The translations under genes and the position numbers were made by a program. DNA of 62,639 bases, filler included. It is 8 parts of 8 records of this genome, joined end to end, with 100 filler letters (N's around TTAATTAATTAA, not from the genome) between each part and the next. Parts side by side here need not be neighbours in the genome. Positions count along the whole stretch, not along the records: positions 21,534 to 32,253 come from SRR31156797_22242; 7 more parts are not named here. One strand, 5' to 3'. Numbering within the stretch: the first letter of the stretch is position 1; every line of letters starts with the position of its first letter. Shown piece after piece: positions 1 to 62,639 of this stretch. The notes under the pieces are model-generated. The model made no database searches and had not been told where the DNA came from. It saw only the letters and a list, made by a program, of their open reading frames with translations.

Positions 1-1438
1 CGATAAGATATTCATAGGCCGAATCGCCCCCGTCAAAGTGATCATATCGAAACGCCAGGCCCAAGGCGCCCCACCCTCCCTGCCAGACGTTTCGAAGCGG
101 CCGGATCGCCTGAATTTTGCCGCCTTTGAGCGTCGGTTTCTCCCCGGTAACCATCCACGTGATAGCGCCGTAATAATCTTTCAGATTGATGTCAAACTGA
201 GCGTCACCGGTTTTCACATCCGAGAACTGCAAATTGACGTATTCACCCCACAGGAGCAATGGGCCGTAAGCCCAGGCCAACTCGGCCCCATAACGGGTAC
301 GGGCGTTTACATCACGGATAATATTGAATTTTGCGGCTGAATTCACATCGAAGAATGTGGTCAGCCCGCCGGTTTTGACCGAAACTTTCACATTGTTTCG
401 ATCCGCTTTGGCGTAGCTGTAGGATCCCCCGACCTGAAGCCCGTTCCACAAGGGAAACCCCATGTTCTTGAAAGGAGCGTAAACGACTCGACCTGTAAAC
501 TCGGGAGAATCCGAATCACCCCCCACGGTGTCGTCCAAGCCATCACCGTTAAAAATACCTACCCCATAGTAGATTCGATCCTTCCAAAACGACGCATGGG
601 CCATGAGCCCAACATCCCGCCACGGCGTCAGGAAAAAACCCATGGCGCGTTCCGCAAAGGGAATATTTTTGTCGGAGGTATATTGTTCCAGACTGAAAGG
701 TTCTTTGAACTGGCCAACCCTAAAAGAGATAAACGGCAGCACCCGCGTGTCCACATAGGCATCCAAGAGCCTGCGGCTTCCGGCACCCTGAAACTGGTAT
801 TGAAATTTATAAAAAAATCGGCGGTAGAGGTGGCCGGTGAGCAGCAATCGGGCCCTGCGGATGTCAAATCTGTTTTTGGCGGGATCTTTATCGTTGTCAT
901 AGTTGAAATAGCGATAATCCACTTGAAGCAGGCCGCCGATGCGCAATTCAAAAAGATCTTTTTCCCGTGAACGCAAATAAAAACCGTTATCGAATACGGC
1001 CTCCAGCGGAGATGCCTTTTCTTTTTGTGAAAGTTCCTGAATTGATTTTTCCGTTCCGGATTTCGCTATCTCCTTTGAAGTTTTTTCTTCGGGAACCGGT
1101 GCATCAGATGGTTTATGAACCTCTTGTGCAATACGGTCTTGACTCAGGGAACGGGAGAGCTCCTTCGCTTCAATGGCCTGTTCCCTTTGAAGCAACGCTT
1201 TCTCTCTCTTTGCCACCGCTTGCTCACGATCGGCCAGGGCCTTTCGATCCTTGGCCATTGTCTTCTTAATTTTCCCAGCCTGTTCATCGCTGATGGCGCC
1301 ATTCTGCCGAAGCAGCTCCAACAGCTGCTCGAGCGCCTGAGTTTCAGCGCTACAGACGCCGTTTAAACCGACAAACAGCAAAATTGAAAAAATAGCGGTC
1401 ATTCCTCCGGGCAGAAGTTTCAGCAAAAAACATTTCAT
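1..1438 (-). CDS. OprO/OprP-family (phosphate/oxyanion-selective) porin, 3' end truncated by window edge
   Basis: Not in the ORF track because no stop falls in the window. Manual translation from ATG 1438 gives a signal peptide MKCFLLKLL...VCSA, a coiled-coil region, then GGLLQVDYRYF, FDIRRARL, LLDAYVD, VGQFKEPFSLE, RDVGLM, GIFNG, typical of Porin_O_P. Confidence 0.8.
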   Translation of the reverse strand, partial: MKCFLLKLLPGGMTAIFSILLFVGLNGVCSAETQALEQLLELLRQNGAISDEQAGKIKKTMAKDRKALADREQAVAKREKALLQREQAIEAKELSRSLSQDRIAQEVHKPSDAPVPEEKTSKEIAKSGTEKSIQELSQKEKASPLEAVFDNGFYLRSREKDLFELRIGGLLQVDYRYFNYDNDKDPAKNRFDIRRARLLLTGHLYRRFFYKFQYQFQGAGSRRLLDAYVDTRVLPFISFRVGQFKEPFSLEQYTSDKNIPFAERAMGFFLTPWRDVGLMAHASFWKDRIYYGVGIFNGDGLDDTVGGDSDSPEFTGRVVYAPFKNMGFPLWNGLQVGGSYSYAKADRNNVKVSVKTGGLTTFFDVNSAAKFNIIRDVNARTRYGAELAWAYGPLLLWGEYVNLQFSDVKTGDAQFDINLKDYYGAITWMVTGEKPTLKGGKIQAIRPLRNVWQGGWGALGLAFRYDHFDGGDSAYEYLI

Positions 1439-1601
1439 ACGTCCCATAACCTCTAAACTTATGTCACATCCGATGTAAGCAGTAGTAAAAAAAAGACCCG
1501 ATGCTTTTTCCATAAATACGGGCAGGCGCTTTTTACCGTTTATAGTTCATTATTGTCAAGCATTTTTCAATTTCATGAAAAACTCATCGATAAGATTCAA
1601 A

Positions 1602-1630
1602 TAATTACCCTAATTATCCCAAACTTACCC
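1602..1630. repeat. three ~10-bp tandem direct repeats (TAATTACCC / TAATTATCCC / AAACTTACCC) in divergent promoter region
   Basis: Read directly from sequence; immediately upstream of a TTGACT -35-like hexamer at 1646-1651. Confidence 0.5.
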
Positions 1631-1711
1631 GTAAAACATTGGCAATTGACTTATATGGATATACATGTTTTATTAAGATTTAAGGGACGCTGAACAGGAG
1701 GAAAAATTTCA

Positions 1712-2629
1712 ATGGAAGAAAAAACGCTGCTGAGTACTCGGGAACTGGCGAAATTCTTGAGTATCAACGAAAAAATGGTATATACATTGATTGCCGAGAA
1801 AAACCTTCCGGCCACCAAAGCCACCGGCAAATGGCTTTTTCCCCGTCATCTGGTGGAACAATGGCTGGAAGCCCAGACCATTAACTTCCCTAAACAGCCG
1901 GACCCACTACCGCCCTATGACGGCCTGCTCATTATTGCCGGCAGCAACGATATCCTTCTGGACCGGGCCATCTCCCTGATCAACCAACTCTACCCTGAAG
2001 AGATGGTGGCATTCGGCAACATGGGAAGTCTCGGGGGCATTCGAGCACTCAGGCGGAATCATTGCCATATCGCTTCAAGCCATTTGATCCAGAAAGACGG
2101 GGAAGAATACAATTTCGGGTTTGCCATAGATGAGCTGGGCCAGATGCCCGGCATCATCAATTTCTGTCGGAGGGAACAGGGCCTCCTAATCGAAAAAGGC
2201 AATCCCAGAAATATCCGCTCAGTGGCGGACCTCAATCAGATCGGCATCAAAATCATCAACCGCCCCTTGGGGACCGGAACCCGCCTGCTCCTGGACGAAG
2301 AGCTGAAAAAAGCCGGAATCGAAGGGGATGAGATTGACGGCTACACCAGGGAAGTATCGCGCCATCTGGACCTGGGGTTGGAAGTACTTTCCGGTCGTGC
2401 ACAGGCAGGGCCCTGCATCCGGGCTGTGGCCGAGCTTCTGGACCTGGATTTTGTTCCCATAAAATGGGAGAGTTTTGATCTGCTGATTCTCAAGGATCGG
2501 TTTTTTGAAAAAGGCGTGCAGCAATTCTTAGGTTTTTTGAGCGAACCACCCTTCAAAAAGCTGGGTGAGGAGCTGGCCGGGTATGACTTGGGTATTTCCG
2601 GGAAAATGCTCTTCCCCAAAGAATCGTAA
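1712..2629 (+). CDS. excisionase-type HTH (HTH_17) + PBP-like domain regulator, TaoR-like (Mo/W-associated)
   Basis: N-terminal LSTRELAKFLSINEKMVY..LPATKATGKWLFP; C-terminal GSND, GSLGG, REQGL, INRPLGTGTR of PBP_like domain; RBS AGGAGG. Confidence 0.85.
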   Translation: MEEKTLLSTRELAKFLSINEKMVYTLIAEKNLPATKATGKWLFPRHLVEQWLEAQTINFPKQPDPLPPYDGLLIIAGSNDILLDRAISLINQLYPEEMVAFGNMGSLGGIRALRRNHCHIASSHLIQKDGEEYNFGFAIDELGQMPGIINFCRREQGLLIEKGNPRNIRSVADLNQIGIKIINRPLGTGTRLLLDEELKKAGIEGDEIDGYTREVSRHLDLGLEVLSGRAQAGPCIRAVAELLDLDFVPIKWESFDLLILKDRFFEKGVQQFLGFLSEPPFKKLGEELAGYDLGISGKMLFPKES

Positions 2630-2653
2630 CAATCGTTCACGGCTTAACTGAGT

Positions 2654-3307
2654 ATGGATAATCACTATTTGAAAAACCGGCTAAACGATCGCTGGCCCGC
2701 ATGGGCCGCCATAACACTAAGGTTCATATCCAGGCTGGTTCGAACCAAGACAGTAGGAGTAGAACAAACCACAAGAGGTCCCTGCGGCATCGCCCACTGG
2801 CATGGGGATGAACTGGCGCTTATCCCCCGTTTCGGCCACATCGGCCCCACCATCCTGGTAAGCCATTCCAAAGATGGTTCATTCATGGCAAAGGGCGCCA
2901 CAGCCTTGGGATATCGCGTAACCCGGGGGTCATCCACCCGAGGCGCCGTAGGGGGGCTTCTGGCACTGATTAAAGCCGTCAGGAACGGCCATGCGGTGGT
3001 GCTGGCAGTGGACGGCCCACAGGGCCCTCGCGGCGTTTGTAAGCCTGGGATTGTCAGGGTGGTCCAGAAATCGGGAGTGCCTCTTTTCCCCGTGGGGGTG
3101 GCGGGATCAAACAGATTTGTATTTAAGAAATCCTGGAACCAGGCTTATCTTCCCCTCCCCTTTTCCCGCCAGGTGGTATGGGTTGACAAACCCATCTACT
3201 TCCCCAAAAAAGCCGAGGCCTCAAAAATACCCGAATACTGCCGCCGAGTGGAGAGGGCCATCGGGGACGCACAGAAAAAAGCCGAAGCATTGCTGAGAGA
3301 AAAATAA
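2654..3307 (+). CDS. DUF374 / lysophospholipid acyltransferase family protein
   Basis: HWHG, SHSKDG, RGSSTRG, VDGPQGP, KSW..LPLPFS motifs. Confidence 0.8.
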   Translation: MDNHYLKNRLNDRWPAWAAITLRFISRLVRTKTVGVEQTTRGPCGIAHWHGDELALIPRFGHIGPTILVSHSKDGSFMAKGATALGYRVTRGSSTRGAVGGLLALIKAVRNGHAVVLAVDGPQGPRGVCKPGIVRVVQKSGVPLFPVGVAGSNRFVFKKSWNQAYLPLPFSRQVVWVDKPIYFPKKAEASKIPEYCRRVERAIGDAQKKAEALLREK

Positions 3308-3327
3308 AGGAAAACCCGGGGGAGCGA

Positions 3328-3978
3328 TCAGAAGGGCCACAAACAGCAACCGCCTTTGTCCCTGAACTCATCTTGGCACGCCGCCAGTTGACCTCCATAT
3401 TTCACTGCTCTTTTCTGTACCTTTCTTGCCACCTTCAACAGCCACGCCTTCTTGGCATAGGTTTTCCGATTATAACCGCCGCGACCTTCATGATAGGCCA
3501 GGTAAAGATTTCGGGCATTGTTTCTAGATATGCCGCATTTCTTAACACTCAGTGAACAATACCATCCCACAAAATCGACGGCATCGCCGAAATCATCCCG
3601 GTCAGCCCAGGAATTGTCCGTACTTTCCTGATATTCCTCCCAGGTCACATCCAATACCTGGGCATATCCATAGGCGGAGGAAGGCCGAGGGCCCGGGAAA
3701 ATCCACAGGCAGGTGGTTCGAGGAGGTTTGGCATCGGAAATATATTTTGACTCCTGGTGCAGAATGGCCATCATAACCGGAATGGGAATACCCCATCTTT
3801 CATAAGCATCCGCCGCATGTTCATACCACTCATCATTCTCCCTGAAAATTTCGCAGATGTTGTCCGGATTTCCGGGTGGCTTGGGAGTTGCGCATCCAAA
3901 AAGAGCACCGAAGGTAAGACAGGCAAAAACCATTGTCAGCCCTTTGCACCCCAAAAGAAACAAGCGCCTCCCCACCAT
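3328..3978 (-). CDS. SLT-domain (lytic transglycosylase-like) lipoprotein
   Basis: Lipobox LFGC; MAILHQES, SSAYGYAQ, LYLAYHEG motifs. Confidence 0.75.
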   Translation of the reverse strand: MVGRRLFLLGCKGLTMVFACLTFGALFGCATPKPPGNPDNICEIFRENDEWYEHAADAYERWGIPIPVMMAILHQESKYISDAKPPRTTCLWIFPGPRPSSAYGYAQVLDVTWEEYQESTDNSWADRDDFGDAVDFVGWYCSLSVKKCGISRNNARNLYLAYHEGRGGYNRKTYAKKAWLLKVARKVQKRAVKYGGQLAACQDEFRDKGGCCLWPF

Positions 3979-3980
3979 CC

Positions 3981-5417
3981 CTATTTCCTTCTCCTTACCC
4001 CATAGTCCACTTCAACCGTGTCTTTAAATCCCGCTTCCAACTTCAAAAAAGCGGACGGAATCACCAGCTTTACGTCTATTTCTCCTGAACCTTTGATGTC
4101 GTTGAGGGGAATGCTGGCGGTATAAAGCGTCCACATGTCGTCGAGAATCGTCTTGGGGCCGCTGAGTTCGACCTTGGAAGGTTTGGTTTCCACCATGACA
4201 AGAAGCAGGTCCGGGGGCAGCTTGCCCACCCAATCCGCCTGTATGGGCAACATTTTTTTGGTACGCGTGTCCAGATTCACATCCAGCACCATGGGTCTTA
4301 CCTCCTTCAGGGAAAGCCCGGGCGGAATCGAAAGGTTATGGTTGGTAATGGCAAATGTGTTGGTTCCCGCAACGGCCTTGCCCAGATCCATCTTCACCCG
4401 GATCTGTTCGGGCCGGATGGATTTCAGAAGGGCCCTTGATCCCCGCAAAAAGAGTCGAACGGAAGTGGCGGATGTATTTAAAAGTTCCATGCCAGGTTTC
4501 TGATTGGCAAACTCCACGGGGATATCAAACGTTTTAATGGCATCGAGCCCCCTGCTGATGCTGAACCAAACGCCCGATACGATCAAAAGCGACACCAAGG
4601 CGGCGATTCTCAATTCAATCTTCCTTCTTTTTAAAAACTGACTCCGGTCTTCCCGAATTCCCAGGTGCTCCCTGAGGGCTTTGACCAATTGCTTTTTGCC
4701 ATCAATGGTCAACACATCCACACCTCGGGTTATGGTAATGGCTCCCCGTTCCTCGGATACGACAATCACCATGGCGTCGGTGGTTTCAGACAACCCTGCG
4801 GCGGCCCTGTGACGGGTTCCGTAAGCGCTGGGAAAGTCTTTTCGATGGGAAAGGGGGAGAATAACCCCGACTTCCGCGACCCGGTCTTCCACAATGATGG
4901 CCGCTCCGTCATGGACGGGATTGTTGGGCCAGAATATGCTTTCGATCATTTCCGTGGAAACACGGCCGTCCCATGGAATCCCTTGCTGAACAAACTCCTC
5001 CAGGTCCTCTTTTCCGGGCAGAACCATCAAAGCGCCGATACGTCTTTTGGCCAGGTCAAAGACACTTTCGGTAATGATTTCCACAGGGGTTTTCGTCGGC
5101 TTTCGGGGCAGGCCCCAGAGAATCGCCCAGATGTTCCGTGCACGGAAAACGGATCGAATTTCATTCCTGAAAACCACAATGACAATCAGAGCGGCAACAG
5201 CGATAATGCCTTCCATCATCCAGCTGGTCAGAATGAGACCCAGGGATACGGCCAATCTTTGCAAAATCCAGAGAAAGGCAATCCCCACAAGCACCCTGAA
5301 AGCATCCGTTCCTCGAAAAAGTGCATAAAGGCGAAAGAGGATATAACTGTTAAACGCGATGTCGATGAAGTCCTGCCATCGTATGCTGGATACAAAAATC
5401 AGAAGTTTTTGAATCAC
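3981..5417 (-). CDS. cdaA: diadenylate cyclase CdaA (DisA_N) fused to YbbR/CdaR domains
   Basis: Three N-terminal TM helices, RIGAL, HDGA, GTRHRAA, VSEERG; a further TM followed by YbbR-like repeats. Confidence 0.85.
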   Translation of the reverse strand: MIQKLLIFVSSIRWQDFIDIAFNSYILFRLYALFRGTDAFRVLVGIAFLWILQRLAVSLGLILTSWMMEGIIAVAALIVIVVFRNEIRSVFRARNIWAILWGLPRKPTKTPVEIITESVFDLAKRRIGALMVLPGKEDLEEFVQQGIPWDGRVSTEMIESIFWPNNPVHDGAAIIVEDRVAEVGVILPLSHRKDFPSAYGTRHRAAAGLSETTDAMVIVVSEERGAITITRGVDVLTIDGKKQLVKALREHLGIREDRSQFLKRRKIELRIAALVSLLIVSGVWFSISRGLDAIKTFDIPVEFANQKPGMELLNTSATSVRLFLRGSRALLKSIRPEQIRVKMDLGKAVAGTNTFAITNHNLSIPPGLSLKEVRPMVLDVNLDTRTKKMLPIQADWVGKLPPDLLLVMVETKPSKVELSGPKTILDDMWTLYTASIPLNDIKGSGEIDVKLVIPSAFLKLEAGFKDTVEVDYGVRRRK

Positions 5418-5420
5418 CCA

Positions 5421-5867
5421 TTACTCCGTAACACTGAACCGCAGGGTTTTAAAAATTTTACCTTCAGAATCCGTTATTTCCACCCGCCAGGGGCCCACAT
5501 CCATATTTCGAATATGTATTTTGCTGAAGCTTGACCACCTGGGCGGTTTGAGGGTCAGTTTCAACTTTTTATGGGGCTGATCCCGCTTGAACCAATTGTG
5601 GTAGACAACCGTTTTTTCAGGCACCGGATCAAACGCCGTGAAACAGATCACACTTCCAAATGTCACGCTGAAAATGATCGTCTCATTAACAGGTTCCAGG
5701 TCTTTCAGGCCCTCACACATGACCGCTTTCAGAAGGGTCAGTTGGGGTGGCTTTTCGGGGAGCGGGCCTTCCCTATCGCCATCTGCCCCGTGAATGTCCT
5801 GAGCGAAACAAAAAAAAATCGCAAAAAACAGGCATAAGGATAGGCTTGTATTCCATAGAGCTTTCAT
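5421..5867 (-). CDS. secreted DUF2914-like protein
   Basis: Signal peptide; VYHNW, RWSSFS, GPWRVEI..G..L..LRFSV pattern. Confidence 0.65.
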   Translation of the reverse strand: MKALWNTSLSLCLFFAIFFCFAQDIHGADGDREGPLPEKPPQLTLLKAVMCEGLKDLEPVNETIIFSVTFGSVICFTAFDPVPEKTVVYHNWFKRDQPHKKLKLTLKPPRWSSFSKIHIRNMDVGPWRVEITDSEGKIFKTLRFSVTE

Positions 5868-6181
5868 AAAAGAGCCCTCTTCATAAGAGGTATAATCCGA
5901 AATATTAATTCGTACCCATCAATAATTACCCATGTTTAACGATCATTTCCATGGACAATGAAAAAATCCTGCGAGAAAAAAGTTGTCAACACATCCTTAA
6001 CATATCAAAATCATCCAGTATTTTCAATAAGGGAAACCAGTTAAAGAATGAAAATCCTTCAGAGTTTTACCTATGGACTTTGCGCGTCTTCTGTGGCACA
6101 ATTCCCATGGCGTGAAAATATCCGATAATCGGAATGCGGACATTATTTTCACCTCATTTGAAAAGCAAAGGAACCGGGATC

Positions 6182-6232
6182 ATGAAGAAAAAGAACATTG
6201 TCTTTCAATTAAAAATCGCCCTCAAGGAAATC
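6182..6232 (+). CDS. 5' fragment of possible pRiA4b ORF-3 family protein (contig end)
   Basis: MKKKNIVFQLKIALKEI resembles the family's YQLKITL start; only 17 codons visible. Confidence 0.3.
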
Positions 6233-6332
6233 NNNNNNNNNNNNNNNNNNNNNNNNNNNNNNNNNNNNNNNNNNNNTTAATTAATTAANNNNNNNNNNNN
6301 NNNNNNNNNNNNNNNNNNNNNNNNNNNNNNNN
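6233..6332. other. artificial contig spacer
   Basis: N44-TTAATTAATTAA-N44; stops in all six frames. Confidence 0.98.
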
Positions 6333-6429
6333 CGCTTTGATAATCTTTCAGATAAACCTCCTTGTATTTTACTGATCGCCACAAACGCTTTACAAATATA
6401 TTGTCAAATACGCGATCGCGTCCGTCCAT
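6333..6429 (-). pseudogene. IS3-family transposase remnant
   Basis: Minus strand reads MDGRDRVFDNIFVKRLWRSVKYKEVYLKDYQS, matching the IS3 pattern MDGKGRALDNIFVERLWRSVKYEEVYL with the catalytic Glu replaced by Lys. Confidence 0.75.
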
Positions 6430-6787
6430 CTACAATTGCCAATAATCCTTCGTTTTGATCCAACCTTCGACCCTCTCGGTGGCAACTTGCTAATAGTAAA
6501 CGAAGCCTATTGATAATTTCATGACGGATATCACTTAAAATTCTTATCCTTTTGTTGATCGCCTTTTCCTTGATCACGGTTTCCATTCTGAATATGTGCT
6601 ATTAAGATTTCTGACTCCACCATCCAGCGGCTTGTCCTAATATAATAGAACATTTTGTTTAATTATCCAAAGGAGGGCTCCTCTGTCTTAATATCTTATT
6701 ATTGTTTTTTATTCAGTTATTTGTTTGACTTTATAAAAATAGTTAGAATATTTCTGCTTGACAATATCAGTTAAATTATATTCTATA

Positions 6788-6805
6788 CTAGAGCAAGTGT
6801 TCTAG
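6788..6805. promoter_or_regulatory. palindromic putative TetR operator CTAGAGCAAGTGTTCTAG
   Basis: Near-perfect inverted repeat abutting the RBS (AGGAGG) of the tetR gene, downstream of TTGACA at 6758-6763. Confidence 0.55.
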
Positions 6806-6814
6806 GAGGTTTCA

Positions 6815-7450
6815 TTGCTCGCACACACAAAAAAAAACCAGGCAAGGGGGAATGCCACCCGGTCCGCCATCATACGGGCTGCCACCGAGCTTTTCGCAAA
6901 GTCCGGCTATAAGGGCACTCCGGTCCGGGCCATCCTGGAAAAGGCCGGGATATCCATGGGCTCCTTTTATCACCATTTCGAGGACAAGGCCGACCTTTAC
7001 ATATCCATCGCCGACGAAGGCAGCTTGGCCGTCAGGCGTTTCATGCGGAGCGTGGGGGATTTTGAATCCGGCGCATCCCTGGAAGACAGGGTCTGGGCAT
7101 TTTTCCGGGCCTATATCCAAGCGGCGTCCAAAACCGATTCCATGGTGCTCCTTTTGATTTCGGAAAAGGAAACCCTTCCGACAAATATAAAAAAAATGGT
7201 GGAAGACGAAATCGACCGTCATCGCAAGGAGCTGGAGCAAGGACTTGCCGCCGGCGTGGAAGCCGGATTCCTGAAACCATTAGATGTGCGCATGACCTCG
7301 GAGGCTATCGTGGGCATGGTGCAGCACATGGCCAAGATCTACTTTACCGATCCAACTTTGGACGAAGAAGAGGTCATCAAAACCCTGGCCCGCTCCACAA
7401 TCGGGATTTTGCTCTCTATGCCGGGCATGGACCATGGCAGCGACGGATAA
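6815..7450 (+). CDS. TetR/AcrR-family transcriptional regulator
   Basis: IIRAATELFAKSGYKGT..ILEKAGISMGSFYHHFEDKADL HTH. Confidence 0.9.
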   Translation: MLAHTKKNQARGNATRSAIIRAATELFAKSGYKGTPVRAILEKAGISMGSFYHHFEDKADLYISIADEGSLAVRRFMRSVGDFESGASLEDRVWAFFRAYIQAASKTDSMVLLLISEKETLPTNIKKMVEDEIDRHRKELEQGLAAGVEAGFLKPLDVRMTSEAIVGMVQHMAKIYFTDPTLDEEEVIKTLARSTIGILLSMPGMDHGSDG

Positions 7451-7478
7451 CGCAATATTGCTGCAAAAGGAACACAAA

Positions 7479-8029
7479 ATGAAGACCGACGCCCGGGAGC
7501 CGAAACAAAAACTCACGGTAAAGGCGGTCGGGAGCCGTTGCTCCAACACGGTTTCGTGGGTGAACTGTTGAAGGAAAGTAAAAAACAGGGGCTCCATACG
7601 GCCCTGGAAACCTGCGGCCATGGTTCTGCCAAAACCCTTGGCGCCCTGATAACCCACCTGGATCTGGCCCTCTTTGACATCAAACAGCTAAACCCGTTGA
7701 AACACATAAAATACACGGGCCTGGACAACAGGCAGATATTGAAAAACCTGCACATGCTTGCCCGGGAGGTGGAATGCCGGCTCCGCGTCCCCCTGATCCA
7801 AGGCGTCAATGATTCCGCGGACCACATGGACGCCCTCTCGGATCTGGCGTTTAGACTCAACATCAAAAAAATTTCGCTTCTTCCCTATCACGAGGGCGGG
7901 CTGGGCAAAGCCCTTCAAATAGGGATGGAATACGCCATTCCAGATGCTCGGAAACCGGAAAACGGACGCATCGGTCATCTGGCGGCCATTGCCGGGGAAA
8001 AAGGAATAAATATCTCTATAGGTCACTAG
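7479..8029 (+). pseudogene. glycyl-radical enzyme activating enzyme, internally deleted and frameshifted
   Basis: C-terminal half present (EPLLQ, HTALETCG, LFDIK, TGLDN..IL.NL, RVPLIQGVND, LLPYH) but no CxxxCxxC motif. The probable original start (ATG 7479) is out of frame with the remainder. Confidence 0.75.
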
Positions 8030-8053
8030 ACCTTGATAAAGGGAGGTTTTGCC

Positions 8054-8229
8054 ATGTCAACAAATCCGCCGGGGAAAAACATAAGGGACCGGCTTGTCAT
8101 CAAGACCGTGCGCAACATCCGCAGGCATGGAGCCAGGCAAGCCGCATCACCCGGGACGAGGCTTTGGAGCTCTTACAGCTTTTATGGTTGAAATTCCACG
8201 AACCGGGCCTGATTCGGGAATTTATCTGA
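8054..8229 (+). pseudogene. collapsed remnant of a paralogous glycyl-radical enzyme
   Basis: After RBS GGGAGG: MSTNPPGKNIRDRLVIKTVRNIRRHG (cf. MLVVKTIRNIRGDG of the next gene), then in another frame RITRDEALELLQLLWLKFHEPGLI (cf. RITEDEAFEMMQLLWVKFHGLGLV). Confidence 0.75.
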
Positions 8230-8264
8230 ATAGTATGAATATATACTTGGAAGAGGAAAAAAAA

Positions 8265-10673
8265 ATGAATGCACTGCTTGATACAACACAGATAAAGGAG
8301 ATGCTGGTTGTAAAAACAATCCGCAATATCAGAGGAGACGGAGAGGGGAAACACGAGGGACAGCAGATGTACCGGCCGGACGTCAAACTGGACCTTCAGC
8401 GCTCCCGGTTGATGACTGATTCTTACCGGATGACCGAGGGAGAGCCTATGGTTCTGAGAAGGGCTCGTGCGCTTGAGAACATACTGGACCGGATGGATAT
8501 CTATATTCTTGATGGCGAGCGTATTGTCGGCAGCAATGTGTCAACACCGCAGGGACTTTTCTTTGGGATTGACATGAACTGGCGTTCCGTCCAGCGTGTC
8601 GTCGAAGGCGATGCCGGAAGGTCTTTGCTGGATGATGAGGGGCGGCGGGATCTGGCCGATATGATTGACTACTGGAAGGGGAAAAGCATCAGTGATATCC
8701 AGCAAAACACTTTTACCGGCGATTTCCTTGAAGGATGGAAAATGGGCAAGGGGGGCGCCGGCTACTGGTCGCATTGGTCGGAACTTGGAATACCCAATTA
8801 TGAAAAGATTCTGGACATCGGCCTGAAGGGGATTATTAAGGAGGCCGAGACGCGCCTGACTGAAATAGATCGGACGGTTCCGGCGGACTATATCAAGCAG
8901 AAAGAGTTTCTGAATGCTGTGATCATTTCACTGCGTGCGGTCATACGCTTTGCCAACCGGTATGCACAATTGGCTCGAAAAAAGGCAGCGGAAGCTGAAA
9001 ATCCCTTTGAAATTAAAAGGCTGGAATCCATTGCCGAGGTCTGTGAGCATGTACCTGAACATCCGGCCAGAACACTGCACGAGGCGCTGCAATCGTTCTT
9101 TTTTATCCATATTATTCGTTACATGGAATTTTCATCGCTCGGAATAGGCGTCCGATTTGACAAGGTCTTCGGCGATTTCTATGAGAGGGACTTGCAGGTG
9201 GACCGGATCACTGAAGACGAAGCCTTTGAGATGATGCAATTGCTCTGGGTCAAGTTTCATGGTTTGGGTTTGGTCTATTCACCCACACTGTCTTCAGTTT
9301 ATGGCGGTGTTGCCTCTCTGCAGGGAATTACACTCGGCGGCGTTGACGCCGATGGAAAAGATGTGACCAATCGCATGACCTACCTGGTGCTGAAAACTGC
9401 CAAGGCAATGAGAACGCCCGAGCCAACTATTGCTTTACGTTGTCATGATGGTACGCCAACGGAGTTGTTTGAATCGGCATTGAATGTTGTTAAAACCGGA
9501 ATCGGTTATCCTTCCTTTTTTAACGACAAGGCTCATTTCGATCTTCTGGAGCGATGGAATGTTCCGTTCCAGGATGCATATGACTATGCTATTTCCGGAT
9601 GCGTCTACCTCGAATTGCCTGGAAAAAACATTTCACACCGGGCTTATGGAGGAATAAGCCTGCCCATGGCGCTTGTTCTGGCACTGAACCGGGGGAAATG
9701 CGTTTATACCGGGGATCAGGTCGGCGCCCCGACGCCGAATCCGTTAACGTTTAATTCAATTGATGATGTGATGGACGCCTACCTCGAACAGGTGCGATAT
9801 TGCTTCAACCGGTTATGCACCATCGAGAACATTTCAAGATCGCTCTATGAACGTTATTTGCCCAGACCATTCTATTCCGCTCTACTGGACGGCTGCATTG
9901 AACAGGGCAAGGAATCCAAGGAATGGGGCTATCCTTCGCCGGTAGACAATATCTGTATCGTATTAGGTCCCGCCAATGTTTCGGACGCCATTGCGGCCAT
10001 ACAAAAAGTGGTTTTTGATGAGGGACTGGTAGATATGAAAACCCTCCTGGATGCGTTGTCAGCTGATTGGGTCGGATATGAAGAGATCCGGCAGTTGATG
10101 TTGAATGCACCTAAATATGGCAACGATGATGACTATGCAGACAGTATTGCAGCCGATGTGCAGGTTCGTACCGCCAGGGCGATGATGACTTCAAAAAACC
10201 GATTCGGTCAATCATGCAGGGGAGACGGCAGCGGAATATCCGGTACATATGCTGCCGGATCTGTACTACCGGCGACTCCTGACGGGCGGAAATCCGGCGA
10301 ACCCCTCGCGGATGCGACGCTCTCTCCTGTTTTTGGACGGGATACAAAGGGACCGACTGCCGTGTTGAAATCAGCGTCCAGGATCAGCACGGTTGATACT
10401 CACAATCACCTTCTGAACCAGAAATTTTTACCATCGGCGCTGGAAGGGGAAAACAAGGGAAAATTCATCAGCTATCTTCAATCCTGGGCGGAACTTGGAA
10501 TCAGCCAGATCCAGTTCAACATCGTTGATCCGGAAACACTGCTCGATGCTCAAAAACATCCGGAGAATCATCAGGATCTGCTCGTACGCGTCGCCGGGTA
10601 TAGCGCATACTTTGTCGATCTCAGTAAGGGGTTGCAGGATTCGATCATCAACCGGACGCAACAGGATTTCTGA
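8265..10673 (+). CDS. glycyl radical enzyme (PFL-like superfamily), function unknown
   Basis: Gly loop LVRVAGYSAYF, Cys loop ISGCVYL, TPDGR..GEPLAD, PKYGNDD. Start revised to ATG 8265 (RBS GAAGAGG) rather than 8094. Confidence 0.9.
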   Translation: MNALLDTTQIKEMLVVKTIRNIRGDGEGKHEGQQMYRPDVKLDLQRSRLMTDSYRMTEGEPMVLRRARALENILDRMDIYILDGERIVGSNVSTPQGLFFGIDMNWRSVQRVVEGDAGRSLLDDEGRRDLADMIDYWKGKSISDIQQNTFTGDFLEGWKMGKGGAGYWSHWSELGIPNYEKILDIGLKGIIKEAETRLTEIDRTVPADYIKQKEFLNAVIISLRAVIRFANRYAQLARKKAAEAENPFEIKRLESIAEVCEHVPEHPARTLHEALQSFFFIHIIRYMEFSSLGIGVRFDKVFGDFYERDLQVDRITEDEAFEMMQLLWVKFHGLGLVYSPTLSSVYGGVASLQGITLGGVDADGKDVTNRMTYLVLKTAKAMRTPEPTIALRCHDGTPTELFESALNVVKTGIGYPSFFNDKAHFDLLERWNVPFQDAYDYAISGCVYLELPGKNISHRAYGGISLPMALVLALNRGKCVYTGDQVGAPTPNPLTFNSIDDVMDAYLEQVRYCFNRLCTIENISRSLYERYLPRPFYSALLDGCIEQGKESKEWGYPSPVDNICIVLGPANVSDAIAAIQKVVFDEGLVDMKTLLDALSADWVGYEEIRQLMLNAPKYGNDDDYADSIAADVQVRTARAMMTSKNRFGQSCRGDGSGISGTYAAGSVLPATPDGRKSGEPLADATLSPVFGRDTKGPTAVLKSASRISTVDTHNHLLNQKFLPSALEGENKGKFISYLQSWAELGISQIQFNIVDPETLLDAQKHPENHQDLLVRVAGYSAYFVDLSKGLQDSIINRTQQDF

Positions 10674-10866
10674 TCACATTGACGGAAAACGGCTGCTGAA
10701 TGTGTCCGGGAAAAGCAGTTGCATGTTGAAGTCTGGAATAATCCGGACTGTCAAGAGTGATACTGGAAAGGAAAAAACGCAGGTGGTCGGACCAGGCCCC
10801 TGGATAGATCATCTGCTCCTGCCTGTCGTTTTGGTTTATTGATAAATTCAAAAGAGGGAGAACGCC

Positions 10867-12390
10867 ATGAATATTGGAGAATGGACAACCCAATGGGCAT
10901 TTCTCAGGCCGGAGAAGATATGCCTGAAGTATGCTGACCTTGAATTAAGCTATCTCGCATTTAATCGGCGTATAAATCAACTGGCGCATGCATTTCAGGA
11001 GCAAGGGATTCAACATGGTGATCGTGTCTGCGTGTTGATGGCAAACAGCAACGTTTTTCTCGAGGTTTTCTTTGCCCTGGCCAAGCTGGGGGGGATCCTT
11101 GTGCCGCTCAATTTCCGCCTTGCAGCTCCCGAACTGGAGTACATCATCAACAATGCCCAGCCGAAACTGCTGTTTTACTCTCCGGAATTTGTGACTGTGG
11201 TTGACGATCTCCGGGCCAGGCTCGCTTCTGTTGAAAAATGTATCTGCGAAACAGAAGAGGCAGCCGAGGGAGACCAGACATATGAATCCTGGATAGCCGC
11301 TTATCCCGATACAGAACCAGTGCGTGAATCCGAGCCGGACATGGATGACACACTGCTGATAATGTATACTTCAGGAACAACCGGGAAGCCGAAAGGCGCT
11401 CTTCAAACCCATGGCAATATTCAGTGGACAGCAATCCAAGGTATCCAGACCTATCCCATAGATGCCTCGAATATTGGCGTCTGCTGCACGCCAATGTTTC
11501 ATATCGGTGGACTGAACGTTTCTGTAATTCCAAATTTATATCTTGGTGCGAAAATCATCATTCAGCGCCTGTTCGATCCGGTCGGTCTTCTCAGGCTGAT
11601 TGAGGAAAACCGGGCAACGAGTGTTTTTGGGATCCCCGTGATGTTCCTGTTCATGAGCCAGATGCCGGAGTTTGAGACCACGGATTTTTCCAGCATCAAT
11701 TTTCTGGTTACGGGCGGATCCCCATGCCCGAAACCTTTAATTGAAACCTATCAGAAAAAAGGAGTGACCTTTGCACAAGGTTACGGCCTGACCGAATCCA
11801 TTGGCCCGATCACCGCTTTACTGCCGGATGAATCAGCAGATCATATCGGATCCTGCGGGAAGCCCCAATTTCACACGGCTGTGAAAGTCGTGGACTTAAC
11901 TGGAAATGAAGCGCCTGTTGGCGAGACGGGAGAGATACTGGCAAAAGGTCCCATTATTTTCAAAGGGTACTGGCAACGTCCTGAGGAGACCGCCGCCACT
12001 CTGGTTGATGGCTGGTTGCACACTGGTGACATGGGCTATTTCGATGATCAGGGCTTTCTTTATATCTATGACCGAAAAAAGGACATGTACATCAGCGGGG
12101 GAGAAAACGTTTATCCGGCTGAAGTGGAGGATGTCCTGATGGGTATTCCCGGTGTGGCTGATGCCGGCGTTATCGGTGTTCCAGATGAAAAATGGGGCGA
12201 ATCGGGAGTGGCTATTATTGTCAAAGCATCTGATAGTGAGATCTCTGAAAGCGTGATCATTGAAGCCTGCCGGGGGAAGCTTGGCAAATACAAGATCCCC
12301 AAGAAGGTTGTTTTTACCGACGAACTCCCTCGAAATCTGGTTGGAAAAATTCTTAAGAAGGAACTCAGAGAACAATTTGTGGGCTTATAA
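10867..12390 (+). CDS. long-chain acyl-CoA ligase (AMP-binding, FadD/MenE-like)
   Basis: YTSGTTGKPKG, QGYGLTE, GWLHTGD, DRKKDMYISGGENVYPAEVE. Confidence 0.9.
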   Translation: MNIGEWTTQWAFLRPEKICLKYADLELSYLAFNRRINQLAHAFQEQGIQHGDRVCVLMANSNVFLEVFFALAKLGGILVPLNFRLAAPELEYIINNAQPKLLFYSPEFVTVVDDLRARLASVEKCICETEEAAEGDQTYESWIAAYPDTEPVRESEPDMDDTLLIMYTSGTTGKPKGALQTHGNIQWTAIQGIQTYPIDASNIGVCCTPMFHIGGLNVSVIPNLYLGAKIIIQRLFDPVGLLRLIEENRATSVFGIPVMFLFMSQMPEFETTDFSSINFLVTGGSPCPKPLIETYQKKGVTFAQGYGLTESIGPITALLPDESADHIGSCGKPQFHTAVKVVDLTGNEAPVGETGEILAKGPIIFKGYWQRPEETAATLVDGWLHTGDMGYFDDQGFLYIYDRKKDMYISGGENVYPAEVEDVLMGIPGVADAGVIGVPDEKWGESGVAIIVKASDSEISESVIIEACRGKLGKYKIPKKVVFTDELPRNLVGKILKKELREQFVGL

Positions 12391-12408
12391 TATCAAATGG
12401 GAGGATGA

Positions 12409-13845
12409 GTGATGAAATCAAAAATCATTATAATTGTGGAACTGGTTATTATTCTGGGATTGGTCGGATTGTTGCTGACGCAGTATGTCTCGCTGAAGAC
12501 CGTCCGTCCGGTGGTTCGTGAACCCGCCGCCCCCGGAGAGTCAACCTTAAGTTATACTCCTCCTCCGCCGCCTCGCATGGCCATGGAAAGCCTGAATCGT
12601 CTGCTGGAGCTGAAAAAGGAGTTCAGTCCCAAGGTTGAAGAGGTCACGCCAAATATATTCCTGGCACGGGGATATTCACTCGGCAGTATCGCCATGGTTA
12701 TCACAGATGAAGGACTTGTGATCATTGATACGACAGGCAACCCGGCTGTGGCTGAGGAGATTTTCGCCAAGTTCCGCAAAATAACCGATCAGCCGGTGCG
12801 TTACATCATCTATACGCACGGACACCTGGACCACGTTTACGGGACGCCGGTGTTCATGGAAAAAGGAACCGAGGTGATTGCCACAAATGCCGCTGTTGAA
12901 TTCCTGAAACGCCAGGATGACTGGCTGAAAGAGAGCCATTTAAGGAGCCGGGAAAACCAGGCGGGTCGGACGGCTGCTGAGTATGCTACAAAACCGCTGT
13001 TTAAGACGCCATTTCCTCCCCAGAGTAATCGTACGCTGATCTGGCCCACCATCACATTTGATGAACAATACAGCTTTGAACTGGGGGGAATAAGGTTCGA
13101 ATTGACCCACACCGTCGGGGAGACGCCCGGCCATCTAATGGTCTGGATGCCCAAGGAAAAGGCGTTATTCCCGGGCGACATGTACTATTCAAGCTTTCCG
13201 AATCTGTCTACGCCAATGCTGGAGTCACGACCTGTGAAGCAGTGGTATGAGTGGATTGATCACATGGTCGCCCTGGAGCCGGAATACGTTATCCCCAGTC
13301 ATACACGTGCACTCAAAGGCAGCGCTGAAGTTCAGGACGTCCTGAAGCACCATGGAAAAGCGATCCGCTACGTCTATGAGGAAACCCTGAAAGCGATTAA
13401 TGAAGGGAAAACAGTTGATGAAGCGGTGCAATCAATCCATCTTCCGGAATCACTGGCTTCTCGCTGGCATCTGCAGGAGGTCTACGGAAGGGTTGACTGG
13501 TCCGTGCGCGGTATCTATCGAAATGAAGTCGGATGGTATGACGGCCGTGGAACCGGGTTGGATCCATTACCCGCGGGATATCACTCCCGAGAGTTGGTCC
13601 GGTTGTCCGGCGGCGCCGATAAGATACTGCAGCGCGCCATTGAATTGCAGGAATCCGGCGAACACCAACTGGCCTGTGAATTGGCTGATGTGGTCATTGC
13701 AGCCAATCCGAAAGAAAAGACCGCCCGCGTGATCAAAGCAAGTTCACTCGATTATATCGGCGTTCAGAGTGGAAACCTGAACACCTTCGGTTTTTACCGC
13801 TCAGCCGCAGCCCAGGAAAGGCAGTGGGCCGGAATTCGCCCATAG
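12409..13845 (+). CDS. membrane-anchored alkyl/aryl sulfatase (MBL fold, SdsA-like with dimerisation domain)
   Basis: N-terminal TM; YTHGHLDH, GETPGH, FPNL, YGRVDWSVRGIY..GWYDG. Confidence 0.85.
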   Translation: MMKSKIIIIVELVIILGLVGLLLTQYVSLKTVRPVVREPAAPGESTLSYTPPPPPRMAMESLNRLLELKKEFSPKVEEVTPNIFLARGYSLGSIAMVITDEGLVIIDTTGNPAVAEEIFAKFRKITDQPVRYIIYTHGHLDHVYGTPVFMEKGTEVIATNAAVEFLKRQDDWLKESHLRSRENQAGRTAAEYATKPLFKTPFPPQSNRTLIWPTITFDEQYSFELGGIRFELTHTVGETPGHLMVWMPKEKALFPGDMYYSSFPNLSTPMLESRPVKQWYEWIDHMVALEPEYVIPSHTRALKGSAEVQDVLKHHGKAIRYVYEETLKAINEGKTVDEAVQSIHLPESLASRWHLQEVYGRVDWSVRGIYRNEVGWYDGRGTGLDPLPAGYHSRELVRLSGGADKILQRAIELQESGEHQLACELADVVIAANPKEKTARVIKASSLDYIGVQSGNLNTFGFYRSAAAQERQWAGIRP

Positions 13846-13896
13846 AAAGATCATTTTCCATTTTGCTAATCCCCGATTGACCCAAAAGGAGAATAG

Positions 13897-13996
13897 NNNN
13901 NNNNNNNNNNNNNNNNNNNNNNNNNNNNNNNNNNNNNNNNTTAATTAATTAANNNNNNNNNNNNNNNNNNNNNNNNNNNNNNNNNNNNNNNNNNNN
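13897..13996. other. artificial contig spacer
   Basis: N44-TTAATTAATTAA-N44. Confidence 0.98.
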
Positions 13997-15431
13997 CAAC
14001 TTTACCGCCGGATTCGACGGCGGTAAGGTTCATGCCATTATCGGTAAAAACGGTTCTGGGAAGAGTACTCTTATCAAGATTATTTCCGGAGCCATACAGC
14101 CGACCAGCGGAACCCTCCGGGTCGATGGATCTGAAGTGACCATGGATACCCCCCTCGACGCTTTCGACAGGGGCATCGCCACCGTATATCAGGAGCTGAG
14201 TCTGATCCCCGATCTGACAGTTGCTGAAAACATTCTTCTGGGCCGTCTCTCTATGAGGGAGAACGGTCCCGTTAACCGGATCGACTGGAAGAGATCCTAC
14301 GCCAAAGCCCAGCATGTGCTGGATGAGATGGAAGTCGACATTCCGGTGGATTCACCCGTAAAGTATCTGAGCGTGGGGCAGCAGCAGGTTGTGGAAATCG
14401 CCAAAGCCATGAGCTACAAGCCCTCGGTCCTTATGCTGGACGAGCCCACTTCGGCCCTGGCGGCCCATGAAGTGAACAGTCTGTTCAAGGTCATCAAAAC
14501 CCTGAAAGAGAAGGGCGTGGCCATCCTCTACATCTCCCACAGACTGCAGGAACTGAATGAAATCGCCGATACGGTCACCGTTATTCGCGACGGCCATCTG
14601 ATCGGTAAAATAGATATGCAAGACGCTACTTCCGAACGCATCGTACACATGATGTTCGGGGAGGTGGAGCAGAAGGAGAGGCCGGCTGACCTGAAGGTTC
14701 AGGACTCGGTCATCCTGGAGGTGAAAGATCTGTGCCGCTCCCATCACTTCAGGAATATCAATTTCAAGGTGTTCAAGGGAGAGATACTGGGAATCGCCGG
14801 TATGCTGGGATCAGGAAGAACGGAGCTTTTGAGATCCATCTTCGGCGCCGACGGCTTTGACAGCGGCTCCCTGACCTTCGACGGCGCTCCCGTATCGGAT
14901 CCGGATCCCGTGAAGATGAAGAACCTGGGTATCGGCCTGACTCCGGAAAACAGGAAGGAAGAGGGGCTGGTTCAAATTCTGAGCACGAACGAGAATCTCT
15001 GCCTGGCCGCTCTGGACCGCATGGGCGGCAGAGGCGGAATCATCGACAGGAAGAAAGAAGAGGCCTATATCAGAAATCCCATAGAGAAGCTCCACGCCAA
15101 GGTGCCCCGGGGAGACCTGCCCGTCTCGTCCCTCAGCGGCGGCAACCAGCAGAAGATCGTGGTGGGCAACTGGCTGAATACCAATCCCAGGCTGATGATA
15201 TACGACGAGCCCTCCCGGGGAATCGACGTCCAGGCCAAGCAGCAGATCTTTCAGATCATGTGGGACCTGAGCCGCGAAGGGATCTCCTCTCTGGTCGTCT
15301 CGTCCGAGCTGGAAGAACTGCTGGAGATCTGTCACCGCATCCTGATCATGAGACACGGCGAACTGGCGGACGAGGTCAGGCCTGAGGATCTGACGATTGA
15401 ACAATTATACGCAATGTGCATGGAGGCATAA
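13997..15431 (+). CDS. sugar ABC transporter ATP-binding protein (RbsA/MglA-like), 5' truncated
   Basis: Frame open from the contig edge: GKNGSGKST, LDEPT, LSGGNQQK, DEPSRGID; two ABC cassettes. Confidence 0.9.
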
Positions 15432-15435
15432 CGAT

Positions 15436-16443
15436 ATGCTGCAATGGATTTCCAAAAACAATCCCTTGAAGAAGCAGATGCTTCTTTCGATTTTGGTGAT
15501 GCTCTGCATCGTCCTCTCTTTTTCGGCCCCCGGTTTTTTTACGGTGGACAATTTTCTGAATATCCTGCGGAACTCTTCCATGCAGGGAATCATCGCCTTC
15601 GGAATGACCATGGTGATGATCGCCGGCGAGATCGACCTCAGCGTCGGTTCCGCCGTGGCCTTCTCCGGCTGTATCACGGCCTGGGCGGTCAAGGCGCTGA
15701 CGACAATGGGCGTCACCCCCGGCGTCGCCGTCATCTGCGGGGTGCTTATCGCCCTGGCAGCGGGATTCTCTCTGGGAATAATCTCGGCTTCCATCAGAAA
15801 TAAATTCGATGTTCCCACCTTTATCATAACCTTGGCCCTGATGACCTCGCTGACGGGATTTGCCAATCTGATCACAGGCGGTTTTCCCATTACGAGCTTT
15901 CCCATGTGGTATAACTTCCTGGGGGGCGGGTATCTTCTCGGGATTCCCTTTCCCGCCATCGTCCTGGTCCTTGTGTTTGCAGTGGTAAACTTCATCATGA
16001 CATCCACCACCTTCGGGCGATCCATCTATGCGATAGGCGGCAATATGGAGGCCGCCCGGCTCAGCGGCATCCGGGTTTCCCGGATCAAGATGGCCGTTAT
16101 GGGAGTCACCTCCATGCTGATGGCCCTGAGCGGGGTTATGGTCGCCTCCCAGATTATGTCCGGTACGGCGTCAACCGCCCGCGGATGGGAGCTGGATGTC
16201 ATCTCGGCGGTCGTTATCGGGGGGACCAGCATGAACGGCGGAAGCGGAACGGTGAAAGGGACCTTTATCGGCGTCATCTTCCTGGGGGTTCTGGTGAACG
16301 GCATGACCCTGCTGAACATCAACGAGTACTGGCAGTACGTGGTCCGGGGCGGTCTGATCCTGGGCGCGGTTCTGCTGAATGTGGTACAGGAAAAGAAGAA
16401 GATCTACAGCATCGCCGAAGCGCCGGCAGGCTGCGCTTCCTGA
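15436..16443 (+). CDS. sugar ABC transporter permease (RbsC-like)
   Basis: GEIDLSVGS, GRSIYAIGGNMEAARLSGI, ELDVISAVVIGGTS; likely start ATG 15436 after GGAGG. Confidence 0.9.
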   Translation: MLQWISKNNPLKKQMLLSILVMLCIVLSFSAPGFFTVDNFLNILRNSSMQGIIAFGMTMVMIAGEIDLSVGSAVAFSGCITAWAVKALTTMGVTPGVAVICGVLIALAAGFSLGIISASIRNKFDVPTFIITLALMTSLTGFANLITGGFPITSFPMWYNFLGGGYLLGIPFPAIVLVLVFAVVNFIMTSTTFGRSIYAIGGNMEAARLSGIRVSRIKMAVMGVTSMLMALSGVMVASQIMSGTASTARGWELDVISAVVIGGTSMNGGSGTVKGTFIGVIFLGVLVNGMTLLNINEYWQYVVRGGLILGAVLLNVVQEKKKIYSIAEAPAGCAS

Positions 16444-16475
16444 CAGCCCTTCCGTTTCCGAGCGAACGAAAGAGC

Positions 16476-16530
16476 AGGTCCGGTTCCCTTCCGGTGAGAT
16501 GCCTCCGGAGACGGCCGGACCTTTCTTTTC
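16476..16530 (+). terminator. putative intrinsic terminator
   Basis: AGGTCCGG...CCGGACCT stem followed by TTCTTTTC downstream of the permease. Confidence 0.45.
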
Positions 16531-16554
16531 CAGTGAATATGACACGGAGGGCCT

Positions 16555-17490
16555 ATGCCGCGGGAGCAATTCGAATATCCTCTTTCCTCTCTTCCCAGAC
16601 TGAGTCATTTCGGTTATTCCGATTCCATTAAAAGCTACTGCTACGGTCCTCATTTCCATTATGGATACGAACTGATCTATGTGACGGGAGGTTCGGCGCG
16701 GACCATGCTGTATCAGGGGGAGGAGCCTGTTCTGCTGGAGCGGGACGACCTCTGCCTGATCCCGCCCCGCCAGATCCATGAGTTTGTCTATAAAAGCGAG
16801 GATATCGTTTTTTACTGGATGGGTTTTCAGACCGGAAGAACCGTTGCTGTGGCCGATCATCATATGGAGGAGCCCGAAAGGCTGCTGGGGCCGAGGAACA
16901 GACGGAGCGTCGGTTTTTACGAAAACATAGACGCACAGATAGAGGATATCTGCGGTGAGATTCCCCCGAAGACGGGGCGCCTGTATAAGAACGTACCCCG
17001 TTTCGCCTCCCTGTTCAGAGAGATCAGTCAGGAGATCCACAGGGCCGACGACTATGCGGAGCGCCTTATCTATCAGAAGGTTCTGGAGATCTTCCTGCAG
17101 ATCGCCAGGCAGGAACAGCTGGCAGCAGCAAAAGGCTGTGTTCAGGCAGGGGAGTCTGTCAGGCTCCAGTCCAGAGAACTTGGCTTCGCCGTGGAGTACC
17201 TGAAGGCACACTGCCGTGAAGGCGTGAGAATGGAAGCCCTGGCTCAAGAGATAGGATACTCCAAGGAGCATTTTTCCCGGCTCTTCAAAACACGCTATGG
17301 CCGTACGCCCAAGGAGTATCATGACAATCTGAGGTTGGAGGCTGCCAAAGGGGAGTTGAAGAGGGGGGGCTCCGTGGGAGAGGCGGCCTCGTCCTGCGGC
17401 TTCTCATCCAGTTCCTACTTCAGCAGCTGGTTCCGGAAGCAGAACGGCATCTCTCCCGATCTGTACCGTTACGAAAGCGGGAAGGCCTGA
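16555..17490 (+). CDS. AraC-family transcriptional regulator
   Basis: Cupin HFHYGYELIYV; C-terminal CGFSSSSYFSSWFRKQNGISP. Confidence 0.9.
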   Translation: MPREQFEYPLSSLPRLSHFGYSDSIKSYCYGPHFHYGYELIYVTGGSARTMLYQGEEPVLLERDDLCLIPPRQIHEFVYKSEDIVFYWMGFQTGRTVAVADHHMEEPERLLGPRNRRSVGFYENIDAQIEDICGEIPPKTGRLYKNVPRFASLFREISQEIHRADDYAERLIYQKVLEIFLQIARQEQLAAAKGCVQAGESVRLQSRELGFAVEYLKAHCREGVRMEALAQEIGYSKEHFSRLFKTRYGRTPKEYHDNLRLEAAKGELKRGGSVGEAASSCGFSSSSYFSSWFRKQNGISPDLYRYESGKA

Positions 17491-17572
17491 TGCGGCCGTT
17501 GGCCCGTCCCAGACCCGCCCGCCTCTCACCGGCAGCATTTTCGCTGCCAGATGGCGGGAGGCGCATCACTGA

Positions 17573-18622
17573 TCACCAGCTGGGAATTTCAAAATCCCTG
17601 GCGGCCTTGATCAGGGCCCGCATGTTGTCCGGAGGAGTGTTGCGGCCCATGGCGCAGCCGCTGGAGAGGATCAGGTTCTTCCCCTTTGTGCTCTCCAGAA
17701 TCTCCATGGCCTTGGCGTAGACCTGGGCGGGCGTTCCTAGAACCAGAGGCTCGCTCGGGTCCACATTCCCCATCAGGACGCTCCTGTCCCCCACGATTTC
17801 ACCGGCCCGCTTCATATCCACCTGCCAGTCCACTTCAATGATGGCGGGTTCCATAGAGGCCATGTCTTCTATGATTGCGTTTGTGTCTCCGCATATATGG
17901 AGGCTCCAGGGGATGCCGTAGTCCTGCACCTGCTTGCAGAGGGTCGCTTCGTGTTCCAGGGCGAACTCCCGATACATGTCCGGGCTTATCAGATTGGGTC
18001 CCGCATAGGAGTCTCCGATGGAGGTGGCGTGGGCTCCCGCGTCCTTCTGGGCTTTGGCAAATCTCAGATTGGCTTCCCGGCACCAATCCAGGGCCTCCCA
18101 TATCAGCCGGGGATCTTCGGTGACCAGTTCCATCATCAGGTTCTCTGTTCCCCGAAGCAGGCAGAGAAGGTCGAAGGGGCCCTGGTCGGAGCGGCCCATG
18201 ACGAATACATGGTCGCCGATCTTGTCCACGAGGGCTTCGGTGGCTTCCAGCCAGACCGGAAGCCGACCGTCCTTCAGGGGATCGGGCAGTTCCATGTCCC
18301 TGAACTGGCGCAGATCGGTGACCCTGGGATGATGCTCGTCGATCAGAGCGGGCTCGTCGGGATTGTCCCAGATCACAGTTCCGCCGCAGGCTTCCGCCAG
18401 GGACGCGTCGTCTATATCGATCACGCAGCCGTCATAGCCGTACTTTCCCTGGCTGATGACATGGCTTTCGGCCATCTTCATTCCGTTGGTAGCTATCTCT
18501 CCGATTTGGAATCCCGCCGTTTCGCAGGCGAACATAAAGGTCTGGGGAACGATAGGAACCATATCGGGCCTCTTGTGATTCAGTACGGACAGCACCCTTT
18601 CTTTGCTTGTCATCTTTTTCAT
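17573..18622 (-). CDS. uroporphyrinogen decarboxylase / MtaA-CmuA methyltransferase family protein
   Basis: MTSKERV, QGPF, ISPDMYREF, LHICG, MGNVDP, ILSSGC..TPPDN. Confidence 0.85.
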   Translation of the reverse strand: MKKMTSKERVLSVLNHKRPDMVPIVPQTFMFACETAGFQIGEIATNGMKMAESHVISQGKYGYDGCVIDIDDASLAEACGGTVIWDNPDEPALIDEHHPRVTDLRQFRDMELPDPLKDGRLPVWLEATEALVDKIGDHVFVMGRSDQGPFDLLCLLRGTENLMMELVTEDPRLIWEALDWCREANLRFAKAQKDAGAHATSIGDSYAGPNLISPDMYREFALEHEATLCKQVQDYGIPWSLHICGDTNAIIEDMASMEPAIIEVDWQVDMKRAGEIVGDRSVLMGNVDPSEPLVLGTPAQVYAKAMEILESTKGKNLILSSGCAMGRNTPPDNMRALIKAARDFEIPSW

Positions 18623-18859
18623 GTCTTCCTCCTGGATACGGGAAAATCATAGAACGGATCAATCTGCCGATGTTGTAGAGAAATTGATAATTATGTTTGG
18701 AAAATTGATATAGTCCCCCGTCGTCGATACGAGAGCCTTTCCTGCCCTGAATGTCTGACATCTTTTGCAAATTCTCTGTTCAGGGACAAAGCTTTTCTCT
18801 ATAATGTCAAAAACCCGTGGTCTTAAGGGCGGTGCGGGGAGAATCGGAGTAGTTAAAGA

Positions 18860-20281
18860 ATGACATTTTTTGAAAAGTTGGAAGCGGTTTGTACGGAGAA
18901 GAACACACTTCTCTGTGTCGGTCTGGATCCCAGGGTTGATGTAAAAGGCCCGGGTGCGGCTTTGAAGGCCATCGTCGAACAGAACAGCAGGATCATTGAG
19001 GAGACCCTTCCCTATGCGGCCTGTTTCAAACCCAATATCGCTTTTTACGAGGTATACGGGCCCGAAGGGCTGAAGGCCCTCAAGGAAACCCTTTCGCTCA
19101 TCCCTCGCGAGATTCCCGTTCTGATCGATGCCAAGAGAAACGACATCGGTTCCACCGCCCAGGCATACGCGGACTCTCTGATTGATTTTTACAAGGCCGA
19201 CGCCGTCACCCTCTCCCCCTATATGGGACGGGACGCAGTGGATCCCTTCCTCGACAAGGGCGATCAGCACGGCGCCTTCCTGCTCTGCCGGACCACCAAT
19301 CCCGGCGCGGCGGCTATGCAGGATATGATGGTCAGGCGTCCCGGCGGAGCTGAGGAAGAGCTCTATATCTCCACTGCCCGCGAGTGCATCAGCTGGGGCA
19401 GCCAGATCGGACTGGTCGTGGCCGGTAACGATACGGAGGCCCTGAGAAAGGTTCGGGCCGCCTGTCCCGAGACATGGTTTCTGACCCCCGGCATCGGTAC
19501 CCAGGGCGGCGATATGCTGGAGGCCGTTTCCGCAGGATGCAGGGCTGACGGCCTGGGGATCCTCCCCAACGTCTCCCGCTCTGTAGCGGGCGCAGCCAAA
19601 CCCGGCGAGGCCGCAAAGGAGTTCAGGGACAAGCTGAACGAGGCCAGGGGACAGCGCAAGGCCGTTCGGGGAGCCACCCTGAAGGGCATGAGAAAAGACA
19701 AGATCATGAAAGGACTGATCAAGTCCGAATGTTTCCGGGTAGGGGAGTTCACCCTCAAATCCGGTAAGAAGTCCCCCTTCTATATCGATCTGAGACGGAC
19801 CAGCTCGGACGCCGCCCTCCTGGCCGAGGTCGCCAGAGGATACGCCGAGCTGATCGAAGGTCTGGAGTACGACAGGATCGCCGGTATCCCCGTGGCCGCC
19901 CTGCCCCTGGCCACCGCCGTTTCCCTGGAGACGGGCATCCCCATGATCTATCCCCGGATGACCATGAAGGAGCACGGTACGGGCAACCGCATCGAGGGTG
20001 ACTATGAGAAGGGGGAGAAGATCCTGCTTCTGGACGACCTGATAACCACCGGCAAGTCCAAGGTCGAGGCCATCGGGATCCTCCGCGAGGCCGGTCTGAT
20101 CGTAGACGATCTGCTTGTGCTCCTCGAAAGAGGGGCCCAGGGCCGCAAGGATATGGAGGCGGCCGGCGTAAAGCTCCACAGCTACGCCCATGTGAGCGAG
20201 TTCCTCCAGCCCTGCCATGACCTGGGGCTGATCGACGACGCCCAGCTCAAGGATATGCTGGACTACGCCGCCAGGGAGTAG
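18860..20281 (+). CDS. pyrFE: bifunctional OMP decarboxylase - orotate phosphoribosyltransferase (PyrF-PyrE fusion)
   Basis: LCVGLDP, KPNIAFY, DAKRNDIGST, PGIGTQGG; then FTLKSGKKSPFYIDLR, LLDDLITTG. Confidence 0.92.
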   Translation: MTFFEKLEAVCTEKNTLLCVGLDPRVDVKGPGAALKAIVEQNSRIIEETLPYAACFKPNIAFYEVYGPEGLKALKETLSLIPREIPVLIDAKRNDIGSTAQAYADSLIDFYKADAVTLSPYMGRDAVDPFLDKGDQHGAFLLCRTTNPGAAAMQDMMVRRPGGAEEELYISTARECISWGSQIGLVVAGNDTEALRKVRAACPETWFLTPGIGTQGGDMLEAVSAGCRADGLGILPNVSRSVAGAAKPGEAAKEFRDKLNEARGQRKAVRGATLKGMRKDKIMKGLIKSECFRVGEFTLKSGKKSPFYIDLRRTSSDAALLAEVARGYAELIEGLEYDRIAGIPVAALPLATAVSLETGIPMIYPRMTMKEHGTGNRIEGDYEKGEKILLLDDLITTGKSKVEAIGILREAGLIVDDLLVLLERGAQGRKDMEAAGVKLHSYAHVSEFLQPCHDLGLIDDAQLKDMLDYAARE

Positions 20282-20284
20282 TGC

Positions 20285-21433
20285 TTGGAGTTCGTCGCCC
20301 TGATCCTGGACATCCTGACCCGGAACATCTCACTGGGGCCCGTGAGCATGCCTTTCAGCATACTGGGGCTTGTGAGCCGGGTGATCCTCCCCTTCCTGGG
20401 GATGATCATCCTCTATCGCGTCATGCTCTGGGGAATCCGCAAGATTCTGAATGTCACAAAGCTTAAGGATGAGATCAAGGCGACGGTCATTAAATATCTC
20501 AGATATGTTCTGAAGCTGCTTGTGGTCGCCGGTCTGGTTCTCTCGGTGGGAAACCTGCTGGGCAGCCAGGTGAGCGTCTGGGTAAGCGGATTCCTTAATT
20601 TTCTGAACAAGCCATTCTTCATCTCCGGAAACACCCGCATCTCCATCGTCACCCTGCTGATGCTGATCCCCGTTTTCTATATGTCCTCCTGGTCGGGAAA
20701 ATATATCAGAAAGATCCTGGAGAGCTCGCTGTTCGAACAGTTCGGCATGGACGAGGCCCGGCGCTTTTCCATAGGCAATCTTACACGTTACTTTGTGATG
20801 ATCCTGGTTTTCCTATTCGGAATGTCTATGGTGGGGATAGACTTTTCGGCCCTGGGCGTCCTTCTCGGGGTGCTCGGTATCGGACTTGGTTTCGGTCTTC
20901 AGGGTATCGTGGCGAATTTTTTCGCCGGTATTATCATCATCACTTCAAGGCCTATCAAGGAGGGCGACCGGGTTCGGGTAAACGGCTACGACGGCATCGT
21001 CCAGAGCATCCGCTTTATCAACACCGAGATCAAGACCTTCGAGAACGAGAATATCATCCTTCCCAATTCCCATTTTACCGACAGCGCGGTCCACAACTAC
21101 TCCTATAACGACAGGAAAATCGTCATCGTCAATGAGATCGGCGTCTCCTATGATTCCGATCTGGATGAGGTGGTGAAGGTCCTGGAAGAGATCAATGAGC
21201 GGAATCCCTATCGCTCCGGGGGACCTGAGAATGTGGTCAGGATTCTCTCCTTCGGAGACAACGGCATCAATCTGGCCCTGCGGAGCCTGATCCGGGAGCT
21301 TTCCCACAAGGCCGACGCCTTCTCCTGGACCAATTTGGAGATCTGGCGCAGCTTCAGGGACAGGGGCATAGAGATCCCCTTTCCCCAGCGGGTCGTTTAT
21401 ATAAAAACGCCTGAGGCCGAAGGAACCGTCGAA
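20285..21433 (+). CDS. MscS-family mechanosensitive channel, 3' end at contig edge
   Basis: GIGLGFGLQGIVANFFAG, RPIKEGD, ILPNS, GIEIPFPQR. Confidence 0.88.
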
Positions 21434-21533
21434 NNNNNNNNNNNNNNNNNNNNNNNNNNNNNNNNNNNNNNNNNNNNTTAATTAATTAANNNNNNNNNNN
21501 NNNNNNNNNNNNNNNNNNNNNNNNNNNNNNNNN
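21434..21533. other. artificial contig spacer
   Basis: N44-TTAATTAATTAA-N44. Confidence 0.98.
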
Positions 21534-21554
21534 CATTCTAAATTTCATTATTCC

Positions 21555-21562
21555 TACATTTG
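21555..21562 (+). promoter_or_regulatory. Bacteroidota-type -7 promoter element (TACATTTG) for the integrase
   Basis: Matches TAnnTTTG about 20 bp upstream of ATG 21585. Confidence 0.45.
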
Positions 21563-21584
21563 GCCTACCAAAAATGAGCAGGGA

Positions 21585-22727
21585 ATGAGGAAACCCAAAA
21601 TCACACTGGCCTATGATGAACACCGCAATCGCGAGGTGGTGAGTTTGTGTTTTGATAAGGATTTTGAGTTGATCAACAAAGTAAAAACCATTCCTGGTGC
21701 TGCCTGGAGCCAGACTAAAACTTATTGGTACATTTTTAAAGAAGATTTTAACCTGGGAAAGGTTTTCGATGTTTTATCGCCGGTGGCTTACCTGGATTAT
21801 TCGGCGATTAAGCAACCGGCATCCATACCTAAAAAAAACACCAGGAAACAAAAAAAGGAAAAACTAAAACCGATTCTATCAGGCAACGTTAAAAAAAAGA
21901 TAGATTCGTTCAGACTTTGGATGGAACAAAACCGTTACAGGCCAAACACCATTGACACATACATAGATGCACTCCGCACTTTTTTTGGGTTCTTCAACCA
22001 CAACCACCCTGCATCACTTACCAACGATGACCTGATCGAATTTAATAAATCATTCATTATCCAGCGAAACTATTCCCCTTCTTATCAAAATCAGGTGATA
22101 AATGCCATAAAACTCTTTTACACAAAAGAACTGAAGCATGCGATGATAATTGATGAAATTGAACGCCCGATAAGGAGAAAGCCCCTGCCCAAAGTCCTGG
22201 CCAAAGCAACCATTAAGGAAATGCTGGCAGGAATTTCAAACCTCAAACATAAAACAGCACTAACGCTGGTTTACGGACTTGGATTAAGACGTGGTGAAAT
22301 ACTAAGGATGGAGGTCAGCCATATTGATTTTAACCGCAAAACCGTAATGATAATAAACAGTAAGGGCGGAAACGACAGGCCCCTTCCCTTGAGTGATAAA
22401 CTCATCAGGATGATTAAGCAGCAGCTTACCGCCTATGAACCAATGAAATATGTTATAGAAGGGAAAGCCAAAGGCAAGCCCTACAGCCCGACAAGCCTAA
22501 GTAACATTTTTGAAAAAAACCTTACGAAGGTAATTGGAGAAAACAAATATAGCCTGCATTGCCTGCGGCATTCGTATGCAACACATTTGCTGGAGGCCGG
22601 GGTTGACATACGATACATACAAGAACTGCTTGGGCACAAGAGCTCACGCACTACCGAAATATACACACATGTAAGCATGAAAAATTTAAGTAACATCAAA
22701 AACCCAACAGATGATTTCGACATTTAA
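21585..22727 (+). CDS. tyrosine recombinase (integron-integrase-like, N-terminal SAM-like domain)
   Basis: YGLGLRRGE, SKGGNDR, HCLRHSYATHLLEAGVDIRYIQELLGH, TTEIYTHV: complete R-K-H-R-H-Y set. Confidence 0.92.
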   Translation: MRKPKITLAYDEHRNREVVSLCFDKDFELINKVKTIPGAAWSQTKTYWYIFKEDFNLGKVFDVLSPVAYLDYSAIKQPASIPKKNTRKQKKEKLKPILSGNVKKKIDSFRLWMEQNRYRPNTIDTYIDALRTFFGFFNHNHPASLTNDDLIEFNKSFIIQRNYSPSYQNQVINAIKLFYTKELKHAMIIDEIERPIRRKPLPKVLAKATIKEMLAGISNLKHKTALTLVYGLGLRRGEILRMEVSHIDFNRKTVMIINSKGGNDRPLPLSDKLIRMIKQQLTAYEPMKYVIEGKAKGKPYSPTSLSNIFEKNLTKVIGENKYSLHCLRHSYATHLLEAGVDIRYIQELLGHKSSRTTEIYTHVSMKNLSNIKNPTDDFDI

Positions 22728-22802
22728 AATAGTAACACCCAAATGTGTACATAGCATGCAGGATATTGAAATATTGTTGGGAAAAGTCGAACCTATAAAC
22801 AA

Positions 22803-23242
22803 GTTGTATTTAATTTAAAATTTACGCACATGAATAAGATTTGTTTAAGGGGAAAGGAGGGAAAAATTTGAAGTCAAGTCGATTTCGGAAATACCGTTCA
22901 AGTTACACTTGATAACGTGGTTACGTTAAAAACGACTTGGCAAAGGAATAGGATTTTGCTGACAAAGTCAAGGATTTTGGCAACAAATTTTTACCCTGGG
23001 ATAATAAGTATCCGTTTTCGTTACAAGCCATATCATTACGGTTTGATATAACCAATTAAGAAAACGATAAACAAATCACAATAAATGGACAAAAGGAGTA
23101 AATTTGAAACTACGTTTTTTTTAACAAGTAAAATGAATGAAAAACTAAACACAACACGCGATGATTTCGCATTGCCGCCGGTGGGGTGGTTTTAATGATA
23201 GAAAAAAGCGGTATGGCGGCAACGACGACATATCGCGATAAC
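22803..23242 (+). mobile_element. integron-like cassette 1, non-coding (440 bp)
   Basis: Begins GTTGTATTTAATTT (22803-22816); its near-complement AAACTAAACACAAC (23142-23155) precedes a hairpin; no ORF of 60 aa or more on either strand. Confidence 0.65.
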
Positions 23243-23257
23243 GTTACCTGCAAGGCT
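23142..23257 (+). repeat. attC-like recombination site (imperfect hairpin)
   Basis: ...CACAAC-ACGCGAT..TTGCCGCC-loop-GGCGGCAA..ATCGCG-ATAAC-GTT: AAC/GTT core ends with paired arms. Confidence 0.7.
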
Positions 23258-23403
23258 AAAAAAATGAACAGTGATAATTAAAGAGACAAAATGAAATTAT
23301 TAAAAAAGCTAACTCAAATGAGGTTGAATTTTACAATTAAAAACTTGGGATTTATGTTTTTGAATGTACAAAATGATCTGTCTTATAGATTTATTGAATT
23401 CAT

Positions 23404-23411
23404 TAAATTTG
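23404..23411 (+). promoter_or_regulatory. Bacteroidota-type -7 element (TAAATTTG) internal to cassette 2
   Basis: TAnnTTTG 13 bp upstream of the first TIR gene. Confidence 0.4.
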
Positions 23412-23424
23412 AAAAAATATTGAC

Positions 23425-23799
23425 ATGGAAAAGAAAAGAGTCTTCATAAGTTTTGACTTTGATTACGACAGAATTCTTAAAGAGTTTGTTATCGGTCAAT
23501 CTAAAAAGCCTGATGCACCATTTAAGGTGATTGATCATTCATTGAAAGAAGCAGCCCCTGAAAGAGAATGGGAGAAAAAGGCTTTAGCTGCTATAAAGAG
23601 ATCAGAAATAGTTTTGGTAATGGTTGGGCCAAATACCTATCGAGCTCCTGGCGTATTAAAAGAGGTGCAAATGGCCAGAGATGAGGATAGAAAGGTCGTG
23701 CAGGTTATTGGGTACAAAGATGGCAATTATAAACCTGTAACCAATGCGGGTAAACTTTATCGATGGAATTGGGAAAATTTAAAAAATTTATTAAGCTAA
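23425..23799 (+). CDS. thsB: TIR-domain protein (Thoeris ThsB-like)
   Basis: KRVFISFDFDYD start, LVMVGPNT, catalytic-position Glu in GVLKEV. Confidence 0.8.
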   Translation: MEKKRVFISFDFDYDRILKEFVIGQSKKPDAPFKVIDHSLKEAAPEREWEKKALAAIKRSEIVLVMVGPNTYRAPGVLKEVQMARDEDRKVVQVIGYKDGNYKPVTNAGKLYRWNWENLKNLLS

Positions 23800-23810
23800 T
23801 GATTTGCGAT

Positions 23811-25271
23811 ATGCCTATCTCAAGAAAAACACTTATTAAGGAATATGTAGAAGCAATCCAAAGGGAGGAAGCTGCAATATTTGCTGGAGCAGGCCTTTCA
23901 ATACCAGCTGGTTTTGTAAATTGGAAAGAGCTTTTAAGAGATATAGCGGAAAGCATAGAATTGGATGTTGAGGAAGAATACGACCTGATTGCTTTGGCCC
24001 AATATTATGAAAATGATAGGAACAGGGGAAGATTAAATCAGGTACTAATCGATGAATTTGCTAAATCTGCATCAATTACAAAGAACCATGAAATTTTGGC
24101 CTCTATGCCAATAAGATATTATTGGACAACGAACTTTGATAAAGTTATTGAAAAAGCCATTGAAAGAGCAGGTAAAACACCGGATGTAAAAATTTCATTG
24201 CAGAATTTAGCACTATCGAGATTTAAAGCCGATGCAGTAATATACAAGATGCATGGAGATGTATCGCAACCACATGAAGCGATTATTACAAAAGAAGATT
24301 TTGAAACTTTCGAGGAAAAGAAGTCACTCTTTTCACTAGCTCTCAGAGGTGATTTGGTTACTAAAACATTCCTTTTTCTTGGTTATAGCTTTAACGACCC
24401 TAATCTCTTTTACATACTTAGCAAAATAAGATCCATCCTGGATAAAAACAGCAGACCTCACTATTGCATTATGCGGAAAGTCAAAAGAGAAGACTTTGTT
24501 AAAGAAGAATTTGCTGAGGAAGAAATTGATAAAAAGTATGAATATGCTATAAAGCAGCAAAGACACAGAATTTGTGATTTGAAAAGATACAATATTTCTA
24601 CTCATTTGGTTGATGATTATAGTGAGATAACAGAAATATTGAAGGAAATTCAAACTCACGTTAAAAGAAAAACAATTTTTATATCAGGAGCAGCTACCAC
24701 ATTTGCTGATCCTTGGAATGAAGAAATTGCTTTAGGATTTGTTCAGAAACTCAGTTTCAGGTTATCAGAACTAGGCTATAAAATTGTTACGGGCTTTGGA
24801 TATGGAATTGGAAGTTCTGTGATTAATGGAGTTTTGGAGAATATTAAGAACGCAAAGTATCGAAATCTTGATGATCACTTGATTATGCGTCCATTTCCCC
24901 AAGTTAGTAAGAAGGATGAAGAGAAAAAGGAAAGAAATACTCTATATCGCAGAGAAATGCTTAAACATGCTGGCATCACAATATTCCTTTTTGGCAACAA
25001 GCATTCAGATAAAGGAATTATTGAGTCACCAGGAATGCAGGAGGAATTTGATATTGCCGTTGAATACGGTATTGTTCCATTACCAATTGGATGTACTGGT
25101 TGGAAGTCAAAAACACTATGGGAAATTGTAAATAGGAATTTTCCAGATTTTTATACTGATGATGCTAGTTTGTATGAAAAATACAAGTCTCTGAATATAA
25201 AGAAACCCGAAGTAAGTTTGCTTGTTATAAGAATTGTGGAAATAATCGAAGCCCTAAACAAAATTAATTGA
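23811..25271 (+). CDS. thsA: SIR2 + SLOG/STALD NADase effector (type I Thoeris ThsA)
   Basis: SIR2: GAGLS, TTNFD, KMHGD, FLGYSFND. SLOG: IFISGA, IVTGFGYGIG, RPFPQ, YRREML, EEFDIA. Start revised to ATG 23811. Confidence 0.88.
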   Translation: MPISRKTLIKEYVEAIQREEAAIFAGAGLSIPAGFVNWKELLRDIAESIELDVEEEYDLIALAQYYENDRNRGRLNQVLIDEFAKSASITKNHEILASMPIRYYWTTNFDKVIEKAIERAGKTPDVKISLQNLALSRFKADAVIYKMHGDVSQPHEAIITKEDFETFEEKKSLFSLALRGDLVTKTFLFLGYSFNDPNLFYILSKIRSILDKNSRPHYCIMRKVKREDFVKEEFAEEEIDKKYEYAIKQQRHRICDLKRYNISTHLVDDYSEITEILKEIQTHVKRKTIFISGAATTFADPWNEEIALGFVQKLSFRLSELGYKIVTGFGYGIGSSVINGVLENIKNAKYRNLDDHLIMRPFPQVSKKDEEKKERNTLYRREMLKHAGITIFLFGNKHSDKGIIESPGMQEEFDIAVEYGIVPLPIGCTGWKSKTLWEIVNRNFPDFYTDDASLYEKYKSLNIKKPEVSLLVIRIVEIIEALNKIN

Positions 25272-25272
25272 T

Positions 25273-25776
25273 ATGGCACGAAAAGTATTCTTTAGTTTTC
25301 ATTACAAACCGGACAACTGGCGCGCATCAAAAGTTAGAAATATTGGTGTAATAGAAGGGAACAGACCTGTGACAGACAATAAATGGGAAGAAATTACTGA
25401 TGGAGGTGATGATGCCATTGAGGATTGGATTGATGAAAATATGAGTGGAAAATCCTGTTGTGTTGTTCTTGTTGGCGAAAAAACCGCTGGCCGGAAATGG
25501 ATTAAATATGAAATAAAAAAAGCCTGGAATGATGGCAAAGGGGTATTAGGAATTTGTGTTCACAATATTACTGATCGAGATGATAAACAATCAAAAAAAG
25601 GCAGAAATCCATTTGAAGATTTCAGTGTTAAAAAGAATGGTGAAAAAGTTGGATTTGATAAAGTAATTAAGTTGTATGATCCTCCATATACAACTTCTAA
25701 AAATGTTTATATGCATATTAGTGAGAATATTGTGGATTGGATAGAAGAAGCAATTGAGATTAGGAATAGCTTTTAA
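25273..25776 (+). CDS. thsB: TIR-domain protein (Thoeris ThsB-like, DUF1863)
   Basis: MARKVFFSFHYKPDNWRA, VVLVGEKTAGRKWIKYEI, GKGVLGI. Confidence 0.88.
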   Translation: MARKVFFSFHYKPDNWRASKVRNIGVIEGNRPVTDNKWEEITDGGDDAIEDWIDENMSGKSCCVVLVGEKTAGRKWIKYEIKKAWNDGKGVLGICVHNITDRDDKQSKKGRNPFEDFSVKKNGEKVGFDKVIKLYDPPYTTSKNVYMHISENIVDWIEEAIEIRNSF

Positions 25777-25784
25777 ATTATATA

Positions 25785-27716
25785 ATGCTAATGGCACATT
25801 CATGTGAAGACGTAGTCTTGCTCTATTGCAAGGATGATATAATAAAGGTCGATATCATTAAGAAAGTATTCTATGAAAATGGTTTTACTGTTTTTGTAAG
25901 TGATCTTGATTCATCAAAGTCTAAGGATTCAATTCCCGTCCAAATAGCGTCCAAAATAGGGAATACAAATGCAGTTTTTATGATTGTGGGTCCAAAAACT
26001 GGAACTTTTCAGGTTATACTTGAACAGGATCTTGTGGTTGCTCAAATTAGTGATCCTAATAGAAATCTAGCTGTAGGAAATATTCTATTGATCGATGAAG
26101 AAAGCTACCCGAAAGATAAACTATCCTATTTTTTTAATTATAACAAATATCGACTTACGGGCGAATTAACTTTTGAAGAAAATAGGGAAATCTATTTATC
26201 AATTTTTCAATTGATACAAAAGACTAATAATACTTTTAATTTTGAAATTGCTAATAGTTGCCTTAATTCTATTCAATATGAATTACCAAAATCTTCATTA
26301 AATCAAAGGCACTACATACCAGGCCATAACAAAGTAATTCCCTATTTAAAAAAGACAGATGTAATTGATAGCGAAGAAAAGCTAACTTCATTTCTAAGGA
26401 CTCATACTAATGTTTTATTGCTAGTTGGCCCACAATTGTACGGTAAATCACTTTTAGTAAATAAAATAATTAATAACCTTAAAAAAGAATATTTTACCAA
26501 TAACAAAGAAAATGAGATTGAGTATAAATTTTATTCAGGAGAATTACCAGTAGAGAGATTTGCAACTATTCTTTATGAAGATTATGATAAGACAGAAGAG
26601 TTAGAGGGAGAAAAGAAAGAGAATTTAACTGAACCTTATAACTTATTTTTTTCTACTTCTGCCTATATTATTATGTCTGATATTATTAAAGCACTGAGTG
26701 AAGAAGACAAGAGAAAACTAAAGCAAAAAAATTATAGTTGGCTTGAACCTCTAGCATTGGTGCTTAAACAAAAGAATTTTATATCATTGATAATTGATGA
26801 TAAAAATAATAAATATTCAAGAAGTGAATCATATTTTTCAGTTATCTCTAAAATAATTAATAACCTTCTCATAGATGCAGGTATTTCTAATTATGAAAGA
26901 ATTTATGTGCTTGATATTGAAAACTTTAATAGTATTCTTGATAAATATAAGATTGATAAGGATAAGGTATTATCTAATTTTCTTTATCAAATCAAATTAG
27001 AAGAAATCTCTATATCGCAAAATCATCAATTAAACAATATACGCTTTTTAATAACGTCAAGAAACTTGCCAGGATTAAAAGAAAAAGATTTGATGGGCAA
27101 TAAACCTCCATTGATTAAACTGAAGGATTATAACCAGAAAGATTATATAGGCAACTTCATAGAAAACACTGTAATAAATAGCCTAATAAATTCAAATAAC
27201 CTGAATATCAATGACATTACAAGCGAAATCCAAAGTACAACAAATGGACACCCATGGTTTGTTTATAGATGGCTTAAATCATTTTTATTTTTAATCTCTA
27301 ATAAGAAAATTGTTAATATTGATAAGCTATTTTTGAATATCAAAGAGAATCACTTGTTCTGGTATTTAGAAGCCCCTTTTTCGAAAAGATATTTCCATGA
27401 CTTAAGTTTATTTAAAACCCGACAAGCTATAACTGAAAGCTCATTTTTAGTAGGAATTAAAAAGGCTTTTTACATTGAAGATTACGAGCATAATTGGATC
27501 CTAAATGAGAAATTATTCAACTGCTATAGGACAATAATCGGCAAACCTGGTAGTGACCCTGAACAAAAATATATTTTTGAACTAGAGAAGTTGGGATTAA
27601 TTTTTAAAACAAATAAAATGAAAGGAACATATGACTATTCGAACGAAATTATAAGACTGCAGTTTAACCCAGATTTGCTCAAAGATTATTTTAATATAGA
27701 ATTAGATGCTAAATAA
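25785..27716 (+). CDS. divergent TIR-like domain + STAND-like P-loop NTPase
   Basis: N-terminus DVVLLY..D..KV......GFTVFV...AVFMIVG....Q..LE (TIR-like); Walker A GPQLYGKS; LDIENF Walker-B-like; TNGHPW (STAND GxP). Confidence 0.6.
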   Translation: MLMAHSCEDVVLLYCKDDIIKVDIIKKVFYENGFTVFVSDLDSSKSKDSIPVQIASKIGNTNAVFMIVGPKTGTFQVILEQDLVVAQISDPNRNLAVGNILLIDEESYPKDKLSYFFNYNKYRLTGELTFEENREIYLSIFQLIQKTNNTFNFEIANSCLNSIQYELPKSSLNQRHYIPGHNKVIPYLKKTDVIDSEEKLTSFLRTHTNVLLLVGPQLYGKSLLVNKIINNLKKEYFTNNKENEIEYKFYSGELPVERFATILYEDYDKTEELEGEKKENLTEPYNLFFSTSAYIIMSDIIKALSEEDKRKLKQKNYSWLEPLALVLKQKNFISLIIDDKNNKYSRSESYFSVISKIINNLLIDAGISNYERIYVLDIENFNSILDKYKIDKDKVLSNFLYQIKLEEISISQNHQLNNIRFLITSRNLPGLKEKDLMGNKPPLIKLKDYNQKDYIGNFIENTVINSLINSNNLNINDITSEIQSTTNGHPWFVYRWLKSFLFLISNKKIVNIDKLFLNIKENHLFWYLEAPFSKRYFHDLSLFKTRQAITESSFLVGIKKAFYIEDYEHNWILNEKLFNCYRTIIGKPGSDPEQKYIFELEKLGLIFKTNKMKGTYDYSNEIIRLQFNPDLLKDYFNIELDAK

Positions 27717-30660
27717 TATCATTAAAAATAGAATAATAAATCTTCTGGACTCCTCAGCTAACTTTTTAGAAGGTATAGGAGTAATGGAAAAAGTAGATAT
27801 TAAGTACAGCAATGTTTATCTTTTAAGAAGAGATTTACTTGACTCAAAAGTAATGAAAGAGGTAATAGTTGTTCCTGATGATCTCATTCAAAATATAAGC
27901 GATTATGTTTCAAAGATCAAACAGGAAGATATTATACTAAAGGAATCGTCAATATTTTTTGTTGATTTATTTGGTGTTGATATTAATGATCCAATTAGAA
28001 TAGAGAAAAATATTAAGATATTAAATGCGAAAGAACTATGGAATCACCTATTTAAACTTTCTAAATACTTTGAAAATATTGAAACGGAGATTGGGATTGA
28101 AAGATTAAATTTAAAGTACCTCAATCAGTTGGCTGAAGAGATAATTGAATTAAATTACATTGGTGAGTCTGCAACAAGAGAAATCAATACTAATATTTCT
28201 GAATACTTATCAAATTGGGCTAAAGGAGATAATAATCAAAACGGCATATTTATTTTGGGTGAGCGTGGAGCTGGGAAAACATGGGCAATGAAAAAATTTG
28301 TAATTGATCAAAATTCTCTTCACTTAGAAAATGAATGGATAAATCCACCTGCAGTTTATGTAAACCTAAAGAACTTTGGAGAATTCCTTTATAATAATCA
28401 AGGTATTAAAAAGTCATTAGCATATTATATTTTTAAACATTATAATATTAGAAGTTATTCAGAATTGTATTTCATTAATTCGGCTATCTTGAATGGTCAT
28501 TTTATATTATTACTAGATGGACTCGATGAATTGATTAATACATATAATACAGAAGATGTATTATTACAGTATCATACGATTGCAAATTACTTATCCGCCA
28601 GTAGTAGGGTAATATTCTCAATGAGAAGCAGTAAGCTGCCACAATATAAATTTTTGCTAAATCATTTTACCAGACGAGAACCTAAAGAAGGATTGAAAAG
28701 AGAAAAAAGTAAACAATTCTTCTTACCTAATATTACATTTATTAAGCTTCTTCCACTTATCAATAATGAAATAAAAGACCTTTTAAAGAATAATTTGGCA
28801 CTTCTAAATAATCAGATTAATACAGAATCGAAAATATTAAATATTTTATCTAGTAAAAATTTCTTAGACACCCAATTAAAAGACTTAGCCAAAATTCCCA
28901 CTTGTGCTCAAAAAATAATAGATTATATTGACACTGGAATTGGAGATAATTTACGGGTTTTTGAACTGTCATTATTTTATCCATTATTAGTTTATAATAT
29001 TGAATCCAAAAGAGCGCAAACTGAGTATTTTATTAATGAAGAAATTAAAAGAATTGATCTACCCGAAAGAATTTCAATAATAAATCATATTGCCTGGCGA
29101 TTAATTGAAATTGGTGAAAAAGAATTTGATCCGGATATTATTGGCTATTCCTTTCTTGAGGTTCCTATAGAAGAATTTGAAGAGATATTAAATGACATCC
29201 GTTCACAAACAATTTTTGAATTAAGTGAAACAAGTAATCGAATTAGATTCAGGCTTTGTTCTATACAATACTATTTTGCAGCTAGATACATATTTTCTAA
29301 TTTGATTGATGCTAAAGATATAAATCTACAAGAAGGAATCAAACTCTTGGGCAGATACAACCTTACGATAAATGATAGAGTAAATATTCTTAACTTCTTA
29401 ATTTTATTTTTTGAAAAAGGTATATTAAAACCATGGATCGTAGATGAAGTGTATTTTAATATAGAGGATTTTAAGATTAATAGCAAAAAATACACTGCTA
29501 ATGTAGCTAATGATTTTAAAAATGAATTAATGAATTTTGCAAAAAATCCTGATATGACTTTTTCCCCTCATGCTAGGTTTTTGAAAACTAATATGATTAA
29601 AATTGCAAGAGATATTACAACAGTGAAAAATGACTTTATTAAGGAGTTCGATAATCAGTTAAAGACATGGGATAATATTGATATTCCGATCATGGATTAT
29701 CAGGGTGTATTAATAAAGAATGAGTCATTATCTTTTATTATTAGTTGCAGAGAAGTTACTCGCAATGATTTTAAATCCTTTCTGGAAAGCAATTATATAC
29801 CTAAACTAATATGTAAGAATAGTGATTCGGAATTTCCCAAATTGATAAAATTTGATTATCGCGAATTGAGAGATATTAAAAGCCATCCATTATCATGGTC
29901 CCATATTCATGGAAAAATTAAAGGTGGTCCTGATAATTTGTTACTAAAGTATTTTACTAATGATTATCACTTGTTTAAATGGATAAATGATGAATATAAT
30001 CCTGAAACTAATGATTACCCGGTTGTATGGATCAGTGGTTTTATAGCAACAATTTATTTAAATTGGTTAACATTAATAGAGCAAATTAAGAATAATAATA
30101 TTAAAATCACTTCACAAAATGATTTAGACAATTATTTAGATTCTAATAACATAGATTTCTTTTATAATATCGGTCTCAAGGAGATTCAGAAACCTTATTT
30201 AACAATAAATAAAAATAGTTTAGGATATAGACTTCCCACAAAAGAAGAATGGATGTTTGCAGCTAGAGCAAATGATAAAGGGTTTTATCCATGGGATAAA
30301 TACTTGAACAATAATTTACCAGAAGGTATTCAAAAAGAAAAGGTGAAGGAAATGGGAAGATTATTAAAAAGATATTTATTAGAGCCAACAACAGAAACAA
30401 AAAGTGCCATGTCAAGCCGTTGCAATGATTTTGGTTTATTTGATATGATTGGAAATGTAAGAGAATGGGCTGATGTTACTGATGATGAAAAAAATATCAA
30501 TCTTGACTATGTTGAAGGTAGTGTTATGGGAGCAACATTTGCGCTTGGAGAAGAATCTTTTTTATTCAATAACAAAGGAAGTAAATTACCATTTATCAAT
30601 ACAAATTTAGATGTAGGCTTTAGATGGGCACGGTCATTTTTGATTTCAAAAATTTATTAA
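27706..30660 (+). CDS. NACHT/STAND NTPase with C-terminal FGE-sulfatase (SUMF1/FGS) domain
   Basis: GERGAGKT, LLLDGLDE; C-terminal EVT..DF..FL, PVVWIS, YRLPTKEEW.FAAR, NDFGLFDMIGNVREW, VGFRWAR. Confidence 0.8.
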   Translation: MLNNIIKNRIINLLDSSANFLEGIGVMEKVDIKYSNVYLLRRDLLDSKVMKEVIVVPDDLIQNISDYVSKIKQEDIILKESSIFFVDLFGVDINDPIRIEKNIKILNAKELWNHLFKLSKYFENIETEIGIERLNLKYLNQLAEEIIELNYIGESATREINTNISEYLSNWAKGDNNQNGIFILGERGAGKTWAMKKFVIDQNSLHLENEWINPPAVYVNLKNFGEFLYNNQGIKKSLAYYIFKHYNIRSYSELYFINSAILNGHFILLLDGLDELINTYNTEDVLLQYHTIANYLSASSRVIFSMRSSKLPQYKFLLNHFTRREPKEGLKREKSKQFFLPNITFIKLLPLINNEIKDLLKNNLALLNNQINTESKILNILSSKNFLDTQLKDLAKIPTCAQKIIDYIDTGIGDNLRVFELSLFYPLLVYNIESKRAQTEYFINEEIKRIDLPERISIINHIAWRLIEIGEKEFDPDIIGYSFLEVPIEEFEEILNDIRSQTIFELSETSNRIRFRLCSIQYYFAARYIFSNLIDAKDINLQEGIKLLGRYNLTINDRVNILNFLILFFEKGILKPWIVDEVYFNIEDFKINSKKYTANVANDFKNELMNFAKNPDMTFSPHARFLKTNMIKIARDITTVKNDFIKEFDNQLKTWDNIDIPIMDYQGVLIKNESLSFIISCREVTRNDFKSFLESNYIPKLICKNSDSEFPKLIKFDYRELRDIKSHPLSWSHIHGKIKGGPDNLLLKYFTNDYHLFKWINDEYNPETNDYPVVWISGFIATIYLNWLTLIEQIKNNNIKITSQNDLDNYLDSNNIDFFYNIGLKEIQKPYLTINKNSLGYRLPTKEEWMFAARANDKGFYPWDKYLNNNLPEGIQKEKVKEMGRLLKRYLLEPTTETKSAMSSRCNDFGLFDMIGNVREWADVTDDEKNINLDYVEGSVMGATFALGEESFLFNNKGSKLPFINTNLDVGFRWARSFLISKIY

Positions 30661-30666
30661 AGGAAT

Positions 30667-32178
30667 ATGAATACATTAACACAAACTGAAGGCTATCTAT
30701 TCTTAGCCATTTTTGCAATCGTAATGATTGGATTAACCTGGCTTGTTTCAAGAAACAAAGCCTGGACAGGAAGTCAGATCGGTTTTTTAAAAGCAGGTTC
30801 AAATGTTCCCTGGGGAATTGGGGCATTTAGTATTGCCGCATCATGGATATGGGCACCTGCCTTATTTGTGAGTGTTCAGAAATCTTATGAACTGGGGCTT
30901 GCTGGTATGTTCTGGTTTACTATTCCAAATATTTTGGCATTGGTAATTTTTGCGTTTTTAGCACCAAAAATCAGAAAAAGGCTTCCCGGTGGCTACACAT
31001 TACCGGATTGGATCAGGTACAGATTTAAAGATGAAAGAATTCATAAGATTTATCTCTTCATTTATTTTTGGTACCAGATAATGGCAATCACGGTACAGGT
31101 CTTTGTAGGTGGACTACTTCTATCATTCTTAACAGGTATTTCGCTTAATATGGTGATGATATTATTAACTGCAATTGGACTATCTTATGCTCTAATCTCT
31201 GGTCTAAGGGCCTCTGTTGTAACTGATTTCTTACAGATGATCATGATATTCGGCGTTGGCATCATTATAATTCCATGGGCGGCCGCTGAAGGTGGAGGAT
31301 GGGAGGCCATTGCAAAAGGGTTTGGAGGATTACAGCATGTAAAAGGCATTTTTGATCCTGGAGTTGTATACTCGTTTGGTATTGTAACAACTATCGGGTT
31401 AATTGCGGGTTCAATTTCAGATCAGCAATACTGGCAAAGAAGTTTTGCAATTAAAAAGAATCAACTGGTAAAATCATTTGTTTGGGGAGGTATATTCTTT
31501 GGTATTGTTCCACTTGCATTATCAATATTAGGTTTCATGGGAGCCAATCCAGATTTGGGGGTTGCAGTGCCAAAAGATGTAAATCTACCAATGATTGGAG
31601 TAGCAGTGGTTGGAAAACTTTTACCAACCTGGGCAACAGTATTGTTTGTTATAATGCTAATGAGTGGTTTAAGTTCCACACTCGATTCGGGTTTCGCGGC
31701 AGGAGCTTCTTTGTGGGCGATTGACACGGTGCGATTATCAAAAAAGGAAAAGGAAATATTGAGGAAAGAACGATTAGAAAAAGAATTAACTAGCGAAGAA
31801 ATTATAATAAGGGAAGAACTCGATAAAAAAACCCCCAGAAGAGCAAGGCAAGCGATGATTGGATTAGCCATAATCGGTTTAATAGTAGCCTTTATTGTTG
31901 AATATGTACCGAATTTTACGTTGGATATTCTTTGGTGGATTTTTAATGCTATTGCATCTATGGCTGTTGTGCCAACAATACTAGGCCTGTTTTGGGATAA
32001 GTTATCAGTAAAAGGAGTTCTTCTAGGCTTTATTGGTTCATTCTTAGGAATAGTTGGCTTTATTTGGGGAAGTGCCATAGCAAATACGAATCTCATTGTA
32101 TTCTCAGCGATCTTTATCATTGCTATCAGTTTAATTATGAACTTGTCTTTTCCAGGTAAAGAAAATTTTACTGACTAA
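30667..32178 (+). CDS. sodium:solute symporter family protein (DUR3-like)
   Basis: Many TM helices; SIAASWIWAPALF, YALISGLRASVVTD, DQQYWQR, SGLSSTLDS. Confidence 0.85.
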   Translation: MNTLTQTEGYLFLAIFAIVMIGLTWLVSRNKAWTGSQIGFLKAGSNVPWGIGAFSIAASWIWAPALFVSVQKSYELGLAGMFWFTIPNILALVIFAFLAPKIRKRLPGGYTLPDWIRYRFKDERIHKIYLFIYFWYQIMAITVQVFVGGLLLSFLTGISLNMVMILLTAIGLSYALISGLRASVVTDFLQMIMIFGVGIIIIPWAAAEGGGWEAIAKGFGGLQHVKGIFDPGVVYSFGIVTTIGLIAGSISDQQYWQRSFAIKKNQLVKSFVWGGIFFGIVPLALSILGFMGANPDLGVAVPKDVNLPMIGVAVVGKLLPTWATVLFVIMLMSGLSSTLDSGFAAGASLWAIDTVRLSKKEKEILRKERLEKELTSEEIIIREELDKKTPRRARQAMIGLAIIGLIVAFIVEYVPNFTLDILWWIFNAIASMAVVPTILGLFWDKLSVKGVLLGFIGSFLGIVGFIWGSAIANTNLIVFSAIFIIAISLIMNLSFPGKENFTD

Positions 32179-32227
32179 TAGGTCCTGATGTTTTTAATTG
32201 GACAATCTGAATAAAGCCCAGCAGGTA

Positions 32228-32253
32228 ATCGAGTAGACGGCCGTGAGCCCTAA
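32228..32253 (-). mobile_element. 3' terminus (domain VI) of a group II intron inserted antisense into the attC-like site
   Basis: Minus strand reads TTAGGGCTCACGGCCGTCTACTCGAT/TACCTGC; CTACTCGAT is a typical IIC intron end and replaces the expected AC of the inverse core; only 26 bp visible. Confidence 0.6.
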
Positions 32254-32353
32254 NNNNNNNNNNNNNNNNNNNNNNNNNNNNNNNNNNNNNNNNNNNNTTA
32301 ATTAATTAANNNNNNNNNNNNNNNNNNNNNNNNNNNNNNNNNNNNNNNNNNNN
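32254..32353. other. artificial contig spacer
   Basis: N44-TTAATTAATTAA-N44. Confidence 0.98.
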
Positions 32354-32910
32354 GAAACGTTGAGACATCACAGTATATCGTTGACACACTTTTCGGGGCA
32401 CTTGGAGTTATGGCTGGGTCACAGGGTACCATGAACAACTTTACTTTCGGGAACAAGGAATTCCAGTACTATGAGACCATCTGCGGAGGAGCTGGAGCAG
32501 GAAACGGTTTTAATGGTACTGATGCTGTGCAGACACACATGACAAATTCAAGGATAACCGACCCAGAAGTGCTTGAGTGGAGATTCCCTGTAAGGCTAGA
32601 AGAGTTTTCCATCAGGCATGGCAGTGGTGGGAGAGGAGAATATAACGGAGGAGACGGGGTCATCAGGAAAATGCGGTTCCTCAGGAAAATGGAAGCGGCT
32701 ATCATTTCAGGCCACAGGAAATTCCCTCCAAAAGGCCTGAATGGAGGAGATGACGGCAAGACCGGACAAAATTACGTCATCAGAAGAGATGGTACTATTG
32801 AAAAACTTGAAGGAAAGGCCTTTGTAGAGATTGGAACTGAAGATGTATTTGTGGTGGAAACTCCCGGTGCAGGCGGTTTTGGAAAAACACATAAAGAAAG
32901 TGTTAAGTAA
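32354..32910 (+). CDS. hydantoinase B / 5-oxoprolinase C-terminal part, 5' truncated
   Basis: NVETSQ, QGTMNNFTFG, YYETICGGAGA, HMTNSRITDPE, ETPGAGGFG. Confidence 0.88.
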
Positions 32911-32976
32911 TGCTACTGATAAAGCATTGATATATTTGATAGTTATTTAGGAAAATGGATTACTGTAGACGAAAAT

Positions 32977-33435
32977 ATGAACCCAGCTAGCAAAACAAAG
33001 GAAGTTACTGTAAAAGGAGTATTTATGATCAACATCTTTGGCAAGGCTGTACCTGCCGTGATGCTTGAAGACGAAGAAGGACTCCTGATGCCGATCCATA
33101 TCGGACAGTCCGAGGCGCTGTCCATTAATTCTGTTATGAAAAATGAGACCATGCCAAGGCCTATGACACATGATCTTATTGTAAGTATACTGGAGAGACT
33201 GGATGCTGAAGTAGAAAGAGTACTGATAGATGAGAAAATAGACAATATTTACTACGCCAGGATGAGCCTGAAAAAGGATGGCACCAGTATGGAATTCGAT
33301 GCCAGACCCAGTGACTGCATTGCCATTGCCCTGAGAAACGATGCCTCAATCCTGATTAATGAGGAAGTTTTTACTGAGGATGCAATCAGCAAAGAAAATT
33401 TCCTGGGCTCCAAGGCAATTACAGGATTTGAATAG
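32977..33435 (+). CDS. bifunctional nuclease family (DUF151)
   Basis: PIHIGQSEA, PRPMTHDL, DARPSDCIAIA. Confidence 0.88.
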   Translation: MNPASKTKEVTVKGVFMINIFGKAVPAVMLEDEEGLLMPIHIGQSEALSINSVMKNETMPRPMTHDLIVSILERLDAEVERVLIDEKIDNIYYARMSLKKDGTSMEFDARPSDCIAIALRNDASILINEEVFTEDAISKENFLGSKAITGFE

Positions 33436-33481
33436 AAATAAATCGAAAAAATATATATAGTGTCAATCAGGACATTAAGCT

Positions 33482-34189
33482 ATGAGGCATCGGATATTTT
33501 ACAATCCTTTTTCTGCCTTTTTTACTTTTATACTTACTTTTGTACTGGCTATCAGTGTATCCATACTCTTTTTCGGAGTGGCAAGTACTGCTTTTGCTAA
33601 GATAGGTTTCTCATGGAATGATGCCCTTATCCTGCTCCTTGCCTCTCTAATCGGGAGCCATATCAATATCCCTCTGAGAAATATTGAATCCGAAATACCC
33701 ATCAGAGATCACAAATACGTGAAGATGTTCGGAGTCTCATACAGAGTTCCCTTTAAGAAAACCCACATCACCAGAACAACAGTAGCCATTAACGTAGGTG
33801 GAGCACTCATACCTATGATTGTCTCTTTCTACCTGCTGCTCCTTTTTCCCGGTGTTACAATCCCTGTTTTCTATGCAACAATAATGGTTGCCATTGTAAC
33901 AAAAGCCGTTGCAAGACCTGTAAAAGGTGTTGGCATCGTCTCTCCTGCACTGCTCCCGCCAATTGCCGCTGCACTGAGTTCTATTCTTGTTGTTTCCATA
34001 AGCAATGTACAGCATGAGATGATCTTCGCAGTAGCCTACATCAGCGGCACTCTGGGAACCCTGATAGGAGCCGATCTGCTGAACATGCGCTCGATCACGA
34101 AGCTGGGCGCACCTGTTGTGAGTATTGGCGGCGCGGGGACTTTTGATGGGGTGTTTTTGGCTGGGGTTATTGCGGTGTTGTTGGTTTGA
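33482..34189 (+). CDS. DUF1614 membrane protein
   Basis: GSHINIP, INVGGALIP, GTLIGADL, SIGGAGTFDGVFL. Confidence 0.85.
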   Translation: MRHRIFYNPFSAFFTFILTFVLAISVSILFFGVASTAFAKIGFSWNDALILLLASLIGSHINIPLRNIESEIPIRDHKYVKMFGVSYRVPFKKTHITRTTVAINVGGALIPMIVSFYLLLLFPGVTIPVFYATIMVAIVTKAVARPVKGVGIVSPALLPPIAAALSSILVVSISNVQHEMIFAVAYISGTLGTLIGADLLNMRSITKLGAPVVSIGGAGTFDGVFLAGVIAVLLV

Positions 34190-34289
34190 GGGAATATTGA
34201 GTTGGACTACTGACAAATCATCATAAACTATTGAGTCAAGTGAAACAAATATATACGACTTCACAATAATATATCTAACGACTTTTTAG

Positions 34290-36374
34290 ATGTTTGGTGA
34301 GAAATTGGGCAATATTTATGATGAAGTTAAAGATAACCATTTGATAATGAATCCTGCAGAAGAGGAGTTTTTGAAACCTTTTTTAAATGGATTTGATATT
34401 ACTTGGGCAAAGATTAACCGCGCTTACAATACAGATCTTTCATTGTATATCATTAAACCTGCTCGGCATATGGAAGATGGATATGGATTTTCACGTGAAA
34501 TATTATTGGTTTACTCGCAATACCCTAACATGGAACCACGGACCATCCAAGCAGCAGAATCTGTTTTGTCATCGTATCCCGTAAAAGGTCGTGTTGAAAA
34601 TTTCAACTTTTTCTTAGTTTCAGAAGACAAAAATGTCAGAGATTGGATTAACAAATACATATCAGAGCATCCAGAATCCCGCATTATTGTTGCTTTTTCA
34701 GCAGAAGAACTTAGGGCAAACCAGGGAGATGGATATTATATCCGCAAAATAATTGACCAATATTTATATGGACGAGATTTGTTTGATTTTCGATTACCTT
34801 TAGAAAGTGATTACTATTTTTTTGGTCGAAAAGACATTGTTGCAAGCATCATTGCTTCAATATCAAAAAACGAAAACAAAGGGCTTTTTGGCCTAAGAAA
34901 AACTGGAAAAACATCCATATTATACAAAATTGAGCGATACGTAAAAAACAATAATATGGGATATTTTCTATATTACGATTGTAAAAGTCCAGCAATAAGA
35001 AAGCTCAGATGGAATCAATTACTTGAAAAGGTTTGTAGAGATATTTCTAATAAATTTAACATCCCACTAAACAAAAACTTTGATGAAATTGGCATCGTAG
35101 AAACATTCGGGGATTTAATAGAGCAAAGCAAAGAAAGAGGAAAAGTAATATTAGTATTCGATGAAATTGAGTATATTTCTCCAAAAGCAATTGAAGATAC
35201 TCATTGGGAAAAAGATTTTATTGATTTTTGGCAAACTTTTTGGGCAGTCCAAAGTCGACATAGAAATGTATCCGCAATTATCGTTGGTGTAAATCCATAT
35301 CCTCTAGAAATTGATGTAATAGATGGAATCCAAAATCCTCTTTTTGGAATTGTATCTAATACATATTTGAGAGGACTAGAATTTGAGGATATGAAGTTGA
35401 TGATTAAAACCCTTGGTAAAAAAATGGGCTTGAGATTTAATCCAAAAGCTTTAGAATACTTATATGACTGCTACGGAGGACATCCACTATTAACACGAAT
35501 TGCTTGTAGCTTTATTAACCAAAACATTACAGGAGATAAGCCATTTGAAGTTACGTATGAGTTTTTGATGAAAATGAAGGATGATTTAGACTCCCATTTA
35601 TTATTCTACTATGGACACGTAGTATATGAGCTGAAACAATTTTATAAAGATGAATATGACTTGCTAGAATTACTTGCAAGTGGACAAAAAATAAAATTTA
35701 TTGCTAATTCCAAACATCCACGAAGTACGAAGCACCTAGTAGAATATGGACTAATTAATTTTGATGATAAAGGTGTACCTTCATTTTCAATGCCTGTTAT
35801 TGGTAGATACGTTGGATTGGAATATATGAGACGTGAGAACAGAAAAACAATATATAAGCTGGTAGAAGAGAATAAAAGGAATTCCTGGCTACAAAACCGC
35901 ATTAAATCAATTATTTCTGATATGAAATTTTTGGAGCAGATTATTCACAAAAAAAATATGCCTTCATTATATGGGGTTAATTCGTTCCCAGAAGCAGACG
36001 AGTTATATCAATTAAGTGTGGTAACTGACAAAGCAAGTTACGGCGATTTTATAAATACTTGCAATCGTTGCTTTGTAGAATCAATTGAAAATTATGGAAA
36101 ATCACATGGCCATAGCAAATATTTTTGGAATGATGTTAAAAATAATTATCCATCATTATGGGATGCATTCTATAGAATAAAGTTATACAGACACGCATTT
36201 GTACATAGAGATTTGAAAGAAAAACCTAGTGACGATTTCTATGACTTCTTGAAAAAAGATTTAGAAGGACAAAAACCTGAAAATGTACCAGAATTGAATT
36301 TTTATATTCAGCAATGTGTACTTGATTCACTATTGGCAGGAATACAAATAGAAGTAAATAGATATTCTTCATAA
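34290..36374 (+). CDS. STAND-like ATPase with C-terminal HEPN-like RxxxxH motif
   Basis: FFGRKD, GLRKTGKTS, VFDEIE, GGHPLL; RHAFVH in the helical C-terminus; AT-rich relative to neighbours. Confidence 0.7.
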   Translation: MFGEKLGNIYDEVKDNHLIMNPAEEEFLKPFLNGFDITWAKINRAYNTDLSLYIIKPARHMEDGYGFSREILLVYSQYPNMEPRTIQAAESVLSSYPVKGRVENFNFFLVSEDKNVRDWINKYISEHPESRIIVAFSAEELRANQGDGYYIRKIIDQYLYGRDLFDFRLPLESDYYFFGRKDIVASIIASISKNENKGLFGLRKTGKTSILYKIERYVKNNNMGYFLYYDCKSPAIRKLRWNQLLEKVCRDISNKFNIPLNKNFDEIGIVETFGDLIEQSKERGKVILVFDEIEYISPKAIEDTHWEKDFIDFWQTFWAVQSRHRNVSAIIVGVNPYPLEIDVIDGIQNPLFGIVSNTYLRGLEFEDMKLMIKTLGKKMGLRFNPKALEYLYDCYGGHPLLTRIACSFINQNITGDKPFEVTYEFLMKMKDDLDSHLLFYYGHVVYELKQFYKDEYDLLELLASGQKIKFIANSKHPRSTKHLVEYGLINFDDKGVPSFSMPVIGRYVGLEYMRRENRKTIYKLVEENKRNSWLQNRIKSIISDMKFLEQIIHKKNMPSLYGVNSFPEADELYQLSVVTDKASYGDFINTCNRCFVESIENYGKSHGHSKYFWNDVKNNYPSLWDAFYRIKLYRHAFVHRDLKEKPSDDFYDFLKKDLEGQKPENVPELNFYIQQCVLDSLLAGIQIEVNRYSS

Positions 36375-36765
36375 ATAGGAGAGAGATATTCAGCACTGAT
36401 TATAATAATAAGTGTTTCGAAATATAGAATAGCAAATTTACTCACACCCTAGCCCAATTATCACTATATTTGTCGCTTCCATGCAGGAATGAAGCAAATT
36501 CGAAAGCTCAACCTTTTCAAATTGAAATATTTGCTCGCAATCGAGAATACCGTGGATTTAAAAATATATCGATGTTTACATACTTCCTGATTCAAACAAA
36601 TTAACTCAGGAGTTTTCCAATAATACTTCATATTGAAATTCATTTTGCTCCCACCCAACAACAAGAAGTATTAAATAAAAACTCGATATCTTCTTATCAA
36701 ACTAACATCTGCCGGCCAGCCCTGCAGACACCAATAATCAAATGCAGTGAAAGGGACAATATCAC

Positions 36766-37587
36766 ATGCTCACAAAAAGGATCATACCATGTCTTGATGT
36801 TACGCTCGATGAGGAAGGCGGAACCGTTGTCAAGGGAATAGAATTCGTGGACCTGAGAAAGGCAGGGGACCCTGTGGAACTCGCCAAGCAGTACAACAAA
36901 CAGGGTGCTGATGAACTCGTATTCCTGGACATAACCGCATCCCATGAAGGCAGGGATACCATGGTACACGTCATCGAAAGGACCGCAGACGAGGTATTCA
37001 TTCCCCTCACCGTGGGTGGAGGGATAAACTCCATCGAGGATATACGCCAGATACTCAGGGCAGGAGCGGACAAGGTATCCATAAACACGGCTGCTGTCAA
37101 GAATCCTGAACTTATCAGGGAAGCATCAGAGATATTCGGTGCCCAGTGCATAGTCACAGCCATTGACTGCAAAAGGAACCCTGATGTGAAGAACAAAACT
37201 GACAAGACCATCCTTGAACTTGAGGACGGAACTCCGGTGTGGTACGAGGTCGTCATCTACGGTGGCAGGCAACCAACCGGCCTGGATGCTGTCCAGTGGG
37301 CAAAGAAAGTCGAAGAACTCGGCTCCGGCGAGATACTGCTCACCAGCATGGACAGGGACGGAACCTATGACGGTTTCGATATACCTATCACAAAGAAGCT
37401 CTCCGAGGAACTTGAGATACCCATCATCGCATCAGGCGGCGTAGGCAATCCCGAACACATGTACGAGGGGTTCACCAATGGAAAGGCTGATGCAGCACTT
37501 GCAGCAAGCATATTCCACTTCGGCGAGTACACCGTGAAGGATGTCAAGGAAGATCTCAGAAAGAAGGACATCCCTGTAAGACTCTAA
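36766..37587 (+). CDS. hisF: imidazole glycerol phosphate synthase cyclase subunit
   Basis: [44 protein letters not shown]. Confidence 0.97.
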
Positions 37588-37615
37588 GCAATAACATCAA
37601 GAGAAGGCGAAGTCT

Positions 37616-37903
37616 ATGGAAATATCTGAATTCCAGAAACGAATGTACGACCTCTACGCCCACAACGACAGGAGGAGAGGTGCACCAGCCACCACCCTCT
37701 GGCTTGTTGAGGAGATCGGCGAACTTGCAGAGGCCATCCGCAGGGAGGACATGGATAACATCAGGGAGGAGCTTGCAGACTGTTTTGCATGGATAGCTGC
37801 ACTGGCAAACCTCTATGACATCGACCTGGAGGCTGCTTTTCTGGAAAAGTATCCTGACATGTGCCCCACTTGCAAGAAGAATCCGTGCATCTGTACGGAT
37901 TGA
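37616..37903 (+). CDS. MazG-like nucleotide pyrophosphohydrolase
   Basis: LVEEIGELAEA, EELAD, C-terminal CPTC...PC.C. Confidence 0.85.
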   Translation: MEISEFQKRMYDLYAHNDRRRGAPATTLWLVEEIGELAEAIRREDMDNIREELADCFAWIAALANLYDIDLEAAFLEKYPDMCPTCKKNPCICTD

Positions 37904-38018
37904 TATTTGAGAAACAAAAAGTTAGATATCACGTGCACTTTTATTACTAACTTTTTGCACATACAAATTAATTAATAATGTATAAATAATATCCCTGCCT
38001 CTATTTACCGGGGATATA

Positions 38019-38501
38019 ATGATACAGAAACGTTCAGTTTGTTCTTTCCTCATTTTGCTGATCATCCTGTTCTCGGCAGCGTCCAGCGGATGCCTGCGTG
38101 AGTTCGCAGAACCGGATGCACAATTGGGGATAAGGGACATTGAGATGTCAGCAGATAGTGTCAAAAGCACCTATGTCTGGCTCAATGTGACAACATATGT
38201 AGAGAACTGGGGGGCCAACAGTGATGGCAATGCAACGGTCATGCTGAAGGCCTTCAGCGAACAGACCGGATTGCTTGAACTGAAGCAGGAAGCAGATGTC
38301 GGTCCAATTGATGAAGGTGAGACTAAGGCAGTAAGCCAGATGATGCGTCTTCCCAGAAGCGGTAGTTATCGCATAAGTGCCACCATCGTCAGCGATGGCG
38401 AGATGGGCTATGACCTCTGGATGACACTTTCAGGACTTGAGAGACTTCCAACTGACCAGCAGGAAACAGGTATCCAGATAAAGGGTATTGATTTCATAGC
38501 A
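38019..38501 (+). CDS. archaeal secreted/lipoprotein-like surface protein, 3' truncated
   Basis: Hydrophobic leader ending SGC; beta-rich body. Confidence 0.6.
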
Positions 38502-38601
38502 NNNNNNNNNNNNNNNNNNNNNNNNNNNNNNNNNNNNNNNNNNNNTTAATTAATTAANNNNNNNNNNNNNNNNNNNNNNNNNNNNNNNNNNNNNNNNNNN
38601 N
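38502..38601. other. artificial contig spacer
   Basis: N44-TTAATTAATTAA-N44. Confidence 0.98.
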
Positions 38602-38719
38602 CTCGGGGGCTGCCATTATCATGGTGGCCGGCATTGTATTCCTAATCACCCTGGGGCTTGAAAAACTCTGGGGCTTTATACCCAGAACGGTTCAGTATGC
38701 CGGAGAATTAAAAAGGTGA
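38602..38719 (+). CDS. C-terminal fragment of a probable metal ABC permease (ZnuB-like)
   Basis: SGAAIIMVAGIVFLITL...; directly upstream of a Fur/Zur gene. Confidence 0.5.
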
Positions 38720-38723
38720 TATC

Positions 38724-39161
38724 ATGTGTATCCACTGTGATTACAGAGAATTGCTTGAAGATGCGGGTGTGGCTTCCAGTCCCAACCGATTGCGGGTACT
38801 GGAAATCATTGGCGATAATAATTTCCCTTTGTCTGCGGCAGATATCCACGAAATCCTGGAAAGATCCGGCCACATCAACCGGGTAACCGTATACCGCATT
38901 CTGGATTTGCTGGTTGAAAAACAGATCGTGGACCGGATCTCAACCGGTGGCCGGGCTGCTTACTACGGTATGGCCCCCAATGCCCAGCATCCTGCCCATC
39001 CCCATTTTTACTGCACCCGGTGCGGGCGTATGGACTGCTTGACACCTGACACCGTGAATATTGATTTCAACGCCTTTGAGCATACCTTTCCGGGCCGTAT
39101 CGATAAGTTTGAGTTGCGTATAGACGGCATCTGCAGAAACTGCCTTAAAAAAAAGAAGTAA
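38724..39161 (+). CDS. Fur-family regulator (Zur-like)
   Basis: TVYRILDLL, HPHFYCTRCG, GICRNC. Confidence 0.9.
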   Translation: MCIHCDYRELLEDAGVASSPNRLRVLEIIGDNNFPLSAADIHEILERSGHINRVTVYRILDLLVEKQIVDRISTGGRAAYYGMAPNAQHPAHPHFYCTRCGRMDCLTPDTVNIDFNAFEHTFPGRIDKFELRIDGICRNCLKKKK

Positions 39162-39185
39162 GATGCCCCGGGGATTACACCGGGA

Positions 39186-40424
39186 TCACGTCGATTCATT
39201 CAATTTTATTTCCTGGGGGAATACCGGTAGGTATCGGTATGCAACCGAGATCAGGATGATGCCGTAAGCCACGGGGAGCAGCGTCGTGGCCACTTCCTGC
39301 CAGCTTGGTACGTATAACGCCCAGGTGTCAAAACTCATCACCGGGGCGGCCATTGTCTGGAGCACCATGACCCAGCGGTTCAGGCAGATGCCGATTACGC
39401 CCAGAATCAGGGCGGACAGGCGTGTTGCCTGATTTTCACGTGTGGGTCTGTATACCAGAAGAAGCCCCGGGATAATTCCGCCAAAAACGATTTCAGCAAT
39501 TAAGATCCAATAGCCGTAAAAACTGTTGTTTGTATAAAAACGGCTGAACTCAAATCCGAGTCCGGGGGCGGTTACCGCTGCCCAGTAGACGGTGTCAATG
39601 ATCTTGGCAACTATATATGACGTGATCATCCAGCCCGAAATTTTTGCCAGAAGGTGAACCGTTTGGTCACTGATCAGTTTTTTACGGGTAATGGTTTCGG
39701 TGATACTTGTCAGCAGTAATGTAAAGCACGGTCCGAACGCCGCTGCCGACCAGGTGTATAAAAAGAAGGTCCAGGGCCAGATCAGCAGGCCTTCCCGCAG
39801 GGCAAACGGGCGGCCGAACATAACACCGGAAACCCCGCCAAGGGACCCCTGGTGAAAAAAGGAGAGAAATGCACCTGTTGCGGCAAAGACAGGCATGACA
39901 ACGTGCATGTTGTGGCTCAGGTGACTGAAAAAAGATATTTTGGCAGCTTGCCTGTTTTCCAGAATATTGGGGATGAATTCAATGGTCAGCACCATAAAAT
40001 AAGCTGTCAGGCAAAAGGCCACTTCCGTCAGCATGGAGTGGATGTTGGCATGCCAGTAAATGAACCAGAAACGCAATGGTTGCCCCACGTCAATGGCAAG
40101 GATCACGAGGGCGGAACTATAACAGACAAACCCGATGATCACGGCAAAATTAATTATATCCTTAAGCTCTTTAACCTTAAAAATATACTTGAGCAGTCCT
40201 GTGAAAAACGCGCCTCCGCCAACTGCGATGACTGCCAGGTCTGCCCAGATCCAGAGGGCGAATCCATAGTAATCATTCATATTGGTCTGATTCAACCCCT
40301 TCCAGTAAATCAGTACCCAGGCATAAAGTCCCCAAACAAGAACAGCTCCCACAACGGCTAATCTGAAATAGAATTTTCCCATGGCGCAGCGTTTTGTTCC
40401 TTTGGGCAAGAGTCCGGAATCCAT
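39186..40424 (-). CDS. qrcD: NrfD/PsrC-family membrane subunit, QrcD-like
   Basis: WIWADLAVIAVGGGAF, DVGQPLRFW, SMLTEVAFC, SFFHQGSLGG, YVPSWQE. Confidence 0.75.
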   Translation of the reverse strand: MDSGLLPKGTKRCAMGKFYFRLAVVGAVLVWGLYAWVLIYWKGLNQTNMNDYYGFALWIWADLAVIAVGGGAFFTGLLKYIFKVKELKDIINFAVIIGFVCYSSALVILAIDVGQPLRFWFIYWHANIHSMLTEVAFCLTAYFMVLTIEFIPNILENRQAAKISFFSHLSHNMHVVMPVFAATGAFLSFFHQGSLGGVSGVMFGRPFALREGLLIWPWTFFLYTWSAAAFGPCFTLLLTSITETITRKKLISDQTVHLLAKISGWMITSYIVAKIIDTVYWAAVTAPGLGFEFSRFYTNNSFYGYWILIAEIVFGGIIPGLLLVYRPTRENQATRLSALILGVIGICLNRWVMVLQTMAAPVMSFDTWALYVPSWQEVATTLLPVAYGIILISVAYRYLPVFPQEIKLNEST

Positions 40425-40509
40425 GTGTTAATCTCCTTGACAACCATTTCAAAAATAAATAATCAAGTTTTTAGGGGCTATATCACATGGAACTAAAGAT
40501 TAACTAAAT

Positions 40510-43500
40510 TCAGCTTTTCTTCCGGATAAGCGTTTTATACAGCGCCGTGACATTGGGGCTTACCGGGCAATCCATATCCTGTGCGGCATTCCTGTAAGTT
40601 TTATATGTCTGTTGCACCTGGGTAAAATTGCCTTGCTCTGAATGGAAAACCATGATTTTTTTTGTTGCGGTTTCATTAAAAGAATCAATGCTGAATATTT
40701 TCCCGTTGCAGTGATGGGCATTTTCCATGTCGCCTTGTTTTTCGTAAATATCAGCCATCTCTTTGAGCATTATCAGAAAATCCGAATTAAATTTATCTCT
40801 TATGTGGTTGCACCACTCCTCATATTGATCTTCTTCCAGAAATGATCCCACATAAAAGGATAGGGCCAAACGGTACGAATCAAGCGCCTTTTCCGGGTTG
40901 TCCCTGTCGGCCCTTGCCAGGATGAGCGTATTTGAAAACTGTTCTGAATCAATTTGGACCCTGTTGTCATGATGCAGCCTGTACGTGTCTTTTTTACGTT
41001 CAATATATGTGGAGGCTCTTTTGGGGGGAATCCCGGGTTCCAGGGTTTTGCGAAGGGCGCTCATGGCCATGTGAAAGCGGCCGGCTGTTTTTTTCGGGTC
41101 AGCCTCGGGCCACAGCATCTCGATCAATACTTCCCGGGGAATAAAACCTTTGGTCCGGTTGGCGGCAAGATACTTGAAAATCATGAGCGCCTTTGAACTG
41201 GTCCAGCTGGCCTGTGGGATCTCTTTGCCATCAATCATCAGCTTGAACCGGCCAAGCAATTTGATTCTCAAGGCCGGACGCTTTTTTGTCATATCTGTTT
41301 TAATAATGGATCCCAGGTAGGCATCCGCTTTTTTGTTCAATATTATCTGTTTTGAATAACCGGACTGCAAAAGAGAGTTGATCCACAGGGCTTCTTTTTC
41401 AACAAACCGGTGGTAGCCTCTTTTTTCAGATAACGCCAAACCTTGTGACAGGAACCTGTACGCCTTTTGCAACCGACCCAATTTAAAACAGGCTTGTGCC
41501 GCCATCAGATGGTTGCTGAACAGATAGAACTCCACGCCTTCAAATTTTTCTTTTGCACGTTCAAGCCAGTCCAGGGCGTTTGGGTAATTTCCCTCAAGGA
41601 TATACAACCGGGCAAGACTGTTTTCCAACAGGCCTTCAGTGGACACCAGTCCGTAACCCTTGATGGTGTCCATGGCTTTTTCCAGTCTTTGCCGGGCTGA
41701 CTGCATATCCCCCTGGGCCAAATCTATTTTATGCCGCATATCCCAGGCGTGGGCAAGGCCCCAGCGATTTCCCATGTCCTCGAATATCTCGACACAGTTC
41801 TGGGTCAGTTCAAGGGCCTGGTCCGTTTTTTCAAGGGCAAGAGCGTTGTTGGCCCACATGAAATAGATCCATCCCCGGGTGCTGTCAAACAAAGAGGTTT
41901 GATCACAAATCGCAATGGCCTTTTTTCCATATTCCATTCCCTTTTCATATTCTCCCCGCATAAAACAGTGGGCGCTGAACTGGTAATTCAGCAGGGGTAA
42001 AAACGGATCAGCACCAATATCGAGAACCTTTTTCATTATTTTTCGGCTAAGCTGATAGGCCTGGTTAAATCTGCCTTTAATAAATAATGTGTATGTATAG
42101 GTAATATTAACGGATATTTCAGCTATCTTAAATTTAAAACCGGAAAGCCCCCGGTAAATTTTCCGTCCGGTCTTATGGTAGTGCTCCGTGGTTTCAAATT
42201 CGCATAAAACCGAGGAGAGCAGTATCAGGTAGGTCAGTGCGGTAATGTGGTTAAAGGAACCTTCCCGGACTTCTCCAACCACCTGTTCCATAAGCAGTTT
42301 GGCTTCTTTAATATACCCGGTGGAATAGTATTGGGTGCCCAGCTCCAGCAGGCATTTGGTCATCCTGTCTCCGGATTTTTGTTTTTTAAACAGCAGGTGA
42401 GCCCGGGTAAGGTTCTCCATGGCCTGCTGGGGCTTCCCGTAATGGGAAAAAAGCCTGGCCTGGGCCAGCAGTGATTCGGGATTCTCTTCAATAACGGATC
42501 GGGGTAGTTTATTTAAGCATTGGCCCAGGAAGTTAACTTTTCCTTCCAGTAAAAATTTCTTTTCATGGGTTCCGATGAGGCGAACGGCGTCATCAAAAGC
42601 CTGGCCTTCTAAAAAGTGGTGGATGGCCTGAAAGAGATCTTCTGTTTCGAGTTCCTGGGCAATTCGGCGGTGCAATTGATTGATTTCAGGCCTGGAAAAC
42701 GTTTGATTAAGCTGGCCAATTAAAAAATCCCGGAAAAGATGATGCAGGTGAAAACAAGACCTTGAGTCATCCGTGGGAAAAATCATTAAATGGTCGTCAA
42801 CCATTTTATTGATAATGGCGGCGGCATTATCTTCATGGAATATTTTGCTGCAGCGGTTTACGTTGATCTCGGCAAGAAGGGCTGCTTTCATCATAAATGT
42901 TCTGAAATGAGGCGGCTGCAGATCAAATATATTTTCTTTGAAATATGAAAATATATGCCCCGGGTGTTGCACGAATGCGTCGATTGCGGCCTTGATCTCT
43001 CCAGGCGCTTTTTTCTCCAGTGAATAGCGAAGCAGCACCAGGCCTGCTGCCCACCCCCCTGTGCCGGCAAAGATATCCTTTGCCGACGTTGGGGTGGGCA
43101 ATTTGTGATCTGAGAAAAAAAGTTCGATCTCCCCGGGCGTAAAAGCCAGATCCGCTTCATCGATTTCAAGAAGCATTCCTTCCGCCCGCAGTTTTGACAA
43201 ACCAAACACCGGGTTTTTCCGGCCGATCAGGATCAGGTGAATATGATCCGGCAGGCGGTCGACAATGAATTGTATTGCTTGATTGATGGCAAGGCTCTCT
43301 CCAACCAGGTGATAGTCATCCAGTACGATAACAGTGGGCTGTGTTACCGTATTTTCAAGAAAGGCGAGCCATTCCAGGAGGGTCTCTGTGTGTTTTGTCA
43401 GCCCGGTTTTTGAAACCGTATGCCGGATATCCATTTCACCAGCACCGGAACCGTGCTGTTTAAGGGCCGCATACAGATAGGCAACAAACACGGCAAAATC

Positions 43501-43710
43501 CTTATCCTGTTCATCCAGCCGATACCAGATGGCGGCAAGGTCCATTTGGCTGAGCGCGTCTGCCGCCAGGGTTGTTTTGCCATATCCGGCACCGGCACTG
43601 ATGGATGCCAATCTGGCCGTGCTGATTTTACTCAAAGACCGGACCAGCCGCTTCCTGGAAAGCGTGTGATACCGTTTGGGAACCTGGAGTTTTGAATTTA
43701 GGATGTTCAT
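40510..43710 (-). CDS. MalT-like STAND regulator with TPRs and C-terminal wHTH + BTAD domains
   Basis: SKL.VP, AGAGYGKTT, VLDDYH, TGGWAAG, HHLFRDFL; RIKLLGRF, EMLWPE, MSALRKTLEP, Y.G.FLE. Confidence 0.85.
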   Translation of the reverse strand: MNILNSKLQVPKRYHTLSRKRLVRSLSKISTARLASISAGAGYGKTTLAADALSQMDLAAIWYRLDEQDKDFAVFVAYLYAALKQHGSGAGEMDIRHTVSKTGLTKHTETLLEWLAFLENTVTQPTVIVLDDYHLVGESLAINQAIQFIVDRLPDHIHLILIGRKNPVFGLSKLRAEGMLLEIDEADLAFTPGEIELFFSDHKLPTPTSAKDIFAGTGGWAAGLVLLRYSLEKKAPGEIKAAIDAFVQHPGHIFSYFKENIFDLQPPHFRTFMMKAALLAEINVNRCSKIFHEDNAAAIINKMVDDHLMIFPTDDSRSCFHLHHLFRDFLIGQLNQTFSRPEINQLHRRIAQELETEDLFQAIHHFLEGQAFDDAVRLIGTHEKKFLLEGKVNFLGQCLNKLPRSVIEENPESLLAQARLFSHYGKPQQAMENLTRAHLLFKKQKSGDRMTKCLLELGTQYYSTGYIKEAKLLMEQVVGEVREGSFNHITALTYLILLSSVLCEFETTEHYHKTGRKIYRGLSGFKFKIAEISVNITYTYTLFIKGRFNQAYQLSRKIMKKVLDIGADPFLPLLNYQFSAHCFMRGEYEKGMEYGKKAIAICDQTSLFDSTRGWIYFMWANNALALEKTDQALELTQNCVEIFEDMGNRWGLAHAWDMRHKIDLAQGDMQSARQRLEKAMDTIKGYGLVSTEGLLENSLARLYILEGNYPNALDWLERAKEKFEGVEFYLFSNHLMAAQACFKLGRLQKAYRFLSQGLALSEKRGYHRFVEKEALWINSLLQSGYSKQIILNKKADAYLGSIIKTDMTKKRPALRIKLLGRFKLMIDGKEIPQASWTSSKALMIFKYLAANRTKGFIPREVLIEMLWPEADPKKTAGRFHMAMSALRKTLEPGIPPKRASTYIERKKDTYRLHHDNRVQIDSEQFSNTLILARADRDNPEKALDSYRLALSFYVGSFLEEDQYEEWCNHIRDKFNSDFLIMLKEMADIYEKQGDMENAHHCNGKIFSIDSFNETATKKIMVFHSEQGNFTQVQQTYKTYRNAAQDMDCPVSPNVTALYKTLIRKKS

Positions 43711-43980
43711 GGCCCTTCAACCCGAACGTTTGTCGTTGCCTGTTGAAGGGGATACTATAAAAATATGGATCGGATTGCAAGTTGGGTTGTCAGGCCTAGG
43801 TGTTCACCCAGATTTATCCCATCTTCATATCACCACCATCGTTGTCTACCATGATCACGAAAAAGCCGTTGCTGCGGGATCACAGATCATCTCTCCCGGC
43901 AAATTTATGCACAAATCGTATCTCCTGCGACTTTAAATAGAGTGCGTAAAGGATTCGTCTTACGAATCTGATTAAAGCAC

Positions 43981-44033
43981 TTGACAGGATTAATACGATT
44001 GTATTAAGGTTGTGGCTAATACGGATGTATTAG
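43981..44033 (+). promoter_or_regulatory. sigma70 promoter with two tandem palindromic operators
   Basis: TTGACA 43981-43986; TTAATAC-GATT-GTATTAA (43990-44007) and CTAATAC-GGAT-GTATTAG (44016-44033). Confidence 0.75.
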
Positions 44034-44050
44034 TTTGCAAGGAGTTATTT

Positions 44051-44695
44051 ATGCCATTCAATAAAACAGACAGCACCCAGGAAAAATTGTTTAATGCAGG
44101 CGTCAAGGTGTTTGCCGAAAAGGGCTACCGGGACGCCACGGTACGGGAAATTTGCAAGGCTGCCGGATCCGGCAACATCAATTCTATCAATTATTATTTT
44201 GGTTCTAAAGAGAATTTATATCGAACGATCCTGGATGCCATTTTTTCAGAATACGATCGGTTTGATCAGGAAGATTGGGACCAAAAAACACCCGAAGAGC
44301 AACTCAAATCGATGATTTCCAATTACTGCACCATGCTTTACAAGGACAATGCCTTTGCCTCGGATGTCAGCTCTATTTTTATCACAGAAATGACCCGGCC
44401 ATCACCGATGATCAAGGAGTTGGTGGATACTTACAACAGCCCTAGAGTTAAACGGCATCTCAAAATGTTCCGCGCACTTATAGGTGACGGGGCCAATGAT
44501 GATGATGCCCGGGACTGCTTAGTGTCTGTGGCAGGCCAATTACTCTATTACAGTTTTGCCTGGCCCGTTTTTTCCCGCCTATTCCCGGAGTATTCCGCAG
44601 ATAAGCGATACGAACAATGGGCGGAACATGTATATCGGTTTTCAATAGGCGGTATCGAGGAGATAAAAAAACAATTAAAGCAAAAAGAGAGGTAG
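44051..44695 (+). CDS. TetR-family regulator with CecR/DUF1956-type C-terminus
   Basis: VFAEKGYRDATVREICKAA, INYYFGSKENLY, FSIGGI; start ATG 44051 after AAGGAG. Confidence 0.88.
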   Translation: MPFNKTDSTQEKLFNAGVKVFAEKGYRDATVREICKAAGSGNINSINYYFGSKENLYRTILDAIFSEYDRFDQEDWDQKTPEEQLKSMISNYCTMLYKDNAFASDVSSIFITEMTRPSPMIKELVDTYNSPRVKRHLKMFRALIGDGANDDDARDCLVSVAGQLLYYSFAWPVFSRLFPEYSADKRYEQWAEHVYRFSIGGIEEIKKQLKQKER

Positions 44696-44698
44696 GCC

Positions 44699-45229
44699 AT
44701 GGGAATTACACTTGCATATCAGCCGTTAGTACAAAACGCAATTGAGAGATCCGGCTTGGAAGATTTTGGCGGCCACAGTTTTGAAGCCGGCCTAGCCGCC
44801 TTGATCCATTCATTGAATACCGATCTGGACTTGGGGGAAGCCATGGCCGGCCAATTTCAACAAATAATCTGCCAACTGCTCCTGAACCGCCTGGAAGTCA
44901 CCCACTTGTTAAAAGCATATCCCCAAATTCTGGATGAAAAGATTGAGGCACCGATTTTTATTGTGGGGCTTCCCAGAAGTGGCACCACGATTGCTCAAAC
45001 GCTGATGGCATTGGATCCCCAGTCCCGGTATCTGCGAAATTTTGAAACTATGGCAGCGATCTGCCCTCCACCGGGATTGATGCCCCGCACCCCGGATCAC
45101 CGGATCCAGCCCATTCATGAGGCCATGGAAGGTTTATTCAGCCTGGGAGCGGAACTGCGCGGGATCAACGGGATCAACTTCATGGCCCTGGGCACGGCAG
45201 AATGCCAGAACCTCATGGCCCACGAATTT
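44699..45229 (+). CDS. sulfotransferase family protein, 3' truncated
   Basis: GLEDFG, PIFIVGLPRSGTT PAPS-binding loop. Confidence 0.85.
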
Positions 45230-45329
45230 NNNNNNNNNNNNNNNNNNNNNNNNNNNNNNNNNNNNNNNNNNNNTTAATTAATTAANNNNNNNNNNNNNNN
45301 NNNNNNNNNNNNNNNNNNNNNNNNNNNNN
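45230..45329. other. artificial contig spacer
   Basis: N44-TTAATTAATTAA-N44. Confidence 0.98.
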
Positions 45330-45360
45330 TCCGGGCTCTCCGCCCCACCGGAGACGCACC

Positions 45361-45846
45361 ATGATGGGACTGGCAAATATCCTTAAAAGGATAGAGACGG
45401 CGGTTGGCGTAACCTGTCTCGGCGCGATGTTCCTGATCATCTGCCTGAATGTGATCATGCGCTATCTGATGACGGCACCGATCTTCTGGGCCGAAGAAGT
45501 ATCCAATTTCCTTTTCGTCTGGGCCGGTTTCCTCTCCTGTGCCTACGTGCTGGCCGACGACCGGCACATCCGGGTGACCTTGTTTGTCGGGCTGTTGCCG
45601 GCGCGCCTGCGGTTGTGGATTTCGCTTTTCATGAATGCCGTCATGATTGTCGTTTTCGGATCGTTCATCCTGCCAAGCCTGAACGCGCTGAAAAGCATGA
45701 ACGTTACCGCCGCGTTGCAGATTTCCGAGGCTATCCCCTATGCGATTCTGCCGATCGCGATGTTTCTGTGTTTTTCGCACAGCGCCATTCATACGCTGAC
45801 GATCTGCCGGGCCATCGCCTCCGCCAAGCGGGAGTGCGCGCCATGA
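45361..45846 (+). CDS. dctQ: TRAP transporter small permease
   Basis: NVIMRY, WAEEV, HIRV; four TM helices. Confidence 0.88.
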   Translation: MMGLANILKRIETAVGVTCLGAMFLIICLNVIMRYLMTAPIFWAEEVSNFLFVWAGFLSCAYVLADDRHIRVTLFVGLLPARLRLWISLFMNAVMIVVFGSFILPSLNALKSMNVTAALQISEAIPYAILPIAMFLCFSHSAIHTLTICRAIASAKRECAP

Positions 45847-47117
45847 CCCTGGCGCTGTTTGTCGTCCTTTTTTTCGTCTTGTTCGTGCTTGGCATGCCGA
45901 TCGCCTTCGCCATGATCGTCGCCGCATGGGCCTATGCCCTGATCGCCGGCATCGACATCGGCTTTCTGGCGCTCCAGATGTTTACCGGGCTCGATTTTTT
46001 CGTATTGCTGGCCATTCCCCTGTTCGTCCTGACTTCGGAGGTGATGAACAGATCAAGCGTCTCGAGCCGGATTTTTGACTTCGCCAATTCCCTGGTTGGA
46101 TTCATTCCGGGCGGTCTCGGCCACGTCAACGTTCTGACCAGCATCATCTTTTCCGGCATGTCGGGATCGGCGGTCGCCGATGTCGGCGGGATCGGCCGGC
46201 TGTGTTACCGCTCGATGGTCGACGAAGGATATGACCGGCCGTTCAGCGCTGCGGTAACCGCCGGCAGCGCGGTTATCGGCCCGATCATTCCACCGAGCAT
46301 TCCGATGGTGGTTTTTTCCATGGTATCGGGCGTGTCAATCGCCAAGCTCTTCTTCGGCGGGGCGGTTCCGGGATTGATCATCGGGGTCAGCCTGATGGCC
46401 TACATCTACTTTGTCGCCCGCCGCCGGGGATATCCCCGCCATACCAGACAAAATCTGGCTGCCGTCCTGAAGACCCTTATCGACGGCTTCTTTCCCCTGC
46501 TTACGCCGGTCATCCTGTTGGGCGGCATCTATCTGGGTGCGGTCACAATCACCGAAGCGGCCGCCCTGGCGGTCGTCTATGCGCTGCTTTTGGGCGGCGC
46601 CGTCTATCGCATGCTGGGATTTCGCCAGCTCATCGAATGTTTGAAAAGCGTCTTTATCATCTGCGGCAGCATTCTGATCCTGCTGCCGGCGGCGAAGGTC
46701 TTCGGCTTTGTCCTGACCGCCGAAAACGTGCCCGGTCTGTTCTCCGAATACGTTCTCGCCATCTCGGAAAACAAGATCTTCATCCTGATCGCGATCAACC
46801 TGCTGTTCCTGCTTCTGGGATGCGTTTCCGATCCGAACGTCAACATCATGCTTTTCGTGCCGATCGTCATGCCGCTGGCCAATGCCATCGGCATGGATCC
46901 GGTCCATTTCGGCGTCATCGTCGTTTTGAACTGCATGATCGGCCTGGTCACGCCTCCGGTTGGGGCGTTGCTATTCGCGCTATGCGGAATGGAAGACATA
47001 CCGATGGAACAGATGATCCGCCGGATGTGGCCCTTCATTTGGATTCTTTTGGGGCTTTTGGCGGTGATCGCATCCTGCCCTCAGCTCGTTCTTACGCTGC
47101 CAAACCTCCTGTTCTGA
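45843..47117 (+). CDS. dctM: TRAP transporter large permease
   Basis: GMPIAFA, LAIPLF, FSGMSGSAVAD, GPIIPPS, GMDPVHFG, TPPVG; start ATG 45843 overlapping the dctQ stop. Confidence 0.92.
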   Translation: MTLALFVVLFFVLFVLGMPIAFAMIVAAWAYALIAGIDIGFLALQMFTGLDFFVLLAIPLFVLTSEVMNRSSVSSRIFDFANSLVGFIPGGLGHVNVLTSIIFSGMSGSAVADVGGIGRLCYRSMVDEGYDRPFSAAVTAGSAVIGPIIPPSIPMVVFSMVSGVSIAKLFFGGAVPGLIIGVSLMAYIYFVARRRGYPRHTRQNLAAVLKTLIDGFFPLLTPVILLGGIYLGAVTITEAAALAVVYALLLGGAVYRMLGFRQLIECLKSVFIICGSILILLPAAKVFGFVLTAENVPGLFSEYVLAISENKIFILIAINLLFLLLGCVSDPNVNIMLFVPIVMPLANAIGMDPVHFGVIVVLNCMIGLVTPPVGALLFALCGMEDIPMEQMIRRMWPFIWILLGLLAVIASCPQLVLTLPNLLF

Positions 47118-47136
47118 CCGTCCGAAGGAAATTGCA

Positions 47137-47961
47137 ATGCCGACCGCCGGAAACTGGATCAAGACCGCACTTGCACAAGGCAAGGCCACAAGCGGCGTTA
47201 TGGTTTCGGAACTGAAAACACCGTTGCTGGGTGCCATCCTCGACGCCGCAAATCTCGACTTTGCGATCATCGATCAGGAACACGGGGCGTACGGTCCGAA
47301 CGACCTTGCCGCTTTGATCGCGGGCTTTCGCGGAGGACGATGCCTGCCGATGGTCCGCGTCGCCGAAACCCGGCGCGAATATTTCCTGACCCCTCTCGAA
47401 CTGGGCGTCGCCGGAATTCTGGTGCCGCGCGTCGAAAGCCGGACCCAGGCAGAGGATATCGTTCGGTTCGTGCGTTATCCGCCCATCGGCGATCGAGGGG
47501 TCAGTCTGTGCCGCGCCCATACCGGGTTCCGCCGGGTCGAAAAGGACGAATACCTGGCCCGCACGAACGAAGAAATCCTGCTGATGGTCCAGATCGAAAC
47601 ACGGCCGGCGCTCGATCAACTGGATGAAATCCTGTCGACGCCCGGCATCGACCTCGCCTTCATCGGGCCGTCCGATCTGGCAACGTCGTGCGGGATCAAT
47701 GGTTCGCTGCGCTCGCCCGAAATGGGCGCCGTCGTCCGACAAATCATCGGTGCGGCAAAGCGGCACGGCGTCGCGGTCGGAATCCATACATACGACCTGG
47801 AAATCGCCGCCCAGCTGTTTGCCGAAGGCGTCGGGTTTATCTCGTTCAATACCGATGTGAATGCGTTGCTAACCAGCCTCGGTTCAAGCGTCGACGAATT
47901 CCACGCCCTAATTGGCGCCGATTTCGCCGCACCCGCAATCCTGGACCAGCGGCGGACCTAA
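47137..47961 (+). CDS. HpcH/HpaI class II aldolase
   Basis: IDQEHG, RYPPIGDRG, VQIET, FIGPSDL. Confidence 0.88.
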   Translation: MPTAGNWIKTALAQGKATSGVMVSELKTPLLGAILDAANLDFAIIDQEHGAYGPNDLAALIAGFRGGRCLPMVRVAETRREYFLTPLELGVAGILVPRVESRTQAEDIVRFVRYPPIGDRGVSLCRAHTGFRRVEKDEYLARTNEEILLMVQIETRPALDQLDEILSTPGIDLAFIGPSDLATSCGINGSLRSPEMGAVVRQIIGAAKRHGVAVGIHTYDLEIAAQLFAEGVGFISFNTDVNALLTSLGSSVDEFHALIGADFAAPAILDQRRT

Positions 47962-47964
47962 CCG

Positions 47965-49470
47965 ATGAATGCGACCCCGCAATGCGTGTTGGGTATCGAC
48001 CTCGGCACCAGCAGCCTGAAGTGTCTGATCCTCGAACAGAACGGCGACGTCCGGGCATCGGCAACGGAATCCTACCCAACGTCAACCCCCCGGTCGGGAT
48101 GGGCCGAACAAGACCCCGCCGACTGGTACGATGCCTTGAAACGCGCCTTGCTCACGCTGACGGAAAAAGACCGTACCGGCGTCGTCGGGCTTCGAGGCAT
48201 CGGCATATGCTCGGCGGCACACATCCCGGTGTTGTTGGATGAACAGAATCGGGTCATCCGTCCGGCAATCATCTGGAGCGATCAGCGCAGCGGCGACGAG
48301 GTGGACCATCTCAATCGGGAACGTCACGAACTCCTTCGAAAAGCGACCCTGAACGAAGCCGGATGCACCTGGACGCTCCCCCAATTGAGATGGTTAAGGC
48401 GGCATGAGCCCGAACACCTCGCGCGCGCAAAAACGCTTCTCAGTTCCAAGGACTACCTCATCTTTCGAATGTGCGGCCGGTTTGTCATGGACACCGGAAG
48501 CGCCGCGGCGACCCTAATGCTGGACGCCCAAAAAAAAACCTGGTGTCCGGAAATCGTCACCCTCAGCGGCCTGCCTTTGTCTGCCATGCCGCCGGTACAT
48601 TCGTCTTTCGATACCGTCGGCACCGTCACCGATTCGGCGGCGACGGATTTGGGATTGCCGACAGGCATTCCGATCTTCGCCGGCGGACTGGATTCGGCGG
48701 CCGAACTGCTGGGATGCGGCATTCTGGAGAAAACCGACGGAGGAATGATCAGGGTCGGTTCATCCGGTGGCGTCATGATCATCGATCGGCGCCCGACTTT
48801 TTCGGGCGGGGTCATCACCTATCCGTATCTGACCGAGGGGCGATACCTGAAACAGGCTGGAACCAATTCCTGCGCGACGTCCCTGCAATGGATAAGGAAT
48901 TCCCTCGCCGTACTCGGCGACGACGTAAAAAACCGGATCTCCTATCCGTTCATTGACAAGTTGGTCGCGGCGACCTTGCCCGGATCGGAAGGCCTCGTTT
49001 TCCATCCCTATCTGCAGGGGGAACGGGCCCCCTATTGGAACCCAAATCTGCGGGCCAGCTTCACCGGTCTTGAATCGACCCACGGCTGGCAGCATTTCCT
49101 TCGCGCCACCATGGAAGGCGTGGCCTTTTCGCTGCGCGATTGTCTGGCCATGTTCGCCCGTGACGGGCTGCGTTTGGACCGCGCCGTGATGGCGGGCGGG
49201 ATTACAAAAAGCACCGTCTGGTCGCAGATCATCGCCGATGTCCTGGGGATCGAATTGTACACCACGCGTCACGGCGATTCCGCCTTCGGCGCCGCCCTTA
49301 TGGCAGCCGTCGGCGGCAGGTTTTTCCCGAATATGCGGGACGCGGTTGCAACCTGCGTCAAATCCGACAGAACCATCGTGCCGAGTCCCGACAACGCGCA
49401 GATTTACGCAAAAATTTTCCGGAATTACGCTGAAACCGCGAAGTTCTTCAACTCCCGGATCGATATCTAG
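47965..49470 (+). CDS. FGGY sugar kinase (xylulokinase-like)
   Basis: LGIDLGTSS, GWAEQDP, IWSDQR, PYLQGERAP, EGVAF. Confidence 0.9.
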   Translation: MNATPQCVLGIDLGTSSLKCLILEQNGDVRASATESYPTSTPRSGWAEQDPADWYDALKRALLTLTEKDRTGVVGLRGIGICSAAHIPVLLDEQNRVIRPAIIWSDQRSGDEVDHLNRERHELLRKATLNEAGCTWTLPQLRWLRRHEPEHLARAKTLLSSKDYLIFRMCGRFVMDTGSAAATLMLDAQKKTWCPEIVTLSGLPLSAMPPVHSSFDTVGTVTDSAATDLGLPTGIPIFAGGLDSAAELLGCGILEKTDGGMIRVGSSGGVMIIDRRPTFSGGVITYPYLTEGRYLKQAGTNSCATSLQWIRNSLAVLGDDVKNRISYPFIDKLVAATLPGSEGLVFHPYLQGERAPYWNPNLRASFTGLESTHGWQHFLRATMEGVAFSLRDCLAMFARDGLRLDRAVMAGGITKSTVWSQIIADVLGIELYTTRHGDSAFGAALMAAVGGRFFPNMRDAVATCVKSDRTIVPSPDNAQIYAKIFRNYAETAKFFNSRIDI

Positions 49471-49614
49471 AGCACTTTCCGGTCGAACGTTCCGAAGTTG
49501 CGCCGTCTATCCGGCATGCGGAAACGGCCGGCCGGACCTCGCGGCAAGACCGGTCGAACTCAAGTCGATATTGGGTAACGGCGCCCAGCAGATTGCGGAC
49601 GTCGCAAAAGGCGG

Positions 49615-49806
49615 TTATTTGCCCAGGGCGTCGTCGAGTTCGGTCTCGCCGTTGGGATCTTCTCCCACCAGTTGCGCCACGGCGTCATAGGTGTCGGCAT
49701 TGGTCAGCATCTGTTCGCGCATGGCCGGATTGTCTTCGGCAAACGCGCGGAAAAACTTGGCGGCGGCCTTCAGAAGGTTGGAGGCGATATCGGCATTGGT
49801 CGGCAT
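49615..49806 (-). CDS. small hypothetical protein (63 aa)
   Basis: RBS AAAGGA, helical amphipathic sequence, clean ORF. Confidence 0.6.
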   Translation of the reverse strand: MPTNADIASNLLKAAAKFFRAFAEDNPAMREQMLTNADTYDAVAQLVGEDPNGETELDDALGK

Positions 49807-50009
49807 CGGGGGTTCCTTTTCCTATCGATCCCTCGCGGCGAACCTAACACGGCAAAGCCGGCCGGGTCACGCCAAACCCTTGCAAAAGATGACATTTCGC
49901 AAGAATTGTATTTCTAGTTTGGAATTTCTAAAAATTGACGAATCGACCCAATCCACGTAGGATTTCACCGAAGTAATCCGTCGAAGGGAAACCAGGAAGG
50001 GGCGCACGG

Positions 50010-50747
50010 GTGCTGATCGTTTCCGTTCATCCCGTATCGGCCGTCATCGCCGCCGGCCGTCCGGCTGCGCCGGGCGAAGTCGCGCCGACACCTTCGACGA
50101 CGGTTGCATCCTCTTCACCGGCGGCGGCGCTATCCGGGTTGACGCGGCCGTTGCTCGATCCCGCAACCCAACTGGCGACACAGGACGTGCGCCGTAACAA
50201 TGCCAGTACGTCGCGCAATTCCGCCAATCCGACCGACCTGACCAAGGAAGAGCAGGCCCAGGTTCAATCCCTGCGCAACACCGACCGCGAGGTCCGCCAG
50301 CACGAACGGGCGCACAGCAACGCCGGCGGCCCCTATGCCGGCGTGCCGACCTATCAACAGGTTCGCGGGCCGGACGGCCGCATGTATGCCGTCGCCGGAG
50401 AGGTCAGCATCGATGCCAGCCCGGCGTCGAGCCCGGAAGCGACCATCACCAAGATGGACATCGTCATCCGCGCCGCCCTGGCGCCGGTCAACCCGTCGGC
50501 CCAGGATCACGCCATCGCCAACAAGGCCCGGCAATTGCGCAACGAGGCGGTGGCCGAGAAACGGACCGAGGAACGCGAGGAACGGAGCGAAACGTCCGAA
50601 GCTGCCGGCACCGCCGGAGTTCCGGCGCTCGATCCCAGGCCCGCTATCGCCGAGGCCGCGACCTCGACCTACCGCCGGATCGCCGATCTGATTGCCGAGC
50701 CGCTCGGCCTGGTAACACCGCAGACCACCGTCGAGATCGTCGTCTAA
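50010..50747 (+). CDS. SprA-related / putative metalloprotease family protein
   Basis: [36 protein letters not shown]. Confidence 0.8.
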
Positions 50748-50883
50748 CCGTTCGACCCGCCACCATTTCCGAATACCGATCGCGGCCGGCTCACCGGCAA
50801 GTGTCTTGCCCGTGAGCGGCGAATAACGCCTATACTGGCATCGCCCGCGCCATTGACCGGTCAGGCGGGAAGGGAGCCGAAGG

Positions 50884-51687
50884 ATGTTGAGCAAATTCTC
50901 GGATTTTGTGTTCGGCGACAAGCCGCAGGCGCACCTGCCTGAACGGGTTCGCATTGCAATCGTCAACCTGCAGGTCAACAGCGAGATCCTCATCGGCTGG
51001 GCGCAGCTCTGCCTCGTCACCTTTTTCATGCTGCTCTACATGGTGGCGCCTAAAACCTCGGCCGGCACCGATTTCCTGCCGGTGCCGTGGGTGCTCGGCG
51101 CCTACATGGCGTTTACCGTAATGCGCCTGATCGCCGCCTATCGCTGCACCCTGCCGGCCTGGTTTCTGATGGCCTCCGTGGTCATCGACATGGCGTTGCT
51201 GATGGGCCTGATCTGGAGCTTCCATCTGCAATACCTGCAGCCGGCGTCCTTTTATTTGAAGGCGCCGACGCTGCTCTACGTCTTTATCTTCATCAGCCTC
51301 AGGGCGCTGCGCTTCGACCCGAAATACGTCGTCGCGGCCGGCCTCGCCGGCGCCGCCGGATGGCTGTTCCTGTTGTGGTACGCGGTCTTCGGCGAGCACC
51401 GCATCCAGGACCTGACGACCCGCGACTATGTGCTTTACATGACCTCGAACCGGGTCCTGATCGGCGCCGAAATAGACAAGGTGCTGTCGATCCTGGTGGT
51501 CACCGCCATCCTCGCCATCGCGCTGGTGCGGGCCCAGCGCATGCTCGAACGCGAAGTCGCCGACAGCACGGCGGCGCAGGACCTGTCGCGCTTCGTCTCG
51601 CCCGAAATCGCCGATCGTATCACGACGGCCGACAAGGCGATGCAGCCGGGCGATGGCGAGGTCAAGGTGGCCAGCGTCCTGTTTTCC
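50884..51687 (+). CDS. membrane adenylate/guanylate cyclase, 3' truncated
   Basis: Multi-TM N-terminus, LSRFVSPEIA, ASVLFS at the start of the class III cyclase domain. Confidence 0.75.
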
Positions 51688-51787
51688 NNNNNNNNNNNNN
51701 NNNNNNNNNNNNNNNNNNNNNNNNNNNNNNNTTAATTAATTAANNNNNNNNNNNNNNNNNNNNNNNNNNNNNNNNNNNNNNNNNNNN
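51688..51787. other. artificial contig spacer
   Basis: N44-TTAATTAATTAA-N44. Confidence 0.98.
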
Positions 51788-52162
51788 GTTTTTTATTCGT
51801 GCGTCAGTACTGTATTTGATTGCAATATGTCGCAGAAATAGGTACTGGGAAATCAAGTTTTTTCATAGACTGTGGCCGCAGCTTCTGGAATTGTGGATAT
51901 CCGAGATCCAAAAGAAACTAAGAGGCAGAATATTTTAATATTTAGCGGAAAATTTCTAACTATCCCTTCAATACAATAATTGACAACCACCCGATGTTGC
52001 GCATATGCTCATGACTGTCTTTGTCATCGGGTAAATTGCCGTTTTGTCAAAGCTTGAGTCTGCACTTGTATTTTCTGATGTCTAAAAGATTCATTATATG
52101 TCAGTCAGATAAACTGAATATGACGTCGGATCGTCTGTCTGAGATACGGAGAATCCAAACTC

Positions 52163-54598
52163 ATGGATAAGAGCCAACTCAGCGAACGGGACATCTGTAC
52201 CAAATACATCACCCCGGCTATTTTGCAGGCGGGTTGGACGCAACGTCAATTTCGTGAGGAGGTAAGGCTCACCGATGGACGGGTCATGGTACGGGGCAGG
52301 CTTGCGGCAAGGGTGAAAAATCCTGATGCCAAAGGCGGCCCCAAACGCGCGGACTATGTCTTGTATGCCCGCCCCAACCTTCCCATAGCGGTTATTGAAG
52401 CCAAAAGAAATATCTACTCCATGGGCCACGGCATGCAGCAAGCGCTCTCCTACGCCGAAATGTTGGATGCCCCTTTTGCACTCAGCACCAATGGTGACGG
52501 ATTTGTGCTCCATGACCTGACGGGCCTGACCCAGCCCGTCGAACGCGAACTGACCATGAGACAATTCCCTTCCCTTGACGAGCTATGGCCGTGCTATCAA
52601 CAATGGAAAGGGATCGATACGCCCGAAATGGTCAAACTGGTTGAACAGCCTTACTACAGCGACGGTACAAGCAAAAAGGCGCGCTATTATCAGCGCGTCG
52701 CCATCAATCGCACCGTCGAAGCCATTGCCAAGGGGCAGGATCGTATTTTGCTGGTCATGGCCACCGGAACCGGCAAGACTTACACCGCGTTCCAAATTAT
52801 ATGGCGGTTATGGAAGGCCAAAAAGAAAAAGCGTATTCTATTCTTGGCTGATCGCAATATTCTCATCGATCAAACCATCCAGCAGGACTTTTCCCCCTTT
52901 GGCGAAGTGATGCATAAGATCTCCAATCGGGAAGTCAAAAAGAACTATGAAGTATATTTGGCGTTGTATCAGGCCGTCACCGGCGATAAAGCCTGGAAGC
53001 AGATATACCGCCGGTTTCCATCCGATTTCTTTGATCTGGTGGTAGTGGACGAATGCCACCGGGGCAGTGCCGCCGAAGACTCCGCCTGGCGCGAAGTACT
53101 GAACTATTTCACAACGGCAACCCACCTGGGAATGACCGCCACCCCGAAAGAAAAAAAGCCGGAAAAAGGCGAAACCACCATTAAAGACCCCGAATACAAT
53201 CTTAAATATTTCGGTAATCCCATATACACCTACTCACTCAAGCAAGGCATCGTTGATGGATTTCTCGCCCCCTACAAGGTTATCCGCGTTGTGACCGACG
53301 TTGATGCACTCGGCTACACGCCCGAAAAAGGTAAGAGGGACAAATACGGCCGGGTCGTTGAACAGCGCCAATACAACACCAAGGATTATGATCGCAAACT
53401 GGTGCTGGAAAAACGCACCGGGCTGGTGGCGTCAAAAATCTGGGAATACCTGAAAAACACCGACCCCATGGCCAAAACCATCGTTTTTTGCGACGACCAG
53501 GACCACGCTGAACGGATGCGCCGGGAATTGGTGAACCTCATTCCCGAAGCCGCCCAAAATCGTCATTATGTCATGCGGATGACCAGCGACGATGCCGAAG
53601 GCAAAGGGCAAATCTCTTACTTTACGGATAATGACGAGCCTTTTCCGGTTATTGCCACCACCTCCAAATTACTGAGCACCGGCGTGGACGCCAAAACCTG
53701 CAAATTGATTGTTCTCGATCAAAGCATTAATTCCATGACCGCGTTTAAGCAGATTATAGGACGCGGCACCCGGATTCGCGAAGATTACAACAAACTCTAT
53801 TTCACTATTGTGGATTTCAAAGGCGCCACGCGCCTGTTCGCCGATCCGGATTTCGACGGGGAGCCCGTGGTCGTTTATGAGCCCGAGCCCGGCGATCCGG
53901 TGGTCCCGCCGGAAGATCTTGAAACGTCTTTATTAGACGGCATTGATGATGGCCGGCCTCAACCGTACCCGACGGGAGAGGATGAACGCGGTGATATCGG
54001 TGATACCCGGAATAAGTATTTTATCGATGATGTCAATGTCCGCACCGCCGTTGAACGCTCCCAATATTTGGATGTTGACGGCAAGCTGATTACCGAGGAT
54101 TACCGCGTCCATTTGAAAGCGGAAATTAAAAAGACCCTGCAAAGCCGATTCGGATCGCTCAAGGATTTTCTGCGCCGCTGGTCCGAAGCCGATCGCAAAC
54201 AGGCCGTGGTCGATGAGCTGAAAGACCTCGGCATCCCGTTGAGCGTGTTACAACAAGCCGTACCCAACGCGAATAAACTGGACATCTTCGATCTCATCGC
54301 CCATATTGCCTTCGACCAGAAGCCGTTGACGCGCCGGGAGCGGGCCGACAACGTTAAAAAGCGAAACTACTTCGGCAAATACGGCAAGCCCGCAAGACAG
54401 GTATTGGAAATCCTGCTGGAAAAATACGCCAACCACGGCGTCACCGATATGGAAGACCCGAAGGTGTTGGAGCTGCCGCCCTTTGACCAACTGGGCAGCA
54501 AAACCCAGATCCGGCGCGGCATCTTCGGTGGGCCGGATAAATACTCCCAAGCCATTACCGAACTTGAACAGGCCATCTACGACCTGAAACGTGCCTGA
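52163..54598 (+). CDS. hsdR: type I restriction subunit R (EcoAI/EcoEI-like)
   Basis: ADY.L..IEAK nuclease, MATGTGKT, DECHRGS, GMTATP, QIIGRGTR, EcoEI_R_C-like tail. Confidence 0.95.
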   Translation: MDKSQLSERDICTKYITPAILQAGWTQRQFREEVRLTDGRVMVRGRLAARVKNPDAKGGPKRADYVLYARPNLPIAVIEAKRNIYSMGHGMQQALSYAEMLDAPFALSTNGDGFVLHDLTGLTQPVERELTMRQFPSLDELWPCYQQWKGIDTPEMVKLVEQPYYSDGTSKKARYYQRVAINRTVEAIAKGQDRILLVMATGTGKTYTAFQIIWRLWKAKKKKRILFLADRNILIDQTIQQDFSPFGEVMHKISNREVKKNYEVYLALYQAVTGDKAWKQIYRRFPSDFFDLVVVDECHRGSAAEDSAWREVLNYFTTATHLGMTATPKEKKPEKGETTIKDPEYNLKYFGNPIYTYSLKQGIVDGFLAPYKVIRVVTDVDALGYTPEKGKRDKYGRVVEQRQYNTKDYDRKLVLEKRTGLVASKIWEYLKNTDPMAKTIVFCDDQDHAERMRRELVNLIPEAAQNRHYVMRMTSDDAEGKGQISYFTDNDEPFPVIATTSKLLSTGVDAKTCKLIVLDQSINSMTAFKQIIGRGTRIREDYNKLYFTIVDFKGATRLFADPDFDGEPVVVYEPEPGDPVVPPEDLETSLLDGIDDGRPQPYPTGEDERGDIGDTRNKYFIDDVNVRTAVERSQYLDVDGKLITEDYRVHLKAEIKKTLQSRFGSLKDFLRRWSEADRKQAVVDELKDLGIPLSVLQQAVPNANKLDIFDLIAHIAFDQKPLTRRERADNVKKRNYFGKYGKPARQVLEILLEKYANHGVTDMEDPKVLELPPFDQLGSKTQIRRGIFGGPDKYSQAITELEQAIYDLKRA

Positions 54599-54621
54599 AA
54601 AACAATCTGAAGAGAATATCC

Positions 54622-56403
54622 ATGAACCTCAGCAGCACCATTAAAAGCATCCAGGACATTATGCGCAAGGACGACGGCGTGGACGGCGACGCCCAGCGCA
54701 TCGGCCAACTCACCTGGATGCTGTTTTTAAAAGTCTTTGACCAGCGAGAAGAGGAGTGGGAAGACGATGCCGCCGATCGCGGCGATACCTACCATTCACC
54801 CCTGCCCCATGAATGCCGCTGGCGCAACTGGGCCAAATACATTACGGATGAAGAGGGGAAATCCAAACCGCAAATCCAGGCCAGCGAACTCATTGACTAC
54901 GTCAATAACACGGTTTTTCCGGGCCTTAAGGAATTTAACATCGACGGCGCCGAAGATGACCCCAATATCGCCAAAGGCAAGGTCGTTCGCGAAGTATTTG
55001 CGGATACCAACAACTACATGAAATCAGGCCCCCTGATGCTGGGTGTGATTGAAAAGCTCGATGAGGCCGTGGACTTTCACGATTTTAAAACCCGTCAGCA
55101 CCTGGGGGATATCTACGAAAAAATCCTGAACGATTTGCGCAGCGCCGGCAACGCCGGGGAATTTTATACCCCAAGGGCCATCACCCATTTCATGGTGCAG
55201 AGGGTCGACCCCCAATTGGACAAGCGGGAAACCGTGCTCGACCCGGCCTGCGGCACCGGCGGGTTTTTAAAGGCGGTCATCGACCACTTTCACCATCAAC
55301 TGAATGAGCAATCCAGCGCTGAGGATCAGAAGGCCATCGAAGCCTGTATTCGCGGTTTCGAGAAAAAGCAGCTTCCCCATCTCCTATGCACCACCAACCT
55401 GTTGCTCAACGGCATCGACGTGACCAGTCAGATCGAACACCGCAATACCCTGGCCAAGCCCTGGAATGATTGGACCCGCGGTGAAGAGGCGACCTGCGTC
55501 ATTACCAACCCACCCTTCGGCGGCATGGAAGAGGACGGCGTGGGCGGTACGTTCCCGGCGGATGTGCGCACCCGCGAAACCGCCGACATGTTTCTGACCC
55601 TCATCAGCCGCAAACTGCTCAAAGATGGGGGCCGCGCCGCCATTGTGTTGCCGGACGGCGCGCTGTTCGGCGACGGCATCAAAGGCAAGATCAAGAAGTG
55701 GCTGCTGGAACACTGCAACCTGCACACCGTCGTGCGGTTGCCAAAGGGTGTTTTCAGCCCTTACGCCGGCATCAAGACCAACCTGCTCTTCTTTACCAAG
55801 GGTAAACCGACCGAAACCGTCTGGTTCTACGAGCATCCCTATCCTAAGGGCTACAAAAGCTACAGCAAGACCAAGCCCATTCGTCTGGAGGAATTCGAGG
55901 CTGAAAAAGCCTGGTGGGGCAAGGAGGAGAACGACTTTGCCGAGCGGGTGGAGAGCGAATTCGCCTGGAAAATCGATTTCAAGACCATTAAGACAAAAGC
56001 CGAAGCCAAGGCTCAACCCCATTGGAAAAAGGCCGAAGAGTTGAACGACCAGGCATCAAATCTCGACCGCCGCATCAAGGATCTGCGCGCCTCCATTCGG
56101 AAAGTGAAAGAGGACGAGGTGCGTGAACCGGTGGAAAAAGAGATGGACGACCTGTTCCGTAAATCGGAAAAACTCAAGCAGGAGGCCAAGGATGAACAGG
56201 CCGCGGGTGATCGCCTCTACTGGCCCATATACAACCTGGATCTCAAAAACCCCAATTCGCCGGAAGCGAAAACCTATGATCCGGATGAACTGCTGGCCGA
56301 ATACAAACAGCTGCTGCTCGATATCGAGGAGACCCAGAACCGATTGAAGGATGAACTGGCGGCTGCTTTGTCCCATCACTTTGACGTCGGGGAGCAAAGC
56401 TGA
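54622..56403 (+). CDS. hsdM: type I modification subunit M (N6-adenine MTase) with coiled-coil insertion
   Basis: GEFYTPR, DPACGTGGF, TNPPFGG, NLDLKNP. Confidence 0.95.
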   Translation: MNLSSTIKSIQDIMRKDDGVDGDAQRIGQLTWMLFLKVFDQREEEWEDDAADRGDTYHSPLPHECRWRNWAKYITDEEGKSKPQIQASELIDYVNNTVFPGLKEFNIDGAEDDPNIAKGKVVREVFADTNNYMKSGPLMLGVIEKLDEAVDFHDFKTRQHLGDIYEKILNDLRSAGNAGEFYTPRAITHFMVQRVDPQLDKRETVLDPACGTGGFLKAVIDHFHHQLNEQSSAEDQKAIEACIRGFEKKQLPHLLCTTNLLLNGIDVTSQIEHRNTLAKPWNDWTRGEEATCVITNPPFGGMEEDGVGGTFPADVRTRETADMFLTLISRKLLKDGGRAAIVLPDGALFGDGIKGKIKKWLLEHCNLHTVVRLPKGVFSPYAGIKTNLLFFTKGKPTETVWFYEHPYPKGYKSYSKTKPIRLEEFEAEKAWWGKEENDFAERVESEFAWKIDFKTIKTKAEAKAQPHWKKAEELNDQASNLDRRIKDLRASIRKVKEDEVREPVEKEMDDLFRKSEKLKQEAKDEQAAGDRLYWPIYNLDLKNPNSPEAKTYDPDELLAEYKQLLLDIEETQNRLKDELAAALSHHFDVGEQS

Positions 56404-58358
56404 TGGATGCAAAGCATTTCTTGGCCGAGTTTAGGCATATTGTTAATGCGCCGGGGGGGGGGCAGTGGATGCGGGAATTAGTTCTTCAATTAGCTGTATC
56501 AGGAGAGCTAATAGATCCAAAAAAGGATGGAAGCACTGCCAAAGAGGCCATTCAAAAAGCCTTCCGGCTCAGAACAAAATATGAGACCTCTTATGAGCTC
56601 AGACGCTCACTGCCCCTGTCGCCCGTGCGCTCTTACGAAACGCCGTATGGCTTACCCAATCATTGGGCATGGGAGAGATTGGGCAATATTGCGTGCTATG
56701 TTCAACGGGGAAAAGGGCCAAAATATGATGACATCAGCAAATGCTTAGTTGTTTCCCAAAAATGTGTTCAATGGAACGGAATCAATTTATCGCTTGCACG
56801 CGGCCTAGATACCGATTTTCTTGAAAAGTATGGGCGGGAAAGATTTTTGCAGCCTAATGACTTGCTTTTGAACTCTACAGGCACGGGGACGGTAGGGCGT
56901 TCCTGTATTTACAGCAACGATGGCAATACAATAGCCGTAGCAGACTCTCACGTAACCGTCATTAGGTTATCCAATTTTGAATCCAGATACATTTGGTGTG
57001 TCCTTAAATCCCCAGGTGTCTTAACGAGGATTGATCCCACTCATGAGAATTCGCTTGTCTCAGGCACAACCAATCAAGTCGAGTTGTCAACAAGTGCTGT
57101 GAAAAACCTGCTGATACCGTGTCCGCCACTCCAAGAACAAAAACGCATCGTCGCCAAAGTCGATAAGCTAATGGCACTGTGCGACAAGCTGGAAGCTCAA
57201 CAGCAAAAACGCCACAAGCTGCAAGCTCGCACCCGCACCACAGCGCTGGAGGCCCTAGGCAACGCCCAAACCAGCCATGAACTCAAAACCGCCTGGGAGC
57301 GGGTGGCGGTGCATTTGCCGTTGTTATTGGATGAGCCGGAGGATGTAGGCAGCATAAGACAAGCGATAAGAACTTTCGCTTTGCGAGGACACATCTTTTG
57401 TGGAACAGAAGAGAGGGTCTCTTCATCTTTGAAAGCGACAATAGATAAAGCCAAAGATCCAATAAGTAAGTCAGAAGTAGACTGGGAAATTCCACATAAC
57501 TGGGTCTGGAGTCGGTTTGGATGGTTAGGTGAATCTAGACTCGGCAAAATGCTTGATAAGGCAAAGAATAGCGGTTCTCCAGTGCCCTATCTTCGCAATA
57601 TTAATGTAAGATGGCGATTTTTCGATTTATCAAACATTCTTGAAATGAAAGTGGAAGAAAGAGAGCTTGAAAAGATATCAGCCAAGCAAGGAGATCTGAT
57701 TATCTGCGAAGGTGGTGAACCAGGGCGCGCAGCCATATGGAATTACGAAACAAGCATTGTTATCCAAAAAGCACTGCATAGATATCGCTGTGGCGAAGAC
57801 TTGATTCCAGAATATGCCTTGCTGTGCTTGGAAGCTGATTTTACTTCTGGACGTTTATATAAATACTACACTGGCGCAACCATAAAGCATTTAACAGGAA
57901 AGTCGCTATATCGATATGTTATTCCCCTTCCACCCATTGAAGATCAACACAAAATTATTAATCGATATTCAGAATTTTCAAAAGTATGTGATCTATTAGA
58001 AAGCCAGTTGAAAAAATGGCGAAAGACAGCTGAAAAACTTGCCCAAGCTGCCGTCGCCGCCGTCATCGGCACCCAAATCAAGGACAAAGAGACCATGAAA
58101 GCCCCTAAAACCGAACTGGTAACCCAACTAAAATTAACGGTGAGCCCCAAAAAAAAAGACCAAGCCCCCCTTTCCGCCATCCTGGCCAAACATAACGGCG
58201 AACTCTCGGCCAAGGGGTTGTGGAACTATTCCGGCCTGGACATCGACGGTTTTTACCGGCAACTGAAAACCGAAATGTCGCATGGCTGGATCGAAGAGCC
58301 CCAAAAGGCCCGGGTCATTGAAAAGGCGGCTGCATCGGATAAAGCGGAGGCGTTCTGA
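56403..58358 (+). CDS. hsdS: type I specificity subunit S with C-terminal extension
   Basis: LP.HW.W..LG / IP.NW.W..FG repeats, [10 protein letters not shown] / [10 protein letters not shown], two TRDs, extra ~90-aa tail. Confidence 0.9.
56453..56462 (+). repeat. G10 homopolymer in the 5' end of hsdS
   Basis: CC-GGGGGGGGGG-CAG, currently in frame. Confidence 0.85.
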
Positions 58359-58930
58359 TGCCCACGTGCTGGATCATCGCCGGTCCCAACGGCGCGGGCA
58401 AAACCACCTTTGCCCTGGATTATCTGCCCAAGACGGCAGGGTGCACGAATTTCATCAATGCGGACCTCATTGCAGCCGGCCTTTCCCCTTTGGCGCCGGA
58501 ACGTGAACTTTTAACGGCAAGCCGGATTTTTTTAAGGGAGATTGAAGAGCGGATCGACGAAGGCGAAAACTTTGCCTTTGAGACCACCCTTTCGGGCCGG
58601 GGTCATTTAAAACGTATCAACCGCCTGAAAAAGGACGGCTGGCAGGTTGAACTCATTTATCTGGCATTGCCCAATGTGGAAATGTCCAAGCTCCGCGTTG
58701 CCGAGCGTGTTGCCCATGGCGGCCATGACATTCCCGTAAAAGACATTGAACGGCGCTTTCCGCGCAGTCTTTACAACTTGCTGTCAGCGTTCGCCAGCGC
58801 GGTGGATCATGGTGTCTGCTTTATGAATGACGGCGATAACCCGGTGTTGGTTTTCGAACAACAGGGAGAAATCCGCCACATTCTTAATGAAGACTATTTT
58901 AATTTGTTATCACGGGAGGCTGGATTATGA
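58358..58930 (+). CDS. zeta-toxin-like / AAA_33 P-loop kinase
   Basis: [31 protein letters not shown]. Confidence 0.85.
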
Positions 58931-59103
58931 TTTCCACCCATAAAACGAAACCTTCGGAAAAGAGCCAGGAGATATTGAAAACGCTCAAAAAAACGGTGGC
59001 GGAAACCCTGGAGAGAAAGCGAAAACTGGGCCAGTATGCGGTGATCTGGGATGGTAAAAAGCCGGTCAGAAGGGGTGCCGACGCCCCTGTCTCCGAGGAT
59101 TAG
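58927..59103 (+). CDS. small partner protein of the zeta-like gene (58 aa, putative antitoxin)
   Basis: Below ORF-track cutoff; ATGA overlap; [58 protein letters not shown]. Confidence 0.65.
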
Positions 59104-59105
59104 GG

Positions 59106-60707
59106 ATGCACATCAATCGATTGAAGATCAGGGATTTTCGCAATCTGAATGATTTCGAGATCTCGTTTACGGCATCAACGGAAGATTCTGATGGGATAAG
59201 GCGAGAGTTCAGCTCCCATGCCGTTATCGGGCAAAATGGTACGGGAAAATCCAACTTGCTGGAAGCGATCATCACCATCTTCCGGGATCTGGATTTGAAC
59301 AATGCCGCAACCCTGGACTACGAGATGGACTACACCCTGCGCGGCCATACCATAAATTTGTCTGCCTCGGCAGGCAAGAAACCCAAGGTAATCATCAACG
59401 GTGAACGCAGTTCGGCAACCCATTTGGCCGCGCATGCTAAAAAATACCTGCCTTCCCATGTATTTACCTACTACTCGGGGAAGAACGAACGCATCGAACA
59501 GCTGTTTCAGGCCCACCAAAAACGGTTCACCCAACTGCTGCGCAAGGATCGGGACGAACTGATCCGCCGTCTCTTCTACTGCCGGGGCGGTCACAGCCGG
59601 TTGGTGTTGCTGGCCTGTTTGTTGTCCCGGGATCCGGTGTTCACCCGGTTGCTGAAAGACCTGAACATCCTGGAGCTGGATTCGGCCCTGTTCGTATTGA
59701 AACAACCCCACCATTTGAAACGAACATTGAAGGAAGACGACCTGCAAAACGGTGACAATCGTTTCTGGTATGCACGGGGCACGGTTGTGAGTGGATTTTT
59801 AGACAAGTTGTGGCAACTGGCCGTTGCGCCCATTGATGAGGTTAAATCTAAACAACTGGACTTTAGAGGACGTACTGAAAAACAAGAACAGCTGTATCTC
59901 TTTCTGCCCGACAAACAAGCCCTTGAAACACTCGGAGAACTGGTGGGGCCGCCGGAGGTCTTTTTTCGCTATGCCGAGGGGGCTTATATCGGGGATCTCA
60001 TTGACGAGGTGCGCATCACCGTCAAACATGGCGATGGCAGGGGCAATATCAGCTTCGATCAACTATCCGAGGGCGAACTGCAATTGCTGACCGTATTGGG
60101 TCTCATGCGCATCACTCGTCAGGATCACTGCCTTTTCCTGCTGGACGAACCCGACACCCATCTGAACCCCGTCTGGAAATTGCACTACTTTGACAAGATT
60201 GAAAACGTCATCAAACCGGATCAAAGTGAAACCATCGTAGGTGATTCCCAAATCATTATTACCACCCACGATCCCATGATGGTGGGCAGCCTGCGCCGGG
60301 AACAAGTGCGTATTTTACAGAAAGAAAACGGAAGATTGGTTGTTGAAGTGCCGGAGCAACATCCGCAGGGCATGGGCGTTACGGGTTTGCTTAAAAGCGA
60401 ACTGTTCGGCCTGCGCTCCACCGTGGACTCGGAAACCCTGCGCCGCCTGGATCGTCGCAACTATCTGTTCGGCATCGGCGACAGCCGCAGCAAATCAGAG
60501 GATGAAGAACTCAAACGCCTGAGCGATGAGCTATCGGATCTGGGCTTTGCCAGCGATTTCAAAGACCCCTATTACGCTGAATTCGTGCGCAAAATGGCGC
60601 AACACACCAAATTCCACAAGGTTACTCTGACGCCGGAAGAACAACAGGAGCAGGACGCTATCGCCGAGGCCATCATTAGTGACATTTTGAGGGAGGAAAT
60701 GGTCTGA
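59106..60707 (+). CDS. ABC-type (AAA_21) ATPase, restriction-associated / PtuA-like
   Basis: IRDFRNL, GQNGTGKSN, LSEGE signature, LLDEPDTHLNP, ITTHDP. Confidence 0.85.
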   Translation: MHINRLKIRDFRNLNDFEISFTASTEDSDGIRREFSSHAVIGQNGTGKSNLLEAIITIFRDLDLNNAATLDYEMDYTLRGHTINLSASAGKKPKVIINGERSSATHLAAHAKKYLPSHVFTYYSGKNERIEQLFQAHQKRFTQLLRKDRDELIRRLFYCRGGHSRLVLLACLLSRDPVFTRLLKDLNILELDSALFVLKQPHHLKRTLKEDDLQNGDNRFWYARGTVVSGFLDKLWQLAVAPIDEVKSKQLDFRGRTEKQEQLYLFLPDKQALETLGELVGPPEVFFRYAEGAYIGDLIDEVRITVKHGDGRGNISFDQLSEGELQLLTVLGLMRITRQDHCLFLLDEPDTHLNPVWKLHYFDKIENVIKPDQSETIVGDSQIIITTHDPMMVGSLRREQVRILQKENGRLVVEVPEQHPQGMGVTGLLKSELFGLRSTVDSETLRRLDRRNYLFGIGDSRSKSEDEELKRLSDELSDLGFASDFKDPYYAEFVRKMAQHTKFHKVTLTPEEQQEQDAIAEAIISDILREEMV

Positions 60708-61576
60708 TGATTCATATCGAGTTTGAGGGTAAAACGCCCGTCAATACCCTGGTGCATCCCAGTTTTCCAAGCTGGCGGCCTTGGACTCAGAAAAAATGGG
60801 ATCAATGGCTGCGGACCTCCCGGGACTATGCCGAGCATCTAAGGTCGCTGCATCAACAAGGGAAAATGGGGGAACGCAACCGATTTATCGATGACCACGC
60901 CGGCCATTGGGGCAAACTCAAGCCCTGGTTGCAGGTGCTTTCCCTGGGGAAATGTTGGTTTTCAGAAGTGCGAGAACTTTATTCCCATTACGATGTGGAA
61001 CATTTCCGCCCCAAGAAAGAAGCCAAGGAAATGGATGGTACGGTACGCGACGGCTATTGGTGGCTTGCTTTTGATTACACCAATTTCCGGCTCTGCGGTA
61101 ATGTGGGCAACCGCAAAAAAGGCGGCTGGTTCCCCCTGAAAGCCGACACATGCTGTTCTTCGTTTGACAATCCGTGCGAAGAATCGGAATCTCCCTATCT
61201 TCTGGACCCCACCGACCCGGACGACGTCACTTTGATCGCCTTTGACGAAGAAGGCAACGCCATCCCGGCGCCCGGCATTTCCGAATGGGAGGCGCAGCGT
61301 GTGGCGGAAACCATCAAGCGTTTGAAGCTCAACGAGCATGAGGCTTTATCCGAAGGGCGCAAGAAAATCTGGCAAGACGTTTCGCGCGAGATCGAGCAAT
61401 ATCTTACCGCAAAATCACGTTGTAGGGATGGCGGCAACCCGGTCGCGAAACAGAAAGCGCGGGGTCATCTTATTAAAATTCGTTCAATGACAAAAAGCAG
61501 CTCCGAACTGTCAGCCGTTGCCAAGTGGTGCCTGTTCTTTCGTCATGATCCTCAATTGTTAAAGTTGGCGGCTTAG
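60707..61576 (+). CDS. HNH-family nuclease (PtuB-like)
   Basis: KCWFSE, VEHFRPK, YWWLAFDYTNFRLC...N..K...FP, LLDP. Confidence 0.78.
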   Translation: MIHIEFEGKTPVNTLVHPSFPSWRPWTQKKWDQWLRTSRDYAEHLRSLHQQGKMGERNRFIDDHAGHWGKLKPWLQVLSLGKCWFSEVRELYSHYDVEHFRPKKEAKEMDGTVRDGYWWLAFDYTNFRLCGNVGNRKKGGWFPLKADTCCSSFDNPCEESESPYLLDPTDPDDVTLIAFDEEGNAIPAPGISEWEAQRVAETIKRLKLNEHEALSEGRKKIWQDVSREIEQYLTAKSRCRDGGNPVAKQKARGHLIKIRSMTKSSSELSAVAKWCLFFRHDPQLLKLAA

Positions 61577-61649
61577 CGGGCTTGGAGAGATGTTCTTTTA
61601 GGTCAACCTCAGATTTAATTCTTCAATCGAGATCCAGCAACCCACGGAG

Positions 61650-61750
61650 CAACTTTCTTGAAGCAGGCGAGAGGTATACGCTGGAATTTAAGCGTAGCGT
61701 CAATTCGGATCTCTCCAAAGTGATTGGCGACCTTTGCCAATGCAGGGCCA
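61650..61750 (+). pseudogene. AlbA_2/Schlafen-like domain remnant
   Basis: LEAGERYTLEFKRSVNSDLSK, then frameshifted LATFANAG (GE..LEFK / AFAN motifs); no continuation. Confidence 0.55.
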
Positions 61751-62034
61751 ATTGGATGTGCGTGGATCGATAGTGACAAATATCCTCCAGACGTTTTCCC
61801 ATGGAATTGCATCCCAGATGAATATCAATGCCCTGGGCGACAGGGATGAACAGTGGATTCTTTCCCTTTTGCGTAGAACCATTGATCCCGTTATCGAAAG
61901 AATGAAAGATGAATGCCCGTAAAGGGAAATTTCCGAAAGACCGCAATAATGAAAAGAGATGTCACAAACGGGTCCTAAAAAGAGTCTTAGAAGAAAAAGG
62001 AAAGGTTTCGATCACTTTGAGGGGGAATCAATAA

Positions 62035-62535
62035 ATGGAATCGTTTGCGGATAGAGAGTTGAAGAACCTGATCGTCAAAAACTGGATGACCCATGACGCC
62101 ATGTGGTTTTTCCATTGTCTGAAGGAATGCGGCATTGAAAAGACAAATAGAATAAACAGGGCCGCGGTGAGATCCATGGCCATGATAGAGGTCAAGCGGA
62201 TGAAAAAGAAGTTTGGAATTGAGAGAATCGAGACCTTTGAGCAATTCAAAGACTTCATGGAGAAAACCTACGGCATCGTCAAAGCTGATTTTATGAAATT
62301 CGACTATTGTTTTCCATCGGAAGATGTCTGCCGCTTTGAAATGCAGGAATGCTTTGCCCATGACGGCATAAAGAGGATCGGTGTCATTGACGAATATCAA
62401 TGCGGGATTTTTGAGCGAATTGAAGCCTGGTTCGATGGCTTGGGTATCCGGTACGACGTGAGTCCCCGGGTTGACCTTTGCATGATGCATACCGACGATA
62501 AATGTTTTAGGGATTTTAAACTCAAATTTTTATGA
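62035..62535 (+). CDS. conserved hypothetical protein (DUF6125-like)
   Basis: WMTHDAMWF motif, Cys-containing C-terminus, RBS GAGGGG. Confidence 0.65.
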   Translation: MESFADRELKNLIVKNWMTHDAMWFFHCLKECGIEKTNRINRAAVRSMAMIEVKRMKKKFGIERIETFEQFKDFMEKTYGIVKADFMKFDYCFPSEDVCRFEMQECFAHDGIKRIGVIDEYQCGIFERIEAWFDGLGIRYDVSPRVDLCMMHTDDKCFRDFKLKFL

Positions 62536-62639
62536 GGGGGCGGGTTTGGCAAAAGCTTTCGCACCCCGCAATCGGGCTGCTGCTCCGGCGGTCCGCCGTT
62601 CCTTGTTGTTTTATATCCCGAAGGGATGTGGGCATATAG

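Follow-up and report, generated by a model that had tools for sequence, protein, structure and literature searches.

The locus described here very probably forms the head of a gene-capture platform that resembles an integron and belongs to a type widespread in Bacteroidota. It comprises a tyrosine recombinase gene, a docking site that follows on the same strand, and a cassette ending in an attC-like folded site (Table 1); homologous loci share this architecture, with conserved and covarying sites, a permutation rule that ties each cassette start to the cassette's own far end, and an integrase that is linked to and co-oriented with the array. The defining feature of integrons is the integrase IntI, which is held to need its additional domain in order to act on folded attC sites. 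The window, i.e., the whole stretch of DNA that was analysed (62,639 nucleotides), consists of eight contigs joined by N-spacers, one of which (21534-32253) holds the whole finding, with the integrase ATG lying 51 nt inside the contig start. The first-pass annotation of this DNA had read it as a separate cassette-shuffling system; all items that it listed within 21585-23257 were found as described, and the arrays, the pairing rule, and the absent IntI insertion support its reading.

Table 1 Features of the contig at 21534-32253, in window positions.
Feature	Position	Strand	Description
N-terminal extra domain of the recombinase	21585-21809	+	Residues 1 to ~75, predicted beta-beta-alpha-beta-beta-alpha-beta
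Tyrosine recombinase	21585-22727	+	380 aa, intact, Xer/IntI-like, without the IntI-specific insertion
Short inverted repeat/hairpin	22776-22792	+	Stem of 6 bp, loop of 5 nt, immediately 5′ of the core; 5/6 pairs form in the window
attI-like core TATAAACAAGTT	22794-22805	+	66 nt after the recombinase stop; G of GTT at 22803
Cassette 1	22803-23245	+	443 nt including both GTTs; outer box 22803-22816, body, own attC-like site
attC-like folded site	23142-23245	+	Inner box 23142-23155 (AAACTAAACACAAC), arms ~23157-23180 and 23210-23238, linker ATAAC, GTT 23243-23245
Start of next unit	23243-23256	+	GTTACCTGCAAGGC, cassette-start type of the family
TIR-like ThsB, Thoeris type I	23425-23799	+	Pfam; no PADLOC match
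ThsA with SIR2 and STALD	23763-25271	+	Pfam; PADLOC ThsA1 618.8 bits, 1.4e-186
ThsB	25273-25776	+	Pfam; PADLOC ThsB1 237.9 bits, 1.3e-71
Two large low-GC genes (25-29% GC)	25785-30660	+	643 aa without family match; 984 aa with weak NACHT, FGE-sulfatase
Sodium:solute symporter	30667-32178	+	Pfam SSF 6.4e-25; ~40% GC, near that of the integrase
Last 46 nt of contig	32208-32253	+	Repeated elsewhere in the source sample

The recombinase matched the Pfam families Phage_integrase (1.5e-35) and Phage_int_SAM_4 (8.9e-16), and comparison with homologues located all catalytic residues (R235, K260, H325, R328, H351, and Y360) in invariant columns. Its best PDB match was IntI4 (2A3V; E 1.4e-34), aligned in two stretches that break at query 305/319 versus chain 206/261. 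Thirteen recombinase residues thus stand against 54 in Vibrio IntI4, and the IntI-specific additional domain near patch III is therefore absent, bearing out the earlier remark that this insertion was not evident. P. abyssi XerA (4A8E) aligned equally well, in one unbroken stretch (E 2.4e-34). Among NCBIfam models, XerA_Arch ranked top with 182.8 bits (cut-off 220), followed by TIGR02249, again in two stretches, with 178 bits (cut-off 265); the curated IntI model PRK15417 (114.4 bits versus 435) and the Xer equivalogs XerC (146.9 versus 335) and XerD (143.6 versus 330) likewise fell short of their cut-offs. The closest protein relatives among the matches listed (91%, 67%, and 61% identity) lie on ~2-kb contigs, and a metagenome scan for relatives returned nothing exceeding 53% identity along the full length. 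Upstream of the integrase, 50 other loci mostly have a housekeeping gene rather than mobile-element machinery, and the setting of the homologues is chromosomal. A tRNA search of the 62.6-kb window found none and, consequently, there is no tRNA-type att site.

An N-terminal extension further sets this enzyme apart from IntI. In an AF2 model of the recombinase (mean pLDDT 84.8), residues 1-70 were predicted at 94-97. The top VIA scores of the domain (UvsW, Z 6.5, rmsd 2.2, 62 aligned; XPB, Z 5.9; HARP 4O66, Z 4.1) all lie under the caution level of 8, where chance arrangements are common; Foldseek matches had E 0.08 or worse, and Pfam, HARP included, matched neither the recombinase alone nor a set of 30 proteins in this region. 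As modelled, the domain weakly resembles the branched-DNA-recognition domains of T4 UvsW, XPB, and SMARCAL1 HARP, and it may help the enzyme to read folded DNA.

Downstream of the integrase stop, the TATAAACAAGTT motif recurred in 70 of 80 homologous loci with at most three mismatches. We kept 66 of these docking sites as credible and left out four (three separated from the stop by over 300 nt, plus a single three-mismatch match in an odd context); the attI-like junction annotated at 22803, downstream and on the same strand, is hence conserved in roughly 66 of the 80 loci. As expected of an attI-type site, it adjoins the integrase and marks the start of the first cassette. DNA similarity to the closest locus, L083, stops at 22805 and similarity to a metagenome from another study (run X2) starts at 22803, and the exchange point probably lies at or in the GTT of 22803-22805. 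In 32 of the 80 homologous loci, the contig breaks off no more than 340 nt past the integrase stop, with ends clustering 0-8 nt (nine loci) and 51-52 nt (six loci) past the GTT. For the short hairpin just 5′ of the core, whose structure we drew by eye from the same 67 sequences on which it was scored, 64.4% of cells pair as opposed to 24-41% with the partner slid, and double changes occupy 92 cells versus 43 in shuffles, none of the 500 shuffles reaching 92.

Cassette 1 begins at this GTT and contains no ORF of at least 50 aa. Its outer box complements the inner box at 12 of 14 positions, the pairing of the first 14 nt with the cassette's own inverse core that had been claimed at first pass. 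The inner box scores 12/14 to its own cassette start as opposed to 5/14 to the adjacent one. It is the sole + strand 14-mer of the contig to reach 12/14 with 22803-22816; across the 62.6-kb window the outer-box pattern gave two matches, one of them the probe's own place, with 0.76 expected by chance. Folding both strands of the hairpin (23157-23238) gave -18.6 kcal/mol for the + strand (z -1.6) and -19.0 kcal/mol for the - strand (z -2.7); against shuffles, the + strand fold is not significant and, taken alone, the fold is weak evidence. The covariance model R1, built from other loci only, nonetheless aligned end to end with the + strand at 23142-23256 (29.3 bits, E 2.7e-5), the sole match below E 1 in the window, and so recovered the ~100-bp imperfect hairpin bounded by AAC...GTT of the earlier description, here with a loop of 39 nt versus ~72 in the model. 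Repeat searches within the contig revealed neither a second hairpin copy nor any repeat pair of note, direct or inverted. Rfam returned no family on the contig at E ≤1 and none on five array loci at E ≤0.1, and blastn of 22600-32253 against 112 loci detected no shared DNA beyond 22822. Elsewhere in the window, the start of contig 5 (GAAACGTTGAGAC) resembles the 3′ end of a folded site; we dropped this candidate for want of a matching inner box downstream.

The same cassette stands in a second context with exact boundaries. Run X2 holds 22803-23245, cut exactly at both GTTs, between unlike flanks that start directly before 22803 and after 23245, and its left flank resembles the 3′ half of another folded site. 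Upon excision, the cassette-free joint would read ...TATAAACAA joined to GTTACCTGC..., and a circle would join 23242 to 22803. Neither kind of junction occurred among the assembled contigs compared; since contigs cannot show rare forms, these missing junctions say nothing either way. Two further runs (X5, X8) held short low-similarity pieces only, mostly coding, and nothing was drawn from them.

A new unit begins at GTT 23243, the X2 similarity stopping exactly at 23245. It leads into a ThsA with SIR2 and SLOG/STALD domains that adjoins a TIR-like ThsB, the arrangement of type I Thoeris. With filters off, R1 found nothing below E 0.26 on 23260-32253. Just 24 nt before the contig ends, the sole candidate inner box (32216-32229) pairs with 23243-23256 at 11/14 positions; it ends in AAT instead of the invariant AAC, and R1 gave no truncated match there. 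Thus, of the second cassette proposed at first pass, the start holds, whereas the end of the 9-kb unit, and with it the status of the Thoeris stretch as a cassette, is not established. The symporter may be host chromosome rather than cargo. As to the contig end, record 8 of run X1 shares 32208-32253 and has unlike sequence before that stretch.

Homologous loci carry the same kind of site in arrays. The complement of the outer box (14 nt, ≤2 mismatches) recurs once downstream in 25 of 36 loci as well as in the window, and upstream of the integrase in 0 of 37; each inner box so found precedes a ~135-nt hairpin ending AAAAC-GTT. The stem test of a crude chain finder was so strict that the window's site was lost along with several loci, and we used R1 instead. 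Thirty aligned sites give 17 predicted pairs, with compensatory changes at 17/17, and the folded sites—bounded by ..AAC and GTT..—conserve structure over sequence, as integron sites do. R1 identified 97 sites (E ≤0.01) in 660 kb of homologous loci, every one on the integrase strand, 95 downstream of the integrase and two upstream, plus 12 further sites in 32 metagenome loci, all on the + strand. The first-pass reading would have failed had homologous integrases lacked variable downstream hairpin arrays; 33 of the 41 loci with a docking site and at least 1 kb downstream carry one or more structured sites, in arrays of up to seven. The other eight have no R1 site at E ≤0.01 in the 6-kb flank (L007, L029, L033, L041, L047, and L073, plus L061 and L080 with a 3′-truncated match at the contig end).

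Cassette starts in these arrays pair with the inverse core of their own site and not with that of the neighbour, which is the permutation rule of integrons. Over 93 sites, the inner box matched its own start at a mean of 11.6/14 positions, compared with 6.6 for adjacent and 6.66 for random starts; eight of the 93 match their own start at fewer than 10/14. The chain finder that seeded the R1 training set applied the pairing rule itself, so that independent testing falls to the 63 non-training sites alone: their mean was 11.29/14 for the own versus 6.4 for the adjacent start, and ≥10/14 was reached by 55/63 and 4/63, respectively. Cassettes have a median length of 814 nt and their longest ORF on the + strand in 75 of 83 cases; 43 of the 83 lack any Pfam match and the remainder carry accessory or defence genes. 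In 59 of 84 sites, stability favours the bottom-strand hairpin, with a mean difference of 1.31 kcal/mol (p 6e-6). This preference is small, and stem wobble pairs, if anything, favour the top strand. Beyond the loci, R1 matched (E ≤1e-6) in 82 genomes out of a sample of 151 from the phylum to which the genome with locus L026 belongs, and the Flavobacterium and Cyclobacterium genomes examined have from 17 to at least 27 sites each.

We propose that a chromosomal recombinase of the Xer/IntI clade, without the IntI insertion and with an extra N-terminal domain, would serve a docking site placed directly downstream and in the same orientation. This docking site would consist of the short hairpin, then TATAAACAA abutting GTT. 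Circular cassettes would carry one folded site each—an inner box ending in AAC, an imperfect stem of ~20-25 bp with its loop, a 4-5-nt A-rich linker, then GTT and the outer box—and would insert at the docking site through exchange at the GTT triplet, so that each arrayed cassette would begin with an outer box pairing with its own far-end inner box. The window would represent one such cassette (22803-23245, no ORF) followed by a defence-gene stretch. Judging from sequence, this integrase is probably the catalyst of cassette exchange, the exchange would lie inside the GTT, and the folded site may act as single-stranded DNA, probably as the bottom strand. Counting against this explanation, the window has one site only.

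Sedentary chromosomal integrons (V. cholerae VchIntIA/IntI4, 2A3V) are alike in pairing a same-clade tyrosine recombinase with an adjacent docking site, in their chromosomal setting, and in their arrays of mostly single-gene, co-oriented cassettes, each with an imperfect palindromic site (...AAC / GTT...) at its end that keeps structure over sequence and a start box that pairs with the cassette's own far end; their cargo, too, is largely unknown, defence, toxin-antitoxin, or metal-resistance genes. They differ in that the integrase here lacks the IntI additional domain, scores under the cut-offs of IntI models, carries an extra ~75-aa N-terminal domain, and is co-oriented with the array; that the boxes here pair over ~14 nt with a fixed 2-nt mismatch; that the usual spacer gives way to a 1-by-5-nt asymmetric linker; and that the docking site bears a short covarying hairpin. 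Integrons with an integrase co-oriented with the array are found in Treponema denticola and others. These and archaeal integrons share the reading direction and the attI immediately downstream of the integrase gene; unlike the enzyme here, their integrases keep the IntI-specific additional domain, as stated by Ghaly et al. 2022 (PMC9668308).

The catalytic and SAM-like domains of the recombinase align end to end with XerA (4A8E), yet it stays under every Xer cut-off (XerC/D included), and its sites are folded elements of 100-146 nt rather than 28-bp duplex dif-like sites. Xer recombinases go with dif, IMEX, and pdif modules, of which the pdif modules have paired inverted sites; here, in contrast, there is one site per cassette, with the permutation rule. 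The ThsA1 and ThsB1 matches downstream of cassette 1 identify type I Thoeris genes; as candidate cassette cargo, they are followed by no folded site that R1 finds. A preprint reports that chromosomal integron cassettes carry defence systems (bioRxiv 10.1101/2024.07.02.601686). Surveys describe Bacteroidota as almost free of integrons (PMC9024848), and our literature searches found no published description of the system reported here.

Could the locus be a canonical integron after all, with a true but divergent IntI and ordinary attC sites that standard tools would call? IntI4 as best PDB match (E 1.4e-34), TIGR02249 as second-best NCBIfam match, and the AAC...GTT and permutation logic of the sites speak for this. 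We consider it very unlikely, however, as the IntI insertion is absent (13 versus 54 residues), the IntI models stay under their cut-offs (178 versus 265 and 114 versus 435) with XerA_Arch scoring higher (182.8), and P. abyssi XerA matches equally well in a single unbroken stretch. In addition, the IntegronFinder 2.0 table gives 0 complete, 0 CALIN, and 0 In0 in the Flavobacterium rows examined and in both Cyclobacterium rows, i.e., for genera whose genomes carry 17 to at least 27 sites, which fits the earlier suggestion that standard tools may miss such systems. Even less credence goes to the idea that the structured repeats are an independent element (REP/MITE-like, a terminator, or an RNA motif) near an Xer-like gene whose product does not act on them. 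Whole genomes do carry sites far from the integrase copy analysed, two of the 97 R1 matches lie upstream of the integrase, and recombination of the sites by this enzyme is a prediction from sequence; still, all 109 R1 matches in loci (109/109) are on the integrase strand, the first cassette always begins at the conserved site beside the integrase, and Rfam has no match. The permutation rule and the transfer of cassette 1 with exact boundaries call for site-specific exchange at GTT, something that a passive repeat does not account for.

Bacteroidota are known for tyrosine-recombinase invertons, and the outer and inner boxes stand as inverted repeats on either side of the cassette body, such that the recombinase might flip the segment between them as in an inverton or shufflon. 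This is the least probable of the alternatives: the unit seen elsewhere spans 22803-23245 and hence includes the hairpin, which lies outside the repeat pair, the repeat does not cross GTT into the left arm, 75 of 83 cassettes have their longest ORF on the + strand, hairpin covariation would have no role, and no strand-changing joints appeared in the contigs compared. An ordinary integrative island—an integrase travelling with Thoeris and other defence genes, with 22794-22805 as att site and the hairpin incidental—would account for an integrase at the contig edge beside 7 kb of low-GC defence genes and for the lack of a second R1 match in 9 kb. It is no more credible than a canonical integron, given that in the 50 other loci the upstream gene is mostly housekeeping and the downstream DNA consists of arrays of short cassettes, and that the window's first unit is a 443-nt cassette moving on its own. 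Even so, the defence block at 23.4-30.7 kb may have arrived as such an island.

For the gene-capture platform as a whole, we lean towards the view that it represents a second integron lineage that spans the phylum, occurs in over half of Bacteroidota species, and escapes the standard definition, a lineage in which an Xer-like recombinase without the "essential" IntI domain reads folded cassette sites, possibly through its N-terminal junction-binding-like domain, and which serves as a store of anti-phage genes among other roles. The full logic of an integron is present here with an enzyme that lacks the IntI additional domain, and R1 matches extend over 82 of 151 sampled genomes of the phylum. 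The window is a clear example, with its integrase intact, an array of one cassette, and that cassette recovered with exact boundaries from a second community. Should activity of the enzyme be demonstrated, views on the minimum that structure-specific recombination requires would have to change, the known pool of cassette genes would grow substantially, and a gene-capture tool native to Bacteroidota would become available.

The window consists of eight unrelated-looking contigs (G+C 0.33–0.60) joined by spacers of the form 44-N, TTAATTAATTAA, 44-N, so genes on either side of a spacer are not genomic neighbours. The contig of interest (21534–32253; 10,720 nt, 32.5% GC) starts 51 nt 5′ of an integrase ATG; no Rfam family was found on it, and no tRNA in the window. 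In keeping with the first-pass annotation, the tyrosine recombinase gene is followed on the same strand by an attI-like junction, hereafter the docking site.

Layout of the integrase-bearing contig (window coordinates)
Feature	Position	Strand	Basis
Integrase	21585–22727	+	ORF, Pfam
Docking site, window copy	22794–22805	+	
Gap without an ORF of at least 50 aa	697 nt, after the integrase	+	ORF list
Type I Thoeris cluster: TIR-like ThsB, ThsA (SIR2-STALD), second ThsB	23425–25776	+	Pfam, PADLOC
643-aa protein without family match, then 984-aa protein with weak NACHT and FGE-sulfatase	25785–30660	+	
Sodium:solute symporter	last ORF of the contig	+	

We compared the contig with 80 loci around relatives of its integrase, taken from species-representative genomes. 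A match to TATAAACAAGTT with up to three mismatches and a GTT end was present within 450 nt of the integrase stop in 70 of the 80, mostly 58–110 nt 3′ of it; after removal of four doubtful matches (three more than 300 nt away, one with three mismatches in an odd context), 66 were kept. Directly 5′ of the docking site lies a 6-bp hairpin or inverted repeat, in which 64.4% of cells pair across the 66 loci and the window, as against 24–41% when the partner is slid. Double changes in this hairpin occupied 92 cells versus 43 in shuffles, a count made on 53 hand-picked loci before all 66 and biased towards the structure, which was read from the same sequences.

The contigs themselves tend to break here: 32 of the 80 run out no more than 340 nt past the integrase stop, and only six start within 500 nt before the match. 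Among 51 contigs with a docking site that end less than 6 kb downstream, nine end 0–8 nt and six end 51–52 nt after the GTT. A final k of 55 is a common assembler default; if it applies here, the two classes would correspond to branching just after the GTT and merging just at it, as would be expected if the exchange point is fixed and the right-hand partner varies. DNA similarity to the closest locus, L083, extends across the 3′ end of the integrase gene and the spacer as far as 22805, and contig DNA beyond 22822 matched none of the 112 loci (these 80 plus 32 from metagenomes).

Downstream of the docking site, the 14 nt from GTT onwards reappear a single time as their reverse complement (at most two mismatches) in 25 of the 36 loci whose downstream sequence reaches 1.5 kb, at distances of 284–3,639 nt, and at +339 in the window; an upstream match was found in none of the 37. 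This inner box opens a folded site whose plan is shared throughout: the box ends in AAC, and after an A come two stem arms separated by a loop of ~70 nt, then AAAAC or AACC and finally GTT. A chain finder yielded 34 such sites, of which 30 were aligned (two had odd lengths of 113 and 180 nt, and two lay at contig ends, one overrunning). RNAalifold predicted 17 pairs in this alignment, all 17 of which retain pairing through two-sided changes. Searching the 80 loci with the covariance model built from it, R1, at a threshold of E 0.01 gave 97 sites: every one shares the integrase strand, 95 are downstream of the integrase, and arrays hold up to seven per 6 kb. In the 32 metagenome loci R1 gave 12 further sites, all on the plus strand. 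At least one folded site was present in 33 of the 41 loci where a docking site is followed by 1 kb or more of sequence, which speaks against the refuting case that homologous integrases lack such arrays downstream. The two upstream matches (L025:753–902 and L059:3518–3663), on the same strand, may belong to the end of another array or be isolated sites.

Because the training sites had been found using the complementarity rule, we examined the rule on R1 matches, retaining 93 of 97 (two were cut by contig ends, two lay upstream of the integrase). The inner box matched the start of its own cassette at a mean of 11.6 of 14 positions, compared with 6.6 for the adjacent start and 6.66 for random starts. 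For the 63 sites outside the training set the means were 11.29 (own) and 6.4 (adjacent), with 10 or more matches in 55 versus four. Integrons follow the same own-start rule, with circular units exchanged at GTT, and on sequence grounds the pattern reads as the signature of such insertion here. Consistent with the integron model, the bottom-strand hairpin (AAC to GTT) was the more stable in 59 of 84 sites (the 93 minus nine short or low-scoring ones), although the effect was small (mean 1.31 kcal/mol; Wilcoxon p = 6e-6), and wobble pairs in the stems showed no bottom-strand preference. Beyond the GTT box, cassette starts in the 80 loci share GTT-N6-(C/T)A(A/T)-NN-TAAAA(A/C)GAC-...-ACA over their first ~35 nt. 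This extended pattern has no complementarity to anything near the inner box; a binding-site extension or an expression leader are candidate roles.

The window's own hairpin of ~100 bp, bounded by AAC and GTT, was recognized by R1, in which it has no part: the match at 23142–23256 (plus strand, 29.3 bits, E 2.7e-5) covers the full model length, with a loop of 39 nt versus 72 in R1, and no other match below E 1 occurs in the 62.6-kb window. As had been claimed, the start of the cassette complements its own inverse core: the inner box (23142–23155) agrees with 22803–22816 at 12 of 14 positions and with the adjacent 23243–23256 at five, and no other plus-strand 14-mer of the contig reaches 12. The two strands fold at −18.2 (bottom) and −17.9 (top) kcal/mol.

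Direct evidence that this 443-nt unit (22803–23245) is mobile came from X2, a sequencing run of another study that contains the cassette (at roughly 90–100% identity) and no other part of the contig. One X2 contig covers 22803–23050 and carries, directly before 22803, 28 unlike letters resembling a further folded site in its 3′ half (...GCAAACC, then GTT). A second covers 23130–23245 and continues into more than 250 nt of unlike sequence starting GTGTGTAAGTGT, similar to a typical cassette start. The unit thus lies between two other partners, cut exactly at both predicted GTTs. The run search also returned X1, the probable source run, and runs with a small part of the contig in common. In X1, three further contigs match the first 80–225 nt of the integrase region (within 21534–21805) at about 87–90% and at a similar depth (318–379, compared with 363 for this contig). 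These matches suggest that the community, or even a single genome, holds several paralogous platforms, and such copies would account for the 5′ break of the contig.

The stretch beyond the cassette is less clear-cut. The first-pass annotation had proposed a second cassette obeying the same rule, and the unit from 23243 (GTTACCTGCAAGGC) does have the family's cassette-start motif, but R1 found no folded site in the 9 kb after it. The only candidate inner box, 32216–32229, matches 23243–23256 at 11 of 14 positions, with two of the three mismatches where the family usually has them; the remaining one falls on the terminal base, giving AAT then C versus the family-invariant AAC-A. The candidate lies within the last 46 nt of the contig (32208–32253), which are repeated in X1 behind different sequence, and GC content is a mosaic (integrase 39–41%, Thoeris 33–37%, two large genes 25–29%, symporter about 40%). 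We regard it as rather unlikely that a single cassette spans the whole 9 kb. An array that stops at 23245 is the likelier case, with defence genes that came separately or lost their sites. In the Thoeris cluster, which is complete, ThsA lies between two TIR-like ThsB genes; the first of these, a ThsB-like ORF of 124 aa, is weakly supported (Pfam 27 bits, no PADLOC match). The 643-aa protein had no match in Pfam, NCBIfam or PADLOC, while the 984-aa protein has an FGE-sulfatase-like domain at its C terminus and a NACHT match that is weak (23 bits) and falls short of the cut-off; from their position, the two may form a STAND-type defence pair.

The 380-aa integrase comprises Phage_integrase and Phage_int_SAM_4 domains, with the catalytic R, K, H-x-x-R, H and Y aligned and conserved. 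It reaches no curated NCBIfam cut-off: the best matches are XerA_Arch (182.8 bits; cut-off 220) and, in two stretches, the integron-integrase model TIGR02249 (178 bits; cut-off 265). Among solved structures, Vibrio IntI4 (2A3V) and Pyrococcus XerA (4A8E) score equally (E about 1e-34). The XerA alignment is unbroken, whereas that with IntI4 falls into two pieces, with 13 query residues facing 54 of IntI4 at the place of the additional domain; the IntI domain is thus absent, as first suspected. An extra N-terminal domain, spanning residues 1 to about 75, is conserved in the family and has no Pfam match. Its AF2 model (pLDDT 94–97, residues 1–70) is similar to the domains that recognize branched DNA at the N termini of T4 UvsW (Z 6.5), XPB (Z 5.9) and SMARCAL1 HARP (Z 4.1), scores below the level where the tool warns of common arrangements and with Foldseek E of 0.08 or worse, a likeness we treat as a lead from a predicted model.

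The integrase family is very large (at least 7,639 relatives at E 0.001 or better among 8,000 candidates scored), and its named members are Bacteroidota. Several metagenome contigs (within L098–L112) match only the last 30–80 integrase residues (59–87% identity), some at the contig start and some mid-contig (L102, L108, L110–L112), with a folded site downstream in L110, L111 and L112; the mid-contig matches may be integrase remnants heading arrays. Three whole genomes carry at least 21, 27 and 17 folded sites in several clusters. In an even sample of 151 genomes from the phylum to which the genome of locus L026 belongs, at least 82 have an R1 match at E 1e-6 or better, a lower bound because only 20 candidates were scored per genome. 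In the genome of locus L027, the array beside the fetched integrase lies at about 5.364–5.379 Mb, with further clusters at about 3.85–3.89 Mb (13 sites) and 2.241–2.247 Mb (five) and minus-strand clusters elsewhere.

The 93 cassettes range from 247 to 5,368 nt, with a median of 814 nt. Ten lack an ORF of at least 50 aa; among the remaining 83, the longest ORF lies on the plus strand in 75 and has no Pfam match at E 1e-5 or better in 43. Recognizable cargo includes AIPR, GmrSD (2), NB-ARC-TPR, Mrr-helicase, Zeta toxin, Gp49 and PIN, as well as Imm9, Imm-NTF2, SUKH-1, MerT-HMA (2), a cation efflux protein and GNAT. The nearest upstream gene (50 loci) is mostly a housekeeping one—IspF, CTP synthase, EPSP synthase, RecO, HU, SSB, PurL (twice), iPGM (twice), thiamin pyrophosphokinase (twice) and dihydroorotate dehydrogenase, among others—indicating that the platform is chromosomal and does not mark the terminus of a conjugative or mobilisable element.

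A full-text literature search, with subscription journals mostly outside its coverage, returned no description of such a system. According to the IntegronFinder 2.0 paper, only In0 elements had previously been seen in Bacteroidetes, and a single complete integron, that of Salinibacter ruber, is new there (PMC9024848). In Table S1 of that paper, both Cyclobacterium genomes and every Flavobacterium row examined, 14 F. psychrophilum genomes among them, have 0 complete, 0 CALIN and 0 In0 (PMC9024848); these strains differ from those of our loci, which include F. psychrophilum DSM 3660 (L040) with two R1 sites. Archaeal integron integrases are stated to retain the additional domain (PMC9668308). 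Our results confirm the first-pass observation and support its reading as a cassette platform that resembles an integron but has a recombinase other than IntI; the head of the platform is intact in this contig, and its one small mobile cassette adjoins a Thoeris defence cluster.

Follow-up and report, generated by a model that had tools for sequence, protein, structure and literature searches.

We favour, with moderate confidence, a reading in which the six genes at positions 23425-32178 of the window (the whole 62,639-nucleotide stretch of DNA analysed here) form two adjoining, separable units 3′ of a tyrosine recombinase: a Thoeris system and a three-gene conflict module of sensor, executor and transporter that is independent of Thoeris. 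An earlier sequence-only reading had treated all six genes as one extended Thoeris operon. The window comprises eight concatenated contigs delimited by spacers, with GC contents of 0.325-0.603, and all six genes lie within a single assembly contig (21534-32253; 10,720 nt) with the following features.

21434..21533, no strand: assembly spacer (44 N, TTAATTAATTAA, 44 N) at the left contig end; non-biological
21585..22727, + strand: 380-aa tyrosine recombinase/integrase at the left contig end; NCBIfam XerA/integron-integrase-like match
23425..23799, + strand: gene 1, thsB-short, a 124-aa ThsB-type TIR protein (Pfam ThsB_TIR)
23799..25271 (ORF from 23763), + strand: gene 2, thsA, an effector with SIR2 and SLOG (STALD) domains (Pfam, PADLOC)
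25273..25776, + strand: gene 3, thsB, a 167-aa ThsB TIR protein (Pfam, PADLOC)
25785..27716, + strand: gene 4, a predicted 643-aa STAND-type NTPase (family motifs, profile matches) with a weakly TIR-like N-terminal region of about 170 aa
27706..30660, + strand: gene 5, a 984-aa NACHT NTPase with a C-terminal FGE-sulfatase domain (FGS, C-type-lectin-fold) (Pfam)
30667..32178, + strand: gene 6, a 503-aa SSF-family (LeuT-fold) transporter (Pfam SSF)
32254..32353, no strand: assembly spacer (44 N, TTAATTAATTAA, 44 N) at the right contig end; non-biological

The six co-oriented, tightly packed ORFs of the sequence-only reading were found on the + strand at precisely the coordinates it had given (23425-23799, 23763-25271, 25273-25776, 25785-27716, 27706-30660 and 30667-32178). 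With ORF 2 opening at 23763, genes 1 and 2 overlap by 37 nt; genes 4 and 5 overlap by 11 nt, and genes 2/3, 3/4 and 5/6 are separated by 1, 8 and 6 nt, respectively. The matching cassette ends that had been proposed to enclose the genes (21434-21533 and 32254-32353) proved to be runs of N around TTAATTAATTAA. These are assembly spacers, present in 7 copies in the window against 0.02 expected, so that the 'cassette' reduces to one 10,720-nt assembly contig. An integron or gene cassette with true repeated recombination sites at both ends was rejected, since both ends read N44-TTAATTAATTAA-N44. The recombinase at 21585..22727 matches the XerA/integron-integrase-like family at E 9e-54 (182.8 bits, under the 220-bit cut-off), and its translation has an HxLRHSYATHLLE...Y motif region at its end.

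Thoeris systems respond to phage with a cyclic ADPR-isomer signal, by which ThsA is activated and NAD+ depleted, and the presence of several thsB genes is a known arrangement. The assignment of genes 1-3 to Thoeris was borne out by both profile collections. ThsA has the N-terminal SIR2 and C-terminal SLOG (STALD) domains of the type I effector (Pfam SIR2_2 6.5e-31, 107.8 bits against a cut-off of 24.5; STALD 2.3e-66) and matches PADLOC ThsA1 at 1.4e-186 over residues 19-500. This match begins at ORF residue 19, and translation probably starts at the in-frame ATG at 23799, whose overlap with the thsB-short stop codon would read TAATG. Type I systems have at least one adjoining ThsB TIR gene, and here both gene 1 and gene 3 occupy such a position. 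Gene 3 is a clear ThsB (Pfam ThsB_TIR 1e-26; PADLOC ThsB1 1.3e-71), and relatives of 65-67% identity adjoin ThsA at loci L009 and L010. Gene 1 scores 27.1 bits against Pfam ThsB_TIR, over the 21.2 cut-off, and only E 1.2e-3 with PADLOC ThsB. At 124 aa it is unusually short for a ThsB, yet a full-length relative, 56% identical, lies immediately 5′ of ThsA at locus L011. Domain content and order thus agree with type I Thoeris, with two ThsB_TIR proteins flanking ThsA and no essential difference. From their predicted domains, genes 1-3 are classed as a canonical type I system (short ThsB, SIR2-SLOG ThsA, ThsB), and this first unit (23425-25776) would consist of two ThsB TIR sensors on either side of the ThsA SIR2-SLOG NADase.

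Gene 4 is more divergent. It has no Pfam or PADLOC match at default thresholds (PADLOC likewise found nothing for genes 5 and 6), and just 9 relatives were recovered among 1.84 billion representatives, the closest at 27% identity. The family shares the motifs GPQxxGK[ST], an acidic Walker B, TSR/TTR and TNG[HY]PWF, with GK[ST] kept in 9/9 aligned rows alongside an acidic Walker B pair and the latter two motifs. The gene 4 profile matches CED-4 at E 1.4e-3, and its Pfam matches to NB-ARC, NPHP3_N and AAA_16 are every one sub-threshold. Foldseek searches with the AF2 model, which is of low confidence (mean pLDDT 55; N-terminus below 50), returned archaeal AAA+ proteins, CED-4, NRC and MalT. STAND proteins are defined by a P-loop NTPase with Walker A and B motifs followed by helical and winged-helix modules and a GxP-type motif, and gene 4 is predicted from the motifs and matches above to be a STAND-type NTPase. 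The sequence-only reading had called it a STAND with a third TIR-like domain; the first half of that description stands, whereas the second is weak. The N-terminus has a single Pfam match, to TIR_2, which falls below threshold (E 0.024; 15.6 bits, cut-off 28), its language-model (Atlas) neighbours are TIR_2+AAA_35 clusters (score 0.96), and three relatives in the family carry a significant TIR_2; hhalign of the N-terminus against the TIRs of these relatives and against ThsBs gave no support for a TIR. We therefore describe this domain as weakly TIR-like. Across the family the N-terminal domain varies. Database relatives carry TIR_2, HD-CE or Metallophos domains, the protein at the gene 4 position in L028 matches Metallophos (8.7e-15), and below threshold the window and L018 proteins match TIR and the L017 protein caspase.

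The identification of gene 5 as a NACHT-FGS protein was upheld. Pfam FGE-sulfatase matches residues 673-923 at 3.1e-17, placing the FGS domain C-terminal to the NTPase as in STAND NTPase-FGS proteins, and the FGS family profile matches TvpA (2y3c) at 1.6e-21 as well as FGE structures. The NACHT match itself is below the cut-off (23.4 bits against 26.7), and 6/9 complete syntenic homologues exceed it (28.5-44.3 bits). Walker A, Walker B and the sensor arginine are all present, as residues invariant in eight sequences: G188/G190/K191 (GxGKT), D271/G272/D274/E275 (DGxDE) and R307. NLRP3, NOD2, NLRC4 and Avs4 were the top Foldseek matches of the AF2 model, which is of low confidence overall (mean pLDDT 55). 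STAND NTPase-FGS proteins carry an effector domain or an effector-associated adaptor (EAD/death-like) at the N-terminus. Here the N-terminal domain of about 165 aa is modelled at pLDDT 70-80; Pfam gives nothing for residues 1-165 even at E 10, Atlas neighbours of this region score no higher than 0.82-0.87, and positions 2-170 contain no invariant residue among eight family members. Because the Walker motifs and sensor arginine are intact and positions 2-170 lack any invariant residue, an adaptor would fit better than an enzyme. The best-conserved stretch of the protein is the C-terminal end of the FGS, which would suit a constant ligand or partner. A diversity-generating retroelement (DGR) linked to a variable FGS C-terminus is a frequent, non-obligatory trait of STAND-FGS systems; neither a reverse transcriptase ORF nor a template-like repeat of the FGS-coding end is present on the 10.7-kb contig.

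Gene 6 matches the sodium:solute symporter family profile along its full length (Pfam SSF 6.4e-25, residues 42-456; 88.3 bits, cut-off 22.8), with TIGR00813 at 126.7 bits, under the cut-off of 184. It has 757 relatives, and the 120 listed are 54-85% identical and come from several phyla.

We used the transporter to ask how often genes 4-6 recur together, taking the best 80 of 487 transporter loci, all on metagenomic contigs of unknown completeness. A NACHT-FGS gene lies immediately 5′ of the transporter on the same strand in 15 of these, or 15/69 informative loci; 54 lack it and a further 11 have less than 600 nt of upstream sequence. Every complete protein at this position (9/9) has both NACHT and FGE-sulfatase Pfam matches, and the 80 loci of other SSF subfamilies taken as controls (1.12 Mb) yielded no NACHT-FGS. 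In a quick rather than careful IQ-TREE tree of the transporter, the link is concentrated on the window's side (14/19 informative rows, or 13/18 without the window, leaving five rows without STAND genes) and includes all five rows of the window's own clade. Stop/start overlaps or gaps of at most 34 nt join the two genes in 9/15 linked loci, among them 4-nt overlaps in L017, L028 and L095. When 669 neighbouring ORFs were clustered in an unbiased way, just two recurrent neighbours emerged, a TrmB-type regulator (25 loci) and NACHT-FGS (14). Metabolic genes (OTCase-like, PLP-dependent enzyme, NUDIX and nucleotidyl transferase) also occur at some module loci.

Of the nine loci whose gene 5 is complete, seven have an ORF of 436-807 aa abutting it. 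The L017, L018 and L019 ORFs are mutually homologous and are linked to gene 4 through the A1 family profile (L018 6e-18, L017 8e-12), and the L028/L074/L095 group matches the gene 4 family by hhalign (80% probability, E 1.4e-5). In the remaining two, L029 and L089, the large upstream gene is missing and a caspase domain stands at the N-terminus of gene 5 itself, so that the predicted effector occurs either as a fusion with gene 5 or on gene 4, never both. L029 also has a weak EACC1-like ORF (E 3.4e-3) 5′ of its caspase-NACHT-pentapeptide-FGS protein. Conservation across the same loci is graded: transporters are 69-85% identical, gene 5 proteins 22-26%, and gene 4 proteins give local matches alone. 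Gene order, domain content and recurrence are observed features of these loci, and genes 4-6 are on this basis assigned to a conserved three-gene module separate from Thoeris. The idea that the transporter is a functional component is supported to this extent: it is a genuine partner of the STAND genes (genes 5 and 6, mostly genes 4, 5 and 6, in 15 metagenomic loci of divergent lineages).

We propose that this second unit (25785-32178) acts as a conflict module that would not require Thoeris. The gene 5 protein would be the sensor, its lectin-fold FGS binding a trigger, after which the NACHT NTPase would oligomerise. Gene 4 would supply a helper-NLR-like executor whose death or effector domain can be exchanged, being weakly TIR-like in the window and calcineurin-like phosphoesterase or caspase-like at other loci. 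The transporter, the most conserved protein of the three, would be the constant membrane partner of the gene 5 sensor. We infer the immune function, this allocation of roles and any physical contact among the module proteins. A place for the transporter on the input side, either as a protein monitored by FGS or as an importer of the solute that FGS binds, is about evenly poised, and a role as membrane effector is a more tentative suggestion. The transporter subfamily also operates alone, as 54/69 informative loci lack NACHT-FGS; because it is mostly unpaired with NACHT-FGS and has a TrmB-type regulator as partner in 25 loci, the gene 6 type probably remains an ordinary transporter.

The transporter could alternatively import a metabolite that is bound by FGS, with the two STANDs forming a signalling switch, for instance one that governs metabolism, dormancy or developmental cell death, in place of anti-phage defence. 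The 25 TrmB-type pairings belong to a sister clade of the transporter and involve a sugar-sensing regulator family, which fits a nutrient transporter. This non-immune explanation also draws on the more than 100 invariant columns across the transporter subfamily alignment, on the OTCase-like, PLP enzyme and NUDIX neighbours, on an FGS C-terminus that is conserved and not hypervariable, and on the regulators among STAND NTPases, such as the MalT matched by the gene 4 model. However, swappable TIR, caspase, calcineurin-like and HD-type N-termini are a mark of conflict systems in the main text of PMC8195603, and sequence divergence is very rapid in genes 4 and 5, against a conserved transporter. 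The module also adjoins Thoeris and a recombinase in the window and TIR genes in L018, and no DNA-binding output domain was detected in genes 4 and 5 with Pfam, sub-threshold matches included. We consider solute sensing of this kind unlikely.

That the contig is a defence island of single-gene systems (genes 4 and 5) with an unrelated housekeeping transporter by chance at its end is highly improbable. The recombinase at the contig start and the 54/69 informative loci at which the transporter subfamily lacks STAND genes would fit such a juxtaposition. However, gene order is kept in 15 loci despite the divergence of gene 5, the gene 5 and transporter stop and start codons overlap in three of them, the control SSF loci lack NACHT-FGS, and the effector alternates between genes 4 and 5. 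The transporter was also unmatched at E 1e-30 in 401 sampled Bacteroidota genomes, a blank that carries little weight.

The least probable explanation is the extended Thoeris system, in which the STANDs, including the TIR-like domain of gene 4, would make or gate a cyclic ADPR-type signal for ThsA and the transporter would belong to the same system. The shared orientation of the six genes, together with gaps of at most 8 nt or overlaps, makes their co-transcription plausible; GC3 is evenly low in all six (0.22-0.32), the gene 4 N-terminus has its weak TIR likeness, and at L018 a short ThsB-like TIR gene, 73% identical to thsB-short, and a tandem-TIR gene lie 5′ of the same module. However, L018 lacks ThsA, and tblastn found ThsA and ThsB2 homologues in 0/80 transporter loci, including six with at least 860 nt 5′ of gene 4 (L017, L018, L019, L028, L074 and L095). 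Reciprocally, homologues of genes 4, 5 or 6 were found in 0/3 Bacteroidota ThsA loci (about 3-10 kb on each side of ThsA), which have ThsA and ThsB or short ThsB and ThsA alone. Effectors at the gene 4 position elsewhere are phosphoesterase or caspase-like, not TIR, which argues that the module is independent of TIR signalling, and the supposed cassette ends are spacers. Thus, the co-occurrence predicted by the sequence-only reading holds among genes 4-6 and fails between these genes and thsAB, and its proposal that the STANDs feed ThsA is unsupported. Given the gaps of 1-8 nt from thsB to gene 4, genes 4-6 may still be co-transcribed with Thoeris and engage in functional cross-talk with it.

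The preferred reading, a Thoeris-independent conflict module, can be compared with several described systems. Computational work has placed STAND NTPase-FGS proteins among counter-invader systems, the effectors being TIR, calcineurin and caspase (Kaur et al. 2021, eLife, PMC8195603), and an antiphage role has been demonstrated for bNACHT proteins (Kibby et al., bioRxiv 10.1101/2022.07.19.500537). As set out in the main text of PMC8195603, the former share the layout of gene 5, in which the NACHT NTPase is central and the FGS lectin-fold sensor C-terminal, and the effector set around gene 5 (TIR, calcineurin-like, caspase) is the one listed there. By comparison with that text, the effector here is on a second STAND (gene 4) and not on the NACHT-FGS N-terminus or a small EAD-tagged partner, gene 5 is followed by the gene for a conserved SSF transporter, and the contig has no diversity-generating retroelement, the FGS C-terminal end being the best conserved and not variable. 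The texts searched on STAND-FGS and bacterial NACHT systems mention no symporter or transporter partner, and no paper was found that connects STAND-FGS systems with a symporter. A second parallel is the EACC1-caspase two-gene membrane-associated system (main text of Kaur et al. 2020, PMC7159879), in which a conserved membrane 'constant component' likewise stands beside a fast-evolving multidomain partner; as described there, EACC1 is a single-TM protein encoded 5′ of its partner, whereas in the present module a multi-pass SSF-family (LeuT-fold) transporter, encoded 3′, takes that place. Plant sensor/helper NLR pairs such as those with NRC are alike in logic only, in that two adjacent STANDs appear to share out the roles, with the sensor domain on one and the executing domain on the other. 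NRC2/3/4 are among the Foldseek matches of the low-confidence gene 4 model; common descent is, however, unsupported beyond the STAND superfamily, and the pairing here is deduced from synteny and from fused-or-separate effectors. In summary, STAND-FGS systems are already known, and the unit of a STAND, a NACHT protein and a transporter appears to be undescribed.

The sequence-only reading placed six co-oriented genes in one stretch of this DNA, and all six are present as plus-strand ORFs at exactly its coordinates. They lie on a 10,720-nt contig (21534-32253) that also carries a tyrosine recombinase gene:

21585-22727, tyrosine recombinase
23425-23799, + strand, gene 1, short ThsB-type TIR protein, 124 aa
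23763-25271 (ORF), + strand, gene 2, ThsA, 502 aa
25273-25776, + strand, gene 3, ThsB, 167 aa
25785-27716, + strand, gene 4, called a STAND-type NTPase, 643 aa
27706-30660, + strand, gene 5, NACHT-FGS protein, 984 aa
30667-32178, + strand, gene 6, SSF-family transporter, 503 aa

Genes 2 and 3 are 1 nt apart and genes 3 and 4 are 8 nt apart, genes 4 and 5 overlap by 11 nt, and 6 nt separate genes 5 and 6. At the gene 1/gene 2 junction an in-frame ATG at 23799 overlaps the gene 1 stop codon (TAATG); a gene 2 start there agrees with the PADLOC alignment to ThsA, whose first position is residue 19 of the ORF. The recombinase and gene 1 are separated by a 697-nt AT-rich gap (22728-23424, GC 0.32) with no ORF of at least 60 aa and no Rfam match; an Rfam search of the whole contig also gave no match, and promoter and terminator scans returned results no different from shuffles. 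An exact look-up of eight window proteins in a 15-billion collection found none present.

The matching cassette ends that had been taken to enclose the six genes are an artefact. These 100-nt arms (21434-21533 and 32254-32353) consist of 44 N, TTAATTAATTAA and 44 N, an all-frame stop spacer that occurs seven times in the window against 0.02 expected (6233-6332, 13897-13996, 21434-21533, 32254-32353, 38502-38601, 45230-45329 and 51688-51787). An integron cassette reading of the six genes was therefore dropped. The spacers divide the window into eight contigs with GC from 0.325 to 0.603, which may come from more than one organism, and genes on opposite sides of a spacer are thus not known to be neighbours. 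On the other contigs we observed a type I restriction-modification set on the last (HsdR 52163-54598, HsdM 54622-56403, HsdS 56403-58358) followed by an AAA_21/AAA_15 ATPase (59106-60707); a minus-strand gene (40510-43710) whose 1066-aa product combines a MalT-like TPR region with a BTAD domain and resembles SARP/AfsR-type regulators; and, on the contig next to that of the six genes, a 694-aa ORF (34290-36374) with sub-threshold AAA_35 and AAA_14 matches, which was rejected as a gene 4 paralogue for want of BLASTP similarity. An identical Logan contig to that of the six genes exists at flat depth in a public DNA run, which is probably the source of the contig, so that the identity is not independent support; the runs listed with the contig include none of RNA. 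The two contig ends (21534-21563 and 32224-32253) coincide with 31-33-nt assembly-graph pieces with depths of 650 and 633 against 363 for the contig (about 1.8-fold), indicating that assembly stopped at short repeats or branch points. A mosaic origin based on GC was dropped, GC3 being uniformly low (0.22-0.32).

Genes 1-3 are an ordinary type I Thoeris system, and the TIR - SIR2/SLOG - TIR order first read from the sequence is confirmed by Pfam and PADLOC matches. Gene 2 matches SIR2_2 (6.5e-31) and STALD/SLOG (2.3e-66) in Pfam and ThsA1 in PADLOC (1.4e-186), and gene 3 is a ThsB (Pfam 1e-26, PADLOC 1.3e-71). The short gene 1 product scores 27.1 bits in Pfam against a cut-off of 21.2, and only 1.2e-3 in PADLOC. 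A ThsA survey of 401 sampled Bacteroidota genomes gave four matches, three of them strong, and the sequence around those three was compared. Two carry ThsA with a gene-3-like ThsB at 65-67% identity; the third has a gene-1-like protein directly upstream of ThsA, 56% identical across all 124 residues, so that gene 1 is a real, conserved ThsB partner.

Gene 5 was described from sequence as NACHT-FGS, FGS being the C-type-lectin-fold FGE-sulfatase domain, and this description holds. Its Pfam matches are FGE-sulfatase at 3.1e-17 and NACHT slightly below the cut-off, and in the family alignment the GxGKT (K191) and DGxDE motifs and R307 are invariant. The nearest match of the FGS profile is the DGR variable protein TvpA (1.6e-21). 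Residues 1-165 show no family match and no invariant residue, and an Atlas search with them yielded leads below 0.9 only, Mrr_cat at 0.87 among them. At 961-984, the C-terminal end of the FGS domain, identity to the window residue averages 0.56, against 0.20-0.28 in the N-terminal 160 residues. Elsewhere gene 5 found one weak FGE-domain match in the genome contigs, four P-loop-level matches only (E about 5e-4, residues 1-665) in the 401 Bacteroidota genomes, and domain-level matches only in a plasmid tblastn search.

At default thresholds neither Pfam nor PADLOC matches gene 4, and a full HMMER pass over 1.84 billion representatives returned only nine relatives, the best at 3.3e-11 and 27% identity. 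A word-index homologue search found nothing for gene 4 or gene 5, the index probably being swamped by K/N/I-rich sequences. The nine relatives have the C-terminal two-thirds in common and differ in their N-termini, which are TIR_2 in three, HD-CE in one and Metallophos in one; they also give weak nSTAND3, NB-ARC or NACHT signals. Motifs in the family alignment are the P-loop GPQxxGK[ST], with K221 as the Walker A residue of gene 4, a pair of acidic Walker B residues, TSR/TTR and TNG[HY]PWF, and the family profile reaches CED-4 at 1.4e-3. AlphaFold2 models of the two proteins have a mean pLDDT of about 55, so their Foldseek lists (archaeal AAA+ ATPases, CED-4, NRC helper NLRs, MalT and ORC for gene 4; NLRP3, NOD2, NLRC4, NAIP and Avs4 for gene 5) are consistent with STAND and NACHT assignments and do not prove them. 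Of the TIR-STAND architecture proposed for gene 4, the STAND part stands. The TIR part is only a lead: the N-terminus matches TIR_2 below threshold (E 0.024) and has TIR_2+AAA_35 proteins as Atlas neighbours at 0.96, and hhalign against TIR sets gave no support.

Evidence on which genes belong together came from a scan of metagenome contigs with an alignment of 31 gene 6 relatives. This gave 487 stretches, of which the best 80 (L016-L095) were compared, with NACHT-FGS genes detected by tblastn and by a profile of gene 5 together with seven syntenic homologues. Among these best 80 of 487, a NACHT-FGS gene immediately precedes the transporter on the same strand in 15, no such gene is found upstream in 54, and 11 are uninformative, with less than 600 nt upstream. 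The 15 linked loci have 14 different record prefixes. All nine complete upstream proteins match FGE-sulfatase and NACHT in Pfam, six of them above the NACHT cut-off. A quick IQ-TREE phylogeny of the transporters omits one locus, whose transporter ORF falls short of 430 aa. In this tree the side containing the window has 23 rows, of which 14 are linked (the window included), five unlinked and four uninformative, compared with 2 linked rows out of 57 on the opposite side. The window's own clade (support 100) is linked in all five rows. Unbiased clustering of 669 neighbouring ORFs recovered two recurrent neighbours only, NACHT-FGS (14 loci) and a TrmB-type regulator (25 loci, all on the tree side opposite the window's); every other cluster is present in at most three loci. 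A control set of 80 loci from other SSF subfamilies (32-41% identical, viral contigs, 1.12 Mb) had 0 NACHT-FGS matches, a control that is imperfect because its loci come from a different collection.

The association extends to gene 4. Seven of the nine loci with a complete gene 5 (L016, where it is cut by the contig end, L017, L018, L019, L028, L074 and L095) have a large ORF of 436-807 aa that abuts or overlaps the gene 5 start. Those of L017, L018 and L019 are mutually homologous (E 4.6e-10 to 3.5e-29); the gene 4 family profile, which includes gene 4 itself, matches L018 at 6.4e-18 and L017 at 8.2e-12, and BLASTP aligns gene 4 with the L018 ORF at 1.4e-5. The ORFs of L028, L074 and L095 form a second group, which hhalign joins to the first with 80% probability (E 1.4e-5), including a T-x-G-x-P-W motif. 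Their N-termini vary: Metallophos in L028 (8.7e-15), a sub-threshold TIR in L018, a sub-threshold caspase in L017 and no domain detected in L019, L074 or L095. In the other two loci, L029 and L089, gene 5 itself has an N-terminal caspase domain as well as pentapeptide repeats, and upstream there is only a 163-197-aa ORF, weakly EACC1-like in L029. The effector thus comes either as a fusion to the sensor or on a separate STAND protein, and no other evidence argues as strongly for gene 4 as the executing arm of gene 5.

Judged by this comparative genomics, genes 4-6 are a recurrent module in which the transporter and the two STAND proteins belong together. The three genes diverge at very different rates in the same loci, with identities of 69-85% for the transporter and 22-26% for gene 5 and local similarity only for gene 4. 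The closest relative of the window among the best 80 of 487 is L016 (transporter 85% identical), where an inserted IS1595-family transposase gene (4078-5010, minus strand) separates NACHT-FGS from the transporter gene. We also noted an aspartate/ornithine carbamoyltransferase-like gene directly downstream of the transporter in L023 (4540-5601), L028 (11517-12515, overlapping the end of the transporter gene) and L066, and genes for PLP-dependent enzymes flanking the module in L074 and L089.

Genes 4-6 therefore co-occur with each other, as the sequence-only reading anticipated; in the loci compared they do not co-occur with thsAB. By tblastn, ThsA and gene-3-type ThsB are found in 0 of the 80 transporter loci, six of which have at least 860 nt upstream of gene 4, and homologues of genes 4, 5 and 6 are found near ThsA in 0 of the three Bacteroidota loci within the sequence compared. 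The module and Thoeris thus travel independently, and the view of all six genes as one extended Thoeris system is not supported; the proposal that the transporter is a system component is retained in so far as it belongs with the two STAND proteins by recurrent synteny. Upstream of the module in L018 (3607-5443) are a copy of gene 1 at 73% identity, an ORF of 135 aa without a family and a gene for a 332-aa two-TIR protein, with no ThsA by tblastn; these TIR genes may belong to another TIR-based system or supply the module with additional TIR partners. In the window the adjacency of Thoeris and module looks like defence-island packing. The two are possibly co-transcribed, and there may be cross-talk with Thoeris through the TIR-like domain of gene 4.

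The transporter has 757 relatives. The 120 listed are 54-85% identical and mostly single-member clusters, with named records from Bacteroidales, Kordia, Marinimicrobia, Deltaproteobacteria and Alphaproteobacteria among them; the homologue in Kordia antarctica, which is cultivable, is 80% identical. Gene 6 had no match in the 401 Bacteroidota genomes at 1e-30, a blank that carries no weight, and none in the plasmid tblastn search. A charged stretch of about 26-28 aa (LSKKEKEILRKERLEKEL... in the window; the loci compared include L018, L028, L034 and L065) is inserted in the transporter subfamily at 31720-31860 (residues about 352-398), and 12 of 12 SSF genes sampled from other subfamilies lack it. 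The idea that this loop is a module-specific docking site was rejected, because TrmB-regulator-linked transporters have it too and the module-linked L095 does not. A complex prediction of the transporter with the FGS domain (gene 5 residues 640-984), run without controls, gave an ipSAE of 0.00, which bears neither way on contact.

The gene order, the domains, the intact NTPase motifs, the recurrence and the fused-or-separate effector pattern are observed, and from them we infer, by comparison only, how the module may work. The FGS domain of gene 5 would sense a trigger, upon which gene 5 would oligomerise and activate gene 4, whose N-terminal domain would do the damage; the target would be NAD+ or a nucleotide if that N-terminus is truly TIR-like. 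The transporter would be the constant membrane partner. There is roughly an even chance that it acts on the input side, as a monitored protein or as an importer of the sensed solute. This role is favoured because the transporter is kept whatever the effector is, a fused caspase included, because the C-terminal end of the FGS domain is the best-conserved part of gene 5, and because the same transporter subfamily elsewhere adjoins a TrmB-type ligand-sensing regulator. That it is instead a membrane effector is rather doubtful, and the remaining probability falls to a transporter with no direct role. A more far-reaching description of genes 4-6, less likely than not, is that of a mobile immune module: a sensor NLR (NACHT-FGS) and a helper-like STAND with a swappable death domain, acting through a dedicated LeuT-fold Na+/solute-type transporter that might be guarded bait or a danger-signal conduit to the lectin-fold sensor.

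Thoeris and STAND-FGS/bNACHT proteins are already known. According to Kaur et al. (2021, PMC8195603), STAND NTPase-FGS systems have NACHT, MNS or nSTAND1 cores, N-termini that are EADs or effectors (TIR, DrHyd, calcineurin, caspase, trypsin, kinase or FHA) and frequent DGR linkage. In Kibby et al. (bioRxiv 10.1101/2022.07.19.500537) the FGS domain of bacterial NACHT proteins is classed as an antigen-receptor-type sensor, and these proteins are noted to lie only rarely in conserved operons; a 2026 survey (PMC13581612) includes FGE-sulfatase sensors among defence STANDs, and DGR-targeted STAND-lectin proteins are treated by Doré et al. (bioRxiv 10.1101/2023.09.22.558884). The word 'symporter' occurs 0 times in the available text of PMC8195603, PMC13581612, PMC7159879, 10.1101/2022.07.19.500537 and 10.1101/2023.09.22.558884, whose supplementary neighbourhood tables may list one, and 'transporter' occurs 0 or 1 times in the available part of each of these STAND/FGS/EACC1 texts, in an unrelated sense in PMC8195603 and PMC13581612. 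A full-text literature search found no paper tying NACHT/STAND-FGS to a symporter or transporter, although supplementary tables may do so. The module differs from the known STAND-FGS systems in that its executor is split off as a STAND of its own and an SSF transporter is conserved in it. Both the conserved operon of a NACHT-FGS sensor with a second, effector-bearing STAND NTPase and the presence in it of a strongly conserved SSF-family transporter appear undescribed.

If the link is functional, it bears on how two STAND proteins can share out the sensor and executor roles, as plant sensor/helper NLRs do, and on what FGS lectin-fold sensors recognise. The transporter, as the constant partner of a fast-evolving sensor, offers a concrete, testable handle; its possible roles are those of a guarded target, of a ligand importer and of a membrane effector. 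Were the reading of a mobile NLR-transporter module true, this would be the first secondary transporter to be a constant component of an NLR-type defence system, and the module would be a prokaryotic counterpart of sensor/helper NLR pairs.
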